A stretch of DNA of 63,477 nt, filler included. It is 4 parts of 4 records of this genome, joined end to end, with 100 filler letters (N's around TTAATTAATTAA, not from the genome) between each part and the next. Parts side by side here need not be neighbours in the genome. Positions count along the whole stretch, not along the records: positions 1 to 26,185 come from SRR20825010_6262; 3 more parts are not named here. One strand, 5' to 3'. Shown in pieces: positions 1 to 63,477 of the stretch (the stretch's first letter is position 1; each line of letters starts with the position of its first letter). A program made the position numbers and the translations under genes. The notes under the pieces are model-generated. The model saw only the letters and a program-made list of their open reading frames with translations, did no database searches and had not been told where the DNA came from.

Positions 1-120
1 CCTTTCAGGACTTAAAGCATCTTATTAAGGTTTAGCGTTCAAATCTAAATTCTGTTGATGAAATAATTGGTTAGCAGATGGCACCAATCAGATTTGAATG
101 CCACAAGTAGAATAAACTTC

Positions 121-205
121 AGCCCTGAAAGGGCTTCATACTTTTAACGAAGGGCACTGCCCGTCGTGTTCTAACCTCATAGCAGAAGTTAGCCCTGAAA
201 GGGCG
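121..205. repeat. REP-like composite palindromic unit, copy 1
   Basis: AGCCCTGAAAGGGC at 121 and 191 enclosing hairpin ACGAAGGGC-ACT-GCCCGTCGT; inverted partial copy (CCTTTCAGGACT) at 1-12. Confidence 0.8.
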
Positions 206-280
206 AAAGAATTGAAAAGTTGTGTCATTGCCAAAGGCCAGCCAGAGACTCTTCAGACTGGCCGTCCGCCTCCGTATGCA

Positions 281-350
281 CCTTTGCGGTTCAACCTTTG
301 CGGTCCAACCTTTGCGGTTCAACCTTTGCGGCCCAACCTTTGCGGTCCAA
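281..350 (+). repeat. Tandem repeat, 5 x 14 bp (CCTTTGCGGYYCAA)
   Basis: Units at 281, 295, 309, 323, 337 with no spacers. Confidence 0.95.
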
Positions 351-372
351 CTCCATTTAGAGAGACAGGAAG

Positions 373-705
373 TTATTTTGTGGAACGTTTGACTTTGACT
401 GGGCTCTGACTTGTGTGAAAAACATCCGTAATTAGTATCATTTCTGACACGGGATGGTATTCATAAATGATTTTATAACTAGCTATTAGTAATTAGCGAC
501 TGCTTTGACCGATCTCTGCGAGCAAGGGTTCGAGCTGTCCGCTTTCAGGAAATGAAACGAGTTGATCCACTCTATCGATGATGGCGTTAATCAGTTTTAG
601 TGCCTGATCTTCTGATTTTTCGGTAAAAGAGATGTACTCATAAATCTCGTCGAGGCAAGCCAGGGCAAAAGGCGTCCATTTTACCATTACCGCATTAGTC
701 GCCAT
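373..705 (-). pseudogene. RelE/ParE-family toxin interrupted by an in-frame TAA (493-495)
   Basis: N-half VKWTPFALACLDEIYEYI..FPESG; the frame continues past the stop as LLIASYKIIYEY..ITDVFHTSQSP to TAA at 373-375. Confidence 0.85.
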
Positions 706-943
706 GCTTCTTCTTAAAGTAAGCTTTTACTTCCTCCTGAGCGATTAATTGATTTTGATCAATGGCCGATCTGGAAAGCGCATTTCTTTCGTAGAATTCC
801 TCTTGACTCATTGGGGACAAACGCTGCTCCATGGCCTTAGTCTTGCCGAATTCAAGCATGTTGCGAATGGCTTCAATGAGATATTTATCATCCACTTTAT
901 CCAATTCCCTTTTAATGTATTCTTTTTCTGCCTGTAAGTCCAT
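695..943 (-). CDS. Antitoxin (addiction-module component) of the ParE pair
   Basis: 82 aa from ATG 943 (MDLQAEK..); overlaps toxin start; N-terminus resembles the antitoxin at 10682. Confidence 0.8.
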   Translation of the reverse strand: MDLQAEKEYIKRELDKVDDKYLIEAIRNMLEFGKTKAMEQRLSPMSQEEFYERNALSRSAIDQNQLIAQEEVKAYFKKKHGD

Positions 944-1122
944 TGTGCAACTGTTTATAATACAAATTAATGATTTCCCAGATGAATTCATGTGTGATAC
1001 AGCGCTTATGTTTGAATGCATCACATAGGACAACTGCTGCTCAACAGTGGTTAAAAGAAGTGACTTTTCGCAAGAAAAATCTTAGCCAAATTTCCATCGA
1101 AATAAAAAGGCGAGTATACCTC

Positions 1123-1413
1123 AGCCCTGAAAAGGCGCTATGACTTAATGGCTCAGCACTTTGCGTCCAAACGCGGATAGCAGGGGTAAGCCCTGCAAGG
1201 GGCTTCATACCCTAACGAAGGGCAGTGCCCTTCGTGTTAACACTTCGACCAGAAGTAAGCCCTGAAAGGGCGTAATAGAGTGTAAGTTTAGGTTCTGGCC
1301 AATAGGCTTTCCAGCGTATCCTTTAGCCCTGAAAGGGATTAATACCTTAAGGAAGGGAAAAGCCCTTCCTGTATAAAGAAAGCCCGATACCAGAGATAAG
1401 TCCTGAAAGGGCG
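1123..1413. repeat. Cluster of REP-like palindromic units (copies 2 and 3 plus a single hairpin)
   Basis: AGCCCTGAAAGGGC-like hairpins at 1123, 1189, 1258, 1325, 1399; central hairpins ACGAAGGGC-AGT-GCCCTTCGT and AGGAAGGGA-AAA-GCCCTTCCT. Confidence 0.8.
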
Positions 1414-1415
1414 TA

Positions 1416-1613
1416 CTAGTTGAAGGTTCTTCCATTTGTGACAGTCGATGGGTCAGCCATATTTAGGCATCTGCTGTGTCCAAATACCAAATACCCTATA
1501 CCGAGTACTATAAAAAAACCCCATCCATTGCTGAACAGGGTCCTTAATCCGAGCAAAAAGCAATACAGCACCGCATCAAATGACGATTTCTCCTTCACTG
1601 GCAATGCTTCCAT
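1416..1613 (-). CDS. Possible small membrane protein
   Basis: 65 aa with hydrophobic stretch WGFFIVLGIGYLVFG; overlaps the end of the HU-like gene; may be spurious. Confidence 0.25.
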   Translation of the reverse strand: MEALPVKEKSSFDAVLYCFLLGLRTLFSNGWGFFIVLGIGYLVFGHSRCLNMADPSTVTNGRTFN

Positions 1614-1995
1614 TGCTTACCTTCTCATACTTGAGCGTTTTCACCAGCTTTCTCAGCCGTGTGCCGGGACGGAAGTGGATGGCCGCTTTCCGGATGTTGC
1701 CCGAAGAGAAGCTACTTCTTTCGTCCGTCCCTTCGCTGGAAAGCGAGAGATAAAACGAGCCCAAATCGCTCAGGCGCACCTGGCGTCCGTGGGACAGCTC
1801 CAGCTCGATCACCTCTACGAGTGTGGCCAGTGTACCTACCACTGATCCATAGTTCAGGTTGGACATTTTACTGATAAGCACAGCTAGCTCATCGAAGGTT
1901 ACATCATCGCCGTATACAATGTTGGCGTAGTGTTTTTTGGGGAGGGTCAAATCCCTGGGATTCGGACGCTCCACTAGTTTGTAATGGACAGACAT
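1576..1995 (-). CDS. Bacteroidota HU-related (histone-like) DNA-binding protein
   Basis: MSVHYKLVERPNP..G.QVRLSDLGSFYLSLSSEG..IHFRPG pattern of the HU-related family. Confidence 0.85.
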   Translation of the reverse strand: MSVHYKLVERPNPRDLTLPKKHYANIVYGDDVTFDELAVLISKMSNLNYGSVVGTLATLVEVIELELSHGRQVRLSDLGSFYLSLSSEGTDERSSFSSGNIRKAAIHFRPGTRLRKLVKTLKYEKVSNGSIASEGEIVI

Positions 1996-2145
1996 TTTTT
2001 TAGTATTTAAAAGTTTAAAAAATTGATTTGAAAATCCGGAAGAGCGCCCTATTTGGATTTGTTATAACAAACGCAATTAATGTGCCAACAGGAAGAAATT
2101 CACCAAAAAAAAGGAATGTTTTTTTAATAACGGATGTGCAGGCAA

Positions 2146-2250
2146 AGGCATACGGTTCCATCAGTGGATACATGCGTATGTATGGGGGTCATAGATAGGT
2201 ATGCAAAGGGGTTGTACATACGTATGCTCCGGGTGATGCATACGGTTGGC
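2146..2250. repeat. Five degenerate CATACGTATG-like palindromes at 22-23 bp period
   Basis: Cores begin at 2149, 2171, 2194, 2217, 2239. Confidence 0.55.
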
Positions 2251-2340
2251 TGGGTTTTGAGTATAAAGAGAGCAACCCCGTGTTTTATGACGGCTATCAG
2301 CGGGCGCGAACGATCGTGGATCAGTAAGGTGTTTTCACTT

Positions 2341-2370
2341 AAAGAAGGGAGCCGTGGGGCTCCTTTTTTT
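2341..2370. terminator. Intrinsic terminator at the end of the HNH gene
   Basis: GGAGCC-GTGG-GGCTCC hairpin flanked by A-rich and T tracts. Confidence 0.65.
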
Positions 2371-3142
2371 ATTTTCTTAGTCTTTGTTCATTATGATATA
2401 ACAGGAAAGCAGGATCGGGTAAAAATTTGGTTGGTGTCATTATATCTTTCCCCTCAAAAGCCAGAAAATTCCTCTCTATGGATTGATTCTTAATCTTTTT
2501 CAAATCTGGCGAAAGAAGAATTTTATACTCTGGTGAAATGGAAATCAGACCAAGCTCAAAAGCCTTATCGTGAAGCCCATTCATAGCCAGTCCATTTCTT
2601 GGGTTTAATCTATTTTTTTCATCCATACTCCATGGCACGATATGTCCAGCAACCAGTAGTTCTGGCAGGTTAATACCAGTAATACAGCAAGTATTATTGT
2701 AGGATGCAAGAATGGTTTTTCTGAAAAAGGATTGATTGATTCTTGTTCTTACCAATCTTTCTTTTTCACCACCCTCCAATTCTGAAAAATTTGATTCTCC
2801 TAGAGGGGAAGCTTCCAAAACTCCTTTCCTTTTTTCAAACAAAACCTCACTTTCATAGGCTGCCTGATCCCAATTACTATAAAATTCTGTCCAGATTTCC
2901 TTATCCAACTTGCTAGTATGATCGGCTCCTTTGACCCCTCTAGCTTGAAGACTGGGATCGAGACTTGCAAAATTCACGAGTTTATAGGCAATAGCGTTTG
3001 AAGTTCTTCCTAGCAAACTTGCCAATTCCACAATATCTGGATTGCCTCTGTGTATTTTGCCAAAGGGTAATTTGCAGTAGAGATTAATAGCTAGGATAAG
3101 CTCGTCTCGTGTCCAGAGTTGTTGGTGTTTGACGTTTACCAT
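2369..3142 (-). CDS. HNH endonuclease (putative restriction nuclease)
   Basis: C-terminal CCITG..AGHIVPW..NPRNGL..HDKAFELG HNH core; N-terminal helical domain WTRDELILAINLY. Confidence 0.88.
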   Translation of the reverse strand: MVNVKHQQLWTRDELILAINLYCKLPFGKIHRGNPDIVELASLLGRTSNAIAYKLVNFASLDPSLQARGVKGADHTSKLDKEIWTEFYSNWDQAAYESEVLFEKRKGVLEASPLGESNFSELEGGEKERLVRTRINQSFFRKTILASYNNTCCITGINLPELLVAGHIVPWSMDEKNRLNPRNGLAMNGLHDKAFELGLISISPEYKILLSPDLKKIKNQSIERNFLAFEGKDIMTPTKFLPDPAFLLYHNEQRLRK

Positions 3143-3233
3143 CTGAGTATGTGCTTGGTTTTTACAAGAAAATCAGTTATACCTATGTGATTATGAATGA
3201 AGCTTTACTTAATTTTAGGAATTTATCAGAAAA

Positions 3234-4448
3234 ATGAGTAAACCGACATATATTGATTTGTTTGCAGGTTGTGGGGGCTTGTCACTGGGTCTTCACCAAG
3301 CGGGGTGGAAGGGGCTTTTTGCCATAGAAAAAAACGCTGAGGCATTCGCCACTCTTGAGTACAACCTAATTAAAAAATTAGACCATTTCAATTGGCCTAA
3401 TTGGTTAGGTCAAAACAATCATGATATCAATGAAGTACTTCTCAAGCATCATGAAGCTCTAACTGAATTGAGAGGAAAAGTAGATCTAGTCGCTGGTGGG
3501 CCCCCTTGTCAAGGGTTTTCAACTGCAGGACGAAGGGTAGAGAGTGATTCTAGAAATGAGTTAATTGATTCATATCTGGAGTTTATCAAGCTGGTACAAC
3601 CCAAAATTGTTTTTTTCGAAAATGTTAAGGGCTTTACTCAAAGGTTTGAAAAAAACAAAACAAAAGGCAAAGCCTATGCGGATTATGTCAAAGAGAAATT
3701 TGAAAATGAATTAGGGTACTTTGCTGAGGGTCAACTAATTGATTTTTCGAAATTTGGGATACCTCAGAAACGAACACGATTCATTCTTGTGGCCGTGAAA
3801 AAGGAACTCTTAGATGAAAGAGATCAGGTAAAAGAGTTGTTTTTTAATAGCATTTCTGAAAATGCCTCTGGGTTCCTTGTTTCAAAAAACCTGTCATTAA
3901 AAACAAATTTAAGACAAGCAATATCGGACCTCTTGTACGTATACGGGCAGACAACCTCAGACGACAGAAAGGGGTTTGAGTTTGGTGTTTATGGAAAGGC
4001 CTCATCCCAGTATCAGAGGTTTATGAGAAGAGGATCCGCAAATAAATTCCCGAATAGTCACAGCTTCCCAAAGCATAAAGTTGATACTGTTGAGAAGTTT
4101 AAACAGGTTCAGTTGGTTTCTCAGAAGAACAAAAGTTTGAGTAAAAGCGATAGGATAAGGCTTTCCATAAATAAACATGTTACAATTCCTTTGGACGGAA
4201 ATTTCCCTAGCCCAACATTGACAACTCTCCCTGATGATTATGTTCATTACTGTGAGCCTCGTATTCTGACCGTTCGTGAATACGCTAGAATTCAGTCTTT
4301 TCCAGATTGGTTTGAATTCAAAAATAAGTACACGACTGGAGGAAAGAATCGAACAAAAGAAGTTCCGAGATACTCTCAAATAGGAAATGCAATCCCACCA
4401 CTGTTTGGTGAACAGGTCGGACGTACCTTAAAAGCCATTATCAACTAA
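3234..4448 (+). CDS. DNA (cytosine-5)-methyltransferase
   Basis: Motifs I FAGCGG, IV GPPCQ, VI ENV, VIII QKRTR, IX/X REYARIQSFPD..IGNAIPP. Confidence 0.95.
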   Translation: MSKPTYIDLFAGCGGLSLGLHQAGWKGLFAIEKNAEAFATLEYNLIKKLDHFNWPNWLGQNNHDINEVLLKHHEALTELRGKVDLVAGGPPCQGFSTAGRRVESDSRNELIDSYLEFIKLVQPKIVFFENVKGFTQRFEKNKTKGKAYADYVKEKFENELGYFAEGQLIDFSKFGIPQKRTRFILVAVKKELLDERDQVKELFFNSISENASGFLVSKNLSLKTNLRQAISDLLYVYGQTTSDDRKGFEFGVYGKASSQYQRFMRRGSANKFPNSHSFPKHKVDTVEKFKQVQLVSQKNKSLSKSDRIRLSINKHVTIPLDGNFPSPTLTTLPDDYVHYCEPRILTVREYARIQSFPDWFEFKNKYTTGGKNRTKEVPRYSQIGNAIPPLFGEQVGRTLKAIIN

Positions 4449-6958
4449 TGGGGAAAGTAAGCTTTAGAACTAATGTTCTTCTCAAGAATATTATTGGGAA
4501 AGACCTTATAACAGATGATAATATAGCTGTTCAGGAACTAGTCAAGAACTCGTTTGATGCGGGTTCAACTATTTCTAGGATCGAATTTATTAATACCAAA
4601 CACAATCAATCAACACAGAATTACAAACGTTTAAATAATTCTCAAATAATTATTTCGGATTTTGGTAAAGGAATGTCTGAATTTGATTTGGAGAATAAAT
4701 GGTTAAATATTGCGTATTCTGAAAAGAAGGAGAAAAAACAGGAGTATAATCGACAACTAGCAGGGAACAAAGGTGTTGGACGGTTTTCTTGTGATCGTCT
4801 TGGTAAATTATTAACAATCTTCACCAAGGAAAAGGGCGGTGAAATTTTAAAGCTTCATATAGACTGGAGAGATTTAGAGCAGATTGATGACATTAACCTT
4901 AACATACAGGACATCAAATTTGATCTGGAGTCAATTTCTTTAAAGGAATTTAGAGAGCAAAAAGGAATTCAGACCCTTGGAATAGAGTCTTTTGAAAGCG
5001 GTACGATTTTATGTATTCAATCATTACGGGAAGAATGGGATCGTAGCAAGATTCTATCATTAAAGCGGCAGATTGAGAAACTAATAAGCCCTAACCAGAC
5101 CTTTAATTCTGAAAAATTTGAGATTGAGATTGTCGCAGGTGAGTATAAAGAAGGTGATAAGAAAATTCCAGAGTACGATAGACTAAATGGCTTAGTCGAA
5201 AATAAAATTTTCGAAAAGTTAAACTTTAAAGTAACCAGTATTCAATCCAAAGTTACAAGAGATGGATCCAAAATAATCACAATTTTAAAGGATCAAGGCA
5301 CACCTATTTTTACATTAGTGGAAAGCAACCCATATGATCTTCTAAAGAACATTAAGACTAATATTTTCTATTTGAACCCGTATTCTAAGGCCTATTTTAA
5401 AAGGCAAACGGGTATCCGGTTAGTTGATTTTGGTTCTATTTCGCTATTTATTAACGGATTTAGAATACCGCCGTATGGAGATGCAGGAGATGATTGGTTA
5501 GGAATAGAGGCGAGAAGAGGACAAGGGACATCCAGATATCTTGGAAGAAGGGAGGTCGTGGGCAGAGTTGAAGTGTTTGAGAATCGCGAGACAAGTGATG
5601 ACGAAGACGATGAGTTCAAGATAATATCGAGTAGATCTGGTGTCCGCGACAATAAAATATTTAGGCAGTTGGCAAAAAGCACCAGCCCCTTTGGTTTTTA
5701 CTATAAAGCTTTTAGACGACTAGAAAGGTTTGTTGTGGAAGGAATTAGCTGGGATAGTGCCATAAAAAAGAATATTGAGAAAGACATTGAAAATGATCCT
5801 GATTGGGATGAATCCAAGGAACAATACAAACTTGACCAAATAACAAGAAATAGACAGATACTATCAGTTGTTGATAAAATAATTGGCCTTAAACAGGATG
5901 ATATAATTAAGCTTTACATCAATAAAGAGTTTATTTCAGATCTTATCGAAACCCAGATTGAGAAGCTAAACGAAGACCTCTCGTTAATTTCTGAGCAATT
6001 GAAAAGTAAAAACTTGACTTCTGATGAGCTTAATGAATTTCTTAAACAAGTAGGAAAATCGCAAGAAGAGATCGAATCTTTTAGTAAGGAGCTCGGATCA
6101 CGTCTTACTGATGTAAGTGATTTTGAGAAGAGTAAAAAAAATTTGGTTAAAAGCCAATCTGATTTACATGAAGTGATTACAAACTTAAAAAGTAAACTTG
6201 ACGCTCAAGAAAAATCAATTAAGGAGTTGGAAGAGGCCAAGCAAGAAGCCGAAAGGCATCTTGAATTTGAAAAAGAAAAGAACACGTATTTACGAGCTTC
6301 TAGCAAAAACCTAAGTGAAGATGCAAAGGGGCTTATTCATAACATCAAATTAACCTCAAAGGATATTAGATCTAATGTGAATACTTTAATAGAGAAGATA
6401 TCGAGGAAAGATATTAAGGAGAAAGAGCTACTTCGAAGATTAAGTGTTATCAAGTTCAATTCTGAAAAAGCCCTCAAAATAAGCCGCTTAATCACTAGAT
6501 CAAATTTCAAGACCCAGGCGAACACGCAGGTTGTAGATATAGCAAAGTATATTGAACAATATATTGCTATATATTCAGATATATATGAAAATAGCCGAAT
6601 CGAATTTCAGGTAAGAAAGGCGACAAATGCGTTTTTGGAAAAAAAAATAAGTGTACTTGAGCTGTCATTAGTATTTGATGATTTGATTTCCAATTCAGAT
6701 AAAGCCGGAGCAACTAAAATTCTAATAGACATTGATGATAGTCTCGATGTTCTTTTTTCTGATAACGGAAAGGGATTGGACGAAAAATTTATCAACAACC
6801 CTGAATCAATTTTTGAACTGGGGATAACAACAACGGAAGACGGCTCTGGGATAGGTCTTCATTCAGTTCGAAAATCCCTTTCAGCAATGAAAGCTTCTAT
6901 AGAATTTGTTGGAAATAAGGTGGTTTTAAATGGGGCCACATTTAAAATAAGTTTTTGA
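4448..6958 (+). CDS. MORC/MutL-type GHKL ATPase fused via a coiled coil to a histidine kinase (cytoplasmic)
   Basis: N-terminal ELVKNSFDA, ISDFGKGM, GNKGVGRF; C-terminal H-box LIHNIK, N-box LISNS, FSDNGKG, FELGITT, GSGIGL; no transmembrane segment; TAATG overlap with the MTase. Confidence 0.85.
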   Translation: MGKVSFRTNVLLKNIIGKDLITDDNIAVQELVKNSFDAGSTISRIEFINTKHNQSTQNYKRLNNSQIIISDFGKGMSEFDLENKWLNIAYSEKKEKKQEYNRQLAGNKGVGRFSCDRLGKLLTIFTKEKGGEILKLHIDWRDLEQIDDINLNIQDIKFDLESISLKEFREQKGIQTLGIESFESGTILCIQSLREEWDRSKILSLKRQIEKLISPNQTFNSEKFEIEIVAGEYKEGDKKIPEYDRLNGLVENKIFEKLNFKVTSIQSKVTRDGSKIITILKDQGTPIFTLVESNPYDLLKNIKTNIFYLNPYSKAYFKRQTGIRLVDFGSISLFINGFRIPPYGDAGDDWLGIEARRGQGTSRYLGRREVVGRVEVFENRETSDDEDDEFKIISSRSGVRDNKIFRQLAKSTSPFGFYYKAFRRLERFVVEGISWDSAIKKNIEKDIENDPDWDESKEQYKLDQITRNRQILSVVDKIIGLKQDDIIKLYINKEFISDLIETQIEKLNEDLSLISEQLKSKNLTSDELNEFLKQVGKSQEEIESFSKELGSRLTDVSDFEKSKKNLVKSQSDLHEVITNLKSKLDAQEKSIKELEEAKQEAERHLEFEKEKNTYLRASSKNLSEDAKGLIHNIKLTSKDIRSNVNTLIEKISRKDIKEKELLRRLSVIKFNSEKALKISRLITRSNFKTQANTQVVDIAKYIEQYIAIYSDIYENSRIEFQVRKATNAFLEKKISVLELSLVFDDLISNSDKAGATKILIDIDDSLDVLFSDNGKGLDEKFINNPESIFELGITTTEDGSGIGLHSVRKSLSAMKASIEFVGNKVVLNGATFKISF

Positions 6959-6961
6959 TTG

Positions 6962-7663
6962 ATGGAAAAGTACTGCCTTATAATTGATAATGATGATCAG
7001 ACGTCAAGTATTGAAACCATTAACCGAGAAGCCAAGAAAAAACGTTTAAAAGTAAAGTGCTTTCAATTCAACGTTGGCTCACAATCAAATGATGAATTAT
7101 TAACTGATAATAGAATCGATCTAAAAAAGGTTGAATTAGAATTCAGAGAAAGATTTAAGGGGCAAACATTTGATCTAATAGCATTTGACTGGTCTTTGGA
7201 TGATGACGATATAAATGGGGTTGATTTGATAAGATACTTTGAATCAAAAAAAATTCGAAGGAAAACGCCAAAATTTCTTTATTCAGGACAACTAAAGGAT
7301 GAAATGGAAAGTGTTTTGGAGAGGTATAAGAGCGAGAACATTACCTTTATCAAGGCATGGACTCAAATAAGGACGCTGATCGAAATAGATATTGTAGATT
7401 TTAAGGATCGAGAGGAATATGAAAAAGCCATAGTAAATATACTTGATAAGACAAGTCCAAATCTAGATACACTTCTGCTGAAGGAACTTCGCAGCAATCC
7501 AGACGTCAAGTTTAATGGGACCGTTGAAGGACTTCTAGGGAAAACTTTTGAAGAAATAGCGGAGATTATAGAAAATGATATAACAATGGGAGACTCATTC
7601 AAAATTACTTTATTGGAGCAAGCTGTAGCGTATCTAGCAGAATTGAAAGATTATTCCTTATAG
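6962..7663 (+). CDS. Response-regulator receiver (REC) protein with no recognisable output domain
   Basis: LIIDND acidic pocket, DLIAFDWSL phospho-acceptor strand, NGVDLI, FLYSG; ATG 3 nt after the kinase stop (in-frame TTG at 6959). Confidence 0.75.
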   Translation: MEKYCLIIDNDDQTSSIETINREAKKKRLKVKCFQFNVGSQSNDELLTDNRIDLKKVELEFRERFKGQTFDLIAFDWSLDDDDINGVDLIRYFESKKIRRKTPKFLYSGQLKDEMESVLERYKSENITFIKAWTQIRTLIEIDIVDFKDREEYEKAIVNILDKTSPNLDTLLLKELRSNPDVKFNGTVEGLLGKTFEEIAEIIENDITMGDSFKITLLEQAVAYLAELKDYSL

Positions 7664-7666
7664 AAT

Positions 7667-8326
7667 ATGTTGCTGATAATTCACCCATCAGATAATTCCA
7701 CATCATTCTTAGAACCTGTTTGGAATACATGTATTAAAACAATAGGAAGTGAAATATGTATATATAACATAGGCTTTGATGAAGAAGAGCACGATTTGGC
7801 CATTGAAGAAATTCGATCAGGGCCTTATGAAAATGTTTTATTCATGGGGCATGGAAGTTCGAAATCTCTACATGGTGCAAAATCAAAAGACTATAAGAAC
7901 GAATTTTTTATTAAAAAAAAAGACCTAGATATTTTTCATGCAAAGAAGTTGCTGTGTTTATCATGTAAATCTTCAGAACTACTTTCTGGTGAAAAATCCT
8001 TTGATTTTGTTGGCTTTGGTGAGTTGCCCACAGAAATTGAAGAAGTGACTGCTGCAAGAGAGTTTGATGCACAGATTTACACAAATGTAGATCCAGATGT
8101 TTTGAAAGCTTTTCAGGATATTTTGGTTTCCATAATTACAAAGTCAACATTAGACTGGCATCTGAATAACTATGGTATGGTTCAAGTATTTCATAGAATT
8201 AGGTTAAGAATTAATAAAGAAATCACCAATCAATTGATATCTGGCCATCTGAAGTCGGCTCAGCGGCAAGGCTTAATTAAACTGTTACTGGATATGAAGA
8301 ATGAGATTAGTCTGCATCAGAGATAG
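7667..8326 (+). CDS. Hypothetical protein, putative caspase/CHAT-like cysteine protease
   Basis: Hydrophobic strand + GHG (VLFMGHG, His62) and hydrophobic strand + SC (LLCLSC, Cys100). Confidence 0.55.
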   Translation: MLLIIHPSDNSTSFLEPVWNTCIKTIGSEICIYNIGFDEEEHDLAIEEIRSGPYENVLFMGHGSSKSLHGAKSKDYKNEFFIKKKDLDIFHAKKLLCLSCKSSELLSGEKSFDFVGFGELPTEIEEVTAAREFDAQIYTNVDPDVLKAFQDILVSIITKSTLDWHLNNYGMVQVFHRIRLRINKEITNQLISGHLKSAQRQGLIKLLLDMKNEISLHQR

Positions 8327-8490
8327 CTTCAAATGTTCTACCATGCTAATTTTTTTTCAAGAGTTCTTTAAACCAATTTCCGTGGATGTAGTAGCGAGTT
8401 ATGAACCCCCTCACCTTTCCCATTTCTTTTTATCTTAGGCCCTGCACAACTGTTCTGTGAAAAGCTGTGTCGGTTTTAAAAACCCAACCT

Positions 8491-9018
8491 ATGAAAGCAC
8501 TACTACTGGCGGCAGCCATTCTCTTTCTGATTTCATGCGATCCCTATGTGCCGGAGTTTCCCGACGGTGCGGTGCAGGGCATGCGCCCCGTGTACCGGGA
8601 CTCCAGTCAGTTCGTCATCCGCCTGGCGGCCAGCCGTCCGCTGCTGCGCGCAGGCAAGATTTACAGCTATGGGGATTTTCTACTGATCAACGAGGTGGAG
8701 GAGGGCATCCACGTGGTGGACAACAGCGATCCGGCCCATCCGCAAACGATCTATTTTATTGAGGTGCCTGGCAACACCGACATGGCTATCAAAGATGGCA
8801 AGCTCTATGTCAACAATTTTTCGGACCTGGTAGCCCTGGAGGTGAGCGCCACGGAATTTCGGGAAATCTCCCGGTTTAAGAACCTGTTTCTGGAAGAAGG
8901 CTTTGAGGACCATCCACCCCAATCGGATGTGTACTTTGAATGTGTGGATTCGGAAAAGGGCGAACTCATTGGCTGGGAAGTGACGATACTGGAGGCACCT
9001 GAATGTTACAAACGATGA
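8491..9018 (+). CDS. Lipoprotein with LVIVD-like repeats
   Basis: Lipobox LISC; GIHVVDNSDPAHP..FIEVPGNTDMAIK. Confidence 0.75.
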   Translation: MKALLLAAAILFLISCDPYVPEFPDGAVQGMRPVYRDSSQFVIRLAASRPLLRAGKIYSYGDFLLINEVEEGIHVVDNSDPAHPQTIYFIEVPGNTDMAIKDGKLYVNNFSDLVALEVSATEFREISRFKNLFLEEGFEDHPPQSDVYFECVDSEKGELIGWEVTILEAPECYKR

Positions 9019-9755
9019 GAAAACCCTTCTACCTGCTCCTTGCCCTGCTGCTGATGCGCTGCGCAAGCGACGATACGCCGACTGTTTCCCTGGGGCCTGG
9101 CACGGGAACCGGCATTGGTGGTTCTACGGCTCGCTTCACGATTAAAGACGATTACCTCTACATTGCCACAGATTCGCGCCTGAAGGTGTTGCATGTGTCG
9201 GATGCGGCTGCACCGGAGTTGGTCAGCGACCTACCGCTTTTCTTTGGTCTGGAAACGATTTTCAGTTATAAAAACAATTTATTTATCGGTTCGAACGATG
9301 CGGTGTATATCTACAGCCTTTCGGACCCGGCCAACCCGAAATACCTGACGCGCTTCATCCACCAGACGGCCTGCGATCCGGTCATTGCCTACGGGAACTT
9401 CGCCTATATCACCGTGCGTGATGGACAAACCTGCCGGGGGGCGGTTACGAATCAATTGATCACGGTAGACATTTCGGATCTGGAAAAACCCGTGCAGATG
9501 GATGCCATAGAGATGGTGCGCCCCAGGGGCCTGACTATTTTTAATGGCGACTTGTATGTGGGTGAGGGAATCTACGGGCTGAAGAAATTTGATATCGCGG
9601 TAGGCCATAAACCCAGGCTGGATACTTTTTATACGGCTATCGCCTGCAATGACCTGATCGGATTGCCGGAACGGCTTATCATCACCGAAAATGAGGGTGT
9701 GGGCCAGTACGTTTTGGAAAATGATTCTTTGAAACTTTTGAGTAAGATCGAATGA
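9015..9755 (+). CDS. LVIVD-repeat lipoprotein
   Basis: Signal ending LLMRC; GGSTARFTI, repeats YIYSLSDPANP / ITVDISDLEKP, CDPV; ATGA coupling. Confidence 0.8.
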   Translation: MRKPFYLLLALLLMRCASDDTPTVSLGPGTGTGIGGSTARFTIKDDYLYIATDSRLKVLHVSDAAAPELVSDLPLFFGLETIFSYKNNLFIGSNDAVYIYSLSDPANPKYLTRFIHQTACDPVIAYGNFAYITVRDGQTCRGAVTNQLITVDISDLEKPVQMDAIEMVRPRGLTIFNGDLYVGEGIYGLKKFDIAVGHKPRLDTFYTAIACNDLIGLPERLIITENEGVGQYVLENDSLKLLSKIE

Positions 9756-10420
9756 TGCTGCGACCTGTCCTTCTTATTTTCCTGGGCTTTTCTTTGCTGC
9801 AAGCCAGTGGTCAGGTGGAACTGGAAAAACCGGTGAAGCCGGTTTTGTACCTGAAAGGCGAATTTCTAAATCTGTTAAATCCGGTTGATCCTTCGGTATT
9901 GGTTTCGCTGGAATATTTCCCGACGGGAGATCATTTCTCCATCACGCATGAGCTTGGCTATGTGGCGGAGATCAGGCAATACGATAACGTAGCGATCACG
10001 CGCAGCTTCAAAACGCGGCACGAGTTGCGCTACTATTTTCACGAAGCTGAGGGAGCCGGTAGTGCGTTACCCTATGTCGCTATTGATTTTCAATACCGGA
10101 AGTTGACGGTGAATGAACGCTATGTCCTGGGGTACGAGTGCGAGCTGGGCGACTGTACCTATTACCGCAATTATACCGGAGACTTTCGAACGAAACGCTA
10201 TGCCGCTACGTTGATCGGGGGCTTACAATACAAGTTGGGAAAACGTGTCGTTCTGGATACGGATTATGGCGTGGGTGGCTATCAATACAACCTCAATCGC
10301 TCGGAGCTGGAGGGTGGTTTGCTGATAGAAAATGATCGGTTTCTGGAGGAGGATAAATTTGGCTGGAGGTGGTATGCCACGGCCCATATCAAGTTGGGGT
10401 ATTTGATTATTGGGAGGTAA
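9752..10420 (+). CDS. Putative outer-membrane beta-barrel protein
   Basis: Signal peptide, alternating aromatic strands, C-terminal HIKLGYLI; ATGA coupling. Confidence 0.6.
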   Translation: MMLRPVLLIFLGFSLLQASGQVELEKPVKPVLYLKGEFLNLLNPVDPSVLVSLEYFPTGDHFSITHELGYVAEIRQYDNVAITRSFKTRHELRYYFHEAEGAGSALPYVAIDFQYRKLTVNERYVLGYECELGDCTYYRNYTGDFRTKRYAATLIGGLQYKLGKRVVLDTDYGVGGYQYNLNRSELEGGLLIENDRFLEEDKFGWRWYATAHIKLGYLIIGR

Positions 10421-10681
10421 GGGGTTGTTTTTAGAACCGCAGAGAAATGAAGGACGCGGAGGTTTGAGGAAATTGGACGCACCATCATTCGCTCGGAATA
10501 CTATTATGTAAGGCATCCTGCCCGGTTAAAGGGATGAAACCAAACGGAACTTTAATTTACAAATTAAGAGAACATTCCACTTGTATCTCAGTAGATTAAA
10601 ATATCCGAAATTGCTAGTTTCAGCAATGCAAGACACTAGAAAACACGAATAAATTGTTACTTTGTAGCAAAGCGCACAGAC

Positions 10682-10909
10682 ATGGATATTCAGGCAGAAA
10701 AATTAAGATTGATAGAATGGCTTGCTGGGCTAAATGATTCCAAAACCCTTAATGAGTTCATTGCTTTGAAGAAAGAGAAGGAAGTGGATTGGTGGGATCA
10801 AATGAGCAAAGAAGAACGATCTGAGATAGAAGAGGGACTTGCCCAGGCAGACAAAGGGGAGGTGACTCCTCATGCAGAGGTAATGGCAAAGTATAAAAAA
10901 TGGCTTTAG
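10682..10909 (+). CDS. Antitoxin (addiction-module component)
   Basis: MDIQAEKLRLIEW..DWWDQMS..IEEGLAQADKGEV; overlaps the toxin gene. Confidence 0.85.
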   Translation: MDIQAEKLRLIEWLAGLNDSKTLNEFIALKKEKEVDWWDQMSKEERSEIEEGLAQADKGEVTPHAEVMAKYKKWL

Positions 10910-11193
10910 AAATCGTTTGGACAAAGCGAGCTGAGGCAGGTTATGCAAAGATCATAGCTTATCTTGAAACCCATTTCACGGATCAGGAGATTAGCAAGTT
11001 TGTTCGTGAGACTCATGGATTTTTTGAGTTGCTCCGCCATTACCCTGAAATGTTTGAGAGTACTGAAAAACACAAGAATGTGCATCGGGGACCGATTAAT
11101 AGATACACACTATTGACCTACCGGGTCAAACCTCGAAAGGGTCAAATTGAACTGATCAATATCCGCTCTTCAAGGCAAAAACCAATCAAGTAA
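10900..11193 (+). CDS. RelE/ParE-family toxin
   Basis: IVWTKRAE..IIAYL..YPEMF..LTYRV..IRSSRQKP. Confidence 0.88.
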   Translation: MALEIVWTKRAEAGYAKIIAYLETHFTDQEISKFVRETHGFFELLRHYPEMFESTEKHKNVHRGPINRYTLLTYRVKPRKGQIELINIRSSRQKPIK

Positions 11194-11254
11194 TCCAACT
11201 AGAGTTAATGTTTGGCTTTTAATATAAAGGTTCTCATCCCTCAAAAACGGACAT

Positions 11255-11279
11255 AAAAAACCTAGACTTTTCTAAGTTT
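11255..11279 (-). terminator. Intrinsic terminator downstream of pruA and the structured element
   Basis: Minus strand AAACUUAGA-AAAG-UCUAGGUUU then U tract. Confidence 0.55.
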
Positions 11280-11295
11280 GGGTAATTGTAAGTGG

Positions 11296-11478
11296 GCCCT
11301 GAGGATTATCAGCTTTACTTCTCAACCACATCATCAGTAAAACGATGTATTCAGAATTTCCGGAACTTGGACTCGAAAGATTTGGAGCTAGGCAAATGAC
11401 TCTCGCTACCCACTGCTTTAGCAGTAGATGTGGAGTAAAATTACCAGCTCCAAAATTACCAATCCGGTAGTGCAGGGC
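11296..11478 (-). ncRNA. Candidate structured RNA of unknown family
   Basis: Closing stem GCCCUG/CAGGGC, long nested hairpin and two small hairpins; several stems extend only through G-U pairs on the minus strand. Confidence 0.45.
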
Positions 11479-11479
11479 A

Positions 11480-13111
11480 TTATTCTTCTTCTAAAAAAGG
11501 ATATTTGTAATCGGATGGAGGAACAAGCGTTTCCTTAATTGTGCGGGCGCTGGCCCAGCGAAGCAAGTTCATTGGTGCTCCTGCTTTGTCGTTGGTACCC
11601 GATCCGCGACTTCCACCGAAAGGTTGCTGACCTACCACGGCACCTGTTGGTTTGTCATTGATATAAAAATTACCAGCAGCATGTTTAAGCTTGTTTGCAG
11701 CCAAATCAATGGCGTACCGGTCTGTAGAGAACACAGCCCCTGTAAGGGCATAAGGAGAAGTACTATCTACCAGGTCAAGTGCTTCTTCAAACTTGTCTTC
11801 CTCGTAGACATAGATGGTCAGAACCGGCCCGAATATTTCATCACACATGGTTGTGTATTTCGGGTCTTTGGTGAGTATCACGGTTGGTTCTATGAAATAA
11901 CCGACAGAATCGTCGCAATTTCCACCATGAATGATTTCTATGGACGGGTCATTTTTAGCATTTGCTATAAAACCCGATATTTTATCAAAGGAACGTTTGT
12001 CGATGACGGCATTCACGAAATTTGAAAAATCTTCCGGGCTTCCCATCGTGATTTCTCTCAAATCCTCAATCAAATATTTCCTAACCAAATCCCAAAGATT
12101 TGAAGGAATATAGGCTCTGGAAGCTGCGCTGCACTTTTGTCCCTGATACTCAAATGCTCCACGAATCAGACCGGTGGCCACTTGTTTTGCATCAGCGGAT
12201 TTATGGGCAATAACAAAATCCTTTCCCCCCGTTTCCCCTACAATTCTTGGATAGGTTTTGTATTTATCAATGTTCAAACCAATGGTTTTCCAAAGTGCCT
12301 GAAAAACAGCCGTGCTCCCGGTGAAATGCAATCCCGCAAAATCCCGATGTTGAAAGATCACGTCCCCGGCAATCGGCCCATCGACATAAATCAAATTGAT
12401 GACACCAGCTGGAAGTCCGGCTTCCATGAAAACCTCCATAATGACTTGAGCAGAATAGATTTGGGTGTAGGCAGGCTTCCAAACGACCGTGTTGCCCATC
12501 AGAGCAGGTGCGGCAGGCAGGTTACCGGCGATGGCAGTAAAGTTGAAAGGCGTAACAGCAAAGACAAAACCTTCCAATGCTCTGTACTCCAATCGATTCC
12601 AAATTCCGGGCGAAGAAACCGGCTGGTCGTTGTAGATCTGTTGCATGAAATAGGCATTGAACCTCAAAAAGTCGATAAACTCACATGCCGCATCAATCTC
12701 TGCCTGATAGGCATTTTTTGATTGCCCGAGTATAGTTGCTGCATTGATTTTAGCACGATATGGGCCAGCGAGTAAATCTGCTGCTTTCAAGAAGATGCTC
12801 GCGCGATGTTCCCATGAGAGGTTTTCCCATTGGCCTTTGGCGTCTAAAGCCGCCTGAACCGCTTGCTCGACATGACTTTTGTCCCCCTCGTGAAAATAGC
12901 CGAGCACATGTTTGTGCTCGTATGGAGGGCTCATTTTGATTTTATTCCCCGTTCGGACTTCCTTGCCCCCGATGTACATCGGGATGTCCTTTTCTTCACT
13001 TCTGAAAGCTTTAATTGCTCGCTTCAGTTCAGCTTTTTCAGGTGATCCAGGAGCATAAGATGCTACAGGTTCGTTACTCGGTTTGGGAATAAGAAATGTT
13101 CCGTTTGACAT
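11480..13111 (-). CDS. pruA: L-glutamate gamma-semialdehyde (P5C) dehydrogenase
   Basis: ALDH motifs TPFNF, FTGST, GETGGKD, YQGQKCSA, EIFGP, NDKPTGAVVGQQPFGG. Confidence 0.96.
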   Translation of the reverse strand: MSNGTFLIPKPSNEPVASYAPGSPEKAELKRAIKAFRSEEKDIPMYIGGKEVRTGNKIKMSPPYEHKHVLGYFHEGDKSHVEQAVQAALDAKGQWENLSWEHRASIFLKAADLLAGPYRAKINAATILGQSKNAYQAEIDAACEFIDFLRFNAYFMQQIYNDQPVSSPGIWNRLEYRALEGFVFAVTPFNFTAIAGNLPAAPALMGNTVVWKPAYTQIYSAQVIMEVFMEAGLPAGVINLIYVDGPIAGDVIFQHRDFAGLHFTGSTAVFQALWKTIGLNIDKYKTYPRIVGETGGKDFVIAHKSADAKQVATGLIRGAFEYQGQKCSAASRAYIPSNLWDLVRKYLIEDLREITMGSPEDFSNFVNAVIDKRSFDKISGFIANAKNDPSIEIIHGGNCDDSVGYFIEPTVILTKDPKYTTMCDEIFGPVLTIYVYEEDKFEEALDLVDSTSPYALTGAVFSTDRYAIDLAANKLKHAAGNFYINDKPTGAVVGQQPFGGSRGSGTNDKAGAPMNLLRWASARTIKETLVPPSDYKYPFLEEE

Positions 13112-13136
13112 ATCATCTTGGGGTTTGATTTCACTG

Positions 13137-13144
13137 CAAAGGTA
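13137..13144 (-). promoter_or_regulatory. Bacteroidota -7 promoter element for pruA
   Basis: TACCTTTG matches TAnnTTTG, 25 nt upstream of ATG. Confidence 0.55.
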
Positions 13145-13159
13145 ACCAATTGGGCTTAG

Positions 13160-13852
13160 CTATAGAATTTTCATGAGTTCCGATAAATGAGATATCTGCC
13201 ATTGGCAATCCGATTTCACCGTTCCTAAAGGATTAAAATAAATAGGTGTAATATTCGCATTCATAGCCCCGTGAATATCCGCTTTCAGGTTGTCACCGAT
13301 CATCACTACCTGATGGCTTTTAATGCCGAGCTCATCCATTGCATAATGAAAGACTCCCGGATCAGGCTTTTTTTTCCCAATGGTCTCCGACGTGAAAACC
13401 TTTTTAAAATATTTGTTCAATTGACTGGTCTCCATTTTTACTTTTTGAACATCCTCAAAACCATTTGTGATGATACTCATGTGATACTTTTTCACCAGAT
13501 AGTTTAGTACCATATCCGCACCATCGATCAGACCACTTTGGCGTGGGCAGTGATAAAGGAAATAATCTGACAAGGAATCAGAAATTGAAAAATCAACAGC
13601 ACCGCATTTCTCAAGCACAATTTTGAAGCGGTTAACTCGTAAGTAATCACGGTCAATTTTCCCGAAACTGTAATCGTGCCAAAGCTTGTCATTGACCTTT
13701 CTGTAGCGCTTCAAAAAGGCCTCTGAATCCATCGTTACAATATTCTGAAGACCAAACTCTCGATACATGTTCTGTAAAACTGTATTCGCGTTCAAATCAT
13801 GGTCCCACAGGGTATGATCCAAATCAAAGAAAATATGTGTAATGTCTTTCAC
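13160..13852 (-). CDS. yjjG: YjjG-family HAD pyrimidine nucleotidase
   Basis: FFDLDHTLWD, ITNGF, KKPDP, MIGDNLKADI. Confidence 0.88.
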   Translation of the reverse strand: MKDITHIFFDLDHTLWDHDLNANTVLQNMYREFGLQNIVTMDSEAFLKRYRKVNDKLWHDYSFGKIDRDYLRVNRFKIVLEKCGAVDFSISDSLSDYFLYHCPRQSGLIDGADMVLNYLVKKYHMSIITNGFEDVQKVKMETSQLNKYFKKVFTSETIGKKKPDPGVFHYAMDELGIKSHQVVMIGDNLKADIHGAMNANITPIYFNPLGTVKSDCQWQISHLSELMKIL

Positions 13853-14232
13853 CCTCTGTATCCTTTTGCTAGTAATTTATTCGAAGACAACTCCCGATTT
13901 GAATTCATAACCTCATGTACGCTCTGATCCTTTTGTAGTTGCACATCCTTATGCAGGAAATCAAATATCCTTGTTACCATATCATACACTTCATCCTTAA
14001 TGCTGTACATCACGTACTGATCTTTTTTTTCAGCGTTCACGAGTCCGGCATTTTTCAGATAATTAACATGTCGACTGGTTTTTGTTTGGGTGAAATCGAG
14101 GATCGATTCCAGGTCGGAAATAGACAGTTCGTTGTTGCGAAAAAGCAGATGAATGATCCTGACCCGCGATTCCTCTGCAAAGCAGCGAAATATTTGCGTA
14201 CCGTATGCGAGACTGAAATTCTTTAACCTCAT
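13849..14232 (-). CDS. ArsR/SmtB-family transcription regulator
   Basis: EESRVRIIHLL..QTKTSRHVNYLKNAGLV winged helix. Confidence 0.88.
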   Translation of the reverse strand: MRLKNFSLAYGTQIFRCFAEESRVRIIHLLFRNNELSISDLESILDFTQTKTSRHVNYLKNAGLVNAEKKDQYVMYSIKDEVYDMVTRIFDFLHKDVQLQKDQSVHEVMNSNRELSSNKLLAKGYRG

Positions 14233-14310
14233 GATTTTTTATCGTTACTTTTGACAAAAATTAAACTTTTCACGTTTAAATAGTCTTTAGATATAGAAAA
14301 CTCGTTCGAT

Positions 14311-14928
14311 TTGCGCAAAAGCTTAATTATCATAGGACTTCTGATGATCGTTTGCATGGCCTCTCAGGCTCAGCAAGCTCCAAAGATCATACAATTTACC
14401 GGGGTTGTATTCACTCCGGATAGCACTTCCGTTATTCCGGGCGTTCACATCTACGTGCCAGCAGTTGGAAGGGGTACGACAACCAACCCGTACGGATTTT
14501 TTTCCATGCCAGTGGTAGAAGGCGACAGCATTGTCTTCAGCGCTGTTGGGTTTAAACGAATTTCGTTCGTTGTACCGTCACACAAATCGGATAGAAGTTT
14601 AAAACTTCTGCTTACCATGGAAGAAGACATTGCCTTTCTTGAAGAAGTAGAAATATTCCCATACCCGTCTGAGGCCATGTTCAAAAAAGCGGTTCTTGCT
14701 ATGGATTTGTCCGACCAGCAGGATTACGACAATCTGGAAGCATGGCTTGCAGCTCAATACATGTCAAGAGCTCATAAAGGGCTTCCGGCCAGTTCCAATA
14801 CCAACTATCGCTACTTCATGGCGCAACAAGCGCAGGCCAACAACTACAAGTTTCAGGCTCCTGTCAACAATTTCGCGAACCCGTTTGCCTGGGCACGATT
14901 TATCCGGGACATGAAAAACGACAAATAA
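14311..14928 (+). CDS. Carboxypeptidase-like regulatory domain protein
   Basis: Signal peptide; GTTTNPYGFFS..DSIVFSAVGF..LEEVEI. Confidence 0.8.
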   Translation: MRKSLIIIGLLMIVCMASQAQQAPKIIQFTGVVFTPDSTSVIPGVHIYVPAVGRGTTTNPYGFFSMPVVEGDSIVFSAVGFKRISFVVPSHKSDRSLKLLLTMEEDIAFLEEVEIFPYPSEAMFKKAVLAMDLSDQQDYDNLEAWLAAQYMSRAHKGLPASSNTNYRYFMAQQAQANNYKFQAPVNNFANPFAWARFIRDMKNDK

Positions 14929-14933
14929 TCTCT

Positions 14934-16184
14934 TCAGACTCCATTTGAATTAGCGGCTATCTCTATCACTTGATTCCAGACACGGAAGGTGTTTTTATAG
15001 CAAATTTTTTCGATATCTTCCTCGCTATAACCTCTTTTCAATAGCTCAAAAATGATATTCGGATACATCGAAACATCCTTTAGCCCATTGGGAAGGCTGT
15101 TACCCACACCATCGAAATCTGATCCGAAACCGACATGATCAATTCCCGCCAGCTCTACGACCCGGTCGAAATGGTCTGCCACTATTTTCACATCGGCAAA
15201 AACGTCCTGATCTTCAGCATATTTCGTGGCATAATTGATATAAGCAGAGTCGGTTAATGCCAGGCCTTGTTCGGCTCGGTAGTTGATCAAATGCTCATCC
15301 ATACGATCAAATTTGTCTTGGGACTCTTTTGATAAGAAGGTTGATCCAAAATTGATATGAATAACTCCTCCATTTTCCCCCAACGCCTTAATCATGTCGT
15401 CACTCATATTGCGCTCAAAACCGGGAGTATAATATCTGCAGGAGGAATGAGATGCAATGAGTGGCGCTTTTGTGATCTTTAAAACGTCATAAAACGCACT
15501 ATCCGAGATGTGTGAGATGTCCACCATCATCCCCACCCTGTTCATTTCTGCGACAACTTGCTCGCCGAATGGGCTCAGGCCATTCCACATGTAGGTAGTG
15601 TCGTAAGACGAATCACAAATCTGGTTGTCCTTGCCATGCGTAAGCGTCACGTATCGGATGCCACGATTAAAGAAATACTCCACATTCGTAATGTCATCTT
15701 CAATGGGTGCGCCATTTTCCATCCCCATTGGCAAGGAAATCAATCCTTTACTGAAATTGGCTTGAATATCAGCAGGGTTGTTGGCCAACGCAAAAAGATT
15801 TGGAAAGGCCACTGGCAACTTCGCTACCAAACCAATAAGAGAATCGGCAAAAATTTTTGCTCCTCCTGTTACCTGATAGATAGATGGTATGTAAATAGAC
15901 ATAAAGGGAGCATCCAGACCTCCTTTTTTAGATTTGGCCGCATCAAAGTTTCCTGTTGTTTCTTTAGAGACGTCCATTACCTCTTTTTTCAATATAAAGC
16001 CTGCCTTTTTCATTCGATACGGCAAGTCCACATGACCATCCATGATTATAAATTTATGTGCCAATTCGTCGGCATAAGCCAATAATTTCTCATCGGACAT
16101 TGATTCAACCGTTTTTCCCTTCTCAGGTTGACTGCATTGACCAAAAGCAAAAAGGATTACTAGCAACAATAGAAAATTTCGCAT
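14934..16184 (-). CDS. Membrane dipeptidase (M19)
   Basis: DGHVDLP, GMENG, VDISH, ASHS, GSDFDG. Confidence 0.92.
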   Translation of the reverse strand: MRNFLLLLVILFAFGQCSQPEKGKTVESMSDEKLLAYADELAHKFIIMDGHVDLPYRMKKAGFILKKEVMDVSKETTGNFDAAKSKKGGLDAPFMSIYIPSIYQVTGGAKIFADSLIGLVAKLPVAFPNLFALANNPADIQANFSKGLISLPMGMENGAPIEDDITNVEYFFNRGIRYVTLTHGKDNQICDSSYDTTYMWNGLSPFGEQVVAEMNRVGMMVDISHISDSAFYDVLKITKAPLIASHSSCRYYTPGFERNMSDDMIKALGENGGVIHINFGSTFLSKESQDKFDRMDEHLINYRAEQGLALTDSAYINYATKYAEDQDVFADVKIVADHFDRVVELAGIDHVGFGSDFDGVGNSLPNGLKDVSMYPNIIFELLKRGYSEEDIEKICYKNTFRVWNQVIEIAANSNGV

Positions 16185-16210
16185 GTATTAGATTGTTAGG
16201 TAGAGTAGAA

Positions 16211-17119
16211 CTATTTCTGAATCTTGGCATCAAAGGTAAGTCCTCCGGTAGAAGGAGAATTACCTTCCACAGATTTAATAAGGATGATTCCCTTTTTATC
16301 GCCCCGGGCTGAAGCCAACTGAAAACCGATCAACTGATCGACTACAATATTGGTGATGCTATCAACCGGATTGGATTGACCGGTAAAGACATTTTCTATT
16401 TGCTCTGAAGTAATAATGCTGTTGTAATCTACCCCAGTGCCTAAGAGATATAGGCTCGTCGCGTTCTCTACCCCAAACAAAGGCCACAGGGCACTGGATT
16501 GTTCTTTCCATACGTTCTCCGAGAAATCATTCGACGGAGCGGCCAGAACGCGTTTGTCTGCAGTGGTGAAAAAACACACCAGATCAATACTCTTTTTAAG
16601 CGTGGTGCTGTTTTTGACATTACTACCAAAATAGACCGTGTCCTTCACCACATCAATGAAGCTGCCTGTAGAAAGATTATTATAGCCCAGCACGTTCTTG
16701 TTAGAAATCAATTGGATGGCAGATTCTTCTATGGATAGGGAAATGGTATCCCCCGCAACACGATCGAGCAAATCGGTAACTGAAAAAGTAAAAGTCAAAT
16801 TTTTACCCGCATATTCAGGCTCAATGGTAAACGAATGGCTTTCAGCAATGCTGGTTGTAAGCGAATCTACGCCGCTTTCATATACCCTTTGCAATTCCTG
16901 ATCATCCAGCCAAATGATAGATAGGCCGCTCTTAATTCCTGCAGGAATGGCCGCCTCCAATGTAAAATCGATCGTTTCCAGAACTTTGATTGTAGTGCCA
17001 ATTTCACCAAGGTTAATAACCGCACCTGGATCTGATGGGCCTTTTTCATTGTCTTTTTTGCACCCCGCCAAAGCGGCTAATGCAAGCATGCATGAAAGAA
17101 GAAAAGCCTTATTTATCAT
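16211..17119 (-). CDS. Hypothetical lipoprotein
   Basis: Lipobox LAGC-KKD; similar to its neighbour. Confidence 0.75.
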   Translation of the reverse strand: MINKAFLLSCMLALAALAGCKKDNEKGPSDPGAVINLGEIGTTIKVLETIDFTLEAAIPAGIKSGLSIIWLDDQELQRVYESGVDSLTTSIAESHSFTIEPEYAGKNLTFTFSVTDLLDRVAGDTISLSIEESAIQLISNKNVLGYNNLSTGSFIDVVKDTVYFGSNVKNSTTLKKSIDLVCFFTTADKRVLAAPSNDFSENVWKEQSSALWPLFGVENATSLYLLGTGVDYNSIITSEQIENVFTGQSNPVDSITNIVVDQLIGFQLASARGDKKGIILIKSVEGNSPSTGGLTFDAKIQK

Positions 17120-17149
17120 AGCAACTAAATTAAGTACACTAGCGGATAT

Positions 17150-17178
17150 AAAAAAACCCCACTGTTTGGGTGGGGTTT
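17150..17178 (-). terminator. Intrinsic terminator between the two lipoprotein genes
   Basis: AAACCCCAC-N7-GTGGGGTTT with A tract on + strand. Confidence 0.65.
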
Positions 17179-17202
17179 CAATAGTTGCTTTATGCTTTTT
17201 TA

Positions 17203-18132
17203 TTACTCTGCCGAAGCTAGAATAAACTCCAAATCAATGTAGTCATTTGAATCGGCCCCTGCTTCTAAGCCTGAAACGTAAATAAACCCCTTAAGCCCTG
17301 CAACAGTCTCGAATGCCACAACATTTCCTACAGCCAAGCTAGTAACAATGCCAGTCTGGCTAGTCAGATCCACTTTTGCAAATTCTGTTTCAACATCAGC
17401 AACAGTTGTTAAACCAGTATAGGTCTCCAAACTCATGGATGTTTTCATGAGTTTGGTAGCATTTTTAGTTCCCCAGCCGCCAACATTGAAAACTGTAGAT
17501 GGATACTTAAAAATTGAAGCCAATGAAGCCTTATCTGTACCCCCGTAGTAGTAACCCAAATCAATTTTAGGTGAGATCGGCTCAGTAGTGCCTGTAACGT
17601 TTGAGTGTGTATAAATAACATTCTCCGCAATTGCGTAGAATGTTGCAGAATTGCCGTCTCCAGTTGGAGGATATAGAAGCTTAGCCGTTTGAACTTTTGC
17701 ATCCGCAGATGTTATATCAACAGAAACCGTGGTACTATCCGCTTGTCCGATTTCATCAACTACTATGAAAATAGCTTCCCATGTCAACCCAACGTCTGTT
17801 AATTCAGGAGAACTGGTAAGTCCCAAATTGAATGATTTATTGGTCTCACCAGCAGCTAAGTCCAAATCGTCACGATTTTTATCAAATCCAACAAAAGAAT
17901 TAGCGCCTGTGTATATTCGATTAATTCCACCTGCGGCCTGAGCTGTAACCACAAACGATATAGAATCCCCAGGTTGTGCTGTTGTAGCCGCTTGGCCGTT
18001 CACTTGTAATACAACTGATATTGATGGTAATGCAAATTCAGGGCCTGTTTCTTCGTCCCCGCTACAACCGATAAGCACAACCATAATACCTAGTACTACG
18101 ACAAAAAGTGCATTGTTAATTAGTCCTCTCAT
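17203..18132 (-). CDS. Hypothetical lipoprotein
   Basis: Start MRGLINN at 18132; lipobox LIGC-SGD. Confidence 0.75.
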   Translation of the reverse strand: MRGLINNALFVVVLGIMVVLIGCSGDEETGPEFALPSISVVLQVNGQAATTAQPGDSISFVVTAQAAGGINRIYTGANSFVGFDKNRDDLDLAAGETNKSFNLGLTSSPELTDVGLTWEAIFIVVDEIGQADSTTVSVDITSADAKVQTAKLLYPPTGDGNSATFYAIAENVIYTHSNVTGTTEPISPKIDLGYYYGGTDKASLASIFKYPSTVFNVGGWGTKNATKLMKTSMSLETYTGLTTVADVETEFAKVDLTSQTGIVTSLAVGNVVAFETVAGLKGFIYVSGLEAGADSNDYIDLEFILASAE

Positions 18133-18506
18133 TTTTAATTTGTTTTTTACGATAAAATTTAATGGATATTGAGTTTTCTGATTTGATTTACAAATATCAA
18201 ACAATTACATTCAAATATTCATAACGAATAACCTCAAATATTGTTGAAATCAATTTTTACTTCTTATACGATGTAAAAACCAAACCGCGCTACTCAATGT
18301 AAGCAGCCCCAAGACCCCATGTATCCATTATTAGTTGTAAATTAGAAGCGATATACTTTAAATGAGGGGTGATTATTGATTGAGAAGATAATTTTTAATA
18401 TTTTACCCTATCGTTTCAAAGTTATTTTCAGTTGAATCGTACTAAATTTGAAAACTGAGTTTAAAAAATTATAACTTTTTGTGATCCGCTTAACCTATAA
18501 ACTGCT

Positions 18507-19247
18507 ATGACTGAAGCTATTTCACCTAGTCTACTTAATTCCTGGAACTATTATGGTATGCGTGTGGCATTTGCCATCATTGGCATAGGGGTAATCATAT
18601 TGCTTGGCCATTACCTTAAACTCCTAACTACGAAGGAATACAAAGACAGATATGATTACATCAATATGCATGAAATCAACCTACTGTGGTATGGTTTCTT
18701 ATTGATATTGATTGGCGTTGCTCTTTACTCAAACACCATTGTGGACAAAACCACCTGGTTGTGGTTCTTTGTAAGAATCTTTATGGCAGGGATGCTCGCC
18801 ATGATAATTGGGGTTGTTATTCAAAACATACTCAAGTTTTATTATCCGTTCTTCATTGAGAAACGATTGAAAAAACTGAGATACAGTGCGCGAATTTCGC
18901 CTGATGGCAGAAAAATGAAGTTGTTGAGTGAGGAAGAAGAAGATGTTTACCTGGATGAAGGGATGCAAGCAGAAGAAAATGCCTACTCGGTGGATTACGA
19001 TGTTTGGATTGATGAAATATCAGGATTCACGAAAATTGAGAAATACAATGGACGACTACACGCCCTACAGTGTTCTGAATGTAATTATCAGACCTTGAAA
19101 GTAGAGCGAGAAGAAGTTATTCAAGAGGCTACCGAAACAGAAGAAGGAGAATTGATGAAATACATGACTTGTGGCTATTGCGGTCATAAAGAAAGAAAAT
19201 CCTTCCACATCGCCAAGTTGCGAGCGGGTGAAGGAGCTTCGGCATAA
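18507..19247 (+). CDS. Membrane protein with C-terminal zinc ribbon
   Basis: Three hydrophobic segments; SVDYDVW, CSEC..CGYC. Confidence 0.7.
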   Translation: MTEAISPSLLNSWNYYGMRVAFAIIGIGVIILLGHYLKLLTTKEYKDRYDYINMHEINLLWYGFLLILIGVALYSNTIVDKTTWLWFFVRIFMAGMLAMIIGVVIQNILKFYYPFFIEKRLKKLRYSARISPDGRKMKLLSEEEEDVYLDEGMQAEENAYSVDYDVWIDEISGFTKIEKYNGRLHALQCSECNYQTLKVEREEVIQEATETEEGELMKYMTCGYCGHKERKSFHIAKLRAGEGASA

Positions 19248-19273
19248 AAACTGTTTTATTACCAACCAAACCG

Positions 19274-19306
19274 AAACCTCGATTTAAATCAAATCGAGGT
19301 TTTTTT
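19274..19306 (+). terminator. Intrinsic terminator between convergent genes
   Basis: AAACCTCGATTT-AAATC-AAATCGAGGTTT plus T tract. Confidence 0.8.
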
Positions 19307-19311
19307 ATGCT

Positions 19312-20085
19312 CTAAATCGTACCCGTTTTTCCACCGTCCACGCATAAACTTGTGCCGGTAATGTATGCTGCAAAATCGGACGACAAAAAGGTCGCATAGT
19401 TAGCCATCTCCTCCGGCAAGCCAAACCGTCCGGCTGGGATTGACGATAGCAGCTCCTTTTGTGTTTGTTCAAAACTCATATTCTTTTCAGTCGCAATTTT
19501 TGAAACTAAGCCATTCAGTCTATCTGTCTGAGTTAACCCCGGGAGGATATTGTTCACCGTAATACCGTATTGAGCTATCTCGTTTGATAAGGTTTTGGCC
19601 CAGGAGGCCATGGCCCCCCTCGTGGTGTTGCTAACTCCCAATCCATCTATTGGGATTTTTACACTTGTGGAAATGATATTGATAATTCTACCGAAACCAT
19701 ATTTTTTCATATGTGGCAAACAGGCAATAGAGAGTTTATGACTGACTAATAAATGCATGCGAAAGGCCTGTTCAAAGGACTCTGGTTTTGCTAGTGATAC
19801 AGGGCCCGGTTTGGGGCCTCCTGTATTATTTACGAGAATATCGGGTTTCTCCGAATCAATCTGCACTAGCAGCCTGTCAATATCGGCATCCACATTAAAA
19901 TCGGCAATAAAGATACGATGGCCGCTACCCGGCAATCTGGCCAGCATATCATTTAAATTTGCCTCGTTTCGTGCAACCAATGTCACCCTAGCCCCAGCCT
20001 GAGCAAGAGCGAGCCCGATAGCGGCCCCAATGCCTTGTGAACCTCCACACACCAATGCATGATGTCCGTCTAGACTTATTTTCAT
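19312..20085 (-). CDS. SDR-family oxidoreductase
   Basis: GGSQGIG, LVNNTGGP, NNILPG..T, VDGG; start MKISLDG. Confidence 0.88.
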   Translation of the reverse strand: MKISLDGHHALVCGGSQGIGAAIGLALAQAGARVTLVARNEANLNDMLARLPGSGHRIFIADFNVDADIDRLLVQIDSEKPDILVNNTGGPKPGPVSLAKPESFEQAFRMHLLVSHKLSIACLPHMKKYGFGRIINIISTSVKIPIDGLGVSNTTRGAMASWAKTLSNEIAQYGITVNNILPGLTQTDRLNGLVSKIATEKNMSFEQTQKELLSSIPAGRFGLPEEMANYATFLSSDFAAYITGTSLCVDGGKTGTI

Positions 20086-20141
20086 AAATTCGATTTTAAC
20101 AAAACAGATACAAAATCGGTTAAACGTAAATGTAAAGTTCA

Positions 20142-20672
20142 ATGGCGATAAAAAAACCTTTCAACCTTCAAAAATGGATCGACGACAATCGAGACCTGCT
20201 AAAACCTCCTGTTGGAAATAAGAACCTCTATACAGAAGCGGGGGATTATATTGTGATGATTGTAGGTGGCCCAAATGCACGAAAGGATTATCATTACAAT
20301 GAATCGGAAGAATTATTCTATCAGCTTGAGGGGGATATAGTTGTCAAAATTCAGGAAGATAATCAGGCAGTTGAAGTCCCTCTCAAAGCGGGAGATATGT
20401 TTCTTTTGCCAGCCAAGGTTCCTCATTCTCCCATCCGATCAGCGGGTTCAGTTGGTTTGGTGATCGAACGGATAAGAGAATCGGAACACAAAGACGGATT
20501 GCTTTGGTTTTGCGAATCGTGCAACAACAAACTTTACGAAACGTATTTCCACCTCACTAATATTGAAAAGGATTTCCTTCCAAGATTCAAAGAGTTTTAT
20601 AGCTCTGAAACGAAGCGAACCTGCACAAAATGCGGAAATGTACTGGCCGCTGACCCTAGATTTATTGACTAA
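20142..20672 (+). CDS. nbaC: 3-hydroxyanthranilate 3,4-dioxygenase
   Basis: GGPNARKDYH..EELFYQ, VPHSP, CESC/CTKC rubredoxin-like site. Confidence 0.95.
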   Translation: MAIKKPFNLQKWIDDNRDLLKPPVGNKNLYTEAGDYIVMIVGGPNARKDYHYNESEELFYQLEGDIVVKIQEDNQAVEVPLKAGDMFLLPAKVPHSPIRSAGSVGLVIERIRESEHKDGLLWFCESCNNKLYETYFHLTNIEKDFLPRFKEFYSSETKRTCTKCGNVLAADPRFID

Positions 20673-20683
20673 AAAAAACCATT

Positions 20684-21943
20684 TTGAACCAAGAAAAAGC
20701 ACAGGAACTTGACCTAAATGACCCCTTAAAAGGTTTTAGAGAGCGATTCCACATTCCTCAGAGGAACAATCAGGAAAGTATATATTTCTGTGGCAATTCA
20801 CTGGGTCTCCAGCCAAAAATGGTGGCTGAATATCTCGACGTGGAACTTGACTCCTGGAGAAAAAACGGAGTTGAAGGGCATTTCACAGGTAAGAACCCCT
20901 GGATTGATTATCATCTGAAAACGAAAAAAACACTTTCCCATATTCTAGGCACAAAGGAGTCGGAGGTGGTGAGCATGAACAACCTCACCACCAACCTCCA
21001 TCTGATGCTGGCCTCCTTTTATCAACCAAAAGGAAAAAGAACCAAAATTTTGATTGAAGCCGGTGCTTTTCCTTCGGATCATTATGCAGCAGAGTCTCAT
21101 TTGAGTCGGTTGGGGCTTGATCCAAAAGAACATCTGGTGCTTTTGCCACCGGCAGTTGGCCCAAATTTTACTACGGAAGAGATTGTGTCAGAAATAGAGC
21201 GAATAGGTGATGAGCTGGCCTTAGTGCTTTGGCCGGGAATTCAGTATTACACCGGTCAGTTTTTCGACATAAAAGCCATCAGCGCTGCTGCGCACCGGGT
21301 TGGTGCGTTCGCGGGTTTTGATCTGGCCCACGCAATTGGGAACCTCCCGATGAACCTTCATGCGGATCAGGCTGACTTTGCTGCATGGTGCAGCTACAAA
21401 TACTTAAACTCAGGCCCAGGTGGGGTTTCAGGGGTTTTTGTTCATGAAAAACATTCCTCCAACGGCACTTTCCCAAGATTAAAGGGATGGTGGGGGCATG
21501 AACCCAAAACACGATTTAAAATGGACAATCATTTCATTCCGGCGGAAGGTGCCGACGGATGGATGCTCAGTAATATGAACATATTGTCCATGGCTTCACA
21601 TTGTGCTGCTCTCGATATTTTTGAAGAAGCCGGAATGAAAAACCTTCGAAACAAGAGCATCCAATTGACCAATTATCTTGAATCGTTGTTGCTGGATGAC
21701 CCCACCATTAGGAGTAGAATTAAGATTCTGACCCCATCGAATTCAGAGGAACGCGGGTGTCAGTTATCCATCTACCTGACTATGGATGGGAAGGAGGTTT
21801 TTGATCAATTAATAGCCGAAGGGGTGATTCTGGACTGGCGTGAACCCAATGTGATTCGCGTAGCACCAACCCCTTTATACAATACATTTACAGATGTTTA
21901 TCGGTTTTATTCCATTTTGAAAGGTATTTTTGCGCATTCATGA
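20684..21943 (+). CDS. kynU: Kynureninase
   Basis: YFCGNSLGLQP, FPSDHY, FDLAHAIGN, WCSYKYLNSGPG. Confidence 0.95.
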   Translation: MNQEKAQELDLNDPLKGFRERFHIPQRNNQESIYFCGNSLGLQPKMVAEYLDVELDSWRKNGVEGHFTGKNPWIDYHLKTKKTLSHILGTKESEVVSMNNLTTNLHLMLASFYQPKGKRTKILIEAGAFPSDHYAAESHLSRLGLDPKEHLVLLPPAVGPNFTTEEIVSEIERIGDELALVLWPGIQYYTGQFFDIKAISAAAHRVGAFAGFDLAHAIGNLPMNLHADQADFAAWCSYKYLNSGPGGVSGVFVHEKHSSNGTFPRLKGWWGHEPKTRFKMDNHFIPAEGADGWMLSNMNILSMASHCAALDIFEEAGMKNLRNKSIQLTNYLESLLLDDPTIRSRIKILTPSNSEERGCQLSIYLTMDGKEVFDQLIAEGVILDWREPNVIRVAPTPLYNTFTDVYRFYSILKGIFAHS

Positions 21944-23286
21944 GAAAAGTAACAATAAATATCCTCGGTGGCGGGCCTGTTGGTTCTCTGCTAAGTTTGA
22001 TGCTCGTTCAAAAAGGATATGACGTAAAGGTTTTTGAAAAGCGTGGAGATCCCCGCCGAAAACTGATTTATGAAGGCCGCTCAATAAACCTTGCACTTAG
22101 CCATAGAGGGATTCAAGCACTGAAATACGCAGGAATTTTTCACTGTTTGGAAGATGAGCTTATTCCCATGGAAGGCCGGATGATGCACAGCCAGGAGGGT
22201 GATCTTAGGTTCCAGCCTTATGGTCGTGAGGGTCAGGCCATTAATTCGATTTCCAGGGCTCGTTTAAACGAAGTATTGTGTATTGAGGCTGAGAAGGCCG
22301 GGGTAGAATTCTTCTTTGATCATAAGTGCATCGATGTAAACCTCTCGCAAAATCGAATTCAAGTTAAAAACGAGGATATCGTATCAACTTACGAATCTGA
22401 TTTCCTTTTCGGTGCAGATGGTGCTTTTTCTGTTTTGAGAAAGGAATACGAAAAAGATATTGCCTACAAAAGCACGGTACTTCGCCTGAGCTATGGCTAC
22501 AAGGAGCTTAATCTGAGCCCTAAAAATGGCGACTTCACATTCGATCCGAATTACCTGCATATCTGGCCAAGAGGTGACTTTATGCTAATTGCCCTTCCCA
22601 ACCCGGAAAAGAGCTTTACATGCACGCTTTTTCTTGCCCTGGAAGGTGAAAACTCATTTGAGCGGTTGCGTTCAACGGAAGAAATTGAAGCGTTTTTCAA
22701 AAATAATTTTGCGGATGTCTTCGAGCAAACTCCAGATATAGTCAACCAATTCAAGACCAATCCTACTTCAAATCTCAACATTGTTGATTGTTTTCCATGG
22801 TCCAAGGGGGATAGTCTTGTGATTGGGGATGCGGCCCATGCGATTGTGCCGTTTTACGGACAGGGCATGAACGCTGGTTTTGAAGATTGCCGCGTTTTAT
22901 TGAAAATGCTGGAATCCTATAATTTCGATTGGCCGAGGGTTTTGATGGATTTTGAAAAATCACGTAAACTTGATACGGATGCCATCTCCTCCCTTGCCCT
23001 TAAAAATTTTGTGGAAATGCGGGATAAAGTGTCCCAGGAAGATTTTCTTAATCGCAAAAAACTGGAAGCCAGGCTCCAAACGGAATATCCTGAAAGTTGG
23101 ATACCACTCTACTCCATGGTCACCTTCACGGACATTCCATACAATGAGTGTTTGAAGTTGGGGAAACTCCAACAGGACGTGTTAGATCAGGTCAATGATT
23201 TCACCGACCCGTCCACAATAGATTTAAAACCGATTATTGAATTGTTTAATGATTTAGTGCGAGCCGATCAGCAAGCATGTCTATAG
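21940..23286 (+). CDS. kmo: Kynurenine 3-monooxygenase
   Basis: GRSINLALSHRG, HIWPRG, GDAAHAIVPFYGQGMNAGFED, PLYSMVTF. Confidence 0.93.
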   Translation: MRKVTINILGGGPVGSLLSLMLVQKGYDVKVFEKRGDPRRKLIYEGRSINLALSHRGIQALKYAGIFHCLEDELIPMEGRMMHSQEGDLRFQPYGREGQAINSISRARLNEVLCIEAEKAGVEFFFDHKCIDVNLSQNRIQVKNEDIVSTYESDFLFGADGAFSVLRKEYEKDIAYKSTVLRLSYGYKELNLSPKNGDFTFDPNYLHIWPRGDFMLIALPNPEKSFTCTLFLALEGENSFERLRSTEEIEAFFKNNFADVFEQTPDIVNQFKTNPTSNLNIVDCFPWSKGDSLVIGDAAHAIVPFYGQGMNAGFEDCRVLLKMLESYNFDWPRVLMDFEKSRKLDTDAISSLALKNFVEMRDKVSQEDFLNRKKLEARLQTEYPESWIPLYSMVTFTDIPYNECLKLGKLQQDVLDQVNDFTDPSTIDLKPIIELFNDLVRADQQACL

Positions 23287-23713
23287 TTTCCTGCTCCACG
23301 TCGGAAATACCGTCAGCAGCATTGGCAAAAAGGTACATGGACTCCAATACAAACTCCTTGTCCAGTTTGCTGTCTTCAATGTGACTTTTCAGCGCATTTA
23401 AGAACTTTTTCTGCCATTTTTCTATATTCTCGAGCAGGTACATAAACTCTGTACGGAATTTTTGCTCCATTCTGGCAGTTTCCTCTGGATTCAAATCATC
23501 GCTGAAATTTAGGGTAAGACCCTTAGCTAATTTGTCCACACCATCCCATTCCTCCTTGTCCAATACTCCATCGCTCATACAAACGATTAAGCTTGGGTAA
23601 AGATTGAGCAGGTATGTAAACTGTGGAAGGGTAAAATCAACGGTTCTGACTTTACGGTATTCTTCAAAGAGTAGTTCAGCTTGAGATTTCATTATTAGCG
23701 TGTGCGATTTCAT
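23246..23713 (-). CDS. Hypothetical protein, TerB-like
   Basis: Two SDG/ADG..E.E motifs (SDGVLDKEE, ADGISDVEQE). Confidence 0.55.
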   Translation of the reverse strand: MKSHTLIMKSQAELLFEEYRKVRTVDFTLPQFTYLLNLYPSLIVCMSDGVLDKEEWDGVDKLAKGLTLNFSDDLNPEETARMEQKFRTEFMYLLENIEKWQKKFLNALKSHIEDSKLDKEFVLESMYLFANAADGISDVEQETIDMLADRLALNH

Positions 23714-23875
23714 GTCAATTCTTGTCTAAAGATAGTACAACTGATTGTTTCTAATCATGTATACGTGAACAAGATATTTTGTAACCCTAAAATTGCATTA
23801 TTTTTATTTTTATTTTAACTTATTTAATATTACAATTTGTTTTTAGTCCCTTCATTCTCCATATCGATTTGTTTC

Positions 23876-25369
23876 CTAACGGCGAGGAGCTGTCTTTTCC
23901 ATCTGTGTGGTGTCTGCCGAGATGAGCGCCCGGTAGTTTTCGTACACTGAATAGACCGTGGACACATAGGTGACGGGTTCTATGCCCCGGCAATACCCGT
24001 ATTGCACGACCTCATCATTAAAATATTTGGAGTCCGATTTTTTCAATAAATACTCCTCTACATTCCCTTTCCATATTTTGGGGTCCATTCCATATTTTTC
24101 CGTAAGACGCACTGCATCCATCACATGGCCATGCCCAACATTGTAGCTGGCTAATATGAATTTCTGCCGTTCTACAGGATCACTAATTTTGTCCTTCCAA
24201 TAATCCTGCAACCATTTTATGTGCTGGGTACCAGCAAAAATATTTTCTTCAGGATCATACAAATCCGAGACCCCATATTCCGAAGCAGTGACAGGTAGCA
24301 ACTGCATAAGTCCCATCGCGCCTGCCCATGATTTGGCGCTGGCATTGAATTTTGATTCTTTAAATATCTGAGATGCCAACAGTCGCCAATCCCAACCCAA
24401 CTCCCTTGCATATTTTTTGATTAGCCCATCGTACGGACTCAGTTCATTGGAAGACAATGAATGGTAGTCACTACTAATCCTTCGCAGAGAAGATTTCGTG
24501 CTCTTAAAATATTTGTCGTAGATGACATAATAATCGGTTGTCTTTTTCATAAAAGCAATCCACACATTCAAAGAAGACAATAGTTGGGGCGCGTTCTTCC
24601 TAACTCCCCAGGCTATTTGCTGCGGAAAACTAACCGGGGTTTCTATGTCCAGATTTGTATAATAGGTAGCATTGACAAGCGCTACGTCCTCCTCAGCAAT
24701 AGTGAAATCAATTTCGCCCTCAGCAACCTTTCTGATCAAAGTTTCCGTTTCTACCGAAGGGTCATCCTCAATAATGATGATATCTCCTCCGATTTCATCT
24801 GACAGGTTTCTCAAACGAGCCACATAGGATGAATGATGGCGCACATAAACCTGCTTCCCGATAAGATCTACCGTGTTGCGAATCATGGAGTTTTCAATTT
24901 CATGGAGTTTCATGTCGCGCCAGTTATCTGGTTTCCGTTGTATGAGTACACATCTTACCAGATTATGATAATCAGTGAATGCGATTCGCTTCTTTCTTTC
25001 CCGGGTTACTGTGAGATTGTAAGCCAAAATATCCCCTTCACCCTTTTTAAGTTTTTCAAAACCTTCCTCCAAACTTGCCGTAACATTCATTTTGACGTCC
25101 ACACCAATTTCCTTGGCATAAAGGCTCAATAATTCATATTCGTAACCCATTGTACGGCCTTTATATAGAAATAGCCCGGTAGAACTATTGTCAATGATTG
25201 CAGTGATATATCCGCGCTCTCGGATCTTATCTAAATCCAGTTCAACCGACGTGATTTTATCCTCTTCCTGATCCGAATTGGTTTGATTGGTGCAGCTGTA
25301 AACTAGAAGAAGGCAGCACAGAATTGCTGATTTAAAAAGAACATGGATCAGGGCCAACCTCATTTTCAT
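23876..25369 (-). CDS. mltF: MltF-like lytic transglycosylase (substrate-binding + SLT domains)
   Basis: GYEYEL; ESKF..SWAGAMGLMQL..ASYNVG.GH. Confidence 0.88.
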   Translation of the reverse strand: MKMRLALIHVLFKSAILCCLLLVYSCTNQTNSDQEEDKITSVELDLDKIRERGYITAIIDNSSTGLFLYKGRTMGYEYELLSLYAKEIGVDVKMNVTASLEEGFEKLKKGEGDILAYNLTVTRERKKRIAFTDYHNLVRCVLIQRKPDNWRDMKLHEIENSMIRNTVDLIGKQVYVRHHSSYVARLRNLSDEIGGDIIIIEDDPSVETETLIRKVAEGEIDFTIAEEDVALVNATYYTNLDIETPVSFPQQIAWGVRKNAPQLLSSLNVWIAFMKKTTDYYVIYDKYFKSTKSSLRRISSDYHSLSSNELSPYDGLIKKYARELGWDWRLLASQIFKESKFNASAKSWAGAMGLMQLLPVTASEYGVSDLYDPEENIFAGTQHIKWLQDYWKDKISDPVERQKFILASYNVGHGHVMDAVRLTEKYGMDPKIWKGNVEEYLLKKSDSKYFNDEVVQYGYCRGIEPVTYVSTVYSVYENYRALISADTTQMEKTAPRR

Positions 25370-25473
25370 TGTTCATTATAATCAGAAAAATTCAGAAAAT
25401 ATGCATTTAAGAGATGCGAAGATATCAACCTGAATACTCGATGAGCTAATTAGAAGAAAAAATTGAAGGAAGA

Positions 25474-26185
25474 CTAGCTAGTTACTTCCTGCTTTTCAAG
25501 AAGTTTCAATGCAGCCTTATAAATAGCTGGTGCATCATAACCACACTCATTATGAAGCTCCGATTGTTCGCCATGTTCCACTATTCGGTCGGGGATTCCA
25601 AGCCGAACGACATGGGCCTGGTACTGATTGTCAGCCATAAACTCTAAAACGGCCGACCCAAACCCGCCTATAATGGTCCCGTCTTCCACAGTAATTACCT
25701 TACTGTGATTTTGGAGGATTTCATGAAGAAGTTTCTCATCTATCGGCTTTGCAAAGCGCATGTCATAATGAGCGGCTTCAATTTCCTCCCGACCCAACAT
25801 CTGTATTGCGTCAGTCGCATAATTGCCAATGTGCCCAATGGTCAAAATAGCGAGATCCTTACCTTCCTGTAATTTTCTTCCTGTACCTATTTCTATCTTT
25901 TCTAAAGGGGTTCTCCATTCCGGCATCACACCATTTCCTCTTGGGTAGCGAATGGTAAACGGGCCGTCTTTGTATTCCGAGGCACTAAACATAAGGTTTC
26001 GGAGCTCGGCTTCATTCATTGGTGCGGCCACTACCATATGTGGCAAACATCGCATATAAGATATATCATAGGCACCATGGTGCGTAGGTCCGTCAGCGCC
26101 TGCCAGACCTGCCCGATCCAGACAGAACACGACAGGTAATTTTTGGATACACACATCATGAATCACCTGATCATAAGCACGCTGC
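25474..26185 (-). CDS. dxs: 1-deoxy-D-xylulose-5-phosphate synthase, C-terminal part (cut by contig end)
   Basis: DRAGLAGADGPTHHG, IRYPRG, DMRFAKPID, TVEDG. Confidence 0.95.
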
Positions 26186-26285
26186 NNNNNNNNNNNNNNN
26201 NNNNNNNNNNNNNNNNNNNNNNNNNNNNNTTAATTAATTAANNNNNNNNNNNNNNNNNNNNNNNNNNNNNNNNNNNNNNNNNNNN
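26186..26285. other. Artificial contig spacer (N-run with TTAATTAATTAA core)
   Basis: 100-nt N block with a six-frame-stop linker; composition and gene content change abruptly across it. Confidence 0.99.
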
Positions 26286-26286
26286 G

Positions 26287-27699
26287 ATCATGCGCAACCT
26301 GAAAATGATGCCGGACTACTACAACCGTCAGCAGCGCACTCTGTTTGACTTCCTGAAAGACGCCCGAGAGAAGGGGGTTGACACGGCACTCGCCGACCGT
26401 GCGGCCTGGGGCGACATGCGGATGATGCCGACCGATATCGAGGATCTCCAGGGCTTTACGCCACTGATCAATGGAAAGAGCACGGAACAGAACTGGACCG
26501 GCCTCTTCAAGCCGGGCGAACGGGTTCGTCTGCGCTTTATCAATTCCTCGGCAATGGCCTATTTCGACGTCCGGATCCCGGGCCTCAAGATGACCGTTGT
26601 GCAGGCGGACGGGAACAATGTTTTGCCAGTTCCAGTCGACGAGTTCCGGATCGCAGTCGCCGAGACCTATGACGTTCTCGTTCAGCCAAAAGAGGACCAA
26701 GCATACGCGATTTTTGCCGAATCCATGGGCCGAACAGCCTCCGTCCGGGCGACACTCGCAACCTCAGAGGGCATGGTTGCTGATGCCCCAGAGTTGCGTA
26801 AACCCAGCTTGCTGACCATGGCCGATATGGGAATGGCGCATGAAGGTATGGACCACGGCAGCATGTCCATGGGTGGAATGAGTCATACGATGCCTGACGG
26901 CCGCGCCATGCAGGGAATGAACCATGGAGCCATGAACCAGGGGCAGACGAATCATGGCACCGGGCAGATGCCCGACACACACAAGATGCCTGACGGCTCC
27001 TCAATGAAAGGCATGAGCCATGCCGGCACAGATCATTCAGGTGGCGGCGGGATGCCGACAATGAAACATGACGGAACGGCAATGGCGCAGGAAGGCCATA
27101 CGATGCCTGACGGGTCGATAATGAAAGGCACGAGCCATGGCGGTATGAACCATGGGGCGCAGGGTATGATGGCCGAGGCCGACTCCTTTTATGCTCCGGG
27201 GAGCGGCCTGACGCCGTCGGCGGCCAATGGCGGCAAGTTCCTCTCCTACGATGATCTTCGTGCCCAGAAACCACTCTATGAGTACCGCGAGGCTACACGG
27301 GAGGTCGAACTTCGGTTGACTGGCAACATGGAGCGCTACATCTGGTCGATCAATGGCATCAAGTTTGCCGACGCCGATCCGATCCGGCTGAAATACGGCG
27401 AGCGGGTGCGCTTCAAGTTCGTCAACGAAACGATGATGACCCATCCAATGCATCTGCACGGGATGTGGTCGATTCTCGATACCGGAAAGGGCAAGTGGAA
27501 CCCGATCAAGCATGTTGTAAGCGTAGCCCCTGGGACAACGGTCTTCATGGAGACGGAAGTTGACGCGCCGGGCCAGTGGGCCTTCCACTGCCACCTTTCC
27601 TACCACGCCGACAGCGGCATGTTCCGCAAGGTCGTGGTAGAAGGCGGCCCGAAGGACAAGTCGGCAGCCACCACGACCAACATGAAAACGGGGGGCTGA
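26287..27699 (+). CDS. copA: CopA/PcoA-type multicopper oxidase (5' truncated)
   Basis: HPMHLHG, AFHCHLSYHADSGM; Met/His-rich insert. Confidence 0.93.
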   Translation: MMRNLKMMPDYYNRQQRTLFDFLKDAREKGVDTALADRAAWGDMRMMPTDIEDLQGFTPLINGKSTEQNWTGLFKPGERVRLRFINSSAMAYFDVRIPGLKMTVVQADGNNVLPVPVDEFRIAVAETYDVLVQPKEDQAYAIFAESMGRTASVRATLATSEGMVADAPELRKPSLLTMADMGMAHEGMDHGSMSMGGMSHTMPDGRAMQGMNHGAMNQGQTNHGTGQMPDTHKMPDGSSMKGMSHAGTDHSGGGGMPTMKHDGTAMAQEGHTMPDGSIMKGTSHGGMNHGAQGMMAEADSFYAPGSGLTPSAANGGKFLSYDDLRAQKPLYEYREATREVELRLTGNMERYIWSINGIKFADADPIRLKYGERVRFKFVNETMMTHPMHLHGMWSILDTGKGKWNPIKHVVSVAPGTTVFMETEVDAPGQWAFHCHLSYHADSGMFRKVVVEGGPKDKSAATTTNMKTGG

Positions 27700-28404
27700 G
27701 TGATGAAGATCAGAATTGCTTCTCTCGCCGTGTTCGCAGCAATCCTATCCGACAGCCCAGCCTCAGCGGAGCAATGGTTCTGGGGCGTCCAGGCGGAACA
27801 GTTGGAATGGCGTAGCGGCGAAGGCTCACCGGCTTATGCCTGGGACCTCGATGCCTTCGCCGGAACCGATGAGTACAAGTTCGTTGTCCGCAGCGAAGCA
27901 GAATACGGGACCAACGCAAACGCATTCGAAACGCTGGAAAACCAGCTTCGCCTGCAAGTGCCTGTGAGCACCTTCTTCGATGCTGTTGCCGGAGTGCGCT
28001 ACGACAGCCCGGACGGAGGACCACGCCGAACGTATGGTGTGCTCGGGCTGAAGGGCCTCGCCAAGCAATGGTTTGAGGTAGATGCGGATCTGTATCTCTC
28101 GGAATATCCGTCTGCCCGCTTCGAGATCGAGTATGAAGGTCTTATCACTAACCAGATCATCTTCACCCCGAGCATCGAACTGGACCTGCCGCTGGCCGAC
28201 GATGAGGCGACAGGGCGAGCTGCCTTTGGACCGAAACTGGAGATCGGCGGGCGCCTCAGCTACGACCTGCTTGATCGGGCCATCGCCCCATATGTCGGCG
28301 TTCACTGGGAGCGGACTCTCGGCGAAAGCGGGCGGCTGGTCCGGGACGAGGGAGAGGATGACGACGTGGTTTCCTTCGTCGTCGGGTTCCGGGTCATGTT
28401 CTGA
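27700..28404 (+). CDS. copB: Copper resistance outer-membrane protein B
   Basis: GLAKQWFEVD, APYVGVHWER, GFRVMF; adjacent to copA. Confidence 0.9.
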   Translation: MMKIRIASLAVFAAILSDSPASAEQWFWGVQAEQLEWRSGEGSPAYAWDLDAFAGTDEYKFVVRSEAEYGTNANAFETLENQLRLQVPVSTFFDAVAGVRYDSPDGGPRRTYGVLGLKGLAKQWFEVDADLYLSEYPSARFEIEYEGLITNQIIFTPSIELDLPLADDEATGRAAFGPKLEIGGRLSYDLLDRAIAPYVGVHWERTLGESGRLVRDEGEDDDVVSFVVGFRVMF

Positions 28405-28420
28405 CCTGTATATCTCATCG

Positions 28421-28452
28421 ACTACTCCGGCGGTCCACTTCGCCGGAGTAGT
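28421..28452. terminator. 12-bp stem hairpin after copB
   Basis: ACTACTCCGGCG-N8-CGCCGGAGTAGT; no clear T tract. Confidence 0.5.
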
Positions 28453-28491
28453 TGAAACCCAAAATACCGATATACTGCGAGAACCCTGAAG

Positions 28492-29733
28492 ATGATCGAT
28501 CCCCGGCATCCGTTCCTGGACGAAATCATTCATGCACTGGGCCACAAGATAGGACCATCGGTCCCTATGTGGCTGCACCCGGTAATGCATGTCGTATTGG
28601 TCTGGGCGCCGCTCGCCCTAGTTACCGTGGGTTTATATTTCCTGGTCAAGGCGCTTTGGAACAATGCGCGCGCAAGGGCAAAATCACTCCCGTCCAAGCG
28701 AACCTATGCGCAGGCTGAAGCGGGGATATATGCGTTCGTGCTCAGTTACTCGGCACGGAAACAGGCAATGCTGATCGCAGCCGGCCTCCTCTCGCTTCCC
28801 ATCCTGTATGCCACGCTCGAACTGCCGAAACTGATCATCAATAACGCACTATCGGAGGCTAGACCGGAATCAGTGATCGACCGGTTCGGCTTCTCGGAAA
28901 CGACCCTACTATTCGTGCTCAGCGGATTGTATCTCCTCGCCATTGCCGCAAACGGCCTCGCCAAGTACTGGCTCAATGTTCGAAAAGGACGTGTCGGTGA
29001 GCGCCTTCTCCGTCGCCTTCGCCTGACCATATTCCGGCATTGGCAGCGCAGGGCTCACGGAGAGCGAGATACCGAAGTCATCCCACTGATCACACAGGAA
29101 ATTGAGCCGATAGGCGGATTTGCTGCCGATGCGTTCGCTGTTCCCGTTTTCCAGGGCGGGACTCTGGCGACAATCTTGTTTTTCATGTTCCTCCAGGACC
29201 CCGTACTCGGCGCAGCCGCCCTGACCCTGCTGCCGGTTCAGCTTGCACTGATCCCTAAAATCCAGCGGCGTGTGAACGCGCTGACACGAACGAGAGTTTC
29301 CGGAACCCGGGCCTTCGGCCGAGAGCTTGGAGCTGTTTTGCAGGACAGTGGCGCCCCGCGTTCGTCCGGTATCCGGTTCTCCATACGCAAGAGGATCCGG
29401 TTTCTCGAGGAGGTGCGTGAAAAGATCTACCGCTGGAAATTCTTCCAGAAAGCGCTGAACAACTTCCTGACCTCGCTCACCCCGTTTTTCTTCTACTCCA
29501 TCGGAGGGTACCTTGTCCTCGAGGGTCGCCTGACGATTGGCGCGCTTGTCGCCGCGCTTGCCGCCTACAAGGACATCTCAGCACCTCTGAGGGAGCTTTT
29601 TCAACATTATCAAATCCTTGAAGATGTGAAGATTCGCTACGCAGCACTTCAGGACTTCATTCACGAAACCCGCCACCAGAGCGGTGACGAAGAACTTGTG
29701 GATCTTGGCAACATGGAGCGGAGGACAGCATGA
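28492..29733 (+). CDS. ABC transporter transmembrane-domain-only protein
   Basis: LELPKLIINNAL, EIEPIGGFA, FMFLQDPVLG, LTIGALVAALAAYKD; no Walker motifs. Confidence 0.8.
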   Translation: MIDPRHPFLDEIIHALGHKIGPSVPMWLHPVMHVVLVWAPLALVTVGLYFLVKALWNNARARAKSLPSKRTYAQAEAGIYAFVLSYSARKQAMLIAAGLLSLPILYATLELPKLIINNALSEARPESVIDRFGFSETTLLFVLSGLYLLAIAANGLAKYWLNVRKGRVGERLLRRLRLTIFRHWQRRAHGERDTEVIPLITQEIEPIGGFAADAFAVPVFQGGTLATILFFMFLQDPVLGAAALTLLPVQLALIPKIQRRVNALTRTRVSGTRAFGRELGAVLQDSGAPRSSGIRFSIRKRIRFLEEVREKIYRWKFFQKALNNFLTSLTPFFFYSIGGYLVLEGRLTIGALVAALAAYKDISAPLRELFQHYQILEDVKIRYAALQDFIHETRHQSGDEELVDLGNMERRTA

Positions 29734-30194
29734 GACTGGATGTCATCAAGGGAAAACCGGCTCTCCGCGCCGGGCTCGCCATATTTGCCTCCCTGATGTT
29801 TTCAGAGGGCTTCGGACAAGCGAATGCGGACATCTCCAAAGATGTCTTCGATGCCATCTCCATTGAGCAGCTCTCCGTCGAACCTGCCACGCAAGGGGCT
29901 TCGGCGCGTGTCAAGTTCGCCATTGAGAATGAGAGCGGGCAGCCGCTCACGCTCACCGGGGTGAGTTCCGGCACAGCGTCGTCCGGTGCCTTGCGGCTGC
30001 GCTTTCCAATCACCGGAATGAGCCCTGTCCCCGAGCTGGCGATTCTGGATCGCGAACGCCTGGACCTCGGAACCTCGCATGTCGAAGCGGTGCTGCTTGA
30101 TGTCCGGGAACCGATCAGTCATGGCGACACGGTTCATCTGACCCTTCACTTCCGCAGCTTCAGCATTCCCGTCGTCGCCCACGCCCATCCGTAA
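29730..30194 (+). CDS. PCu(A)C-like periplasmic copper chaperone (degenerate)
   Basis: Signal peptide; IENESGQPLTLTGVSS..GDTVHLTLHF fold signature. Confidence 0.6.
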   Translation: MRLDVIKGKPALRAGLAIFASLMFSEGFGQANADISKDVFDAISIEQLSVEPATQGASARVKFAIENESGQPLTLTGVSSGTASSGALRLRFPITGMSPVPELAILDRERLDLGTSHVEAVLLDVREPISHGDTVHLTLHFRSFSIPVVAHAHP

Positions 30195-30268
30195 CGCTCA
30201 ACGGGTGTCGATGGCTTTGGAGGCGGAGCGTTCGGCCTAGCGGGTCGCCCTGTCACGAAGCCTCATCC

Positions 30269-31606
30269 TCAATGGCTGTGTTCGGTTTGCGGAGCCAGCC
30301 AACGAGCCAGATAGAACCGCTCGAAGACAAAGACCGAGATAATCGCCCCGGCCGCGTAAAACACGATCATTGGATCGGTATCCAGCTTCATCAGAGTGAA
30401 TGCAGCAAGCACGGTGCCGTCAAATCCGAGCGCCAGCAGCAACACCGGCGCCGACGCTCCGGTCTCGTGGCGCCGGAAGCGGAACACACCCCAATGCACC
30501 ACCATATCCATCACGAGGTAGAAGAATGCACCGAGTGACGCAATCCGGCTCAGGTCAAAGAAAACAGCGAGGATCGACGCGATCACCACGGTGTAGACCA
30601 GCGTGTGTCGCTGGATTGTCCCGGACATGCCGAAATGGCTGTGGGGGATCATCTTCATGTCCGTCAGCATGGCAAGCATGCGGGATACGGCGAAGACACT
30701 TGCGAGGACGCCTGAAACAGTGGCGACGGCTGCGAGGAGCACGGTCATATAAAAGCCGGTATTGCCAAAAGCCGGCTCGGCTGCTTCGGCTAGGGAATAG
30801 TCCTTTGCAGCAATGATTTCGTCGAGGCTTAAGCTCGAGCCGACCCCGAAAGCGACCAAAAGATAGGTTAGCACGCAAATCGCGATCGAGATCATGATAG
30901 CGCGGCCCACATTGCGATGCGGGTTCGTGATTTCGGCACCGCTATTGGTGATGGTCGTGAATCCTTTAAAGGCTAGGATTGCCAAGGCTACAGATGCGAC
31001 GAAACCTATCGGGCCGAACGAGCTTCCGGGATTGGAGGAAGAGGCTGCAAAGCTGAAGCCGCTTGACCAGAGTGCGGCGATCCCGAACAGGGCAATACCG
31101 CCGATCTTGACAGCGGCCATCAAGATCGAGAACAACCCCACGGACCGGTTTCCGGCAATGTTAATCAGAAATGCGAACACGATGACCCCAACCGCGAGTA
31201 TCGGCACCAACGGTCCGTCCGCGATATCGAAGGGGCGCAGCACATAAGTCGCGAAAGTTCTCGCAACGAGACTCTCGGCGATAACCATACTCAGCGCCAT
31301 TAGGAGCGCGGCGCCGGCGGCGACTGCCCCCGGTCCGTAGCATTTTTGCAGGATCATTGCGATCCCGCCGGAAGAGGGCCAAGCGTTCGACATGCTGATG
31401 TAACTGTAGGCGCTGAACCCGGTGATTATGGCCCCAACGATGAAAGCCAGAGGAAACAAAGGCCCTGCCAGTTCTGCTATTTGTCCCGTCAAGGCGAAGA
31501 TCCCGGCGCCGATCATGACTCCGGTTCCCATGGCGACGGCGCCACCGAGTGACAATGAGTCGGCTTGATAGCTTGCTTCGCGTTTTTCGTTTTTGGCGCT
31601 GTTCAT
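30269..31606 (-). CDS. APC-family permease
   Basis: GTGVMIGAGIF, PSSGG, AFKGFTTITN; many transmembrane helices. Confidence 0.9.
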   Translation of the reverse strand: MNSAKNEKREASYQADSLSLGGAVAMGTGVMIGAGIFALTGQIAELAGPLFPLAFIVGAIITGFSAYSYISMSNAWPSSGGIAMILQKCYGPGAVAAGAALLMALSMVIAESLVARTFATYVLRPFDIADGPLVPILAVGVIVFAFLINIAGNRSVGLFSILMAAVKIGGIALFGIAALWSSGFSFAASSSNPGSSFGPIGFVASVALAILAFKGFTTITNSGAEITNPHRNVGRAIMISIAICVLTYLLVAFGVGSSLSLDEIIAAKDYSLAEAAEPAFGNTGFYMTVLLAAVATVSGVLASVFAVSRMLAMLTDMKMIPHSHFGMSGTIQRHTLVYTVVIASILAVFFDLSRIASLGAFFYLVMDMVVHWGVFRFRRHETGASAPVLLLALGFDGTVLAAFTLMKLDTDPMIVFYAAGAIISVFVFERFYLARWLAPQTEHSH

Positions 31607-32295
31607 TTGATCGAGTTCTCCTCAAGTGTTTGCGCGTAGGTTTCTGGGCTTCCGGCCCTGGTTCTCCAAAGACCGAAAATGATGCCTATACCCGACAAGA
31701 GTCCGAGCCCCGTGAGACTGAAAAGGATGTCCATGCCGTCATCTTCTATCGCCCTGAGACCGGCGCCGGTATGCGACAGCAGGAACGTCGCCGGTATCAT
31801 CCCGGCGGCGGTCGCGAGGGCAAACCATGACCGATCCAAGCGAGTGAGGCCTGCGGCATAGCTGATCACGTCGAAGGACACAGCCGGCAGCAAGCGGGCG
31901 ATAAATACGACCGTGGTGAGGCCGACTTGGGAGTTCACCGTTCGCGGAAGCGAGATCGTCCCGATCCAGCGGCCAATCCGTTCTCGCCCGAACCGTCTGG
32001 CGAGTTCGAATGCGATTAGTGCGCCGATCTCGGCACCAGCAAGTGCGTATATGGTGCCCCATAGATGCCCGTAGACCGCTCCCGCCGCCAATGTGATCGG
32101 GGCGCTTGGTATGGGGCTGAACACGACAGCGGCTGCCATGATGAGCATGAGAATCACTGGACCCCATTGACCGGTATCCGCGATCTTGACCACGATTTGG
32201 TCGGCGGACCACCAAGGCACCGCTGAGGCGAGCGCATAGAGTAGTCCGGCCATGGATATGACCGTGACCGTTGCAGCTATGTGTTTGACCGGCAA
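31603..32295 (-). CDS. TVP38/TMEM64 (VTT/DedA-like) membrane protein; start uncertain (32295 or 32253)
   Basis: SPIPSAPITLAAGAVYG, ARLLPAVSFDVISYAAGLT. Confidence 0.85.
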   Translation of the reverse strand: MPVKHIAATVTVISMAGLLYALASAVPWWSADQIVVKIADTGQWGPVILMLIMAAAVVFSPIPSAPITLAAGAVYGHLWGTIYALAGAEIGALIAFELARRFGRERIGRWIGTISLPRTVNSQVGLTTVVFIARLLPAVSFDVISYAAGLTRLDRSWFALATAAGMIPATFLLSHTGAGLRAIEDDGMDILFSLTGLGLLSGIGIIFGLWRTRAGSPETYAQTLEENSIK

Positions 32296-32315
32296 TGTGA
32301 AGCGATAGCCGAAGG

Positions 32316-32981
32316 TCAATTTTGAGGGCCTCCACTCGATGGAAGCGGATCTCCGAAGCGTGGGATGAAACGGGGTGTCCGTTCGGCATAGCGGCGGTAT
32401 TCTTCGCCGAAGGTGGCTTCGGCGGCCTTTTCTTCCGACAGTGACAGGCGCCAATACATGAACAGCAGTACGGGATACATCGCGATGGTGAGTAGCGTCG
32501 GCCATTGGACGAGAAACCCGGTCAGGATTGCGACGAAACCGACATACTGAGGATGCCGGATACGCGCATAGAGACCGGCTACGGCGAGCCTTCCCTCCTT
32601 TTGCGCCTGATGGAGGGCGGGCCATGCTGCTGACAGGAGAAGGAAGCCGATGCCGAGCAAGAGAAAACTTAGAAGGTGGAACGGCCCAAAATGGGGGTTG
32701 TTTTCCCAGCCGAATATCATTTCCGGGAGATGCCCCGAATCATGAGCGAGCCAGTTGATATTCGGATAGGCGCTCTGCAGCCAGCCTGACAGCAGGTAGA
32801 TGGTCAGAGGAAACCCGTACATCTCCGTGAATAGAGCGATCAAAAAGGCGCTGAAGGCACCAAAAGACCTCCAGTCGCGTTTCGTCTGCGGCTTGAAGAA
32901 GCTGAAAGCGAAAATGATAAACACGGCCGAATTGATGATCACCAATGACCACAATCCGTAGTCAGCCTGCGGCTCAGTCAT
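32316..32981 (-). CDS. Isoprenylcysteine carboxylmethyltransferase-family membrane protein
   Basis: EMYGFPLTIY, GLYARIRHPQY, EE..FGEEYRRY..TPRFIP. Confidence 0.88.
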   Translation of the reverse strand: MTEPQADYGLWSLVIINSAVFIIFAFSFFKPQTKRDWRSFGAFSAFLIALFTEMYGFPLTIYLLSGWLQSAYPNINWLAHDSGHLPEMIFGWENNPHFGPFHLLSFLLLGIGFLLLSAAWPALHQAQKEGRLAVAGLYARIRHPQYVGFVAILTGFLVQWPTLLTIAMYPVLLFMYWRLSLSEEKAAEATFGEEYRRYAERTPRFIPRFGDPLPSSGGPQN

Positions 32982-33261
32982 TATTCCGCTCCCCAGCTTG
33001 TTCACCGAATGATCTCGGTGTTTCGTTTCCTTTTTTCGATCCGGGGCTGTGATCGGAATCGGCCGGAGCTTCGTTGCCGTGCCGGTGACCGTGTCCTCCA
33101 TGCATGAAAACATGAAGCAACGGACATACAAGAAGTAGGAGGTAGGGGAGGTAGGGTACGGCTAACTGAATGTGGGCCGAGTGCTCTGTCCAGAGGAAGT
33201 ATCCGGCGATTAGAATAAATCCTGCGTAAGCAATAGACCTGCGATTAAACAAGGAGATCAT
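32974..33261 (-). CDS. DUF2933-like small membrane protein
   Basis: EHSAH..LPYLLLLVCPLLHVFMHGGHGH. Confidence 0.8.
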   Translation of the reverse strand: MISLFNRRSIAYAGFILIAGYFLWTEHSAHIQLAVPYLPYLLLLVCPLLHVFMHGGHGHRHGNEAPADSDHSPGSKKGNETPRSFGEQAGERNND

Positions 33262-33349
33262 TTATACCATCCAACCGACAGCTCCGAGGCTGTCGTTCAA
33301 TGTGCTTCGAGTAACTGAGGAAGAGTAGATCCGGTATCGAAGCCACCAT

Positions 33350-34498
33350 TCATCTGACTACGACCATTTGATGCCCTACGCCGGAGAGTTGGAACCTCTT
33401 GACCACTGCGCCGCTCGAGATGTCGACCACCCAAGCTTCTGGGTTAGCCCTGGACGAGACTAGAGCCTGACCAGAATTCGGAATCGTGGTCACGTGATAT
33501 GGTTCGGAACCAAGAGGGTAGGTCGCAATCGAGCCTGATTTTAGGTTTATGGACGCAACGGCATCACTTCCTGTAACTGCGACAAACAGACGTTCTCCGT
33601 CATCTGACAGATCGAGACCGTGAACTTCACTATCGATGGCAATGTCTCGGAGAACTTTACCGGTGTTGACATCCAGCTCGATGACGCGGCCTGTCCCGGC
33701 ATCTGCGATGTAAAGAGTTCCGGTACCCAGTCCGTACGCCATATGCTCAGGCGCTTCTCCCGCGAGAAAATTGCGCCTAACAAATGCGCGCGCAAGATCG
33801 ACTTCGCTTACAGTCCCGTTCCCGGTGTTCGTCACAAAAGCCGTTTGGGATGACTGGTCAATGATTGCGTAATTAGGCATCGGGCCGGTTGGAACCCATC
33901 CGGTGACCTCATAGTTGCTCAAATCGATTATAGAGATGCCGTCGGCCCCGGGATGGGTGGCAACTGCGTAGCGGCCATCTGGGGACATCGCCGTGTGATG
34001 TACTGCACCGGGAACTTCTAATCGACGAATGATAGTTCCTGAAGCTCGGTCGATGATGGAGAGGATGCTGATACCTGCAATGTCTGGCCCGATCGCTTTT
34101 CCAGAGGCCCCATGATGAGCAGTATGCTCGTCAGCAGTTACGGAAGCTGGAGCCTCCACGGGCTTGTCCGTTTCTATAAGGCTTCCGGCGACGAGAACGC
34201 CGGAATTCGCTGTTCCAGACAGACCGTGGACCGCTTCCAATCCGTCAATTCGGCGGATCGTAGATCCGTTTGCACCATCGACAACGAGAACCGAATTCGC
34301 GCTCCCTTCCGGGATATAAATTGTCTGGGCATAAACCATACTGGAGGTGAAGCTCAGGATAGCGGTAACAATGATCGCCCCAAATGGCATACAGAATGGG
34401 ACTTTCAGGTGAGATGAGAAAGCGTTAGCAAAGGAATTCGCTGTCACGAGACAGCACCGGGATCGCTGAGAAAATCTCGACGACATCGTTCTCTCCAT
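33350..34498 (-). CDS. YncE/YVTN-type beta-propeller protein (start may be downstream)
   Basis: Repeated SVLVVD/ISIID/VSEVD strands; SPDGR. Confidence 0.8.
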   Translation of the reverse strand: MERTMSSRFSQRSRCCLVTANSFANAFSSHLKVPFCMPFGAIIVTAILSFTSSMVYAQTIYIPEGSANSVLVVDGANGSTIRRIDGLEAVHGLSGTANSGVLVAGSLIETDKPVEAPASVTADEHTAHHGASGKAIGPDIAGISILSIIDRASGTIIRRLEVPGAVHHTAMSPDGRYAVATHPGADGISIIDLSNYEVTGWVPTGPMPNYAIIDQSSQTAFVTNTGNGTVSEVDLARAFVRRNFLAGEAPEHMAYGLGTGTLYIADAGTGRVIELDVNTGKVLRDIAIDSEVHGLDLSDDGERLFVAVTGSDAVASINLKSGSIATYPLGSEPYHVTTIPNSGQALVSSRANPEAWVVDISSGAVVKRFQLSGVGHQMVVVR

Positions 34499-34655
34499 GG
34501 ATTCTGGTCATGACCCTCGGAGGTCACCCCCAGAGAGATCAGGCGCTTGAATATTTTTCAGATTGTTTGGCAGAGACCAGGCGGCCCGGAATTACGGAGG
34601 CACGCCTTAGCCCCATCAAACGGCTCGCCAATTGGCCAAGCCTTCGGAAAAGCCA

Positions 34656-35021
34656 TTAGACCGATTTGCTCAACGATGGCGGCCTGAGCAAGCCAGTCAC
34701 AGCCAATCCGTCACCAAGGAAATTCGACTGGGAATGGAAATGTCTCGAAATAAAATGGAAAAGCCGCAAAACATCATTCGCGACAATAAAAGTCAGACAA
34801 GCGAATGTGAGATGACAACGCACCTCCGGATCGGAGGGAGAAGTGTTTTCTGAATCAGTGTCCTGTTCGTCAAAATCCTGCACGGTCAACTCGGTATGAT
34901 GCGCTTGGGATTCCCACGGATCGATCACGACAGCTTTGTTGGCAATTAGAGACAGAAAGGCCATTGCGACGAAAAGTGGTGCCGCCCAATAAGCTCTCTG
35001 TCTGCCAAAAATGCCAAGCAT
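34656..35021 (-). CDS. Small hypothetical protein with Cys/His motif and C-terminal RPP
   Basis: Hydrophobic N-terminus, HHTE, CHLTFAC, LLRPPS. Confidence 0.45.
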   Translation of the reverse strand: MLGIFGRQRAYWAAPLFVAMAFLSLIANKAVVIDPWESQAHHTELTVQDFDEQDTDSENTSPSDPEVRCHLTFACLTFIVANDVLRLFHFISRHFHSQSNFLGDGLAVTGLLRPPSLSKSV

Positions 35022-35127
35022 TCTCTATCTTCCTATTTTCGAGTACCTTGGACAATCTCAGCGTTTGGTGCCTTGATCCAGATCAAGAAGAAAGCGTACA
35101 GAAACACTTTCGCTACCCCCCATTCTC

Positions 35128-35493
35128 TCACCGGATCCCGTTTGCAAGTTGCAGAGCGCGAACGTACTTAACGATCATCTCGACTTGCTTCTCGGTCACG
35201 CCATTAACGGGCTTCATATCTCCGAACCGCCAATGATGGGCTCGTGCGCCGCGTAGGGCTGCGAGATAGAAGGATTCGTCGCTATGGTGGCCCGCCGCAT
35301 ATACACGATGCAGGAATGGAGGACCCTTGTCGGTCCCCACGCCATTTATTCCATGGCATGCTGCGCAGAATTTGTCGTAAGCGATTTTCCCAAATACTGC
35401 CGCACCTTTCAGGTCTGGTTGTCTGACCTCCTGACTCCATGCGGAAGTGGACAGAACCACTAACGCAATCGCAGTCGATGTAAGGACTCGCAT
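35128..35493 (-). CDS. c-type cytochrome
   Basis: Signal peptide MRVLTSTAIAL; CAACH; HWRFGDM. Confidence 0.88.
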   Translation of the reverse strand: MRVLTSTAIALVVLSTSAWSQEVRQPDLKGAAVFGKIAYDKFCAACHGINGVGTDKGPPFLHRVYAAGHHSDESFYLAALRGARAHHWRFGDMKPVNGVTEKQVEMIVKYVRALQLANGIR

Positions 35494-35494
35494 A

Positions 35495-35974
35495 TTATTC
35501 TCCCTTGTCCGAACGCGTGACTTTCTGTTGCCTTTGCTGAATTTCCCGTGGCCAGGTACTCTTGATGAAAGACAGCACGGCGACGATGCTTCGATCGTCG
35601 AGGATCTCGTCAAAGCCGGGCATGTCGCTCTCGTATCCGTTACCCACCAAAACGGTCGGACCGAATTTTGTCAGTTCGAAGATGATGCGATCCGGGTGAT
35701 GCCACGTATGGCCGCTCTTATCGTGAGGCGGTGCGGGTAGCCGCCCGTCCGCTCTTCTTTGTCTCCAGGACGGCTGCCCCTCCAGATTCTGTCCGTGGCA
35801 AACTGCGCAATGTTCGGCGTAGATGATTTTCCCGGCGGTCACGAGTTCCGGATTGTTGGTATCCAACGCGGGGGCCGACGTATTGTTCTGTCCCTGCCAA
35901 TAAAAAGCGGCCAAGCCGGTTCCGATAATCGCGACGATCGCAGCGGCCCCGAGTACGATGTTTCGGGCTTTCAC
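35495..35974 (-). CDS. c-type cytochrome
   Basis: CAVCHG.NLEG, PAPPHD..GHTWHH, SDMPGF. Confidence 0.9.
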   Translation of the reverse strand: MKARNIVLGAAAIVAIIGTGLAAFYWQGQNNTSAPALDTNNPELVTAGKIIYAEHCAVCHGQNLEGQPSWRQRRADGRLPAPPHDKSGHTWHHPDRIIFELTKFGPTVLVGNGYESDMPGFDEILDDRSIVAVLSFIKSTWPREIQQRQQKVTRSDKGE

Positions 35975-36279
35975 CGCGAAAGAGCCTTCTTTCGATCCTC
36001 GAACTCTTCTCTGTCGATTTCCCCTCGTGCGAAACGCTCTTCAAGGATGCGCAAGGCGGAGCCGGCACTGCTTCCAGACCCGAACAAGCGGCTGACGACA
36101 ACAATTGCGACAATGATCAGTCCAAGCGCGACCAGCATCATGAATGGCCCCATGAACCAGCCGCCGTATATCATGTGTTCGCCGTAGAAACCGTCGCCTG
36201 GAGCTGCTGTCGCGGTGCGCGCGAGGGCCGCTGATCCAGCTAAAGCAGTTAGGCTGCAGATACCTTGTCGGATTAGCAT
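35971..36279 (-). CDS. SHOCT-domain membrane protein
   Basis: ALRILEERFARGEIDREEFEDRKK. Confidence 0.8.
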   Translation of the reverse strand: MLIRQGICSLTALAGSAALARTATAAPGDGFYGEHMIYGGWFMGPFMMLVALGLIIVAIVVVSRLFGSGSSAGSALRILEERFARGEIDREEFEDRKKALSR

Positions 36280-36304
36280 GTTTTGTCCTCCCGTGTGCGT
36301 GAGC

Positions 36305-36730
36305 CTAGTGACGTATAAGGTTCCCGGAGCTACCGTCGCCGGAAAGATCGTTGATAATCGGACATTCAGGGCGATCGTCCCCAGCGCAATGATCGAGAAG
36401 GTGAACAAGAACCTCACGGAGATTTCTCAATTCGACGATCTTCACCTCGATCTCATCCAGGTTTTTCTGGGCAAGTCTCTTCACGTCGGCACTGCTCCTC
36501 CCCGAGTCCTCATAAAGCGACAGAAGCGTTCGACAATCATCGACGCAGAAACCAAGACTCCGGGCTCTTTGAACAAAGCGCAATTTGTGGATCTCGATGT
36601 CTCCATACTGCCGGTAACCGTTCTCGGAGCGTGGAGCCACAACCAAACCGATATCCTCATAGTAGCGGATTGTCTTGACCGGCAGGTTCGACGCCCTTGA
36701 TGCTTGACCTATATTCTTGAGAATGCTCAT
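36305..36730 (-). CDS. cueR: Cu(I)-responsive MerR-family regulator
   Basis: KTIRYYEDIGL..RSENGYR; CAGDDRPECPI metal loop. Confidence 0.92.
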   Translation of the reverse strand: MSILKNIGQASRASNLPVKTIRYYEDIGLVVAPRSENGYRQYGDIEIHKLRFVQRARSLGFCVDDCRTLLSLYEDSGRSSADVKRLAQKNLDEIEVKIVELRNLREVLVHLLDHCAGDDRPECPIINDLSGDGSSGNLIRH

Positions 36731-36788
36731 TTTTTCCTCACGAGCTGTAAGCGCCGGTGTGTGCGGCCCAGTAAGGTGCCACGTAGCC

Positions 36789-38849
36789 TTACTTTAGCCG
36801 GACTCGTTTGAGACGCAGCGCGTTGCCGACCACGGAAAGCGACGAAAGGCTCATGGCCGCCGCCGCAAGGATTGGTGACAACAGAATCCCAAAAACAGGA
36901 TAGAGCACACCCGCAGCGATCGGCACGCCGGCTGCGTTGTAGATAAAGGCAAAGAACAGGTTTTGACGGATATTTCGCATCGTCGCCGTCGACAGGTGAC
37001 GCGCTCGTACGATGCCCTGTAGATCGCCCTTTACCAGCGTGAATCCAGCGCTCTCGATTGCAACATCGGCTCCGGTACCCATTGCAATGCCGACATCCGC
37101 CTGTGCCAGCGCCGGCGCGTCGTTCACACCGTCGCCAGCCATTGCAACCTTTTGGCCCTGCCCTTGGTGCTCCCGGACGATGTTGACCTTGTCTTCCGGC
37201 AAGACATCAGCGCGAAACTCCGCAATTCCAAGGCGATCGGCGACCGCTTTCGCGGTCCTGGCGTTGTCGCCAGTCGCCATAAGAATCCGTAGCCCGGCAT
37301 CCCGCAGCGCCTTGAGTGCTGCCGGTGTAGTTTCCTTTATCGGGTCTGCCACTGCGATAAGACCGGCCGCCTTTTTGTCAATTACGACGAACATCACTGT
37401 CTCGCCGTCATTTTGACGGGCCTTGATCGCCTCGCCCAGTTCTCCGGTTTCAATGTTTCGTTTTGAAAGAAGTCTTTCGTTGCCGAGAGCGACCTCAGTT
37501 CCGTCGATACTGCCGACCACCCCCATACCCGTGATTGCTTCAAACTCACCGACAGAGCGTAGAGTAAGACCTCTTTCCTTTGCGCCCTTCACGATGGCTT
37601 CGGCAAGGGGGTGTTCCGAGCCGCGCTCCAGGCTTGCCGCGAGCGTCAGAAGCTCAGTTTCGTCAAATCCTTCCGCAGTTTCCACAGCAACCAGCTTTGG
37701 GCGCCCCTCGGTCAGAGTGCCCGTCTTGTCCACAACCAGTATAGAGACAGCGGAAAACCGTTCGAGAGCCTCGGCGTTCTTGATAAGCACGCCAGCTTCT
37801 GCGCCTCGGCCCGTCGCAGTCATGATGGACATCGGCGTTGCGAGCCCGAGCGCACAGGGGCAAGCAATGATCAGCACCGAAACGGCGACAACCAATGCAT
37901 AGGCCATGGCCGGTGGCGGGCCCCATATTGACCAAGCAGCAAAAGCCGTGGCCGCTATCAAGATGACAGCAGGGACAAACCATCCGGCCACGGTGTCAGC
38001 TAGCCGCTGAATCGGCGCTCTGCTGCGTTGCGCCTGACTCACCATGTCGACGATTTGGCTGAGCAGGGTGTCCTTGCCGACGCGACGCGCTTCCATGATG
38101 ATCGAACCCGACTGGTTGATCGTCGCGCCGGTCACGGTGTCTCCGGATGATTTCTCCGTGGGAATAGACTCGCCGGAGATCATCGACTCGTCAATCGATG
38201 TGCGACCTTCATGGACGACGCCATCGACGGGAACCTTTTCTCCCGGTCGGACGCGTAACCGGTTGCCGACGACCACTTGATCAAGATCAATCTCTTCCTC
38301 TGTTCCATCGTCCCGGACAATGATCGCAGTCTTTGCCGCAAGGCTCAGCAGGGCTTTGATTGCTCCCGACGTCTTTTCTCGAGCGGACAGTTCCATGATC
38401 TGACCGAGTAGAACCAGAATCACGATGACCGCTCCGGCCTCGTAATAGACACCGACCGACCCGTCACTGTTTCTGAAGCCATCGGGGAACGTCTGTGGCA
38501 GAATCGTTGCAATCAAACTGAAACCATATGCCGCCCCGACACCGAGTGCGATCAGGGAAAACATGTTCAGGTTTCGGGAGAGGAACGATTTCCAGCCACG
38601 CACGAAAAATGGCCAGCCGGACCAGAGTATGACCGGCGTTGCCAGAACGAGTTCAGCCCAACTCGCCATCTGTTCGCCGAGCCATTCGCGAACCGGTATG
38701 CCTAAGTGTGGCCCCATGGCCAAAACCAGAACGGGTAGAGTCAGGATCGCACCAACCCAGAATCGCTTGGTGAAATCGATCAGTTCAGGGTTTGGGCCCG
38801 CGTCGGCCGAGGGCAACAACGGTTCAAGCGCCATGCCGCAGATCGGACA
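36789..38849 (-). CDS. Copper-translocating P1B-type ATPase (5' truncated)
   Basis: [43 protein letters not shown]. Confidence 0.95.
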
Positions 38850-38850
38850 G

Positions 38851-38950
38851 NNNNNNNNNNNNNNNNNNNNNNNNNNNNNNNNNNNNNNNNNNNNTTAATT
38901 AATTAANNNNNNNNNNNNNNNNNNNNNNNNNNNNNNNNNNNNNNNNNNNN
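38851..38950. other. Artificial contig spacer
   Basis: Same 100-nt N/TTAATTAATTAA linker; genes on both sides are cut. Confidence 0.99.
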
Positions 38951-39298
38951 CGGCACGAACGGATAGGAACCGGTGGCCAGTACTACCTTGTCATAGGGCA
39001 GGGTCTCACCGGTGTTGGTGGTGACCGTTTTGCCAGCCCGATCAATCGCGTCAACTTTGGTGTTCAGTTTCAGCGTAATGCCGTGCTCTTCGAAAAAACC
39101 TTCCGGCACCAGCGACAGGTCATCGACGGTCTTGCCGGAAAAATAACTGGTCAGCCCTACGCGGTCATAGGCCGGCAGCGGCTCGGCACACAGTACCGTA
39201 ATATCAAAAATCTCCCGGCCACCCTGGGCCACCAGAGACTCCAGATAACGTTGTCCGACCATCCCGTGGCCGATCAGAAGAAGTTGTTGCTTTGCCAT
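38951..39298 (-). CDS. nirB: Assimilatory nitrite reductase large subunit, N-terminal fragment
   Basis: IGHGMVG, YDRVGLTSYF, YDKVVLATGSYPFVP; next to a nitrate transporter. Confidence 0.88.
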
Positions 39299-39338
39299 AA
39301 GGCTCACCCTCGCGGTGCGTAACTGACACCCGCACTAC

Positions 39339-39354
39339 AGCAATCCCTATGCCA
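39339..39354 (-). promoter_or_regulatory. Sigma54 -24/-12 promoter for nirB
   Basis: TGGCAT-AGGGA-TTGCT on minus strand. Confidence 0.8.
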
Positions 39355-39564
39355 ACTTGTTAAGTCTTTGTAGTTAATAGATTTTTTTATGTTTTACGAG
39401 AATAACCACAGAAATCCTGCTTTCTTTTAATGCGCCAGTGCACGACAAGAACGCACAGTAGCGTGCACCGCAATGACTCAAAAACGCTCCCCATTCGCGC
39501 ACATTTTTTACGTCCCCTCATTTATTTTTACGAATAACTCATAAAAAACAAAAACTTAGGAACA

Positions 39565-39580
39565 TGGCACAGGAGTTGCT
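39565..39580 (+). promoter_or_regulatory. Sigma54 -24/-12 promoter for the nitrate transporter
   Basis: TGGCAC-AGGAG-TTGCT. Confidence 0.85.
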
Positions 39581-39620
39581 CAGCTTCGATTGTCGTTAAC
39601 CGCCCATGCACGGAGACTCC

Positions 39621-41090
39621 ATGAGCGCTCAAAACCTGAATTTATTGAACCTCTCCCAGCCTCGCATACGATTACTGCACCTGAGCTGGGTCGCCTTCTT
39701 CATTACCTTTGTGGTGTGGTTTTCCCACGCCCCGTTAATGGGCCACTTGCGTGAAGCTTTTGATCTGAGCGCAGAACAGGTGAAAGCTCTGCTGATTCTT
39801 AACGTGGCGCTGACCATTCCCGCCCGGGTGGTAATCGGTTCATTGGTGGACCGCTATGGTCCTCGCAAAGTGTTCGGCCTGCTATTGATACTGGCAGCGT
39901 TCCCATGCTGGGCATTTGCCTTGTCCACAACCTTTGAGCAGCTGGCCGTTACCCGTTTGTTGATGGGTTTCGTCGGTGCCGGCTTCGTCGTCGGCATCCG
40001 TCTGATCAGCGAATGGTTTCCGGCCCGCGAAGTGGGCCTGGCTGAAGGTGTTTATGGCGGCTGGGGCAACTTTGGTTCCGCCGCGGCGGCCATCAGTCTG
40101 CCCACCATCGCCATGCTGTTCGGCGGCGAAGATGGCTGGCGCTGGGCCGTGGCCAGCACCGGCGCCCTGGCAATGGCATATGGAATCTTCTTTCTGTGGC
40201 GCGCCCGCAATACTCCCGCTGGCGCCTCCTATTTCAAACCCAAAAAAGCCAGTGCCCTGGAAGTCAGCACCCGAAAGGATCTGTTCTTTTATCTGTTGAT
40301 GAGCCTGCCACTGTACATTGCCCTGCTGGTTATCGTTTGGCGCCTTGGCCCAACCAACATTAACTTGTTCGGTAATACCGCACAGATTCTGCTTGCCTCC
40401 CTGATCATCAGCCTCGCCGCTGTCCAGCTGGGGCAGGCTTGGCGGGTAAACCGGGAGCACCTCAAGGAAGGAGTTCCCGAACATGATCGTTACAGCTTCA
40501 AGCAAGTTGCCATTCTGGACCTGTCCTACATGGTGACCTTTGGCTCTGAACTGGCTGTTGTCTCTATGTTGCCGCTTTTTTTCAGTGATACGTTCAGTCT
40601 TTCTGCCGTTACGGCAGGGCTACTGGCGTCCGGCTATGCGTTTATGAACCTGGTGGCGCGCCCTGGCGGCGGCTGGGTGTCTGACAAGTTCGGCCGCAAA
40701 AAATCCCTGGCCATCCTGTTGTGCGGTTTGATGGTGGGTTATGGCTTGATGAGCCAAATCTCCGGCACCTGGCCCATCGCCTTGGCCGTCATTGCCACCA
40801 TGTGCTGTTCCTTCTTTGTACAAGCCGGCGAAGGCGCAGTATTCGCCACAGTGCCACTGATTAAGCGGCGCCTCACCGGGCAAATTGCCGGCATGGTCGG
40901 CGCCTATGGTAATGCCGGTGCAGTGATCTTTCTGACCGTGCTGACCTTTGTGGAACCATCAACTTTCTTCCTGGTGATTGCCGCCAGCGCAGCGATTGCT
41001 CTGGCTGCCGTTCAATTCCTGGATGAACCAAAGGGGCACATCGCAGAAATTGATGAGAAAGGCGAAGTACAGCTGATTGAAGTTGGCTGA
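39621..41090 (+). CDS. narK: NarK/NasA-family nitrate/nitrite MFS transporter
   Basis: [43 protein letters not shown]. Confidence 0.9.
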
Positions 41091-41177
41091 ACCACATTGA
41101 TCTCCCTCCGGGCATACAAGGACAGTAAGCCCGGCTCACTACAAGCACCGCCATATCAACGGTATAGGAGCATCAAG

Positions 41178-42884
41178 ATGGACGTGTCCACCGCCTCGGC
41201 AACCGCGCCCCTTAGCCTGATAGAGCCAGAACTGCATCCCCGCGTTCGTATTGGCCAATTCAGTGACAGCGGCCCCAAGCTGCATAACCAGGACGCCCTG
41301 GCCATGCAGATACCGGAAGGGTCGCTGATGCGCACCAAGGGCATCGTGGCAGCACTGGCCGATGGTCTGTCCAGTGCGGGCGCAGCCCGGGAAGCGGCGG
41401 AATCCTGTGTGCTCGGTTTTATCAGCGATTACTACGCCACCCCGGCACTATGGAGCGTGCCCCGCTCTGCCCAGCGGGTACTGGAAGCTCTGAACCGCTG
41501 GCTATGTCGACAAACCCTGGCCGGGGAAAGTCATCTGTGCACACTGTCCCTGTTGATTTTGCGCTCACGCACCGCCCACATCTTTCAGGTGGGCGACTCC
41601 CGTGTCTGGCGCCTGCGCAACAACAAGCTGGAATGCCTGACCCGGGATCACAGCCGCATGATCGGCGAGAATCGACAGGTACTGACCCGCGTTATGGGCG
41701 GTGACACACGCCTGGATGTGGATTACAGCAACAGCGATCTGCAAGTGGGCGATGTCTATCTGCTAACCAGCGATGGCGTGCACGGATTTCTTACCCGCTC
41801 ACGCATGCAGGGTATTTTGCGCGGCACCAACCAGCCGGAACTGGCGGCGCAAACCCTGGTGGAAGCTGCGCTGGCCAACGGCAGTGACGACAACCTCAGC
41901 TGCCAGGTACTGCACGTGGAAGGCTTGCCCGATGCCAGTGCCGATGAAACCCTGAAACAGCGTGGCAACCTGCCGCTTCCCCCGCCACTGTCTGCCGGTA
42001 TCCGCATCGACGGCTTTACCGTGAAACGCGAGCTCTATGCCAGTGTGCGCAGCCACTTGTATCTGGTGGAAGACAACGATGGCAAACAGTCGGTACTGAA
42101 AACCCCCTCAGTGAATCTGGAAGATGACCGCGATGCCCTGGAGCGTTTCGTCATGGAAGGCTGGGTGGGCAACCGGTTGCGCAACCCACATTTACTCCAT
42201 GCCCTGCCCGTGCCCGACAACCCCTCGTGCTTGTACCAGCACCTGGAGTTTATCGACGGTGTGACCTTGAAGCAGTGGTTAAAGGAACACCCGGATGCAC
42301 CGGTTGAAGAAAAACTGTATCTGGCTGATCAATTACTCAATGGCGTGCGGGCCCTGCACCGTGCCGATGTAATTCACGGGGACCTGAAACCGGACAACAT
42401 CATGGTGGATACCGAAGGGCTGGTCCGCATCGTGGATTTTGGCAGCTGCCATTGCCGCGGCATGGAACAGCACACCGCCAGCATTCCACTAGGGACCCGA
42501 CACTACAGTGCGCCGGAACTGGTGGAAGGCGACGCCCCCAGTGAGCAAAGCGACCTGTTCTCCACGGCCGTCATCATTCATGAAATGCTCACCGGTGCCC
42601 TGCCCTGGCAGGGGCGCTATGAAAAAGCCGTGCACCGCCCGCTGCCGCCCCTGCAAGGGCACAATGCGTTTATCCCCCTGTGGATCAACAACGTGCTGCA
42701 ACTGGCACTGCAACGGCAACCCAAGATGCGCTTCACCGATGCGGCAGAATTTCGCGACGCACTGCGCCGCCCGGTACGCAGCAATAAACCGGTAGCGGAC
42801 AGTAATATTCGGCAATTACGGATGTGGAAAGGGGCGGCAGTGGTACTGGCCGTGTTGCTGCTTATCAGCGTTACACTACGCTGA
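41178..42884 (+). CDS. Bifunctional PP2C phosphatase / Ser-Thr kinase with C-terminal membrane anchor
   Basis: NQDA, ADG, VGDSR, SDGV, DDNLS; VLK, HGDLKPDN, DFG, APE. Confidence 0.92.
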   Translation: MDVSTASATAPLSLIEPELHPRVRIGQFSDSGPKLHNQDALAMQIPEGSLMRTKGIVAALADGLSSAGAAREAAESCVLGFISDYYATPALWSVPRSAQRVLEALNRWLCRQTLAGESHLCTLSLLILRSRTAHIFQVGDSRVWRLRNNKLECLTRDHSRMIGENRQVLTRVMGGDTRLDVDYSNSDLQVGDVYLLTSDGVHGFLTRSRMQGILRGTNQPELAAQTLVEAALANGSDDNLSCQVLHVEGLPDASADETLKQRGNLPLPPPLSAGIRIDGFTVKRELYASVRSHLYLVEDNDGKQSVLKTPSVNLEDDRDALERFVMEGWVGNRLRNPHLLHALPVPDNPSCLYQHLEFIDGVTLKQWLKEHPDAPVEEKLYLADQLLNGVRALHRADVIHGDLKPDNIMVDTEGLVRIVDFGSCHCRGMEQHTASIPLGTRHYSAPELVEGDAPSEQSDLFSTAVIIHEMLTGALPWQGRYEKAVHRPLPPLQGHNAFIPLWINNVLQLALQRQPKMRFTDAAEFRDALRRPVRSNKPVADSNIRQLRMWKGAAVVLAVLLLISVTLR

Positions 42885-42904
42885 CGCAACCAGCAGAGGC
42901 CAAG

Positions 42905-42929
42905 CTTGTCGGGCCAGGCGCCCGACAAG
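42905..42929. terminator. Hairpin between convergent genes
   Basis: CTTGTCGGGC-CAGGC-GCCCGACAAG. Confidence 0.55.
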
Positions 42930-42949
42930 TGCTATAAGAAAGTCAGCGG

Positions 42950-43504
42950 TTAGTCTGCCAAACTACCAAGAGAGAACGTTTCGCCGTTGCTATGCACTTG
43001 CAGGATATCACCCTGCTGCTCGGCCCAATCGACCAGCTGGTAAAACGCCGAGCGCCCGATCAACGCATTGAGATTATCTCGCACACACAGGTACGGGGAA
43101 GGCTCGCCGGTTTCGCTGTCAGTATTGACCCAGAGCGGATGGCCTGCGCCGGCAACCACATGGCTGCCCACATTGGTGGTGAATACCAGTTTTGTGGTGC
43201 CACCCTCCTCAACCTGCTGCACTTCGGTGGCAACAAAGGGCGCATCGTCCACCTGAATACGCAGTTTCTCCACCGGTGTAATCAGGAAATAGTCCTCATC
43301 TTCACGCAGCAGAATGGTGGAAAACAGAGCCACCATTCGTTCCCGTTCGATGGGCGATTCCTGATAAAACCAGGTGCCATCGCGGGCAATGCGCATATCA
43401 ATATCGGCATGGCGTTCCGGATTCCACTGATGCACCGGCGGCAGGCCGGTTTCATCGCCTGCGGCTTTTTCCAATAGTGCCAGCAGCTCATCGGCCTGTT
43501 TCAT
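42950..43504 (-). CDS. DUF1285-family protein
   Basis: PPVHQWNP..IDMRIARDGTWFY..LITPVEK..DAPF. Confidence 0.88.
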   Translation of the reverse strand: MKQADELLALLEKAAGDETGLPPVHQWNPERHADIDMRIARDGTWFYQESPIERERMVALFSTILLREDEDYFLITPVEKLRIQVDDAPFVATEVQQVEEGGTTKLVFTTNVGSHVVAGAGHPLWVNTDSETGEPSPYLCVRDNLNALIGRSAFYQLVDWAEQQGDILQVHSNGETFSLGSLAD

Positions 43505-44136
43505 CGTGGTCCCCGCTGGCCCTTGTTGCCCATGCGAATACCAATCTCGATCAGGAAATCCAGAAAGTCATCCTTGTCGTCGATTTGCTTCTGGTAAAAC
43601 GGCGATTCCATCAACGCCACGGCGCCGTGGGCAAATGCCCAGGCGGAGCAGATGTGATACATCGGCGGCACGTCTTCCAGTGACCCTTCTTCCATGCGGG
43701 CTTTCACGATATCCGTGAGCCGCGCAAAATTGGCCTCACGGATGCTGTGCAGCTTGGCCACCAGTTCGGGCAGGGCATGATCCTTGATGACCTTGTTTTC
43801 CAGTCGGTCAAACAACTGATAACGCTTGGGATCGGAAATCCGGAAACGGAAATATTCCCGCGCCAGGCGTTCCTTGTTATCCGCATCGGAGATTTGCTGA
43901 AACACGCCGGCCAGGTCTTCCTCATAGCGCAGCATCAGCAGCAGGTAGATTTCGTTCTTGGTTTCGAAATGCTTGTAGATAGTCCCTTTGCCAATACCCA
44001 CCCGGTCCGCAATCATTTCCACGGTTACCCGGTCTTCGCCTTCTTCCAGAAAAAGGGCCAGAGCCGCATCGAGAATCTCACGCTCGCGCTGACGAAACTC
44101 CTGAGCCTTGCGTGTGGCTTTTTCCAGATCACCCAT
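43501..44136 (-). CDS. TetR/AcrR-family regulator
   Basis: TVEMIADRVGIGKGTIYKHFETK. Confidence 0.92.
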   Translation of the reverse strand: MGDLEKATRKAQEFRQREREILDAALALFLEEGEDRVTVEMIADRVGIGKGTIYKHFETKNEIYLLLMLRYEEDLAGVFQQISDADNKERLAREYFRFRISDPKRYQLFDRLENKVIKDHALPELVAKLHSIREANFARLTDIVKARMEEGSLEDVPPMYHICSAWAFAHGAVALMESPFYQKQIDDKDDFLDFLIEIGIRMGNKGQRGPR

Positions 44137-44340
44137 TTATTTCTCCTTGCGCCCGGGTATGCGGGCCTAGCCGACTGAACAGTCGCAATTCTAACGCATT
44201 CCCTTTTTATACGCATATCGGATAGCCGCCTACGGAATCGCCGGCAGCATCTCGCCAATAGCCTGTTAGGGCCTGTTAGCATAGCGTCATGGTTTTGCAC
44301 CTCGCATTCCTCTCAACCCAGCGCATGGAGGCAACACAAC

Positions 44341-45474
44341 ATGACCCGTTCTGACGGCAGCGCCCCGGATATCGCCCGCGAATTCCCCCAGCAGGACGGC
44401 CTGCTTTACCTCAACCATGCGGCCGTCGCCCCCTGGCCACAGCGTACCCTTGACGCGGTAACTGAGTTTGCCCGCCAGAACGTGCGTATCGGCGCGCGGG
44501 ATTATCCGCACTGGTTGAAGGTGGAGCAGCAGCTGCGTGAGCGCCTGGCCTGGCTGGTGGGTGGCGTCAGCAGCGAGGAAATTGCCTTGCTCAAGAACAC
44601 CTCCGAAGGCTTGTCCGTCATTGCCCAGGGCCTGGAGTGGCAGGCTGGTGATCAGATCATCATCAGTGATCAGGAATTCCCGTCCAACCGCATTCCCTGG
44701 CAAGCCCTGGCTAGCCAGGGCGTGGAGGTAATCGAGGTCAATCTGGAGGGCGACAACCCGGAGCAGGATGTCATTGACGCCATGGGGCCACGCACCCGTC
44801 TGGTGTCTCTCTCCGCTGTCCAGTACGGCACAGGACTGTTGATGGACATGGCGCCCATTGGCGCCGCCTGCCGGGCACAGGGCACACTCTTCTGTGTGGA
44901 TGCGATCCAGATTCTCGGCGCGCTACCGTTCTCAGCAGAGCAGGTAAACGCCGATTTTGTGGTGGCCGACGGCCACAAATGGATGCTCGGCCCGGAAGGG
45001 CTCGCCCTGTTCTATTGCCGCCGGGCGGTGCAGGATCAATTGATCCTGCGTCAACACGGCTGGCACATGGTGGCCGAACCCGGCGATTACACCCGCCGGG
45101 ACTGGCAGCCGGCCAGCACCGCCAAACGCTTTGAATGCGGAAGCCCGAACATGCTCGGCGCCCATGCACTGAACGCTTCCTTGTCACTGCTGCAGGACAC
45201 CGGCATGGACGTGGTGGCGGATGCCTTGCAACAGCGGGTGCAACGGCTGATCGAAGGACTGAACGACAAAGGCGCCGCCCTGCTCAGTGCCCCAGCCCCG
45301 CAACGGCGGGCAGGGATTGTCACTTTCCGCATGCCCGAAGAAGCCCCGGGCGATACCTTCCAGCGCCTGAAAAAGAACGGCGTGGTGTGCGCGGAACGCG
45401 GCGGTGGGGTGCGCTTTTCGCCACACTTCTACACTGCCGATTCGGTCATCGACCAGGCTCTGGAGCTGCTGTAA
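44341..45474 (+). CDS. Class V PLP aminotransferase (cysteine desulfurase-like)
   Basis: YLNHAA, NTSEG, VDAIQ, GHKWMLGPEG, RFSPHFY. Confidence 0.9.
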   Translation: MTRSDGSAPDIAREFPQQDGLLYLNHAAVAPWPQRTLDAVTEFARQNVRIGARDYPHWLKVEQQLRERLAWLVGGVSSEEIALLKNTSEGLSVIAQGLEWQAGDQIIISDQEFPSNRIPWQALASQGVEVIEVNLEGDNPEQDVIDAMGPRTRLVSLSAVQYGTGLLMDMAPIGAACRAQGTLFCVDAIQILGALPFSAEQVNADFVVADGHKWMLGPEGLALFYCRRAVQDQLILRQHGWHMVAEPGDYTRRDWQPASTAKRFECGSPNMLGAHALNASLSLLQDTGMDVVADALQQRVQRLIEGLNDKGAALLSAPAPQRRAGIVTFRMPEEAPGDTFQRLKKNGVVCAERGGGVRFSPHFYTADSVIDQALELL

Positions 45475-45522
45475 GCTCCAGAACCTCATACGCGCCTCGT
45501 TATGGATACCGGAGCCTCACAG

Positions 45523-46365
45523 ATGAACCGACAGCTGGCCTTTTATCAATGGATTTGCCGCCGTTTGCAGCGGGATGAGCAGTTCAGCGGCCAGCCCAGC
45601 GCGGACCTGGAAAGCCTGCGCACGGTGCTGAAATCCTGCGATGTGCTGTTGGTGGCCGGGCACAGCAGCGTAGACCGCACCTTCAAGGTGATCGGCGATA
45701 GCCGCTACGCCCGCGCGGTACTCTACATTGGTCGCCTGCACGACGTGGCCGACCCGGCCCTGCGCGCCCTGTTGGCGGACTACACTCCCTGCGAACCGGA
45801 TACCCAGCTGGTGATTGATGCCCGCCTGGAACGAGGGCTGATTGTGGAACCGCTGTCAGCCCTGGAAGGTCGTCAGATTCGCGTCTGCCGGGCACAGGGG
45901 CTGAGTGACAATGAAGCCCAGGATGTACTCCGCTATGCCATCAGCCGCATTGGCGCCGGTGGCGCCCAGTCCTGGGGCGCACTGGCCATGATGACCCTGC
46001 TTCCCTGGCGCTGGCTGCCCCTGCGCTGGCGCACCGGCCTGTTCCGACGCTGGGCCGGTGAATTGATCAAGGCGCTTAGTGGCACCGTCGTCGCCGATGC
46101 CTTCAGCTTTGTGCAATTCCCGGTCATGCCGCTGGTGAAGGAAAGCGAACCCGCCGCCCGCTTGCTGCGGCTACAACCCAGAGCCATTACTGCTGCGGAC
46201 TTCGACCATTCGCCCTACTTCGAGATTATCAAGGCGCCCTTCCAGCTGGATGCCATTCCCAAGGGCATTGATGCCCTGCCCTGGAAGGGCAATCAGGGTG
46301 CACTGGCGCCGGAACGTCAGCGCCACCTGTCACTGGTGGAGCCGCCGAACGGACACCACGGCTAG
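45523..46365 (+). CDS. YiiX/YebB-like permuted NlpC/P60-fold protein, probably inactive
   Basis: DVLLVAG..S, LYIG, IRVCR..L, DFDHSPYFEIIK; His and Cys positions substituted. Confidence 0.55.
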   Translation: MNRQLAFYQWICRRLQRDEQFSGQPSADLESLRTVLKSCDVLLVAGHSSVDRTFKVIGDSRYARAVLYIGRLHDVADPALRALLADYTPCEPDTQLVIDARLERGLIVEPLSALEGRQIRVCRAQGLSDNEAQDVLRYAISRIGAGGAQSWGALAMMTLLPWRWLPLRWRTGLFRRWAGELIKALSGTVVADAFSFVQFPVMPLVKESEPAARLLRLQPRAITAADFDHSPYFEIIKAPFQLDAIPKGIDALPWKGNQGALAPERQRHLSLVEPPNGHHG

Positions 46366-47982
46366 TAGCGCCAGCAACCACCAGGACAGACTGCCCCCGC
46401 CACCGCCACCATCACTCCCGCCACTGGCAGTACCGTCAGTGGACGCACTGTTGCGCGCCTGGGCCGGATGGGTGCTCGCCGAGCTATCGTTAGCCGGGTA
46501 ATCCCCGTTATCGGTCCACACCTGCACAAACAGACTGTCGTCACCCTGACCATCCAGAATCAGTTGCTGGGACGCCACTTCACCGGGCGACATATCGCCC
46601 AGCCCACACTGCACCAGGCCGCCCCCGGCACAGTTCTCAGGCAGTGACACCGCGCTCCACCCGGACGGCAAGGTAAAGCCGACCCGCACCCGCGCCGCCG
46701 CCTGGTGCGTCGCCGCATTGGTCACCTGGGCGTTGACCCGCACCAGGTCATCATTGCCCCGCTGTGTGGTCAGGCTGAGCACCACATCCGGTTCATTGCT
46801 GAATACCAACTTGAAACTTTCCCCCAGGCTGGCGAAGTAATCGTGGGACACACTGCTGATCGGCTCGACGCGAACCTCATCCACCCAGCGGCCACTGGCA
46901 CTGAGGGCAACGCTGTAAGTCGAGGTCTCTTGCCCCAGCGCCAGGTCCGCACTGCCACGGCAGTCTGTATAGCCACTGTTCTTCACGCAGGTCAGCCCGG
47001 GAACACGGACTGTAAGCCCGTTCTTGTGGGTGATTCGCAGGCCCACGTTATTGGCCCGGGTCTGCTGGCTGGTGTTGGCGATGCCAGTGCGCAACGTAGC
47101 GGAAGTCCCCGGGCTGCTATAGGTGTCAGCGGTGCTGCCGGTGAGCGCCAGATCCACCAGGCTGCCTGAGGTGGTTTGTTCCAACCAGGTTAGATAACGA
47201 TCCACACGGGTATAGACTGCGGGCACGCCGGCGGTGGCGCACCGTTCATGGCCGTAGCTGGTAATACCAACCAGCCATTGTTGCCCCGGCTCGCCGTACA
47301 CCAAAGGCCCACCGCTATCACCACGACAGGAATCCTGGGCAACATCCTGAGGATTCATTTCACCCGCACAGATCTGGTTACCGCTCAGGTTGCTCCACTG
47401 GCTGGCGCAATAGCCGCTGGATACATAATCCACACGGGCTTCGCGCAGGGAGTCGGACAGGCCATTGCCGCTGGGAGACGTGGACCCCCAGCCCATTATC
47501 TGCAGGGCCTCGTCGCTGCTGCCCCTGGTCAGCGCAGACACGGTCTGCGCTTTGGCCAGATCCAGTGGCCTGGCAGTACTGTCTGAGGCCAATTGCAACA
47601 GCGCCAGGTCATTGTGGAAAGTGACCGCGCGATAACCCGGGTGTACCCGCACCGAAGAGACCGCCAGGCGTTCCGCCGGGTTGGCCGCCGTCCGATCCAG
47701 GCTCCCCAGGGCCACGAACAGGTGCCCCGCCTGCAGGGTGGCGCCACTGGAGGTCACCACGCAGTGCGCCGCTGTCAGCACCCAGCCAGGTGCGATCAGG
47801 GTGCCACCACAAAGTGTGGCGCCATAGGCGGGATTTCCGGATCGACTGATTTCCACTTCGGCCATCCACGGCCGGATTGTTGCTACGTCCTGTCCCCCGA
47901 TGATCCGAGGTTGAGCGTCAAGCGCCGATACCGTTTGAGCCAGACCCATCCCCAGCACCAGGGCGAACATCAAACGATACAT
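46330..47982 (-). CDS. Secreted trypsin-like serine protease with GlyGly-CTERM tail
   Basis: RIIGG, LTAAHC, NDLALL, GDSGGP; tail GGGGGGSLSWWLLALLAVVSVRR. Confidence 0.93.
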   Translation of the reverse strand: MYRLMFALVLGMGLAQTVSALDAQPRIIGGQDVATIRPWMAEVEISRSGNPAYGATLCGGTLIAPGWVLTAAHCVVTSSGATLQAGHLFVALGSLDRTAANPAERLAVSSVRVHPGYRAVTFHNDLALLQLASDSTARPLDLAKAQTVSALTRGSSDEALQIMGWGSTSPSGNGLSDSLREARVDYVSSGYCASQWSNLSGNQICAGEMNPQDVAQDSCRGDSGGPLVYGEPGQQWLVGITSYGHERCATAGVPAVYTRVDRYLTWLEQTTSGSLVDLALTGSTADTYSSPGTSATLRTGIANTSQQTRANNVGLRITHKNGLTVRVPGLTCVKNSGYTDCRGSADLALGQETSTYSVALSASGRWVDEVRVEPISSVSHDYFASLGESFKLVFSNEPDVVLSLTTQRGNDDLVRVNAQVTNAATHQAAARVRVGFTLPSGWSAVSLPENCAGGGLVQCGLGDMSPGEVASQQLILDGQGDDSLFVQVWTDNGDYPANDSSASTHPAQARNSASTDGTASGGSDGGGGGGSLSWWLLALLAVVSVRRLHQ

Positions 47983-48241
47983 AAGATTACCTTTCGTTAG
48001 CATTACGTTACGGAGCGCATACTAACTAAGGTTTTCGGCGTAATCCTGTGACCCAGTTCTGATATTACAATGGTGGCACATTCGTACCTGAAGATGCTGA
48101 AAAATGACTACCAAGTTCAGTCATTTTTCGCCAACTTTTGCCACTTTTAGCGACGGAATCCATCAAATTGCAAGCAGTTACAGTGCATCAAAACCCTCTA
48201 AAATTTACTGCTTATAACGGTAAACATTTTACGTTTTGATG

Positions 48242-49588
48242 TTACTCTTTCGGCCCTGACTGATCCGTCACCGTCGCCCCGTCATCATGTTCATCGCCAG
48301 GTTCCGGTAACGCCCTGCGTGCTTTTGCACCCAGATCTTTCAGTTGCTGGGCCTGGCGGTAGAGGTTGCCGCGGCCGCTGCTGAGGCGCTTGAAGGTGGT
48401 GTCCCATGCCAGCTGAGCCTTGCCAATTTTATCGCCCAGGTCGTCCATGGACTCCCCGATCAGTGATACCTGATCGCAGATTTTCCCTGCACGATCGGCA
48501 ATATCCAGGGCATTGCGGTTCTGGTATTCGTAGCGCCAGATATTCTGGATGGTGCGCAGGGTCACCAACAGCGTAGTCGGGCTAACCAGGACAATGTTGC
48601 GGGCAAAGGCATCCGTATAGAGGCTGGAATCCTGTTCCATCGCCACCATGAAGGCGCCTTCGATAGGAATAAAGAGCAGCACAAAATCCAGGCTGCGGAT
48701 CCCTTCCAGGCCACTGTAATCCTTGGTATCCAGGCCCTTGATGTGGCTTCGCAGTGAGGTCAGGTGATCACGTAATGCCTGTTCGCGCTCCTCTGACGTA
48801 GACGCCGAAGACAGCCGCTCATAGGCAACCAGAGACACTTTCGCATCAATCACCACATCCTTGTTTTCCGGCAGGTGAACAATGGCATCGGGCAGGCGGC
48901 GCTGGCCGCTTTCGTCTTTCAGGGTGACCTGGGTTTCATACTCGCGTCCACGCGTCAGGCCGGAAGACTCCAGCACCCGTTCCAGAATCATTTCACCCCA
49001 GTTACCCTGAGTCTTGGCCTGCCCTTTCAGTGCATCGGTCAGGTTTCGGGCATCCTCGTGCATCTGCTGGTTCAGGCTTCTCAGGTGGCCCAGTTGCTCG
49101 ATCAGAGACGCCTGGGCACGGGTCTCGTCACTGTGAATCTGGTCGACCCGGCGACGGAAATCCGCCAGCTGCTCACGGAACGGTTTGAGCATGCCATCCA
49201 GGCCCTGCTGGTGCTGCTCCTGCAGTTGCTTGCCGCGCTGGTCGAGCACCTTCCCAGACAGGTTTTCAAACTCCTGTTTCAGTTGGTTGCGGCTTTGCTC
49301 GGAAAACGCCAGTTTCTCCTGCTGGCCGGCCAGCCGTTCTTCCAGGCGCGCTTTCTCAGACCCCAACTGTTGCAACTGCGCGTCGCTGTCCCGCTGGCGC
49401 TGTTGCTGCTCTTGCAGCTGCTGCTTGAGCAACGGCACCTGAGCCAACGGCTCGCTCAAGGCGTGCTTTTCGGCCAGCAACGCCGCCTCGCGAACTGCCG
49501 CCCGGCGCCGCTCGATCAACACCGCAACCAGTGCCGCCACGGCACCACCACATAGCGCCGCCAGCGCCACCATTGCATACAGATTCAT
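48242..49588 (-). CDS. rmuC: DNA recombination protein RmuC
   Basis: QGNWGEMILERVLE, PDAIVHLP..IDAKVSL, LVSPTTL. Confidence 0.93.
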   Translation of the reverse strand: MNLYAMVALAALCGGAVAALVAVLIERRRAAVREAALLAEKHALSEPLAQVPLLKQQLQEQQQRQRDSDAQLQQLGSEKARLEERLAGQQEKLAFSEQSRNQLKQEFENLSGKVLDQRGKQLQEQHQQGLDGMLKPFREQLADFRRRVDQIHSDETRAQASLIEQLGHLRSLNQQMHEDARNLTDALKGQAKTQGNWGEMILERVLESSGLTRGREYETQVTLKDESGQRRLPDAIVHLPENKDVVIDAKVSLVAYERLSSASTSEEREQALRDHLTSLRSHIKGLDTKDYSGLEGIRSLDFVLLFIPIEGAFMVAMEQDSSLYTDAFARNIVLVSPTTLLVTLRTIQNIWRYEYQNRNALDIADRAGKICDQVSLIGESMDDLGDKIGKAQLAWDTTFKRLSSGRGNLYRQAQQLKDLGAKARRALPEPGDEHDDGATVTDQSGPKE

Positions 49589-50391
49589 GCTTGCGCCTTG
49601 TTGAACAGGGAGAAGAAGTTATCCGCAGTGGCCTTGCCCAGTTCGGCCACACTAACGCCTTTAAGCTCAGCGACACATTCAGCCACCTGCGCCACATAAC
49701 GCGGTTCATTGGGTTTGCCACGGAACGGCACCGGCGCCAGCCAGGGCGAATCGGTTTCAATCAACAGCCGCTCCAGCGGCAGCTGCTTCACGGTGTCGCG
49801 CAGGGCCTGGGCGTTGCGGAAGGTCACGATACCGGAAATGGAAATATAGAAACCCAGCTCAATGGCCTGCAAGGCCATGTCCAAGTCTTCAGTGAAACAA
49901 TGCAACACCCCACGCACCTTCCCCCCACCGTGCTCACGCAACAGCGCCAGCGTGTCTTCCTTGGCGCCACGGGTATGCACAACCAGCGGCAGGCCGGTTT
50001 CCCGGGCCGCCTGGATATGGGCGATAAAATAGCGTTGTTGCCACTCCCGCTCTTCCTTGGCGTAGAAATAATCCAGCCCGGTCTCACCGATGGCCACTAC
50101 CTTGGAATGCGCCGCCCGCTCTACCAGCTCGGCGGATTGCGGCTCGCGGGATTCCTTGTAGAGAGGATGCACGCCAACGCTGGCGAAGACGTTATCGTAT
50201 TGCTCGGCCAAGGCCTGCACTTGCGGGAAGGTCTCCAGGTCCACACCGATACACAGCATATGGCTGACCCCCGCCTGCGCCGTGGCCGCCATCATCGCCT
50301 CAAAATCGCCTCCATGGGCGTCAAGATTCAGGCGATCCAGATGGCAATGGGAATCCACAAAAGGGCTAGCAGTCACAACAGGCTCCAACAT
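49585..50391 (-). CDS. TatD-family hydrolase (YcfH-like)
   Basis: DSHCH, GVHP, IGETGLDY, VHTR, HCFT, ETDSP. Confidence 0.92.
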   Translation of the reverse strand: MLEPVVTASPFVDSHCHLDRLNLDAHGGDFEAMMAATAQAGVSHMLCIGVDLETFPQVQALAEQYDNVFASVGVHPLYKESREPQSAELVERAAHSKVVAIGETGLDYFYAKEEREWQQRYFIAHIQAARETGLPLVVHTRGAKEDTLALLREHGGGKVRGVLHCFTEDLDMALQAIELGFYISISGIVTFRNAQALRDTVKQLPLERLLIETDSPWLAPVPFRGKPNEPRYVAQVAECVAELKGVSVAELGKATADNFFSLFNKAQA

Positions 50392-50431
50392 TAAAAACGC
50401 AGGTATTGTAGAGCAGATAGGTAACACGCGA

Positions 50432-50559
50432 CACGCTGCACGCAACAACACGAGCCAAGTTTGTGTGTCTCTAAACGCATGGGGCCGCGCTCAGGTTATG
50501 AGCGCGGCCCCAGAAGTTTCAATACGAGAAAGCACTATCGCGTTGTTGCGTGCAGCGTG
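50432..50559. repeat. Nested inverted-repeat element between pilZ and tatD
   Basis: 18-bp perfect IR (50432-50449 / 50542-50559) around a 13-bp stem GGGGCCGCGCTCA/TGAGCGCGGCCCC (50481-50511). Confidence 0.75.
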
Positions 50560-50579
50560 ATGCATGCAGCGCCCCAGCT

Positions 50580-50927
50580 TCACATCGTATGCGTCGGTCG
50601 ATCCGACTCCAGCGAGCCTGCCAGGTGATTTTCGATGGTGACACGGGCGGTGTCATCCTGGTCGGAGAACTGCACGCCGATCCCGGCGCTACGGTTACCT
50701 TGAGCGCCTTTGGGCGTAATCCAGATCACCTTGCCTGCCACCGGAATCTTGTCGGCTTCGTCCATGATATTGAGCAACAGGAAGATCTCTTCCCCCAGCT
50801 TGTATTGCTTCTCGGTGGGAATGAACAAGCCGCCATTGGTAATGAAGGGCATGTAGGCCGAGTACAGCACCGCTTTGTCTTTGATGGAAAGCGACAGAAT
50901 GCCACTACGACCGCCGGGCATTTTCAT
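50580..50927 (-). CDS. pilZ: Type IV pilus PilZ protein
   Basis: LYSAYMPFITNGGLFIPT..GIGVQF..RPTHTM; holB-pilZ-tatD synteny. Confidence 0.93.
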   Translation of the reverse strand: MKMPGGRSGILSLSIKDKAVLYSAYMPFITNGGLFIPTEKQYKLGEEIFLLLNIMDEADKIPVAGKVIWITPKGAQGNRSAGIGVQFSDQDDTARVTIENHLAGSLESDRPTHTM

Positions 50928-50969
50928 GAACGAGCCTCTTACGAAATTATTATTAATCTTTGATAAAGG

Positions 50970-52912
<1,943 letters not shown>

Positions 52913-53012
52913 NNNNNNNNNNNNNNNNNNNNNNNNNNNNNNNNNNNNNNNNNNNNTTAATTAATTAANNNNNNNNNNNNNNNNNNNNNNNNNNNNNNNN
53001 NNNNNNNNNNNN
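52913..53012. other. Artificial contig spacer
   Basis: Same linker; GC-rich sequence before, AT-rich after. Confidence 0.99.
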
Positions 53013-53111
53013 CATTTCTGCTTCGGCAAGCTCAATTTCTTTTCTACCCCAATCTGCAAGGGTAATATCTTTTACTTTAAACGCCGTGTAAGGCACAGTT
53101 TTCGTTGACAT
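53013..53111 (-). CDS. ahcY: Adenosylhomocysteinase, N-terminal fragment (absent from ORF track)
   Basis: Hand translation MSTKTVPYTAFKVKDITLADWGRKEIELAEAEM. Confidence 0.88.
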
Positions 53112-53207
53112 ATTTGTTATATTTATACCCGTTAAGGCGGGCATGTATTAAAAATTTATTTTTCTAGTTTTAAGTCTGCAAAAATACGAAATATCCTTTG
53201 AAAGTCT

Positions 53208-53846
53208 ATGGCACTTTACAAAACTATAACAGTTAACGAACACACTAAAGTCTTCATTTGGAAGATTGAAGAATCCTTTGAACTCCTTTCAGAAGGTATA
53301 AATCTTACCCTGAACTGTGCAAACAGGGTAGATTCTATGAAAAGTGATCTACATCGTCGTGGATTTATGAGTATTCGGCATTTGTTGGCTTTGGAAGGTT
53401 ATACAGATTTTGATTTGTATTATGACGAAAATGGGAAGCCACATTTAAAAGATGAAAAGCATATTTCAATAACACATTCCTTTAATTATTCAGCAATAAT
53501 TATTAGCGATACCGAAGTAGGAATTGATATAGAAATGCAGCGTAATAAAATTCTGCGAATTGCACATAAATTTACGCCCATTGAAGAATACAGAACCATT
53601 GCAAATGAAGATGCAATGATGCGCAAACTTACCATAGTTTGGTGCGCTAAGGAATCACTTTATAAAAGTTTTGCCGAAAAAGGAGTGAGCTTTCTAGAAA
53701 ATATTTATGTAGAAGAGTTTATGCTTGAGGATTCTAAAACCACTGCTGCTGTTACTTTTGACAACAAACACGAAAAGTACGATGTTGATTTCCTAGAGTT
53801 TGATGGCTTTACTTGTGCATATGCTCTTATTTCTGAAAAGCAGTAA
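53208..53846 (+). CDS. 4'-phosphopantetheinyl transferase family protein
   Basis: GKP, ISITHS, VGIDIE, WCAKESLYK. Confidence 0.9.
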   Translation: MALYKTITVNEHTKVFIWKIEESFELLSEGINLTLNCANRVDSMKSDLHRRGFMSIRHLLALEGYTDFDLYYDENGKPHLKDEKHISITHSFNYSAIIISDTEVGIDIEMQRNKILRIAHKFTPIEEYRTIANEDAMMRKLTIVWCAKESLYKSFAEKGVSFLENIYVEEFMLEDSKTTAAVTFDNKHEKYDVDFLEFDGFTCAYALISEKQ

Positions 53847-54539
53847 ATGGAAGATTTTTTTTACAACTCTATTTTAAAAGCTGTTACCAAAAAAGAAAAA
53901 CAACTTGCTATTCTAATTGATCCAGACAAGTTTTCTACTTCTGAAACAACACCTTTTTTGAAGAAAATTCCTAAAGAAACCACACATCTTTTTGTAGGAG
54001 GAAGCACAGTTGAAAATGGTGTAACAGACCAAACGGTAAGCGTATTAAAAGCAGAAACAAAACTTCCTATTTTTCTTTTTCCGGGAGATTATTCACAAAT
54101 TACGACACTTGCGGATGCGCTGTTATTTTTAAGCTTGCTTTCTGGGAGAAATCCTGAATATTTGATAGGCCAGCAACTTAAATCAATTTCGAAATTAAAA
54201 AATTCTGCATTGGAAATAATTCCGACAGGCTATATTTTAATTGATGGCGGAAATGTTTCAGCAGTTTCAAAGGTTACTAATACCGAACCACTTTCGCAGC
54301 AAAATGTAGACCAGATTGTGCATACGGCAGTTGCAGGACAATTTATGGGTGCTAAATTAATTTATTTGGAAGCTGGTAGCGGTGCGAAATTTCCCGTAAA
54401 CCCTCAAATTATTTCCGAAGTAAATAAAGCAATCAATATTCCATTAATTGTAGGTGGTGGGATAAAAACAGAAGTGCAAAAAGAAACGGCATACAAGGCG
54501 GGAGCTGCTATGATTGTGATGGGAACTGCATATGAATGA
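53847..54539 (+). CDS. pcrB: Geranylgeranylglyceryl/heptaprenylglyceryl phosphate synthase
   Basis: LIDPDK, VGGS, LFPG, SGRNP, YLEAGSGA, VGGGI. Confidence 0.9.
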   Translation: MEDFFYNSILKAVTKKEKQLAILIDPDKFSTSETTPFLKKIPKETTHLFVGGSTVENGVTDQTVSVLKAETKLPIFLFPGDYSQITTLADALLFLSLLSGRNPEYLIGQQLKSISKLKNSALEIIPTGYILIDGGNVSAVSKVTNTEPLSQQNVDQIVHTAVAGQFMGAKLIYLEAGSGAKFPVNPQIISEVNKAINIPLIVGGGIKTEVQKETAYKAGAAMIVMGTAYE

Positions 54540-54608
54540 AATTTCAAAACTGCCAGCTGCCACTGCTAACGAAATACTTTTATAATTGTAACTTTGAATG
54601 AAAATTTA

Positions 54609-54875
54609 ATGAAAATGAAAATCTCAGTAGAACTGACACTTACCCCATTGCAAGACGATTTTGAACCTGCAATTATCAATCTTATAAAAAACCTACGAAA
54701 TTCTGGTCTTACAGTGCTGGAAAACCCTTTAAGCACACAGATTTACGGCGATTATGATGCGGTTATGGGGCTGCTTCAAAAGGAAATGAAAATTGCTTTA
54801 GAAGCTGTTGAGAGAGGTTTGCTTTATATAAAAATTGTAAAATCAGATAGAAGCGATTATGAGCCACATTTTTGA
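54609..54875 (+). CDS. Thiamine-binding/YkoF-like small protein
   Basis: ISVELTLTPL..NPLSTQIYGDYD. Confidence 0.7.
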   Translation: MKMKISVELTLTPLQDDFEPAIINLIKNLRNSGLTVLENPLSTQIYGDYDAVMGLLQKEMKIALEAVERGLLYIKIVKSDRSDYEPHF

Positions 54876-55497
54876 TTGGTTTTTTGCACAATACAATGCT
54901 GTTCCAACATTTATTATAACTCTTGAGCTTCTTGGAATAGGATTCGGCATATTGAGTGCTTGGTTTTCTAAACAAAACAATATTCTGATCTATCCAACAG
55001 GAATTTTAAGCACGGCTATTTTTGTATACATCCTTGCTTATTATGGACTTTTAGGCGATTTAGTTATAAATGCCTATTATTTTTCAATGAGTATTTATGG
55101 TTGGTATGTATGGACGCGAAAGGTTGATGCTGAGCATTATACTCCGATAACCACAACGAATTCAAAAGAAAAGAAAATATCACTTTTTATATTTATAGCC
55201 ACTTTAATTTTTATATATATAATCTACGAAATTTTCGACAAATGGACGAGTTGGACCGCATATGTTGATACACTAACTACTGCTATATTTTTTGTAGCAA
55301 TGTGGCTTTTAGCTCGAAAAAAACTAGAAAACTGGATATTTTTGCTAATTGGTAATGTAATTTCAATACCACTGTATTTTTACAAAGGATTGATTTTTAC
55401 ATCATTTCAATTTATATTATTTGTTATTATTTCAATATATGGATACCGCGCGTGGAAGAAAAACATAAACAAACCCGAAACCAGTCTGATACACTAA
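54859..55497 (+). CDS. pnuC: PnuC-family vitamin transporter
   Basis: YPTG, YGWYVW, D..TT..MWLLARKKLENW. Confidence 0.88.
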   Translation: MSHIFDWFFAQYNAVPTFIITLELLGIGFGILSAWFSKQNNILIYPTGILSTAIFVYILAYYGLLGDLVINAYYFSMSIYGWYVWTRKVDAEHYTPITTTNSKEKKISLFIFIATLIFIYIIYEIFDKWTSWTAYVDTLTTAIFFVAMWLLARKKLENWIFLLIGNVISIPLYFYKGLIFTSFQFILFVIISIYGYRAWKKNINKPETSLIH

Positions 55498-56027
55498 TCA
55501 AAGTAGTGCTTTACGGCCCGGAATCTACTGGAAAAACTACCTTGGCTAAACATTTGGCTGCACATTATAATACGCTTTGGGTACCCGAGTTTATGCGCGA
55601 ATACCTTCAAGAAAAATGGGATTCTAAAAAAGAATTAGTTGAAAAGAAAGATTTAATTCCTATTGCAAAAGGACAATTAGCGCTTGAAAGTAAAACGTCA
55701 CAACAGGTTGATAACTTGCTTATTTGCGACACTAATTTGTTGGAATTAAAAGTGTATTCTGAATATTATTACAATGGATTTTGCCCTGCTGAAATAAAAA
55801 GCGAAGCAACCAAAAACAATTATAGCATCTACCTTTTAACCTATATTGATACACCATGGCAAGCAGACGATTTGCGGGACAGACCAAATAATCGCGAAGA
55901 GATGTTTCAAGTTTTTGAAAATGAATTAATTAAAAATGAATTTCCGTATCAAGTTTTAATAGGTAACGAAAAAGAAAGAATTGAAAAAGCAGTCAAAATT
56001 ATTGACACATTGCTGAAGAAAAAATAA
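55452..56027 (+). CDS. NadR-like kinase/ATPase domain protein
   Basis: GPESTGKTT, VPEFMREY, CDT, W..D.LR. Confidence 0.88.
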   Translation: MEEKHKQTRNQSDTLIKVVLYGPESTGKTTLAKHLAAHYNTLWVPEFMREYLQEKWDSKKELVEKKDLIPIAKGQLALESKTSQQVDNLLICDTNLLELKVYSEYYYNGFCPAEIKSEATKNNYSIYLLTYIDTPWQADDLRDRPNNREEMFQVFENELIKNEFPYQVLIGNEKERIEKAVKIIDTLLKKK

Positions 56028-56028
56028 T

Positions 56029-57555
56029 ATGCTCACTGAAAAAAACCTACGTCAAATAAATAATCACGGACTTACAGAAGCTAAAGTAAACCATCAACTT
56101 GCAATTTTTAAAGAAGGAATTCCCTTTACCAATATAGTTGAAGCCGCAGAAATTGGAAGCGGGATTGAAAAATTTTCAGATGAAGAACAACAATATTATG
56201 CTTCTTTATTTGAAAACGAAAAAGAGAAGCTTGAAATAGTAAAGTTTGTTCCAGCTTCTGGAGCTGCAACACGAATGTTTAAGTTTTTACATCAGTTTTT
56301 AGAGAATTTTAATCCAGAAAATGATGCTATTGATGTTTTTCTTGAAAAAGAAGAAAACAAAAATCTAAATACTTTTTTTAGTTCAATAGAAAAATTTGCT
56401 TTTTCAGGCTTGATAACTAAAAAATTAGAAAACAAATACCTTGATTATCACGAGCTCTCGCTGGAAAAAAAATACTATTATTTTGTACAAGAAATGCTTG
56501 AAGAATCTGGCTTAAATTTCAGTAATACGCCAAAAGGACTTGTCCCATTTCATAAATATGGAGCAAATTATGTAACCGCTTTTGGAGAGCAATTATATGA
56601 AGCTGCTTTTTATGCGAGATCAAAAAGGTGTGCAAATTTGCACTTTACGGTTTCTGCACAACACGAAGAAAAGTTTAAAAGACGATTTGATGAAATAAAA
56701 CAATCGGTAGAAAGTAAAACTGGGGTGAAGTTTAATATTTCGTACTCTTTTCAGAAAAAAGAGACAGATACTATTGCCACAACTCCCGAAAATAAAGCTT
56801 TTTTGGATGAAAATGGAAATTTACTTTTTCGTCCTTCTGGTCACGGCGCATTATTGGAAAACTTGAATGATGTTAATGCGGATGTCATTTTTATTAAAAA
56901 TATAGACAATGTGGTTTCAGAACAGTATATTGAAACTGTTGCTTTTCAGAAAAAAGTACTTGCAGGAAAATTATATTCACTACAGCAGAAAATCTTCAGT
57001 TTTGCTGAAAAAATTTCTTCAGAGAATGCTTCCGAAAATTTATTACAAGAAGCAGCGCATTTTATTTCTGAAGAATTAAAACTAAAAAACATTCCTACTA
57101 ATAAGGAAGCGATTCTAAAAATATTGGAACGCCCAACACGTATATGTGGTGTGGTTGAAAATACGGGAGCTCCTGGTGGCGGCCCTTTTCTTATAAAAAA
57201 TAAAAATGGAGACCAATCGTATCAAATTGTTGAAATGTCACAAATTGATATGAAAAACCCTACTCAAAAAAGCTTGGTTGAAAAGGCCACGCATTTTAAT
57301 CCTGTAGATTTGGTGTGTGGGGTTCGTAATTATAAAGGTGAAAAATATAACCTTTTGGAGTTTTCTGATCCAGATTCAGGTTTTATTTCAGAAAAATCAT
57401 TTCAAGGCAAACCAATAAAAGCACTGGAAATGCCTGGACTTTGGAATGGAGCAATGGCTAATTGGAACACTGTTTTTGTGGAAGTGCCTCTTAGTACTTT
57501 TAATCCTGTAAAAACGGTGAATGATTTGTTGAATGATGTACACCAGCCAAAATGA
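56029..57555 (+). CDS. DUF4301-family protein
   Basis: KFVPASGAATRMFK, FRPSGHGAL, THFNPVDL, PGLWNGAM, FNPVKTVNDLL. Confidence 0.9.
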   Translation: MLTEKNLRQINNHGLTEAKVNHQLAIFKEGIPFTNIVEAAEIGSGIEKFSDEEQQYYASLFENEKEKLEIVKFVPASGAATRMFKFLHQFLENFNPENDAIDVFLEKEENKNLNTFFSSIEKFAFSGLITKKLENKYLDYHELSLEKKYYYFVQEMLEESGLNFSNTPKGLVPFHKYGANYVTAFGEQLYEAAFYARSKRCANLHFTVSAQHEEKFKRRFDEIKQSVESKTGVKFNISYSFQKKETDTIATTPENKAFLDENGNLLFRPSGHGALLENLNDVNADVIFIKNIDNVVSEQYIETVAFQKKVLAGKLYSLQQKIFSFAEKISSENASENLLQEAAHFISEELKLKNIPTNKEAILKILERPTRICGVVENTGAPGGGPFLIKNKNGDQSYQIVEMSQIDMKNPTQKSLVEKATHFNPVDLVCGVRNYKGEKYNLLEFSDPDSGFISEKSFQGKPIKALEMPGLWNGAMANWNTVFVEVPLSTFNPVKTVNDLLNDVHQPK

Positions 57556-57956
57556 ATACAGATATTCTAATTTCTGAACTAACCTTTAAAGCCATTCGCA
57601 GCAGTGGGCCTGGCGGGCAACACGTTAATAAAACGGCTTCAAAAGTTGAAGTTGCTTTTCATTTAGAATCTTCAGAAGCACTTTCAGAAAATGAAAAAGA
57701 AAGACTACGCCATAAACTTTCTAATAAAATTTCTTCAGAAGGGATTTTAATCATACAATGTGGCGAAACCAGGAGCCAGCATCGAAATAAAACGATTGTT
57801 ATTGAGCGATTGATAGCTTTACTCCAACAAAATCTAAAAGTGGCAAAGCTGCGTAAAAAAACAAAACCTTCAAAAGGCGCTATTGAAAGACGCTTAAAAT
57901 CAAAAAAAGAGCACGCATTTAAAAAATCCAATCGGAAACCTCCAAAAATAGATTAG
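57552..57956 (+). CDS. arfB: Alternative ribosome rescue peptidyl-tRNA hydrolase
   Basis: RSSGPGGQHVNK, RSQHRN, basic C-tail. Confidence 0.93.
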   Translation: MNTDILISELTFKAIRSSGPGGQHVNKTASKVEVAFHLESSEALSENEKERLRHKLSNKISSEGILIIQCGETRSQHRNKTIVIERLIALLQQNLKVAKLRKKTKPSKGAIERRLKSKKEHAFKKSNRKPPKID

Positions 57957-57981
57957 TTTTTATACGGTTCTTTATACAGTT

Positions 57982-58002
57982 AGTGTGTATTTTTTACACA
58001 CT
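57982..58002. promoter_or_regulatory. Palindromic operator / possible sigma54 enhancer
   Basis: AGTGTGTA-N5-TACACACT; second half-site TTTTACACAC just downstream. Confidence 0.5.
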
Positions 58003-58188
58003 TGTCCTACATTTTACACACATTTCTTTTCGGCATAAAAAAACGATAAAACTTCAAAACACTGTTTTTTAGATTTTTAGCGAATTGTTTTGTCGCTTTA
58101 TTTCTCTGGCACTACTTTTTCTATATACAGAACAACAAACAAACTTAGAAACGAATAAATATTTTTAAAACAAAAAAAAACAATCATT

Positions 58189-58572
58189 ATGAAAAAGTTA
58201 ATTTTAAGTACAGCAATCGTATTAGGAGGTTTAACCGCAGTAACAGCGCAAACCGAAAAGAAACCAACAGCAATGAATGAGCAAACGCAAACAGCTGTTG
58301 AAGCACAAGTTGAAAGCAAATTGGATGCTGCTCAAGATGCTGCTATAATTGCTGAACCTGTTCAAGATTATAAAGAAGTAAAATCTTCTGAATTACCACA
58401 AGCTGTTAAAGACGCAGTAGCTAAAGATTTTAACGGTGCAACCATCTCTAAAGCTTATGTGAATGCCAATGGGGAATACAAAATCGAACTTACAACAGCA
58501 GGTAAAAAAGCTGCAACTGCATACGCAAATGCAAATGGTGAGTGGATTAAAAATGAAACAAAGAAGCAATAA
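58189..58572 (+). CDS. Small secreted protein (PepSY/BLIP-like C-terminal domain)
   Basis: Signal peptide; ELPQAVKDAV..ATISKAY..YANANGEWI. Confidence 0.75.
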   Translation: MKKLILSTAIVLGGLTAVTAQTEKKPTAMNEQTQTAVEAQVESKLDAAQDAAIIAEPVQDYKEVKSSELPQAVKDAVAKDFNGATISKAYVNANGEYKIELTTAGKKAATAYANANGEWIKNETKKQ

Positions 58573-58603
58573 GCTGTAGGTATTTTTAGATTCAATACTT
58601 CTG

Positions 58604-58636
58604 AAAAAGGTGTCCAAATTATGGACACCTTTTTTT
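58604..58636 (+). terminator. Intrinsic terminator
   Basis: AAAAAGGTGTCCA-AATTA-TGGACACCTTTTT. Confidence 0.85.
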
Positions 58637-58697
58637 ATGATAATTTTAAAGTTTGCCCACTCATTTCCTTACTATTTTTACGTTCATAGAAAACGGA

Positions 58698-60074
58698 ATG
58701 GTGCAGAAAATACATATAGTTGAAGATGACGTAGCCTTTGGTAAAATGCTTACGTCTTTTTTAGAACGACAAGGGTTTCTGGTTACGGTTTCCCTTACGG
58801 GTGAAAATGCTAGAAAAACTATTGGTGAAAATACAGTTGATTTTTTAATTACAGATTTAAAATTGCCAGATGATTCAGGTTTAGATCTGTTAGAGTATTC
58901 CTACAAAATATCTCCTACAACTAAGGTAATTTTAATGACGGGCTATGCTGAAGTAGATACAGCTGTTAAAGCTATAAAAAAAGGCGCATTAGATTATATT
59001 TCGAAGCCTTTTCGTCCTGAGGAATTACTTATGATTATTGAAGAAAATACTCATAAAACAGAATCTTCAGAAAAATTTATAGCAACAACTAAATCAAATT
59101 ATACCCAAGTAAAGCAAAACCCTTCAACAAATGTTAATGCCGAAAAGCCGCATTTTGTTGTTGGAATCAGTGAGTCTTCCAAAAAGTTTAATGATTATAT
59201 AAAACTTGTTGGTCCTACAAATATGTGTGTGCTAATTCAGGGTGAAAGTGGAACAGGAAAAGAAGTTGCTGCAAAAGCTATTCATAATTACAGTGACAGA
59301 AAAGATAAAAATTTTATTGCAGTAGATTGTGGTGCAATTCCGAAAGAGATTGCTGCCAGTGAATTTTTTGGTCATATTAAAGGAAGTTTTACAGGAGCAG
59401 TTAACGACAAAAAAGGTCATTTTGAAGCAGCTGATGGTGGGACACTTTTTTTAGATGAGGTTGGAAACCTTTCCTATGAAAATCAGATACAATTATTGCG
59501 TGCTTTGCAGGAGCGAAGAATAAAACCTGTGGGAAGTAATACTGAAATTAATGTAGATGTACGTATACTTTCAGCAACTAATGAAGATTTGTTACAGGCT
59601 GTTTCTGAAGGTAAATTTCGGGAAGACTTATACCATCGTTTAAATGAGTTTTCTATACATATTCCTTCACTTCAGGAACGAAAAGAAGATTTTTTTCTCT
59701 TTATAGAGTATTTTTTAAATGAAGCAAATATTGCTCTAGGAAAAGAAGTAATGGGGCTATCAAAAGAAGTAGAAGAAGCTTTTAAAAGTTATAATTGGCC
59801 TGGTAATTTACGGGAATTGAAAAACGTAATTAAACGTTCTGTTTTATTAACTAATACAGCAACGATTCCTTTAGAAGTGATTCCAAGAGAGGTACTTTTT
59901 ACTAAGAGGGAAGCAAAGCAAACCGTAGATTTTTCAAAAGAAAGTAATGAAAAGCGACTTATTTTAAATGCCTTAAAACAAGCTGATTTCAACAAGTCTA
60001 AAGCTGCAAAACTGTTAAACATTACCCGAAAAACACTTTATAATAAACTTGAGCTGTACCAAATAGAGCTTTAA
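58698..60074 (+). CDS. Sigma54-dependent NtrC-family response regulator
   Basis: REC (VEDD, TDLKLP), GESGTGKE, GSFTGA, LFLDE, WPGNLREL, Fis-type HTH. Confidence 0.95.
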   Translation: MVQKIHIVEDDVAFGKMLTSFLERQGFLVTVSLTGENARKTIGENTVDFLITDLKLPDDSGLDLLEYSYKISPTTKVILMTGYAEVDTAVKAIKKGALDYISKPFRPEELLMIIEENTHKTESSEKFIATTKSNYTQVKQNPSTNVNAEKPHFVVGISESSKKFNDYIKLVGPTNMCVLIQGESGTGKEVAAKAIHNYSDRKDKNFIAVDCGAIPKEIAASEFFGHIKGSFTGAVNDKKGHFEAADGGTLFLDEVGNLSYENQIQLLRALQERRIKPVGSNTEINVDVRILSATNEDLLQAVSEGKFREDLYHRLNEFSIHIPSLQERKEDFFLFIEYFLNEANIALGKEVMGLSKEVEEAFKSYNWPGNLRELKNVIKRSVLLTNTATIPLEVIPREVLFTKREAKQTVDFSKESNEKRLILNALKQADFNKSKAAKLLNITRKTLYNKLELYQIEL

Positions 60075-62530
60075 AATTTTCTACTTTTAAGCGCTTTTTG
60101 TAAATCTCTAACATTCATAGAGAGCTTTTCAAAATCCATCTTCATTGTAATAGAATCTATATTTTGCGATGAATAATGCTCCATTTTTTCTAAAATAGGA
60201 ATTACTTCTTTTGCTTTTAATTGACGAAACATGGTAAGCATTCGGTGAGTTATTTCTTCGATTTCTTCAATATTTTTTTCTGAAATAAACGCTTTTATTT
60301 GTTGTAAATCTTTTTCAGATTGTGTGTTAAATACTTCAAGAACTTCTTCAAGTGCCTGCGGTGTGTTTAAAAAAGACATTAAAAGTGAAAGGTCATATTT
60401 TTCAGTTTTAATAGATTTTTTTTGAATTTTTTCATTCCAATTCTCTGCTGATGAATTATTTATTTTAGCAGAAAATAATTTCTCTAATACACTTACAAGT
60501 TCTTTTTTTGAAAAAGGTTTAGACAGCATTTCGGCAAATCCTTTTTCAAAATAAAAGTCACGATTGTGTTCTCTGCTTCCAGTCATTGCTATAATGGGTT
60601 GATCGTTATAGAAAGTGACTTCTCCATTTTTTAGTTTTTTCAATACAGTGAAGCCATCAGTATTTGGCATTTGTATATCGGTTAATAAAAAGTCAAAATC
60701 GCAGGCTATTTTGGAATTTGCGAAATTTTTAAAACTGCTAAATGCATTTGAAGAAATATTCATTTGTTCAAAAATTTCGGTCAAAAGGGAGCGCATTGCT
60801 TCATCATCATCAATAATAACTGCTTTTAAACTGGGTAAAATTTGAGCTTTTTCAGATGTGTTTTTTGATAAAATTCGTGTGGTTTTTTTCATTGGCAGCG
60901 TTAATATGAAGTTGCTTCCTTTATGAAGTTCGCTTTCAACTTGAAGGGTTCCACCCAATAATTTGGTTAGTTTTTTTGAAATTGCTAACCCCAAACCACT
61001 TCCGCCAAATTTAGTTGCTATGTCTGCTTCTGCTTGGGTAAATTCATTAAAAATAAGTTCTTGTTTTTCTTTTGAAATACCAATACCTGTATCAATTACA
61101 GCGATTTTTAATTTTGAAAGTGTGTCACTTTTTTCAATTTCTTCTACTTTTATTTCAATAGTTCCAGCTTCTGTAAATTTAAAAGCATTACCAACTAAAT
61201 TGTTTAGTATTTGCCGAATACGTAACGGATCACTTTCAAAAAAATCTCCTTTTAATTCTTCTGGAAATGAAATTTTTAATGAAATTGGTTTTTGAAGATG
61301 GAGCTGTTTAACGGCATTTGCAGCATCTGCTATTATGTTTTCTAATGAAAAAGGGATGCTTTCAATAGGCAATTTACCAGCTTCAAGTTTTGAGAAATCC
61401 AGCAAATCATCAACCAAATGTGAAATAAAATGTGAGCTAGATGTAATTTGTGATAAATAATATTTCTGTTTTACAGATAAATTAGAGTTTTCAAATAATT
61501 CAGAATAACCGCTAATTGTATTTAAGGGTGTTTTTAAATCATGGCTTACTGTTGAAATTAATTGTTCGCGGCTTTTAAGTAAGGATTCGGCATAGTTTTT
61601 TGATTCTTCTAGGTTTTTTTTGAAGCGTTCTGCCTTAAAAAAATCGGATAATATAAAGTAAGAAAATAGTAGCACCACAACACCACCCAAAATGCCTGCA
61701 AACTTTAAAATTTCACTTGTTCGCGAAATGGTGGCTGCACGTTGTTTTTTTTCGAGGTTATTATTTTTTGCAATTTCGCGATCAAAACTTGCTATTATTT
61801 CACGCAGACGCTCCGAAATATTAAGATCATTTTTAATTAATTCATTCTCTTTTTGCATTAAAGATTCCCGAATTCTTGAATTTTCTTTTTTTGCTTCCGC
61901 AACAATATATCGTGAAGCAGTAAGCATGGAATCAACTGTTTTAGATTTTACAGTAGATGTATCTCGAAGTGAACTGCTGTTAAGATATTCGGCATACGCT
62001 TGCCAAATTTTTCGATCTCGATTGCTAAGGTTTGATGGGTTTTTTACCATAGATTCAACCGAATTTAAACCTATAGAAGCTTCCAATTTTCGCACTTCTC
62101 GCATAATATCATCCAAGGAAGTGTCCTTTTGATTTGTTAATCGAAGAATACGAAGTTGCTCAATATTTCGATTTTTTTCTGCAACTAATTTTTTTACACT
62201 ATCCAATTGCTTTACTTGAAAAGTGTTAGTGCTAAGTAATTTTATTTCTTCAATTTTGTTAAAAAGAGAATCGGTTTTAGACATATACTTTTCAAAGTCA
62301 GCATCATTTTCAGTTAAAAGTGCAAGTCTAGAAAATCCATCTGTTTCATATACCAAATTAATAAGCATTCCGGTTTCAATGAATTTTTTTTCACCTTGCT
62401 TTTCATTTGCTTGAGCATTGTATTTTTTAAATTCAGAATATAAAAACAGACCAACAAGAAAGGCTAATGCTACCAAAATGAGGTAGCTGAAAATTATCTT
62501 TAAGGTAAATTTATTTTTTGATGTAGCCAT
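60071..62530 (-). CDS. Hybrid sensor histidine kinase (two TM, HisKA, HATPase, REC, Hpt)
   Basis: SHDLKTP, NLVGNAFKF, DTGIG, GSGLGL, IDDD..TDIQMP, HRML. Confidence 0.93.
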   Translation of the reverse strand: MATSKNKFTLKIIFSYLILVALAFLVGLFLYSEFKKYNAQANEKQGEKKFIETGMLINLVYETDGFSRLALLTENDADFEKYMSKTDSLFNKIEEIKLLSTNTFQVKQLDSVKKLVAEKNRNIEQLRILRLTNQKDTSLDDIMREVRKLEASIGLNSVESMVKNPSNLSNRDRKIWQAYAEYLNSSSLRDTSTVKSKTVDSMLTASRYIVAEAKKENSRIRESLMQKENELIKNDLNISERLREIIASFDREIAKNNNLEKKQRAATISRTSEILKFAGILGGVVVLLFSYFILSDFFKAERFKKNLEESKNYAESLLKSREQLISTVSHDLKTPLNTISGYSELFENSNLSVKQKYYLSQITSSSHFISHLVDDLLDFSKLEAGKLPIESIPFSLENIIADAANAVKQLHLQKPISLKISFPEELKGDFFESDPLRIRQILNNLVGNAFKFTEAGTIEIKVEEIEKSDTLSKLKIAVIDTGIGISKEKQELIFNEFTQAEADIATKFGGSGLGLAISKKLTKLLGGTLQVESELHKGSNFILTLPMKKTTRILSKNTSEKAQILPSLKAVIIDDDEAMRSLLTEIFEQMNISSNAFSSFKNFANSKIACDFDFLLTDIQMPNTDGFTVLKKLKNGEVTFYNDQPIIAMTGSREHNRDFYFEKGFAEMLSKPFSKKELVSVLEKLFSAKINNSSAENWNEKIQKKSIKTEKYDLSLLMSFLNTPQALEEVLEVFNTQSEKDLQQIKAFISEKNIEEIEEITHRMLTMFRQLKAKEVIPILEKMEHYSSQNIDSITMKMDFEKLSMNVRDLQKALKSRKF

Positions 62531-62610
62531 TCTTCAAATGTAAAGAGTAATAAAAAGGCGAAGTATTAAGGATATGATAAAAATTTACATTGAATAACTA
62601 AAATGAATTG

Positions 62611-62618
62611 TATCTTTG
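62611..62618 (+). promoter_or_regulatory. Bacteroidota -7 promoter element
   Basis: TATCTTTG immediately before the riboswitch. Confidence 0.65.
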
Positions 62619-62624
62619 CCGAAC

Positions 62625-62711
62625 ATCTCAAAGGGGTGCTGGAATAATTTTTTAATTATGAAAGCTGAGATTATACCCAAAGAACCTGGGCGGGTAATGC
62701 TGCCAAGGGAT
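62625..62711 (+). promoter_or_regulatory. TPP riboswitch
   Basis: GGGGUGC..GCUGAGAUUAUACCC..GAACCUG..GGUAAUGC..AGGGA; P1 AUCUC/GGGAU. Confidence 0.92.
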
Positions 62712-62829
62712 ACTAAAATAGGAACCCCCTGTAATAATGCGCGACGCACTATTATCAGGGATTTTTTTTATAACCATTTAACTAACAAGAATAACGCCCC
62801 TTTTATTCGTAAAATTTAAAATATTACGA

Positions 62830-63477
62830 ATGAAAAAGTTATTGATTTCCGCGGTTTTTACCGCTATGTTTCTTTCTGTTTCCGCACAGGAAACACTACC
62901 AGAAAAGATTCAAGATTCTACAAAAGCTGAAACATTAGACGAGGTTTTGGTACAAGCCGTCCGCGTTAATGCTGATTCGCCTATTACACACTCAAATCTA
63001 GACAAAGAGGAGCTAGAAAAACGAAACCTTGGGCAAGATATTCCATATATGCTCAATTATTTGCCATCTGTGGTTACCACAAGTGATGCCGGTGCTGGTG
63101 TGGGTTACACGGCTATGAGGGTTCGCGGAAGTGATGCCTCGCGAGTGAATGTTACACTTAATGGGATTCCATACAATGACTCTGAAAGTCAAGGGTCTTT
63201 TTGGGTTAATTTACCTGATTTCACCTCGTCAGTGCAAAGTTTGCAATTACAACGTGGGGTTGGTACATCAACAAATGGTTCTGGTGCTTTTGGTGCGAGT
63301 TTAAACTTGTTGAGTGATGCCGTTTCAAATGAAGCTTATGGCGAAATTGCAAATTCCTTCGGAAGTTATAATACACACAAACATAATGTAAAGTTCAGCA
63401 CTGGCTTGCTTTCCAATCATTTTGAATTAGCAGGAAGGGTGTCTACTATTCAGTCTGATGGATATATTGACAGAGCC
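62830..63477 (+). CDS. TonB-dependent receptor, probably thiamine-related (3' truncated; absent from ORF track)
   Basis: Hand translation MKKLLISAVF..LDEVLVQAVR..NLGQDIP..TSDAGAGVGYT..VRGSD..NGIPYND; follows TPP riboswitch. Confidence 0.9.
   Translation, partial: MKKLLISAVFTAMFLSVSAQETLPEKIQDSTKAETLDEVLVQAVRVNADSPITHSNLDKEELEKRNLGQDIPYMLNYLPSVVTTSDAGAGVGYTAMRVRGSDASRVNVTLNGIPYNDSESQGSFWVNLPDFTSSVQSLQLQRGVGTSTNGSGAFGASLNLLSDAVSNEAYGEIANSFGSYNTHKHNVKFSTGLLSNHFELAGRVSTIQSDGYIDRA

Follow-up and report, generated by a model that had tools for sequence, protein, structure and literature searches.

Our analysis of a 63,477-nucleotide stretch of DNA (filler included; hereafter the window) suggests that positions 3234-8326 probably encode a horizontally mobile four-gene conflict cassette, most likely anti-phage, that would act via a methylation-linked relay to a protease. 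Judged from its gene content, in which a caspase-fold protein joins a C5 cytosine DNA methyltransferase, a dual-GHKL kinase and a receiver, this cassette appears to be a variant, armed with a protease, of a class of methylation-linked phage defence that was recognised only recently.

Organization of the locus

Five open reading frames fill positions 2369-8326 (Table 1), with gaps of 91, 0, 3 and 3 nt. The coordinates and spacings claimed in an earlier note on this DNA were re-read in the sequence and agree with it: methyltransferase and kinase overlap in a TAATG at 4446-4450, the kinase ends in TGA (6956-6958) followed by ATG at 6962, and the receiver gene ends in TAG (7661-7663) followed by ATG at 7667. 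A scan of the divergent intergenic region with the sigma-70 consensus, which does not represent Bacteroidota-type promoters, found nothing above background level.

Table 1. Features of the putative conflict cassette and the adjoining HNH gene, in window positions.
Feature	Position	Strand	Length and remarks
HNH_2-type endonuclease	2369-3142	-	257 aa
Intergenic region separating the divergent HNH and methyltransferase starts	3143-3233	.	91 nt; promoter presumed
C5 cytosine DNA methyltransferase	3234-4448	+	404 aa
Dual-GHKL kinase	4448-6958	+	836 aa
Receiver (CheY-like) protein	6959/6962-7663	+	234/233 aa; TTG at 6959, ATG at 6962
Clan-CD caspase-fold protein	7667-8326	+	219 aa

The GC content of the cassette is 35.6%, compared with 50.3% in 8327-10500 and 46.7% in the whole window, and the block is thus richer in AT than its right flank, as the note had stated; it is not the AT-richest part of the window, since 54-63 kb has 31-34% GC. 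As for the toxin-antitoxin modules said to bracket the region, ParE-toxin Pfam matches lie on either side of the cassette, at 493-705 (-) and 10900-11193 (+); their presumed antitoxin ORFs are without a family match.

Conservation and exchange of the last module

Among 79 related loci that contain a kinase ORF, 75 have a methyltransferase homologue immediately upstream of it and 76 a receiver gene immediately downstream. The end of the cassette varied: a caspase-like gene of the window's type was found in 34 of the 79 loci (two more contigs end just past the receiver), a receiver carrying a fused RNxxAH (HEPN-like) helical domain in 32, and a receiver alone, with no evident effector, in eight. 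The recurrence of the methyltransferase-kinase-receiver-protease order in those 34 loci, across several phyla, places the window's four-gene arrangement far beyond chance and bears out the proposal that these genes belong together; the block is a genuinely conserved unit. Related loci occur in Bacteroidota, Melainabacteria, a Thermoplasmata archaeon and a gammaproteobacterium, which indicates lateral spread.

The two receiver types are homologous in the receiver domain and nowhere else. In the 32 fused receivers, R241, A245 and H246 never vary and N242 is kept in at least 90% of sequences, and repeated sub-threshold Pfam matches fall on five HEPN families, HEPN_RiboL-PSP (0.0016), Abi_2 (0.0079), Swt1, Apea and MAE_28990; searches of the PDB and Atlas returned no HEPN match for the helical domain. 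Exchange between toxic RNase-type and protease modules is a typical trait of defence systems. Most related loci are without a dedicated DNA nuclease, and just 3 of 80 have small XRE-like ORFs, 1.8-2.3 kb upstream. The commonest recurring neighbours are HhH-GPD (nine loci) and Vsr (seven loci), genes for T:G-mismatch repair of the sort found with active 5mC methylases, which argues that the host genome is really methylated.

Predicted properties of the four proteins

The methyltransferase matches PF00145 (E 1.4e-52) and TIGR00675 (E 4.2e-45), in agreement with its earlier assignment. Its translation holds the catalytic Cys92 in GGPPCQGFS (codon 3507-3509) together with FAGCGG, ENV, QKRTR and GNAIPP, which we take to be the standard motifs of C5 methyltransferases, and the enzyme is active-looking at this level.

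The kinase combines PF13589 (HATPase_c_3, E 7.8e-20) and PF02518 (E 1.8e-11) within its 836 residues, as expected from the MORC-kinase call. The N-terminal HATPase_c_3 or Hsp90-like ATPase (aa 25-153) carries Glu30 (4535-4537) and Asn34, and Hsp90 N-domains are the nearest solved sequences in PDB profile searches (aa 6-132); the label MORC, which the note had used, is supported at the level of an HATPase_c_3/Hsp90-like GHL ATPase. A strongly conserved middle region (~aa 300-440) and a coiled coil with a DHp-like helix bearing His631 (6338-6340) lead to a C-terminal histidine-kinase catalytic domain (aa 738-834) with Asn749, Asp772 and Gly799/801/803, and aa 675-824 match the sensor kinases YycG, ZraS and PhoQ in the same type of search (E 4e-5 to 1e-4). 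No substitution was seen among 78 kinase homologues at His631, Asn749, Gly774 or Gly799/801/803, while Asp772, Glu30, Asn34 and Asp71 are each kept in 77. His631 and Asn749 are 118 residues apart, a His-to-Asn spacing typical of histidine kinases.

Structure prediction and fold searches, rather than Pfam, carry the receiver assignment: the window protein reaches only E 0.071 against PF00072, which is matched by 23 of the 32 fused relatives (best 2.2e-09). The AlphaFold model (pLDDT 89) has 231 Foldseek matches in the PDB at E <= 0.001, the top ones listed all being receiver domains, and superimposes on 3ilh with a VIA-align Z of 11.0 (rmsd 3.0, 127 aligned residues). Numbered from the TTG at 6959, the receiver fold extends to ~aa 168, with a short helical tail (aa 170-234) behind it; the fold contains an acidic pocket (Asp10/Asp12-13), the putative phospho-acceptor Asp77 (7187-7189) and Ser109 (7283-7285). 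Asp77 is invariant in all 37 receivers aligned, conservation of Asp10 and Ser109 is 90% or more, and the conserved Lys was not securely identified in the comparison with CheY-like domains. A CheY-like receiver fold with acidic pocket, Asp and Ser/Thr is confirmed in the predicted model. Pfam, Foldseek and VIA-align detected no DNA-binding output domain in this protein, its tail being compared as part of the whole.

The assignment of the last gene likewise comes from AlphaFold (pLDDT 96) and fold searches, which confirm, for the modelled structure, a miniature clan-CD (caspase/CHAT/gingipain-like) cysteine-protease fold. Its best Foldseek matches are caspase-4, SAVED-CHAT, caspase-7 and MALT1 (E 2e-5), and VIA-align gives Z 13.6 for SAVED-CHAT (8tl0_C; rmsd 3.0, 166 aligned), 11.0 for gingipain K and ~10 for legumain, MALT1 and caspase-6/7. 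The dyad named in the note, His62 (7850-7852) and Cys100 (7964-7966), is found without exception in the 145 aligned members of the family; in the model, the GHG with His62 follows strand 56-60 (strand 3) and Cys100 follows strand 94-98 (strand 4), presumably the canonical positions of a clan-CD dyad. Assignment to a named peptidase family (C14, CHAT, C25 and others) was rejected, with no Pfam family at or above its cut-off in 35 of 35 members and only single sub-threshold matches to C80, C50 and C25. Clan-CD folds also include transamidases and ligases, so that proteolysis by this protein is not certain.

Relation to described systems

A triad of methylase, GHKL kinase and receiver was predicted in 2021 (Bellieny-Rabelo et al., PMC8011034), and phage defence by a methylase plus a two-component system has been shown only recently, in one example, Ambrosia, which blocks phages in Pseudomonas aeruginosa (van den Berg et al. 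2025, bioRxiv 10.1101/2025.09.30.679545). In that preprint, Ambrosia consists of AbrR (XRE), AbrA (N6-adenine methylase), AbrB (histidine kinase/HSP90-like ATPase), AbrC (receiver-wHTH) and AbrD (HNH); defence needs the HNH, called type-IV-like by the authors, together with methylase, kinase and receiver, including the receiver Asp. AbrA methylation alone does not protect the phage, bacteria are defended without host toxicity, and the authors favour transcriptional control via the receiver-wHTH protein. The window resembles Ambrosia, at the level of architecture, in clustering a DNA methyltransferase, an HATPase-type kinase and a receiver with an HNH gene beside them. Ambrosia, the only tested analogue, has experimentally demonstrated phage defence, whereas the window cassette is known from sequence and models. 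In contrast to Ambrosia, the window has a C5 methylase, no XRE/HipB-like gene (no Pfam HTH match in the five ORFs), no detected wHTH on its receiver, an additional caspase-fold protease, and a divergent HNH gene that is dispensable in relatives.

The HEF_HK/Response_reg_2 module of PMC8011034 shares with the window the order of a C5 methylase, a kinase built of HATPase_c_3, DHp-like and HATPase_c parts, and a receiver-like protein, and the window kinase is homologous to HEF_HK members in three regions (phmmer E 1e-18 to 1e-19). Membership in these Pfam families was rejected, as both models fail: PF19191 (HEF_HK) gave nothing for the window kinase even at E <= 10, compared with 6.3e-07 to 2.2e-27 for bona fide members, and PF19192 gave no match for the window receiver (E <= 10), its best relative reaching E 0.013 and 16 bits against a cut-off of 27. 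The bona fide kinases are also longer (991-1003 aa), as are the Response_reg_2 receiver-like proteins (555-617 aa). HNH_2, the commonest nuclease domain near the HEF_HK family, and Vsr are frequent neighbours of that module, and both also occur near window-type cassettes; the available text of PMC8011034 includes uncharacterised neighbour groups (OG_20 and others) and names no caspase-like gene or HEPN-like domain.

Two further comparisons concern single components. The paraMORC/MORC ATPases (Iyer, Abhiman & Aravind 2008, PMC2292703) resemble the window kinase in their N-terminal GHKL domain with intact motifs, in the proximity of cytosine methylase, Vsr and sometimes HNH genes, and in the patchy, lateral distribution of their operons; their partners in the available text are a nuclease, helicase or TIR, with no mention there of a histidine-kinase extension, a receiver or a caspase. 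SAVED-CHAT, from type III CRISPR/CBASS-like signalling, is the best structural match of the protease and uses a His-Cys clan-CD protease as a switched effector, the role proposed here, but it shows no Pfam-level sequence similarity to the window protein, which is a bare domain without a sensor domain and would presumably take its switch signal from a phosphorylated receiver where SAVED-CHAT responds to a cyclic nucleotide. PADLOC v2 contained no model matching the kinase, receiver, caspase-fold protein or their relatives, and our literature search found no published description of a caspase-like or HEPN-like effector layer. The note did not recognise a named system here; the class itself is in print in PMC8011034 and the Ambrosia preprint, so that the cassette counts as a variant and not as a kind of system that had gone unrecognised.

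The HNH gene as an occasional neighbour

The divergent gene encodes an HNH core at ~aa 152-202 with His167 and matches PF13391 (HNH_2, E 2.4e-10) as well as PADLOC models PDLC04132 (HNH, E 1.9e-93) and PDLC03546 ('Type II restriction enzyme', E 2.2e-41). In NCBIfam and the PDB it resembles other HNH endonucleases, over the catalytic core only (PT-DNA_restrict, E 1.3e-13, under the cut-off; 6yex, 'HNH endonuclease', E 1.4e-10). The note had counted this gene as part of the system, a point that needs correction: HNH homologues adjoin the cassette in only 3 of 80 related loci, in three differing arrangements, and were absent from all seven other caspase-type genomes searched (E <= 1e-10; positive controls found in 3 of 3). 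The HNH gene is thus an optional or occasional neighbour and not a conserved part of the cassette.

These counts also bear on an Ambrosia-like reading of all five genes, in which the HNH protein would be the real effector, the kinase and receiver would control it and the methyltransferase, transcriptionally or otherwise, and the caspase-like protein would be accessory. The requirement for AbrD, the type of the window nuclease and its core matches, its divergent position 91 nt from the methyltransferase, the three adjoining homologues and the prominence of HNH_2 near the sister HEF_HK family all favour it. We consider it unlikely, because so few cassettes have the gene, because the HNH family (6375 matches, 60-87% identity, best 87%) is far wider and better conserved than the cassette, as expected of an independent gene, and because the receiver has no detected DNA-binding output domain. 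As an optional add-on, the HNH protein could be either a cognate or a type-IV-like restriction enzyme, and it may cooperate with the cassette as AbrD does in Ambrosia.

Proposed function and alternatives

For the four-gene cassette we propose that the methyltransferase would mark the host's own DNA and that the kinase, a cytoplasmic protein with an Hsp90/paraMORC-type ATPase in place of a sensor domain, would use this N-terminal module to read the state of DNA, its methylation or some other cue of infection. It would then autophosphorylate on His631 and hand the phosphate to receiver Asp77, the phosphorylated receiver would switch on the protease post-translationally, and cleavage of host or phage proteins would stop the infection or the cell. 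The combination of self-marking, DNA-state sensing and a His-Asp relay onto a protease or nuclease, as put forward in the note, is plausible and fits the exchange of effectors among relatives. We advance more tentatively, and at less than even chances, the specific version in which a methylation-linked GHKL kinase acts through a single-domain receiver that directly licenses a minimal caspase-fold protease (in sister loci, a fused HEPN-like RNase) and so arrests infected or de-methylated cells. Ambrosia is no direct model for self-marking or for a post-translational switch, given that AbrA methylation alone is not protective there and transcriptional control is favoured. The eight loci without an evident effector count against the effector-switch reading.

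The tight methyltransferase-kinase coupling, the scarcity of dedicated DNA nucleases, the toxic types of the effectors and the position of a mobile, AT-rich element between ParE addiction modules would also suit a selfish epigenetic addiction module, in which the relay monitors the methylation of the host and, by post-segregational killing, eliminates cells from which the cassette has been lost instead of defending against phage, behaviour known from classical restriction-modification systems and discussed in PMC8011034. This reading does not exclude defence, and Ambrosia protects without toxicity to its host; we regard it as improbable. Less probable still is an ordinary two-component system tuning the expression or activity of restriction-modification or DNA-repair genes on a cytoplasmic cue, with the caspase-fold protein as a non-toxic processing enzyme, a regulatory role suggested by the 2021 authors (PMC8011034) and in keeping with the repair genes as commonest neighbours, but at odds with the lack of a detected DNA-binding domain on the receiver, the fused Rx4H HEPN-like domain that it carries in 32 loci and a patchy distribution that crosses phyla.

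If the proposed relay to the protease is true, two-component signalling would gate a caspase-type executioner, the output of a phosphorelay being a protease and not transcription, and the 'restriction' of a restriction-modification-like system would target proteins or RNA and not DNA. The branch to which the cassette belongs also adds a so far unnamed family of caspase-fold proteins of very small size (~210-250 aa) to the immunity-linked prokaryotic relatives of caspases. Its exchangeable last module offers a clean genetic system for asking whether a phosphorylated receiver can directly switch on a toxic enzyme, and the same branch is suited to asking whether DNA methylation is the self signal. 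This branch is compact, ending in a caspase-fold protein, an Rx4H domain or nothing, and large, with 3730 kinase matches and 961 protease cluster representatives (both at E <= 0.001); some of the kinase homologues are paired with N6 methylases.

Conservation and gene order of the cassette

Our profile search of species-representative genomes with the 836-aa kinase drew 80 loci, 79 with a kinase ORF, and revealed that the cassette is real, conserved and widely spread. A homologous C5 methyltransferase gene lies on the same strand and ends at most 150 nt upstream of the kinase in 75 of the 79 loci; in three of the remaining four it is within a few kb, and in one it was not found. The receiver gene begins no more than 150 nt downstream of the kinase in 76/79 loci, and the three loci without an adjacent receiver comprise one truncated kinase and two contigs that run out at the end of the kinase or shortly beyond it. 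A caspase-like gene comes next after the receiver, as in the window, in 34 of the 79 loci, with two more contigs ending just past the receiver; in eight loci the receiver is bare and measures about 130 aa. The methyltransferase, receiver and caspase-like genes, grouped in an earlier note made from this sequence alone, do travel together elsewhere. Hosts of the caspase-type cassette belong to many Bacteroidota families and also include a gammaproteobacterial genome and two MAGs, one of Gastranaerophilales and one of Thermoplasmata, a span that points to lateral transfer. The cassette of locus L018, whose contig bears a Rhizobium MAG label, is 53% identical to the Bacteroidota-type kinase of the window, and may reflect mis-binning or recent transfer.

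Within the window, the five ORFs delineated in the earlier note were borne out by a six-frame listing and by base-level reading of the junctions. Genes 2 and 3 overlap in a TAATG (4446-4450), the TGA of gene 3 (6956-6958) is followed by an ATG at 6962, and the TAG of gene 4 (7661-7663) by an ATG at 7667; the four (+)-strand genes, joined by one overlap and two 3-nt gaps, are thus coupled in translation. On the opposite strand, the HNH gene has its start 91 nt from the cassette.

Positions of the cassette genes and the divergent HNH gene in the window
Gene	Product	Position	Strand	Length and basis
1	HNH	2369-3142	-	257 aa, six-frame ORF listing
2	C5 methyltransferase	3234-4448	+	404 aa, six-frame ORF listing
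3	Dual-GHKL kinase	4448-6958	+	836 aa, six-frame ORF listing
4	Receiver	6959-7663	+	234 aa counted from TTG; likely ATG at 6962
5	Caspase-fold protein	7667-8326	+	219 aa, six-frame ORF listing

Catalytic features of the cassette proteins

The product of gene 2 belongs to the C5 cytosine methyltransferases (PF00145, E 1.4e-52), with catalytic Cys92 within GGPPCQGFS and the standard motifs of this enzyme class. The kinase contains two GHKL domains: in PDB profile searches, the solved proteins nearest to its N-terminal HATPase_c_3 domain were Hsp90 N-domains, and residues 675-824 matched the catalytic domains of the sensor kinases YycG, ZraS and PhoQ. Among full-length homologues, His631, which sits in the helix preceding the kinase domain, the N-box Asn749 and the G-box residues Gly774 and Gly799/801/803 are invariant (78/78), Asp772 of the G-box is present in 77/78, and Glu30, Asn34 and Asp71 of the N-terminal ATPase are likewise kept in 77/78.

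Genes 4 and 5 had no match in Pfam, NCBIfam or PADLOC, and for this reason their structures were predicted, with alignments drawn from related loci. The gene 4 model (pLDDT 89) is a receiver domain, with 231 PDB matches at E <= 0.001 in Foldseek, the top matches listed all being receivers, and a best VIA-align match of Z 11.0 (rmsd 3.0, 127 residues) in a whole-model fold search spanning residues 2-174. Asp77 is invariant (37/37), and an ESM Atlas search with the receiver tail (aa 170-234) returned no named family and no usable match. The gene 5 model (pLDDT 96) adopts a caspase-haemoglobinase fold, closest among the comparisons made to SAVED-CHAT (Z 13.6, rmsd 3.0, 166 residues), followed by gingipain K (Z 11.0) and by legumain, MALT1 and caspase-6/7 (Z near 10). 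The earlier note was correct in its choice of His62 and Cys100 as catalytic residues, which are placed after strands 3 and 4, respectively, and are invariant in 145/145 sequences whose identity to the window protein is only 20-45%. This family numbers 961 cluster representatives at E <= 0.001, of which the best 150 all stand alone and measure 169-250 aa; a search for longer fused forms (458-2000 aa) had none that scored, which is weak evidence of their absence.

A different effector appears to occupy the same position in 32 loci, where the receiver protein runs to about 300 aa and carries a fused helical domain (e.g., L024, L027, L028, L030 and L061:10535-11443). In this domain the Arg, Ala and His of an R-N-x-x-A-H motif are invariant, as is an Arg-Gly before it, and there are recurring sub-threshold matches to five HEPN families. 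By profile comparison, the two receiver types share homology in the receiver domain only. In a PDB profile search with the fused receivers, almost all matches, and all significant ones, were to receiver domains, with no HEPN match, and the HEPN-like domain of one relative yielded no named family and no usable match in the ESM Atlas. We interpret the fused domain as a probable HEPN RNase, which in these sister cassettes would probably be under phosphorelay control.

Relation to known systems

Bellieny-Rabelo et al. 2021 (PMC8011034) predicted a two-component-like system, linked to restriction-modification, made up of a C5 methylase, a HATPase_c_3/HEF_HK/HATPase_c kinase and a Response_reg_2 protein. 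Bona fide members of this HEF_HK/Response_reg_2 family (PF19191, PF19192) were found in 3 of 400 gammaproteobacterial genomes, with a gene order identical to that of the window and a homologous kinase, but with kinases of 991-1003 aa, compared with 836 aa in the window, and receiver-like proteins of 555-617 aa. The window proteins did not match the two Pfam models; the cassette is a sister branch of this module rather than a member.

The methylase-kinase-receiver class is experimentally validated through Ambrosia, a Pseudomonas aeruginosa system (bioRxiv 10.1101/2025.09.30.679545) that combines an XRE regulator and an N6 methylase with a HATPase kinase, a receiver-wHTH protein and an HNH protein. 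Relative to that description, the window has a C5 rather than an N6 methylase, no XRE gene and no detectable wHTH on its receiver, and carries a protease. PADLOC v2 contains no model for genes 3-5. Our literature searches brought up no account of a caspase-like or HEPN-like module with the receiver of methylase-kinase cassettes; published anonymous gene groups could include such genes. The window cassette is a protease-armed variant of a known and recently validated class.

Two other candidate relatives were rejected: MADS, as described in the introduction of PMC13662399, comprises eight genes in one operon and has OLD-type ATPase-nuclease modules, and the similarity of the cassette's relatives to Tiamat/MzaB is only weak and lies in the N-terminal GHKL part. 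Homologues of the dual-GHKL kinase are also paired with HsdM-like or Eco57I-like N6-adenine methylases (loci L119 and L114), and on a Hymenobacter plasmid (NZ_CP014303.1, L092) a kinase/N6-methylase cluster adjoins a Piwi-domain (Argonaute-like) gene.

The HNH gene and other neighbours

Gene 1 encodes an HNH_2 endonuclease (PF13391; PADLOC HNH model, E 1.9e-93), with a match to PDB 6yex confined to the catalytic core. Its homologues adjoin only 3/80 loci, in three differing arrangements, and were absent from seven of seven other caspase-type genomes in whole-genome searches that found the positive controls (3/3). The HNH family, with 6375 matches, many at 60-87% identity, is far more widespread and better conserved than the cassette. 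On this distribution the HNH gene is a predicted optional neighbour, and the cassette independent of it, so that of the five-gene unit envisaged in the earlier note the methyltransferase-kinase-receiver-protease order is conserved and the HNH gene is not a conserved member. By analogy with the HNH protein of Ambrosia, it may nevertheless cooperate with the cassette in the window.

The only recurrent neighbours besides HNH were an HhH-GPD (endonuclease-III-like) glycosylase in nine loci (L012, L013, L014, L028, L034, L035, L040, L044, L054), second methylases in eight and Vsr in seven (L027, L043, L045, L054, L057, L078, L079), with no alternative nuclease among them. HhH-GPD glycosylases and Vsr usually accompany active 5mC methylases as T:G-mismatch repair enzymes, and their position directly beside the cassette indicates that the methylase is active on the host genome. 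Of 422 flanking ORFs that lie within 6 kb of the cassette and encode at least 180 aa, 120 drawn at random were scanned with PADLOC; the matches listed were to methylase models only, with three members each, and the scan was uninformative on defence-island context.

Proposed mechanism

The catalytic sets are intact in all four proteins, the genes are tightly coupled in a conserved order, and effectors are exchanged at a fixed position. A conflict or defence cassette acting through a phosphorelay would be consistent with these features, and is the reading that we consider reasonably probable. The methylase would mark self DNA, the GHL ATPase module, in the position of a sensor domain, would read DNA state, and phosphate would pass from His631 to Asp77, with the phosphorylated receiver directly turning on the protease. 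Two observations suggest direct switching: the receiver showed no DNA-binding output, and in relatives it is fused to an enzyme domain without an intermediary. We propose this step tentatively, as less likely than not. The Ambrosia data (bioRxiv 10.1101/2025.09.30.679545) caution that protection does not necessarily follow from methylation and that the relay may act through transcription. An addiction role for the cassette is a less probable alternative.

Genomic surroundings

The AT-richness of the block reported in the earlier note was confirmed (35.6% GC, versus 46.7% in the whole window and 50.3% over the 2 kb right of the block), as was its bracketing by toxin-antitoxin modules, with ParE toxin genes at 493-705(-) and 10900-11193(+). 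A scan for sigma-70 promoters and terminators stayed at background (23 found versus 19.5 expected) with a consensus ill-suited to Bacteroidota, neither flanking direct repeats nor tRNA genes were found at the island boundaries, and no sequencing runs containing the cassette, RNA runs included, were listed.

The ParE genes are inverted, both facing outwards (pairs at 493-1033 and 10682-11193), and the small ORFs preceding them have a common 21-nt inverted repeat at their starts (923-943 and 10682-10702). A stretch of about 9.7 kb with an HU-HIG gene, the HNH gene and the cassette is thus flanked on both sides by paralogous toxin-antitoxin pairs. Directly right of the cassette (8467-10420) are three GC-rich ORFs (about 50-55%), one with an LVIVD repeat and the others without a family match. 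A REP-like palindromic element with the core AGCCCTGAAAGGGC occurs in six copies in two clusters (109-216 and 1111-1424), and a 14-nt unit in about six tandem copies at 266-351. Along the window, GC content is 37-46% up to 27 kb, 51-63% in 27-54 kb and 31-34% in 54000-63477, a mosaic suggestive of additional foreign blocks or of a join in the assembly.
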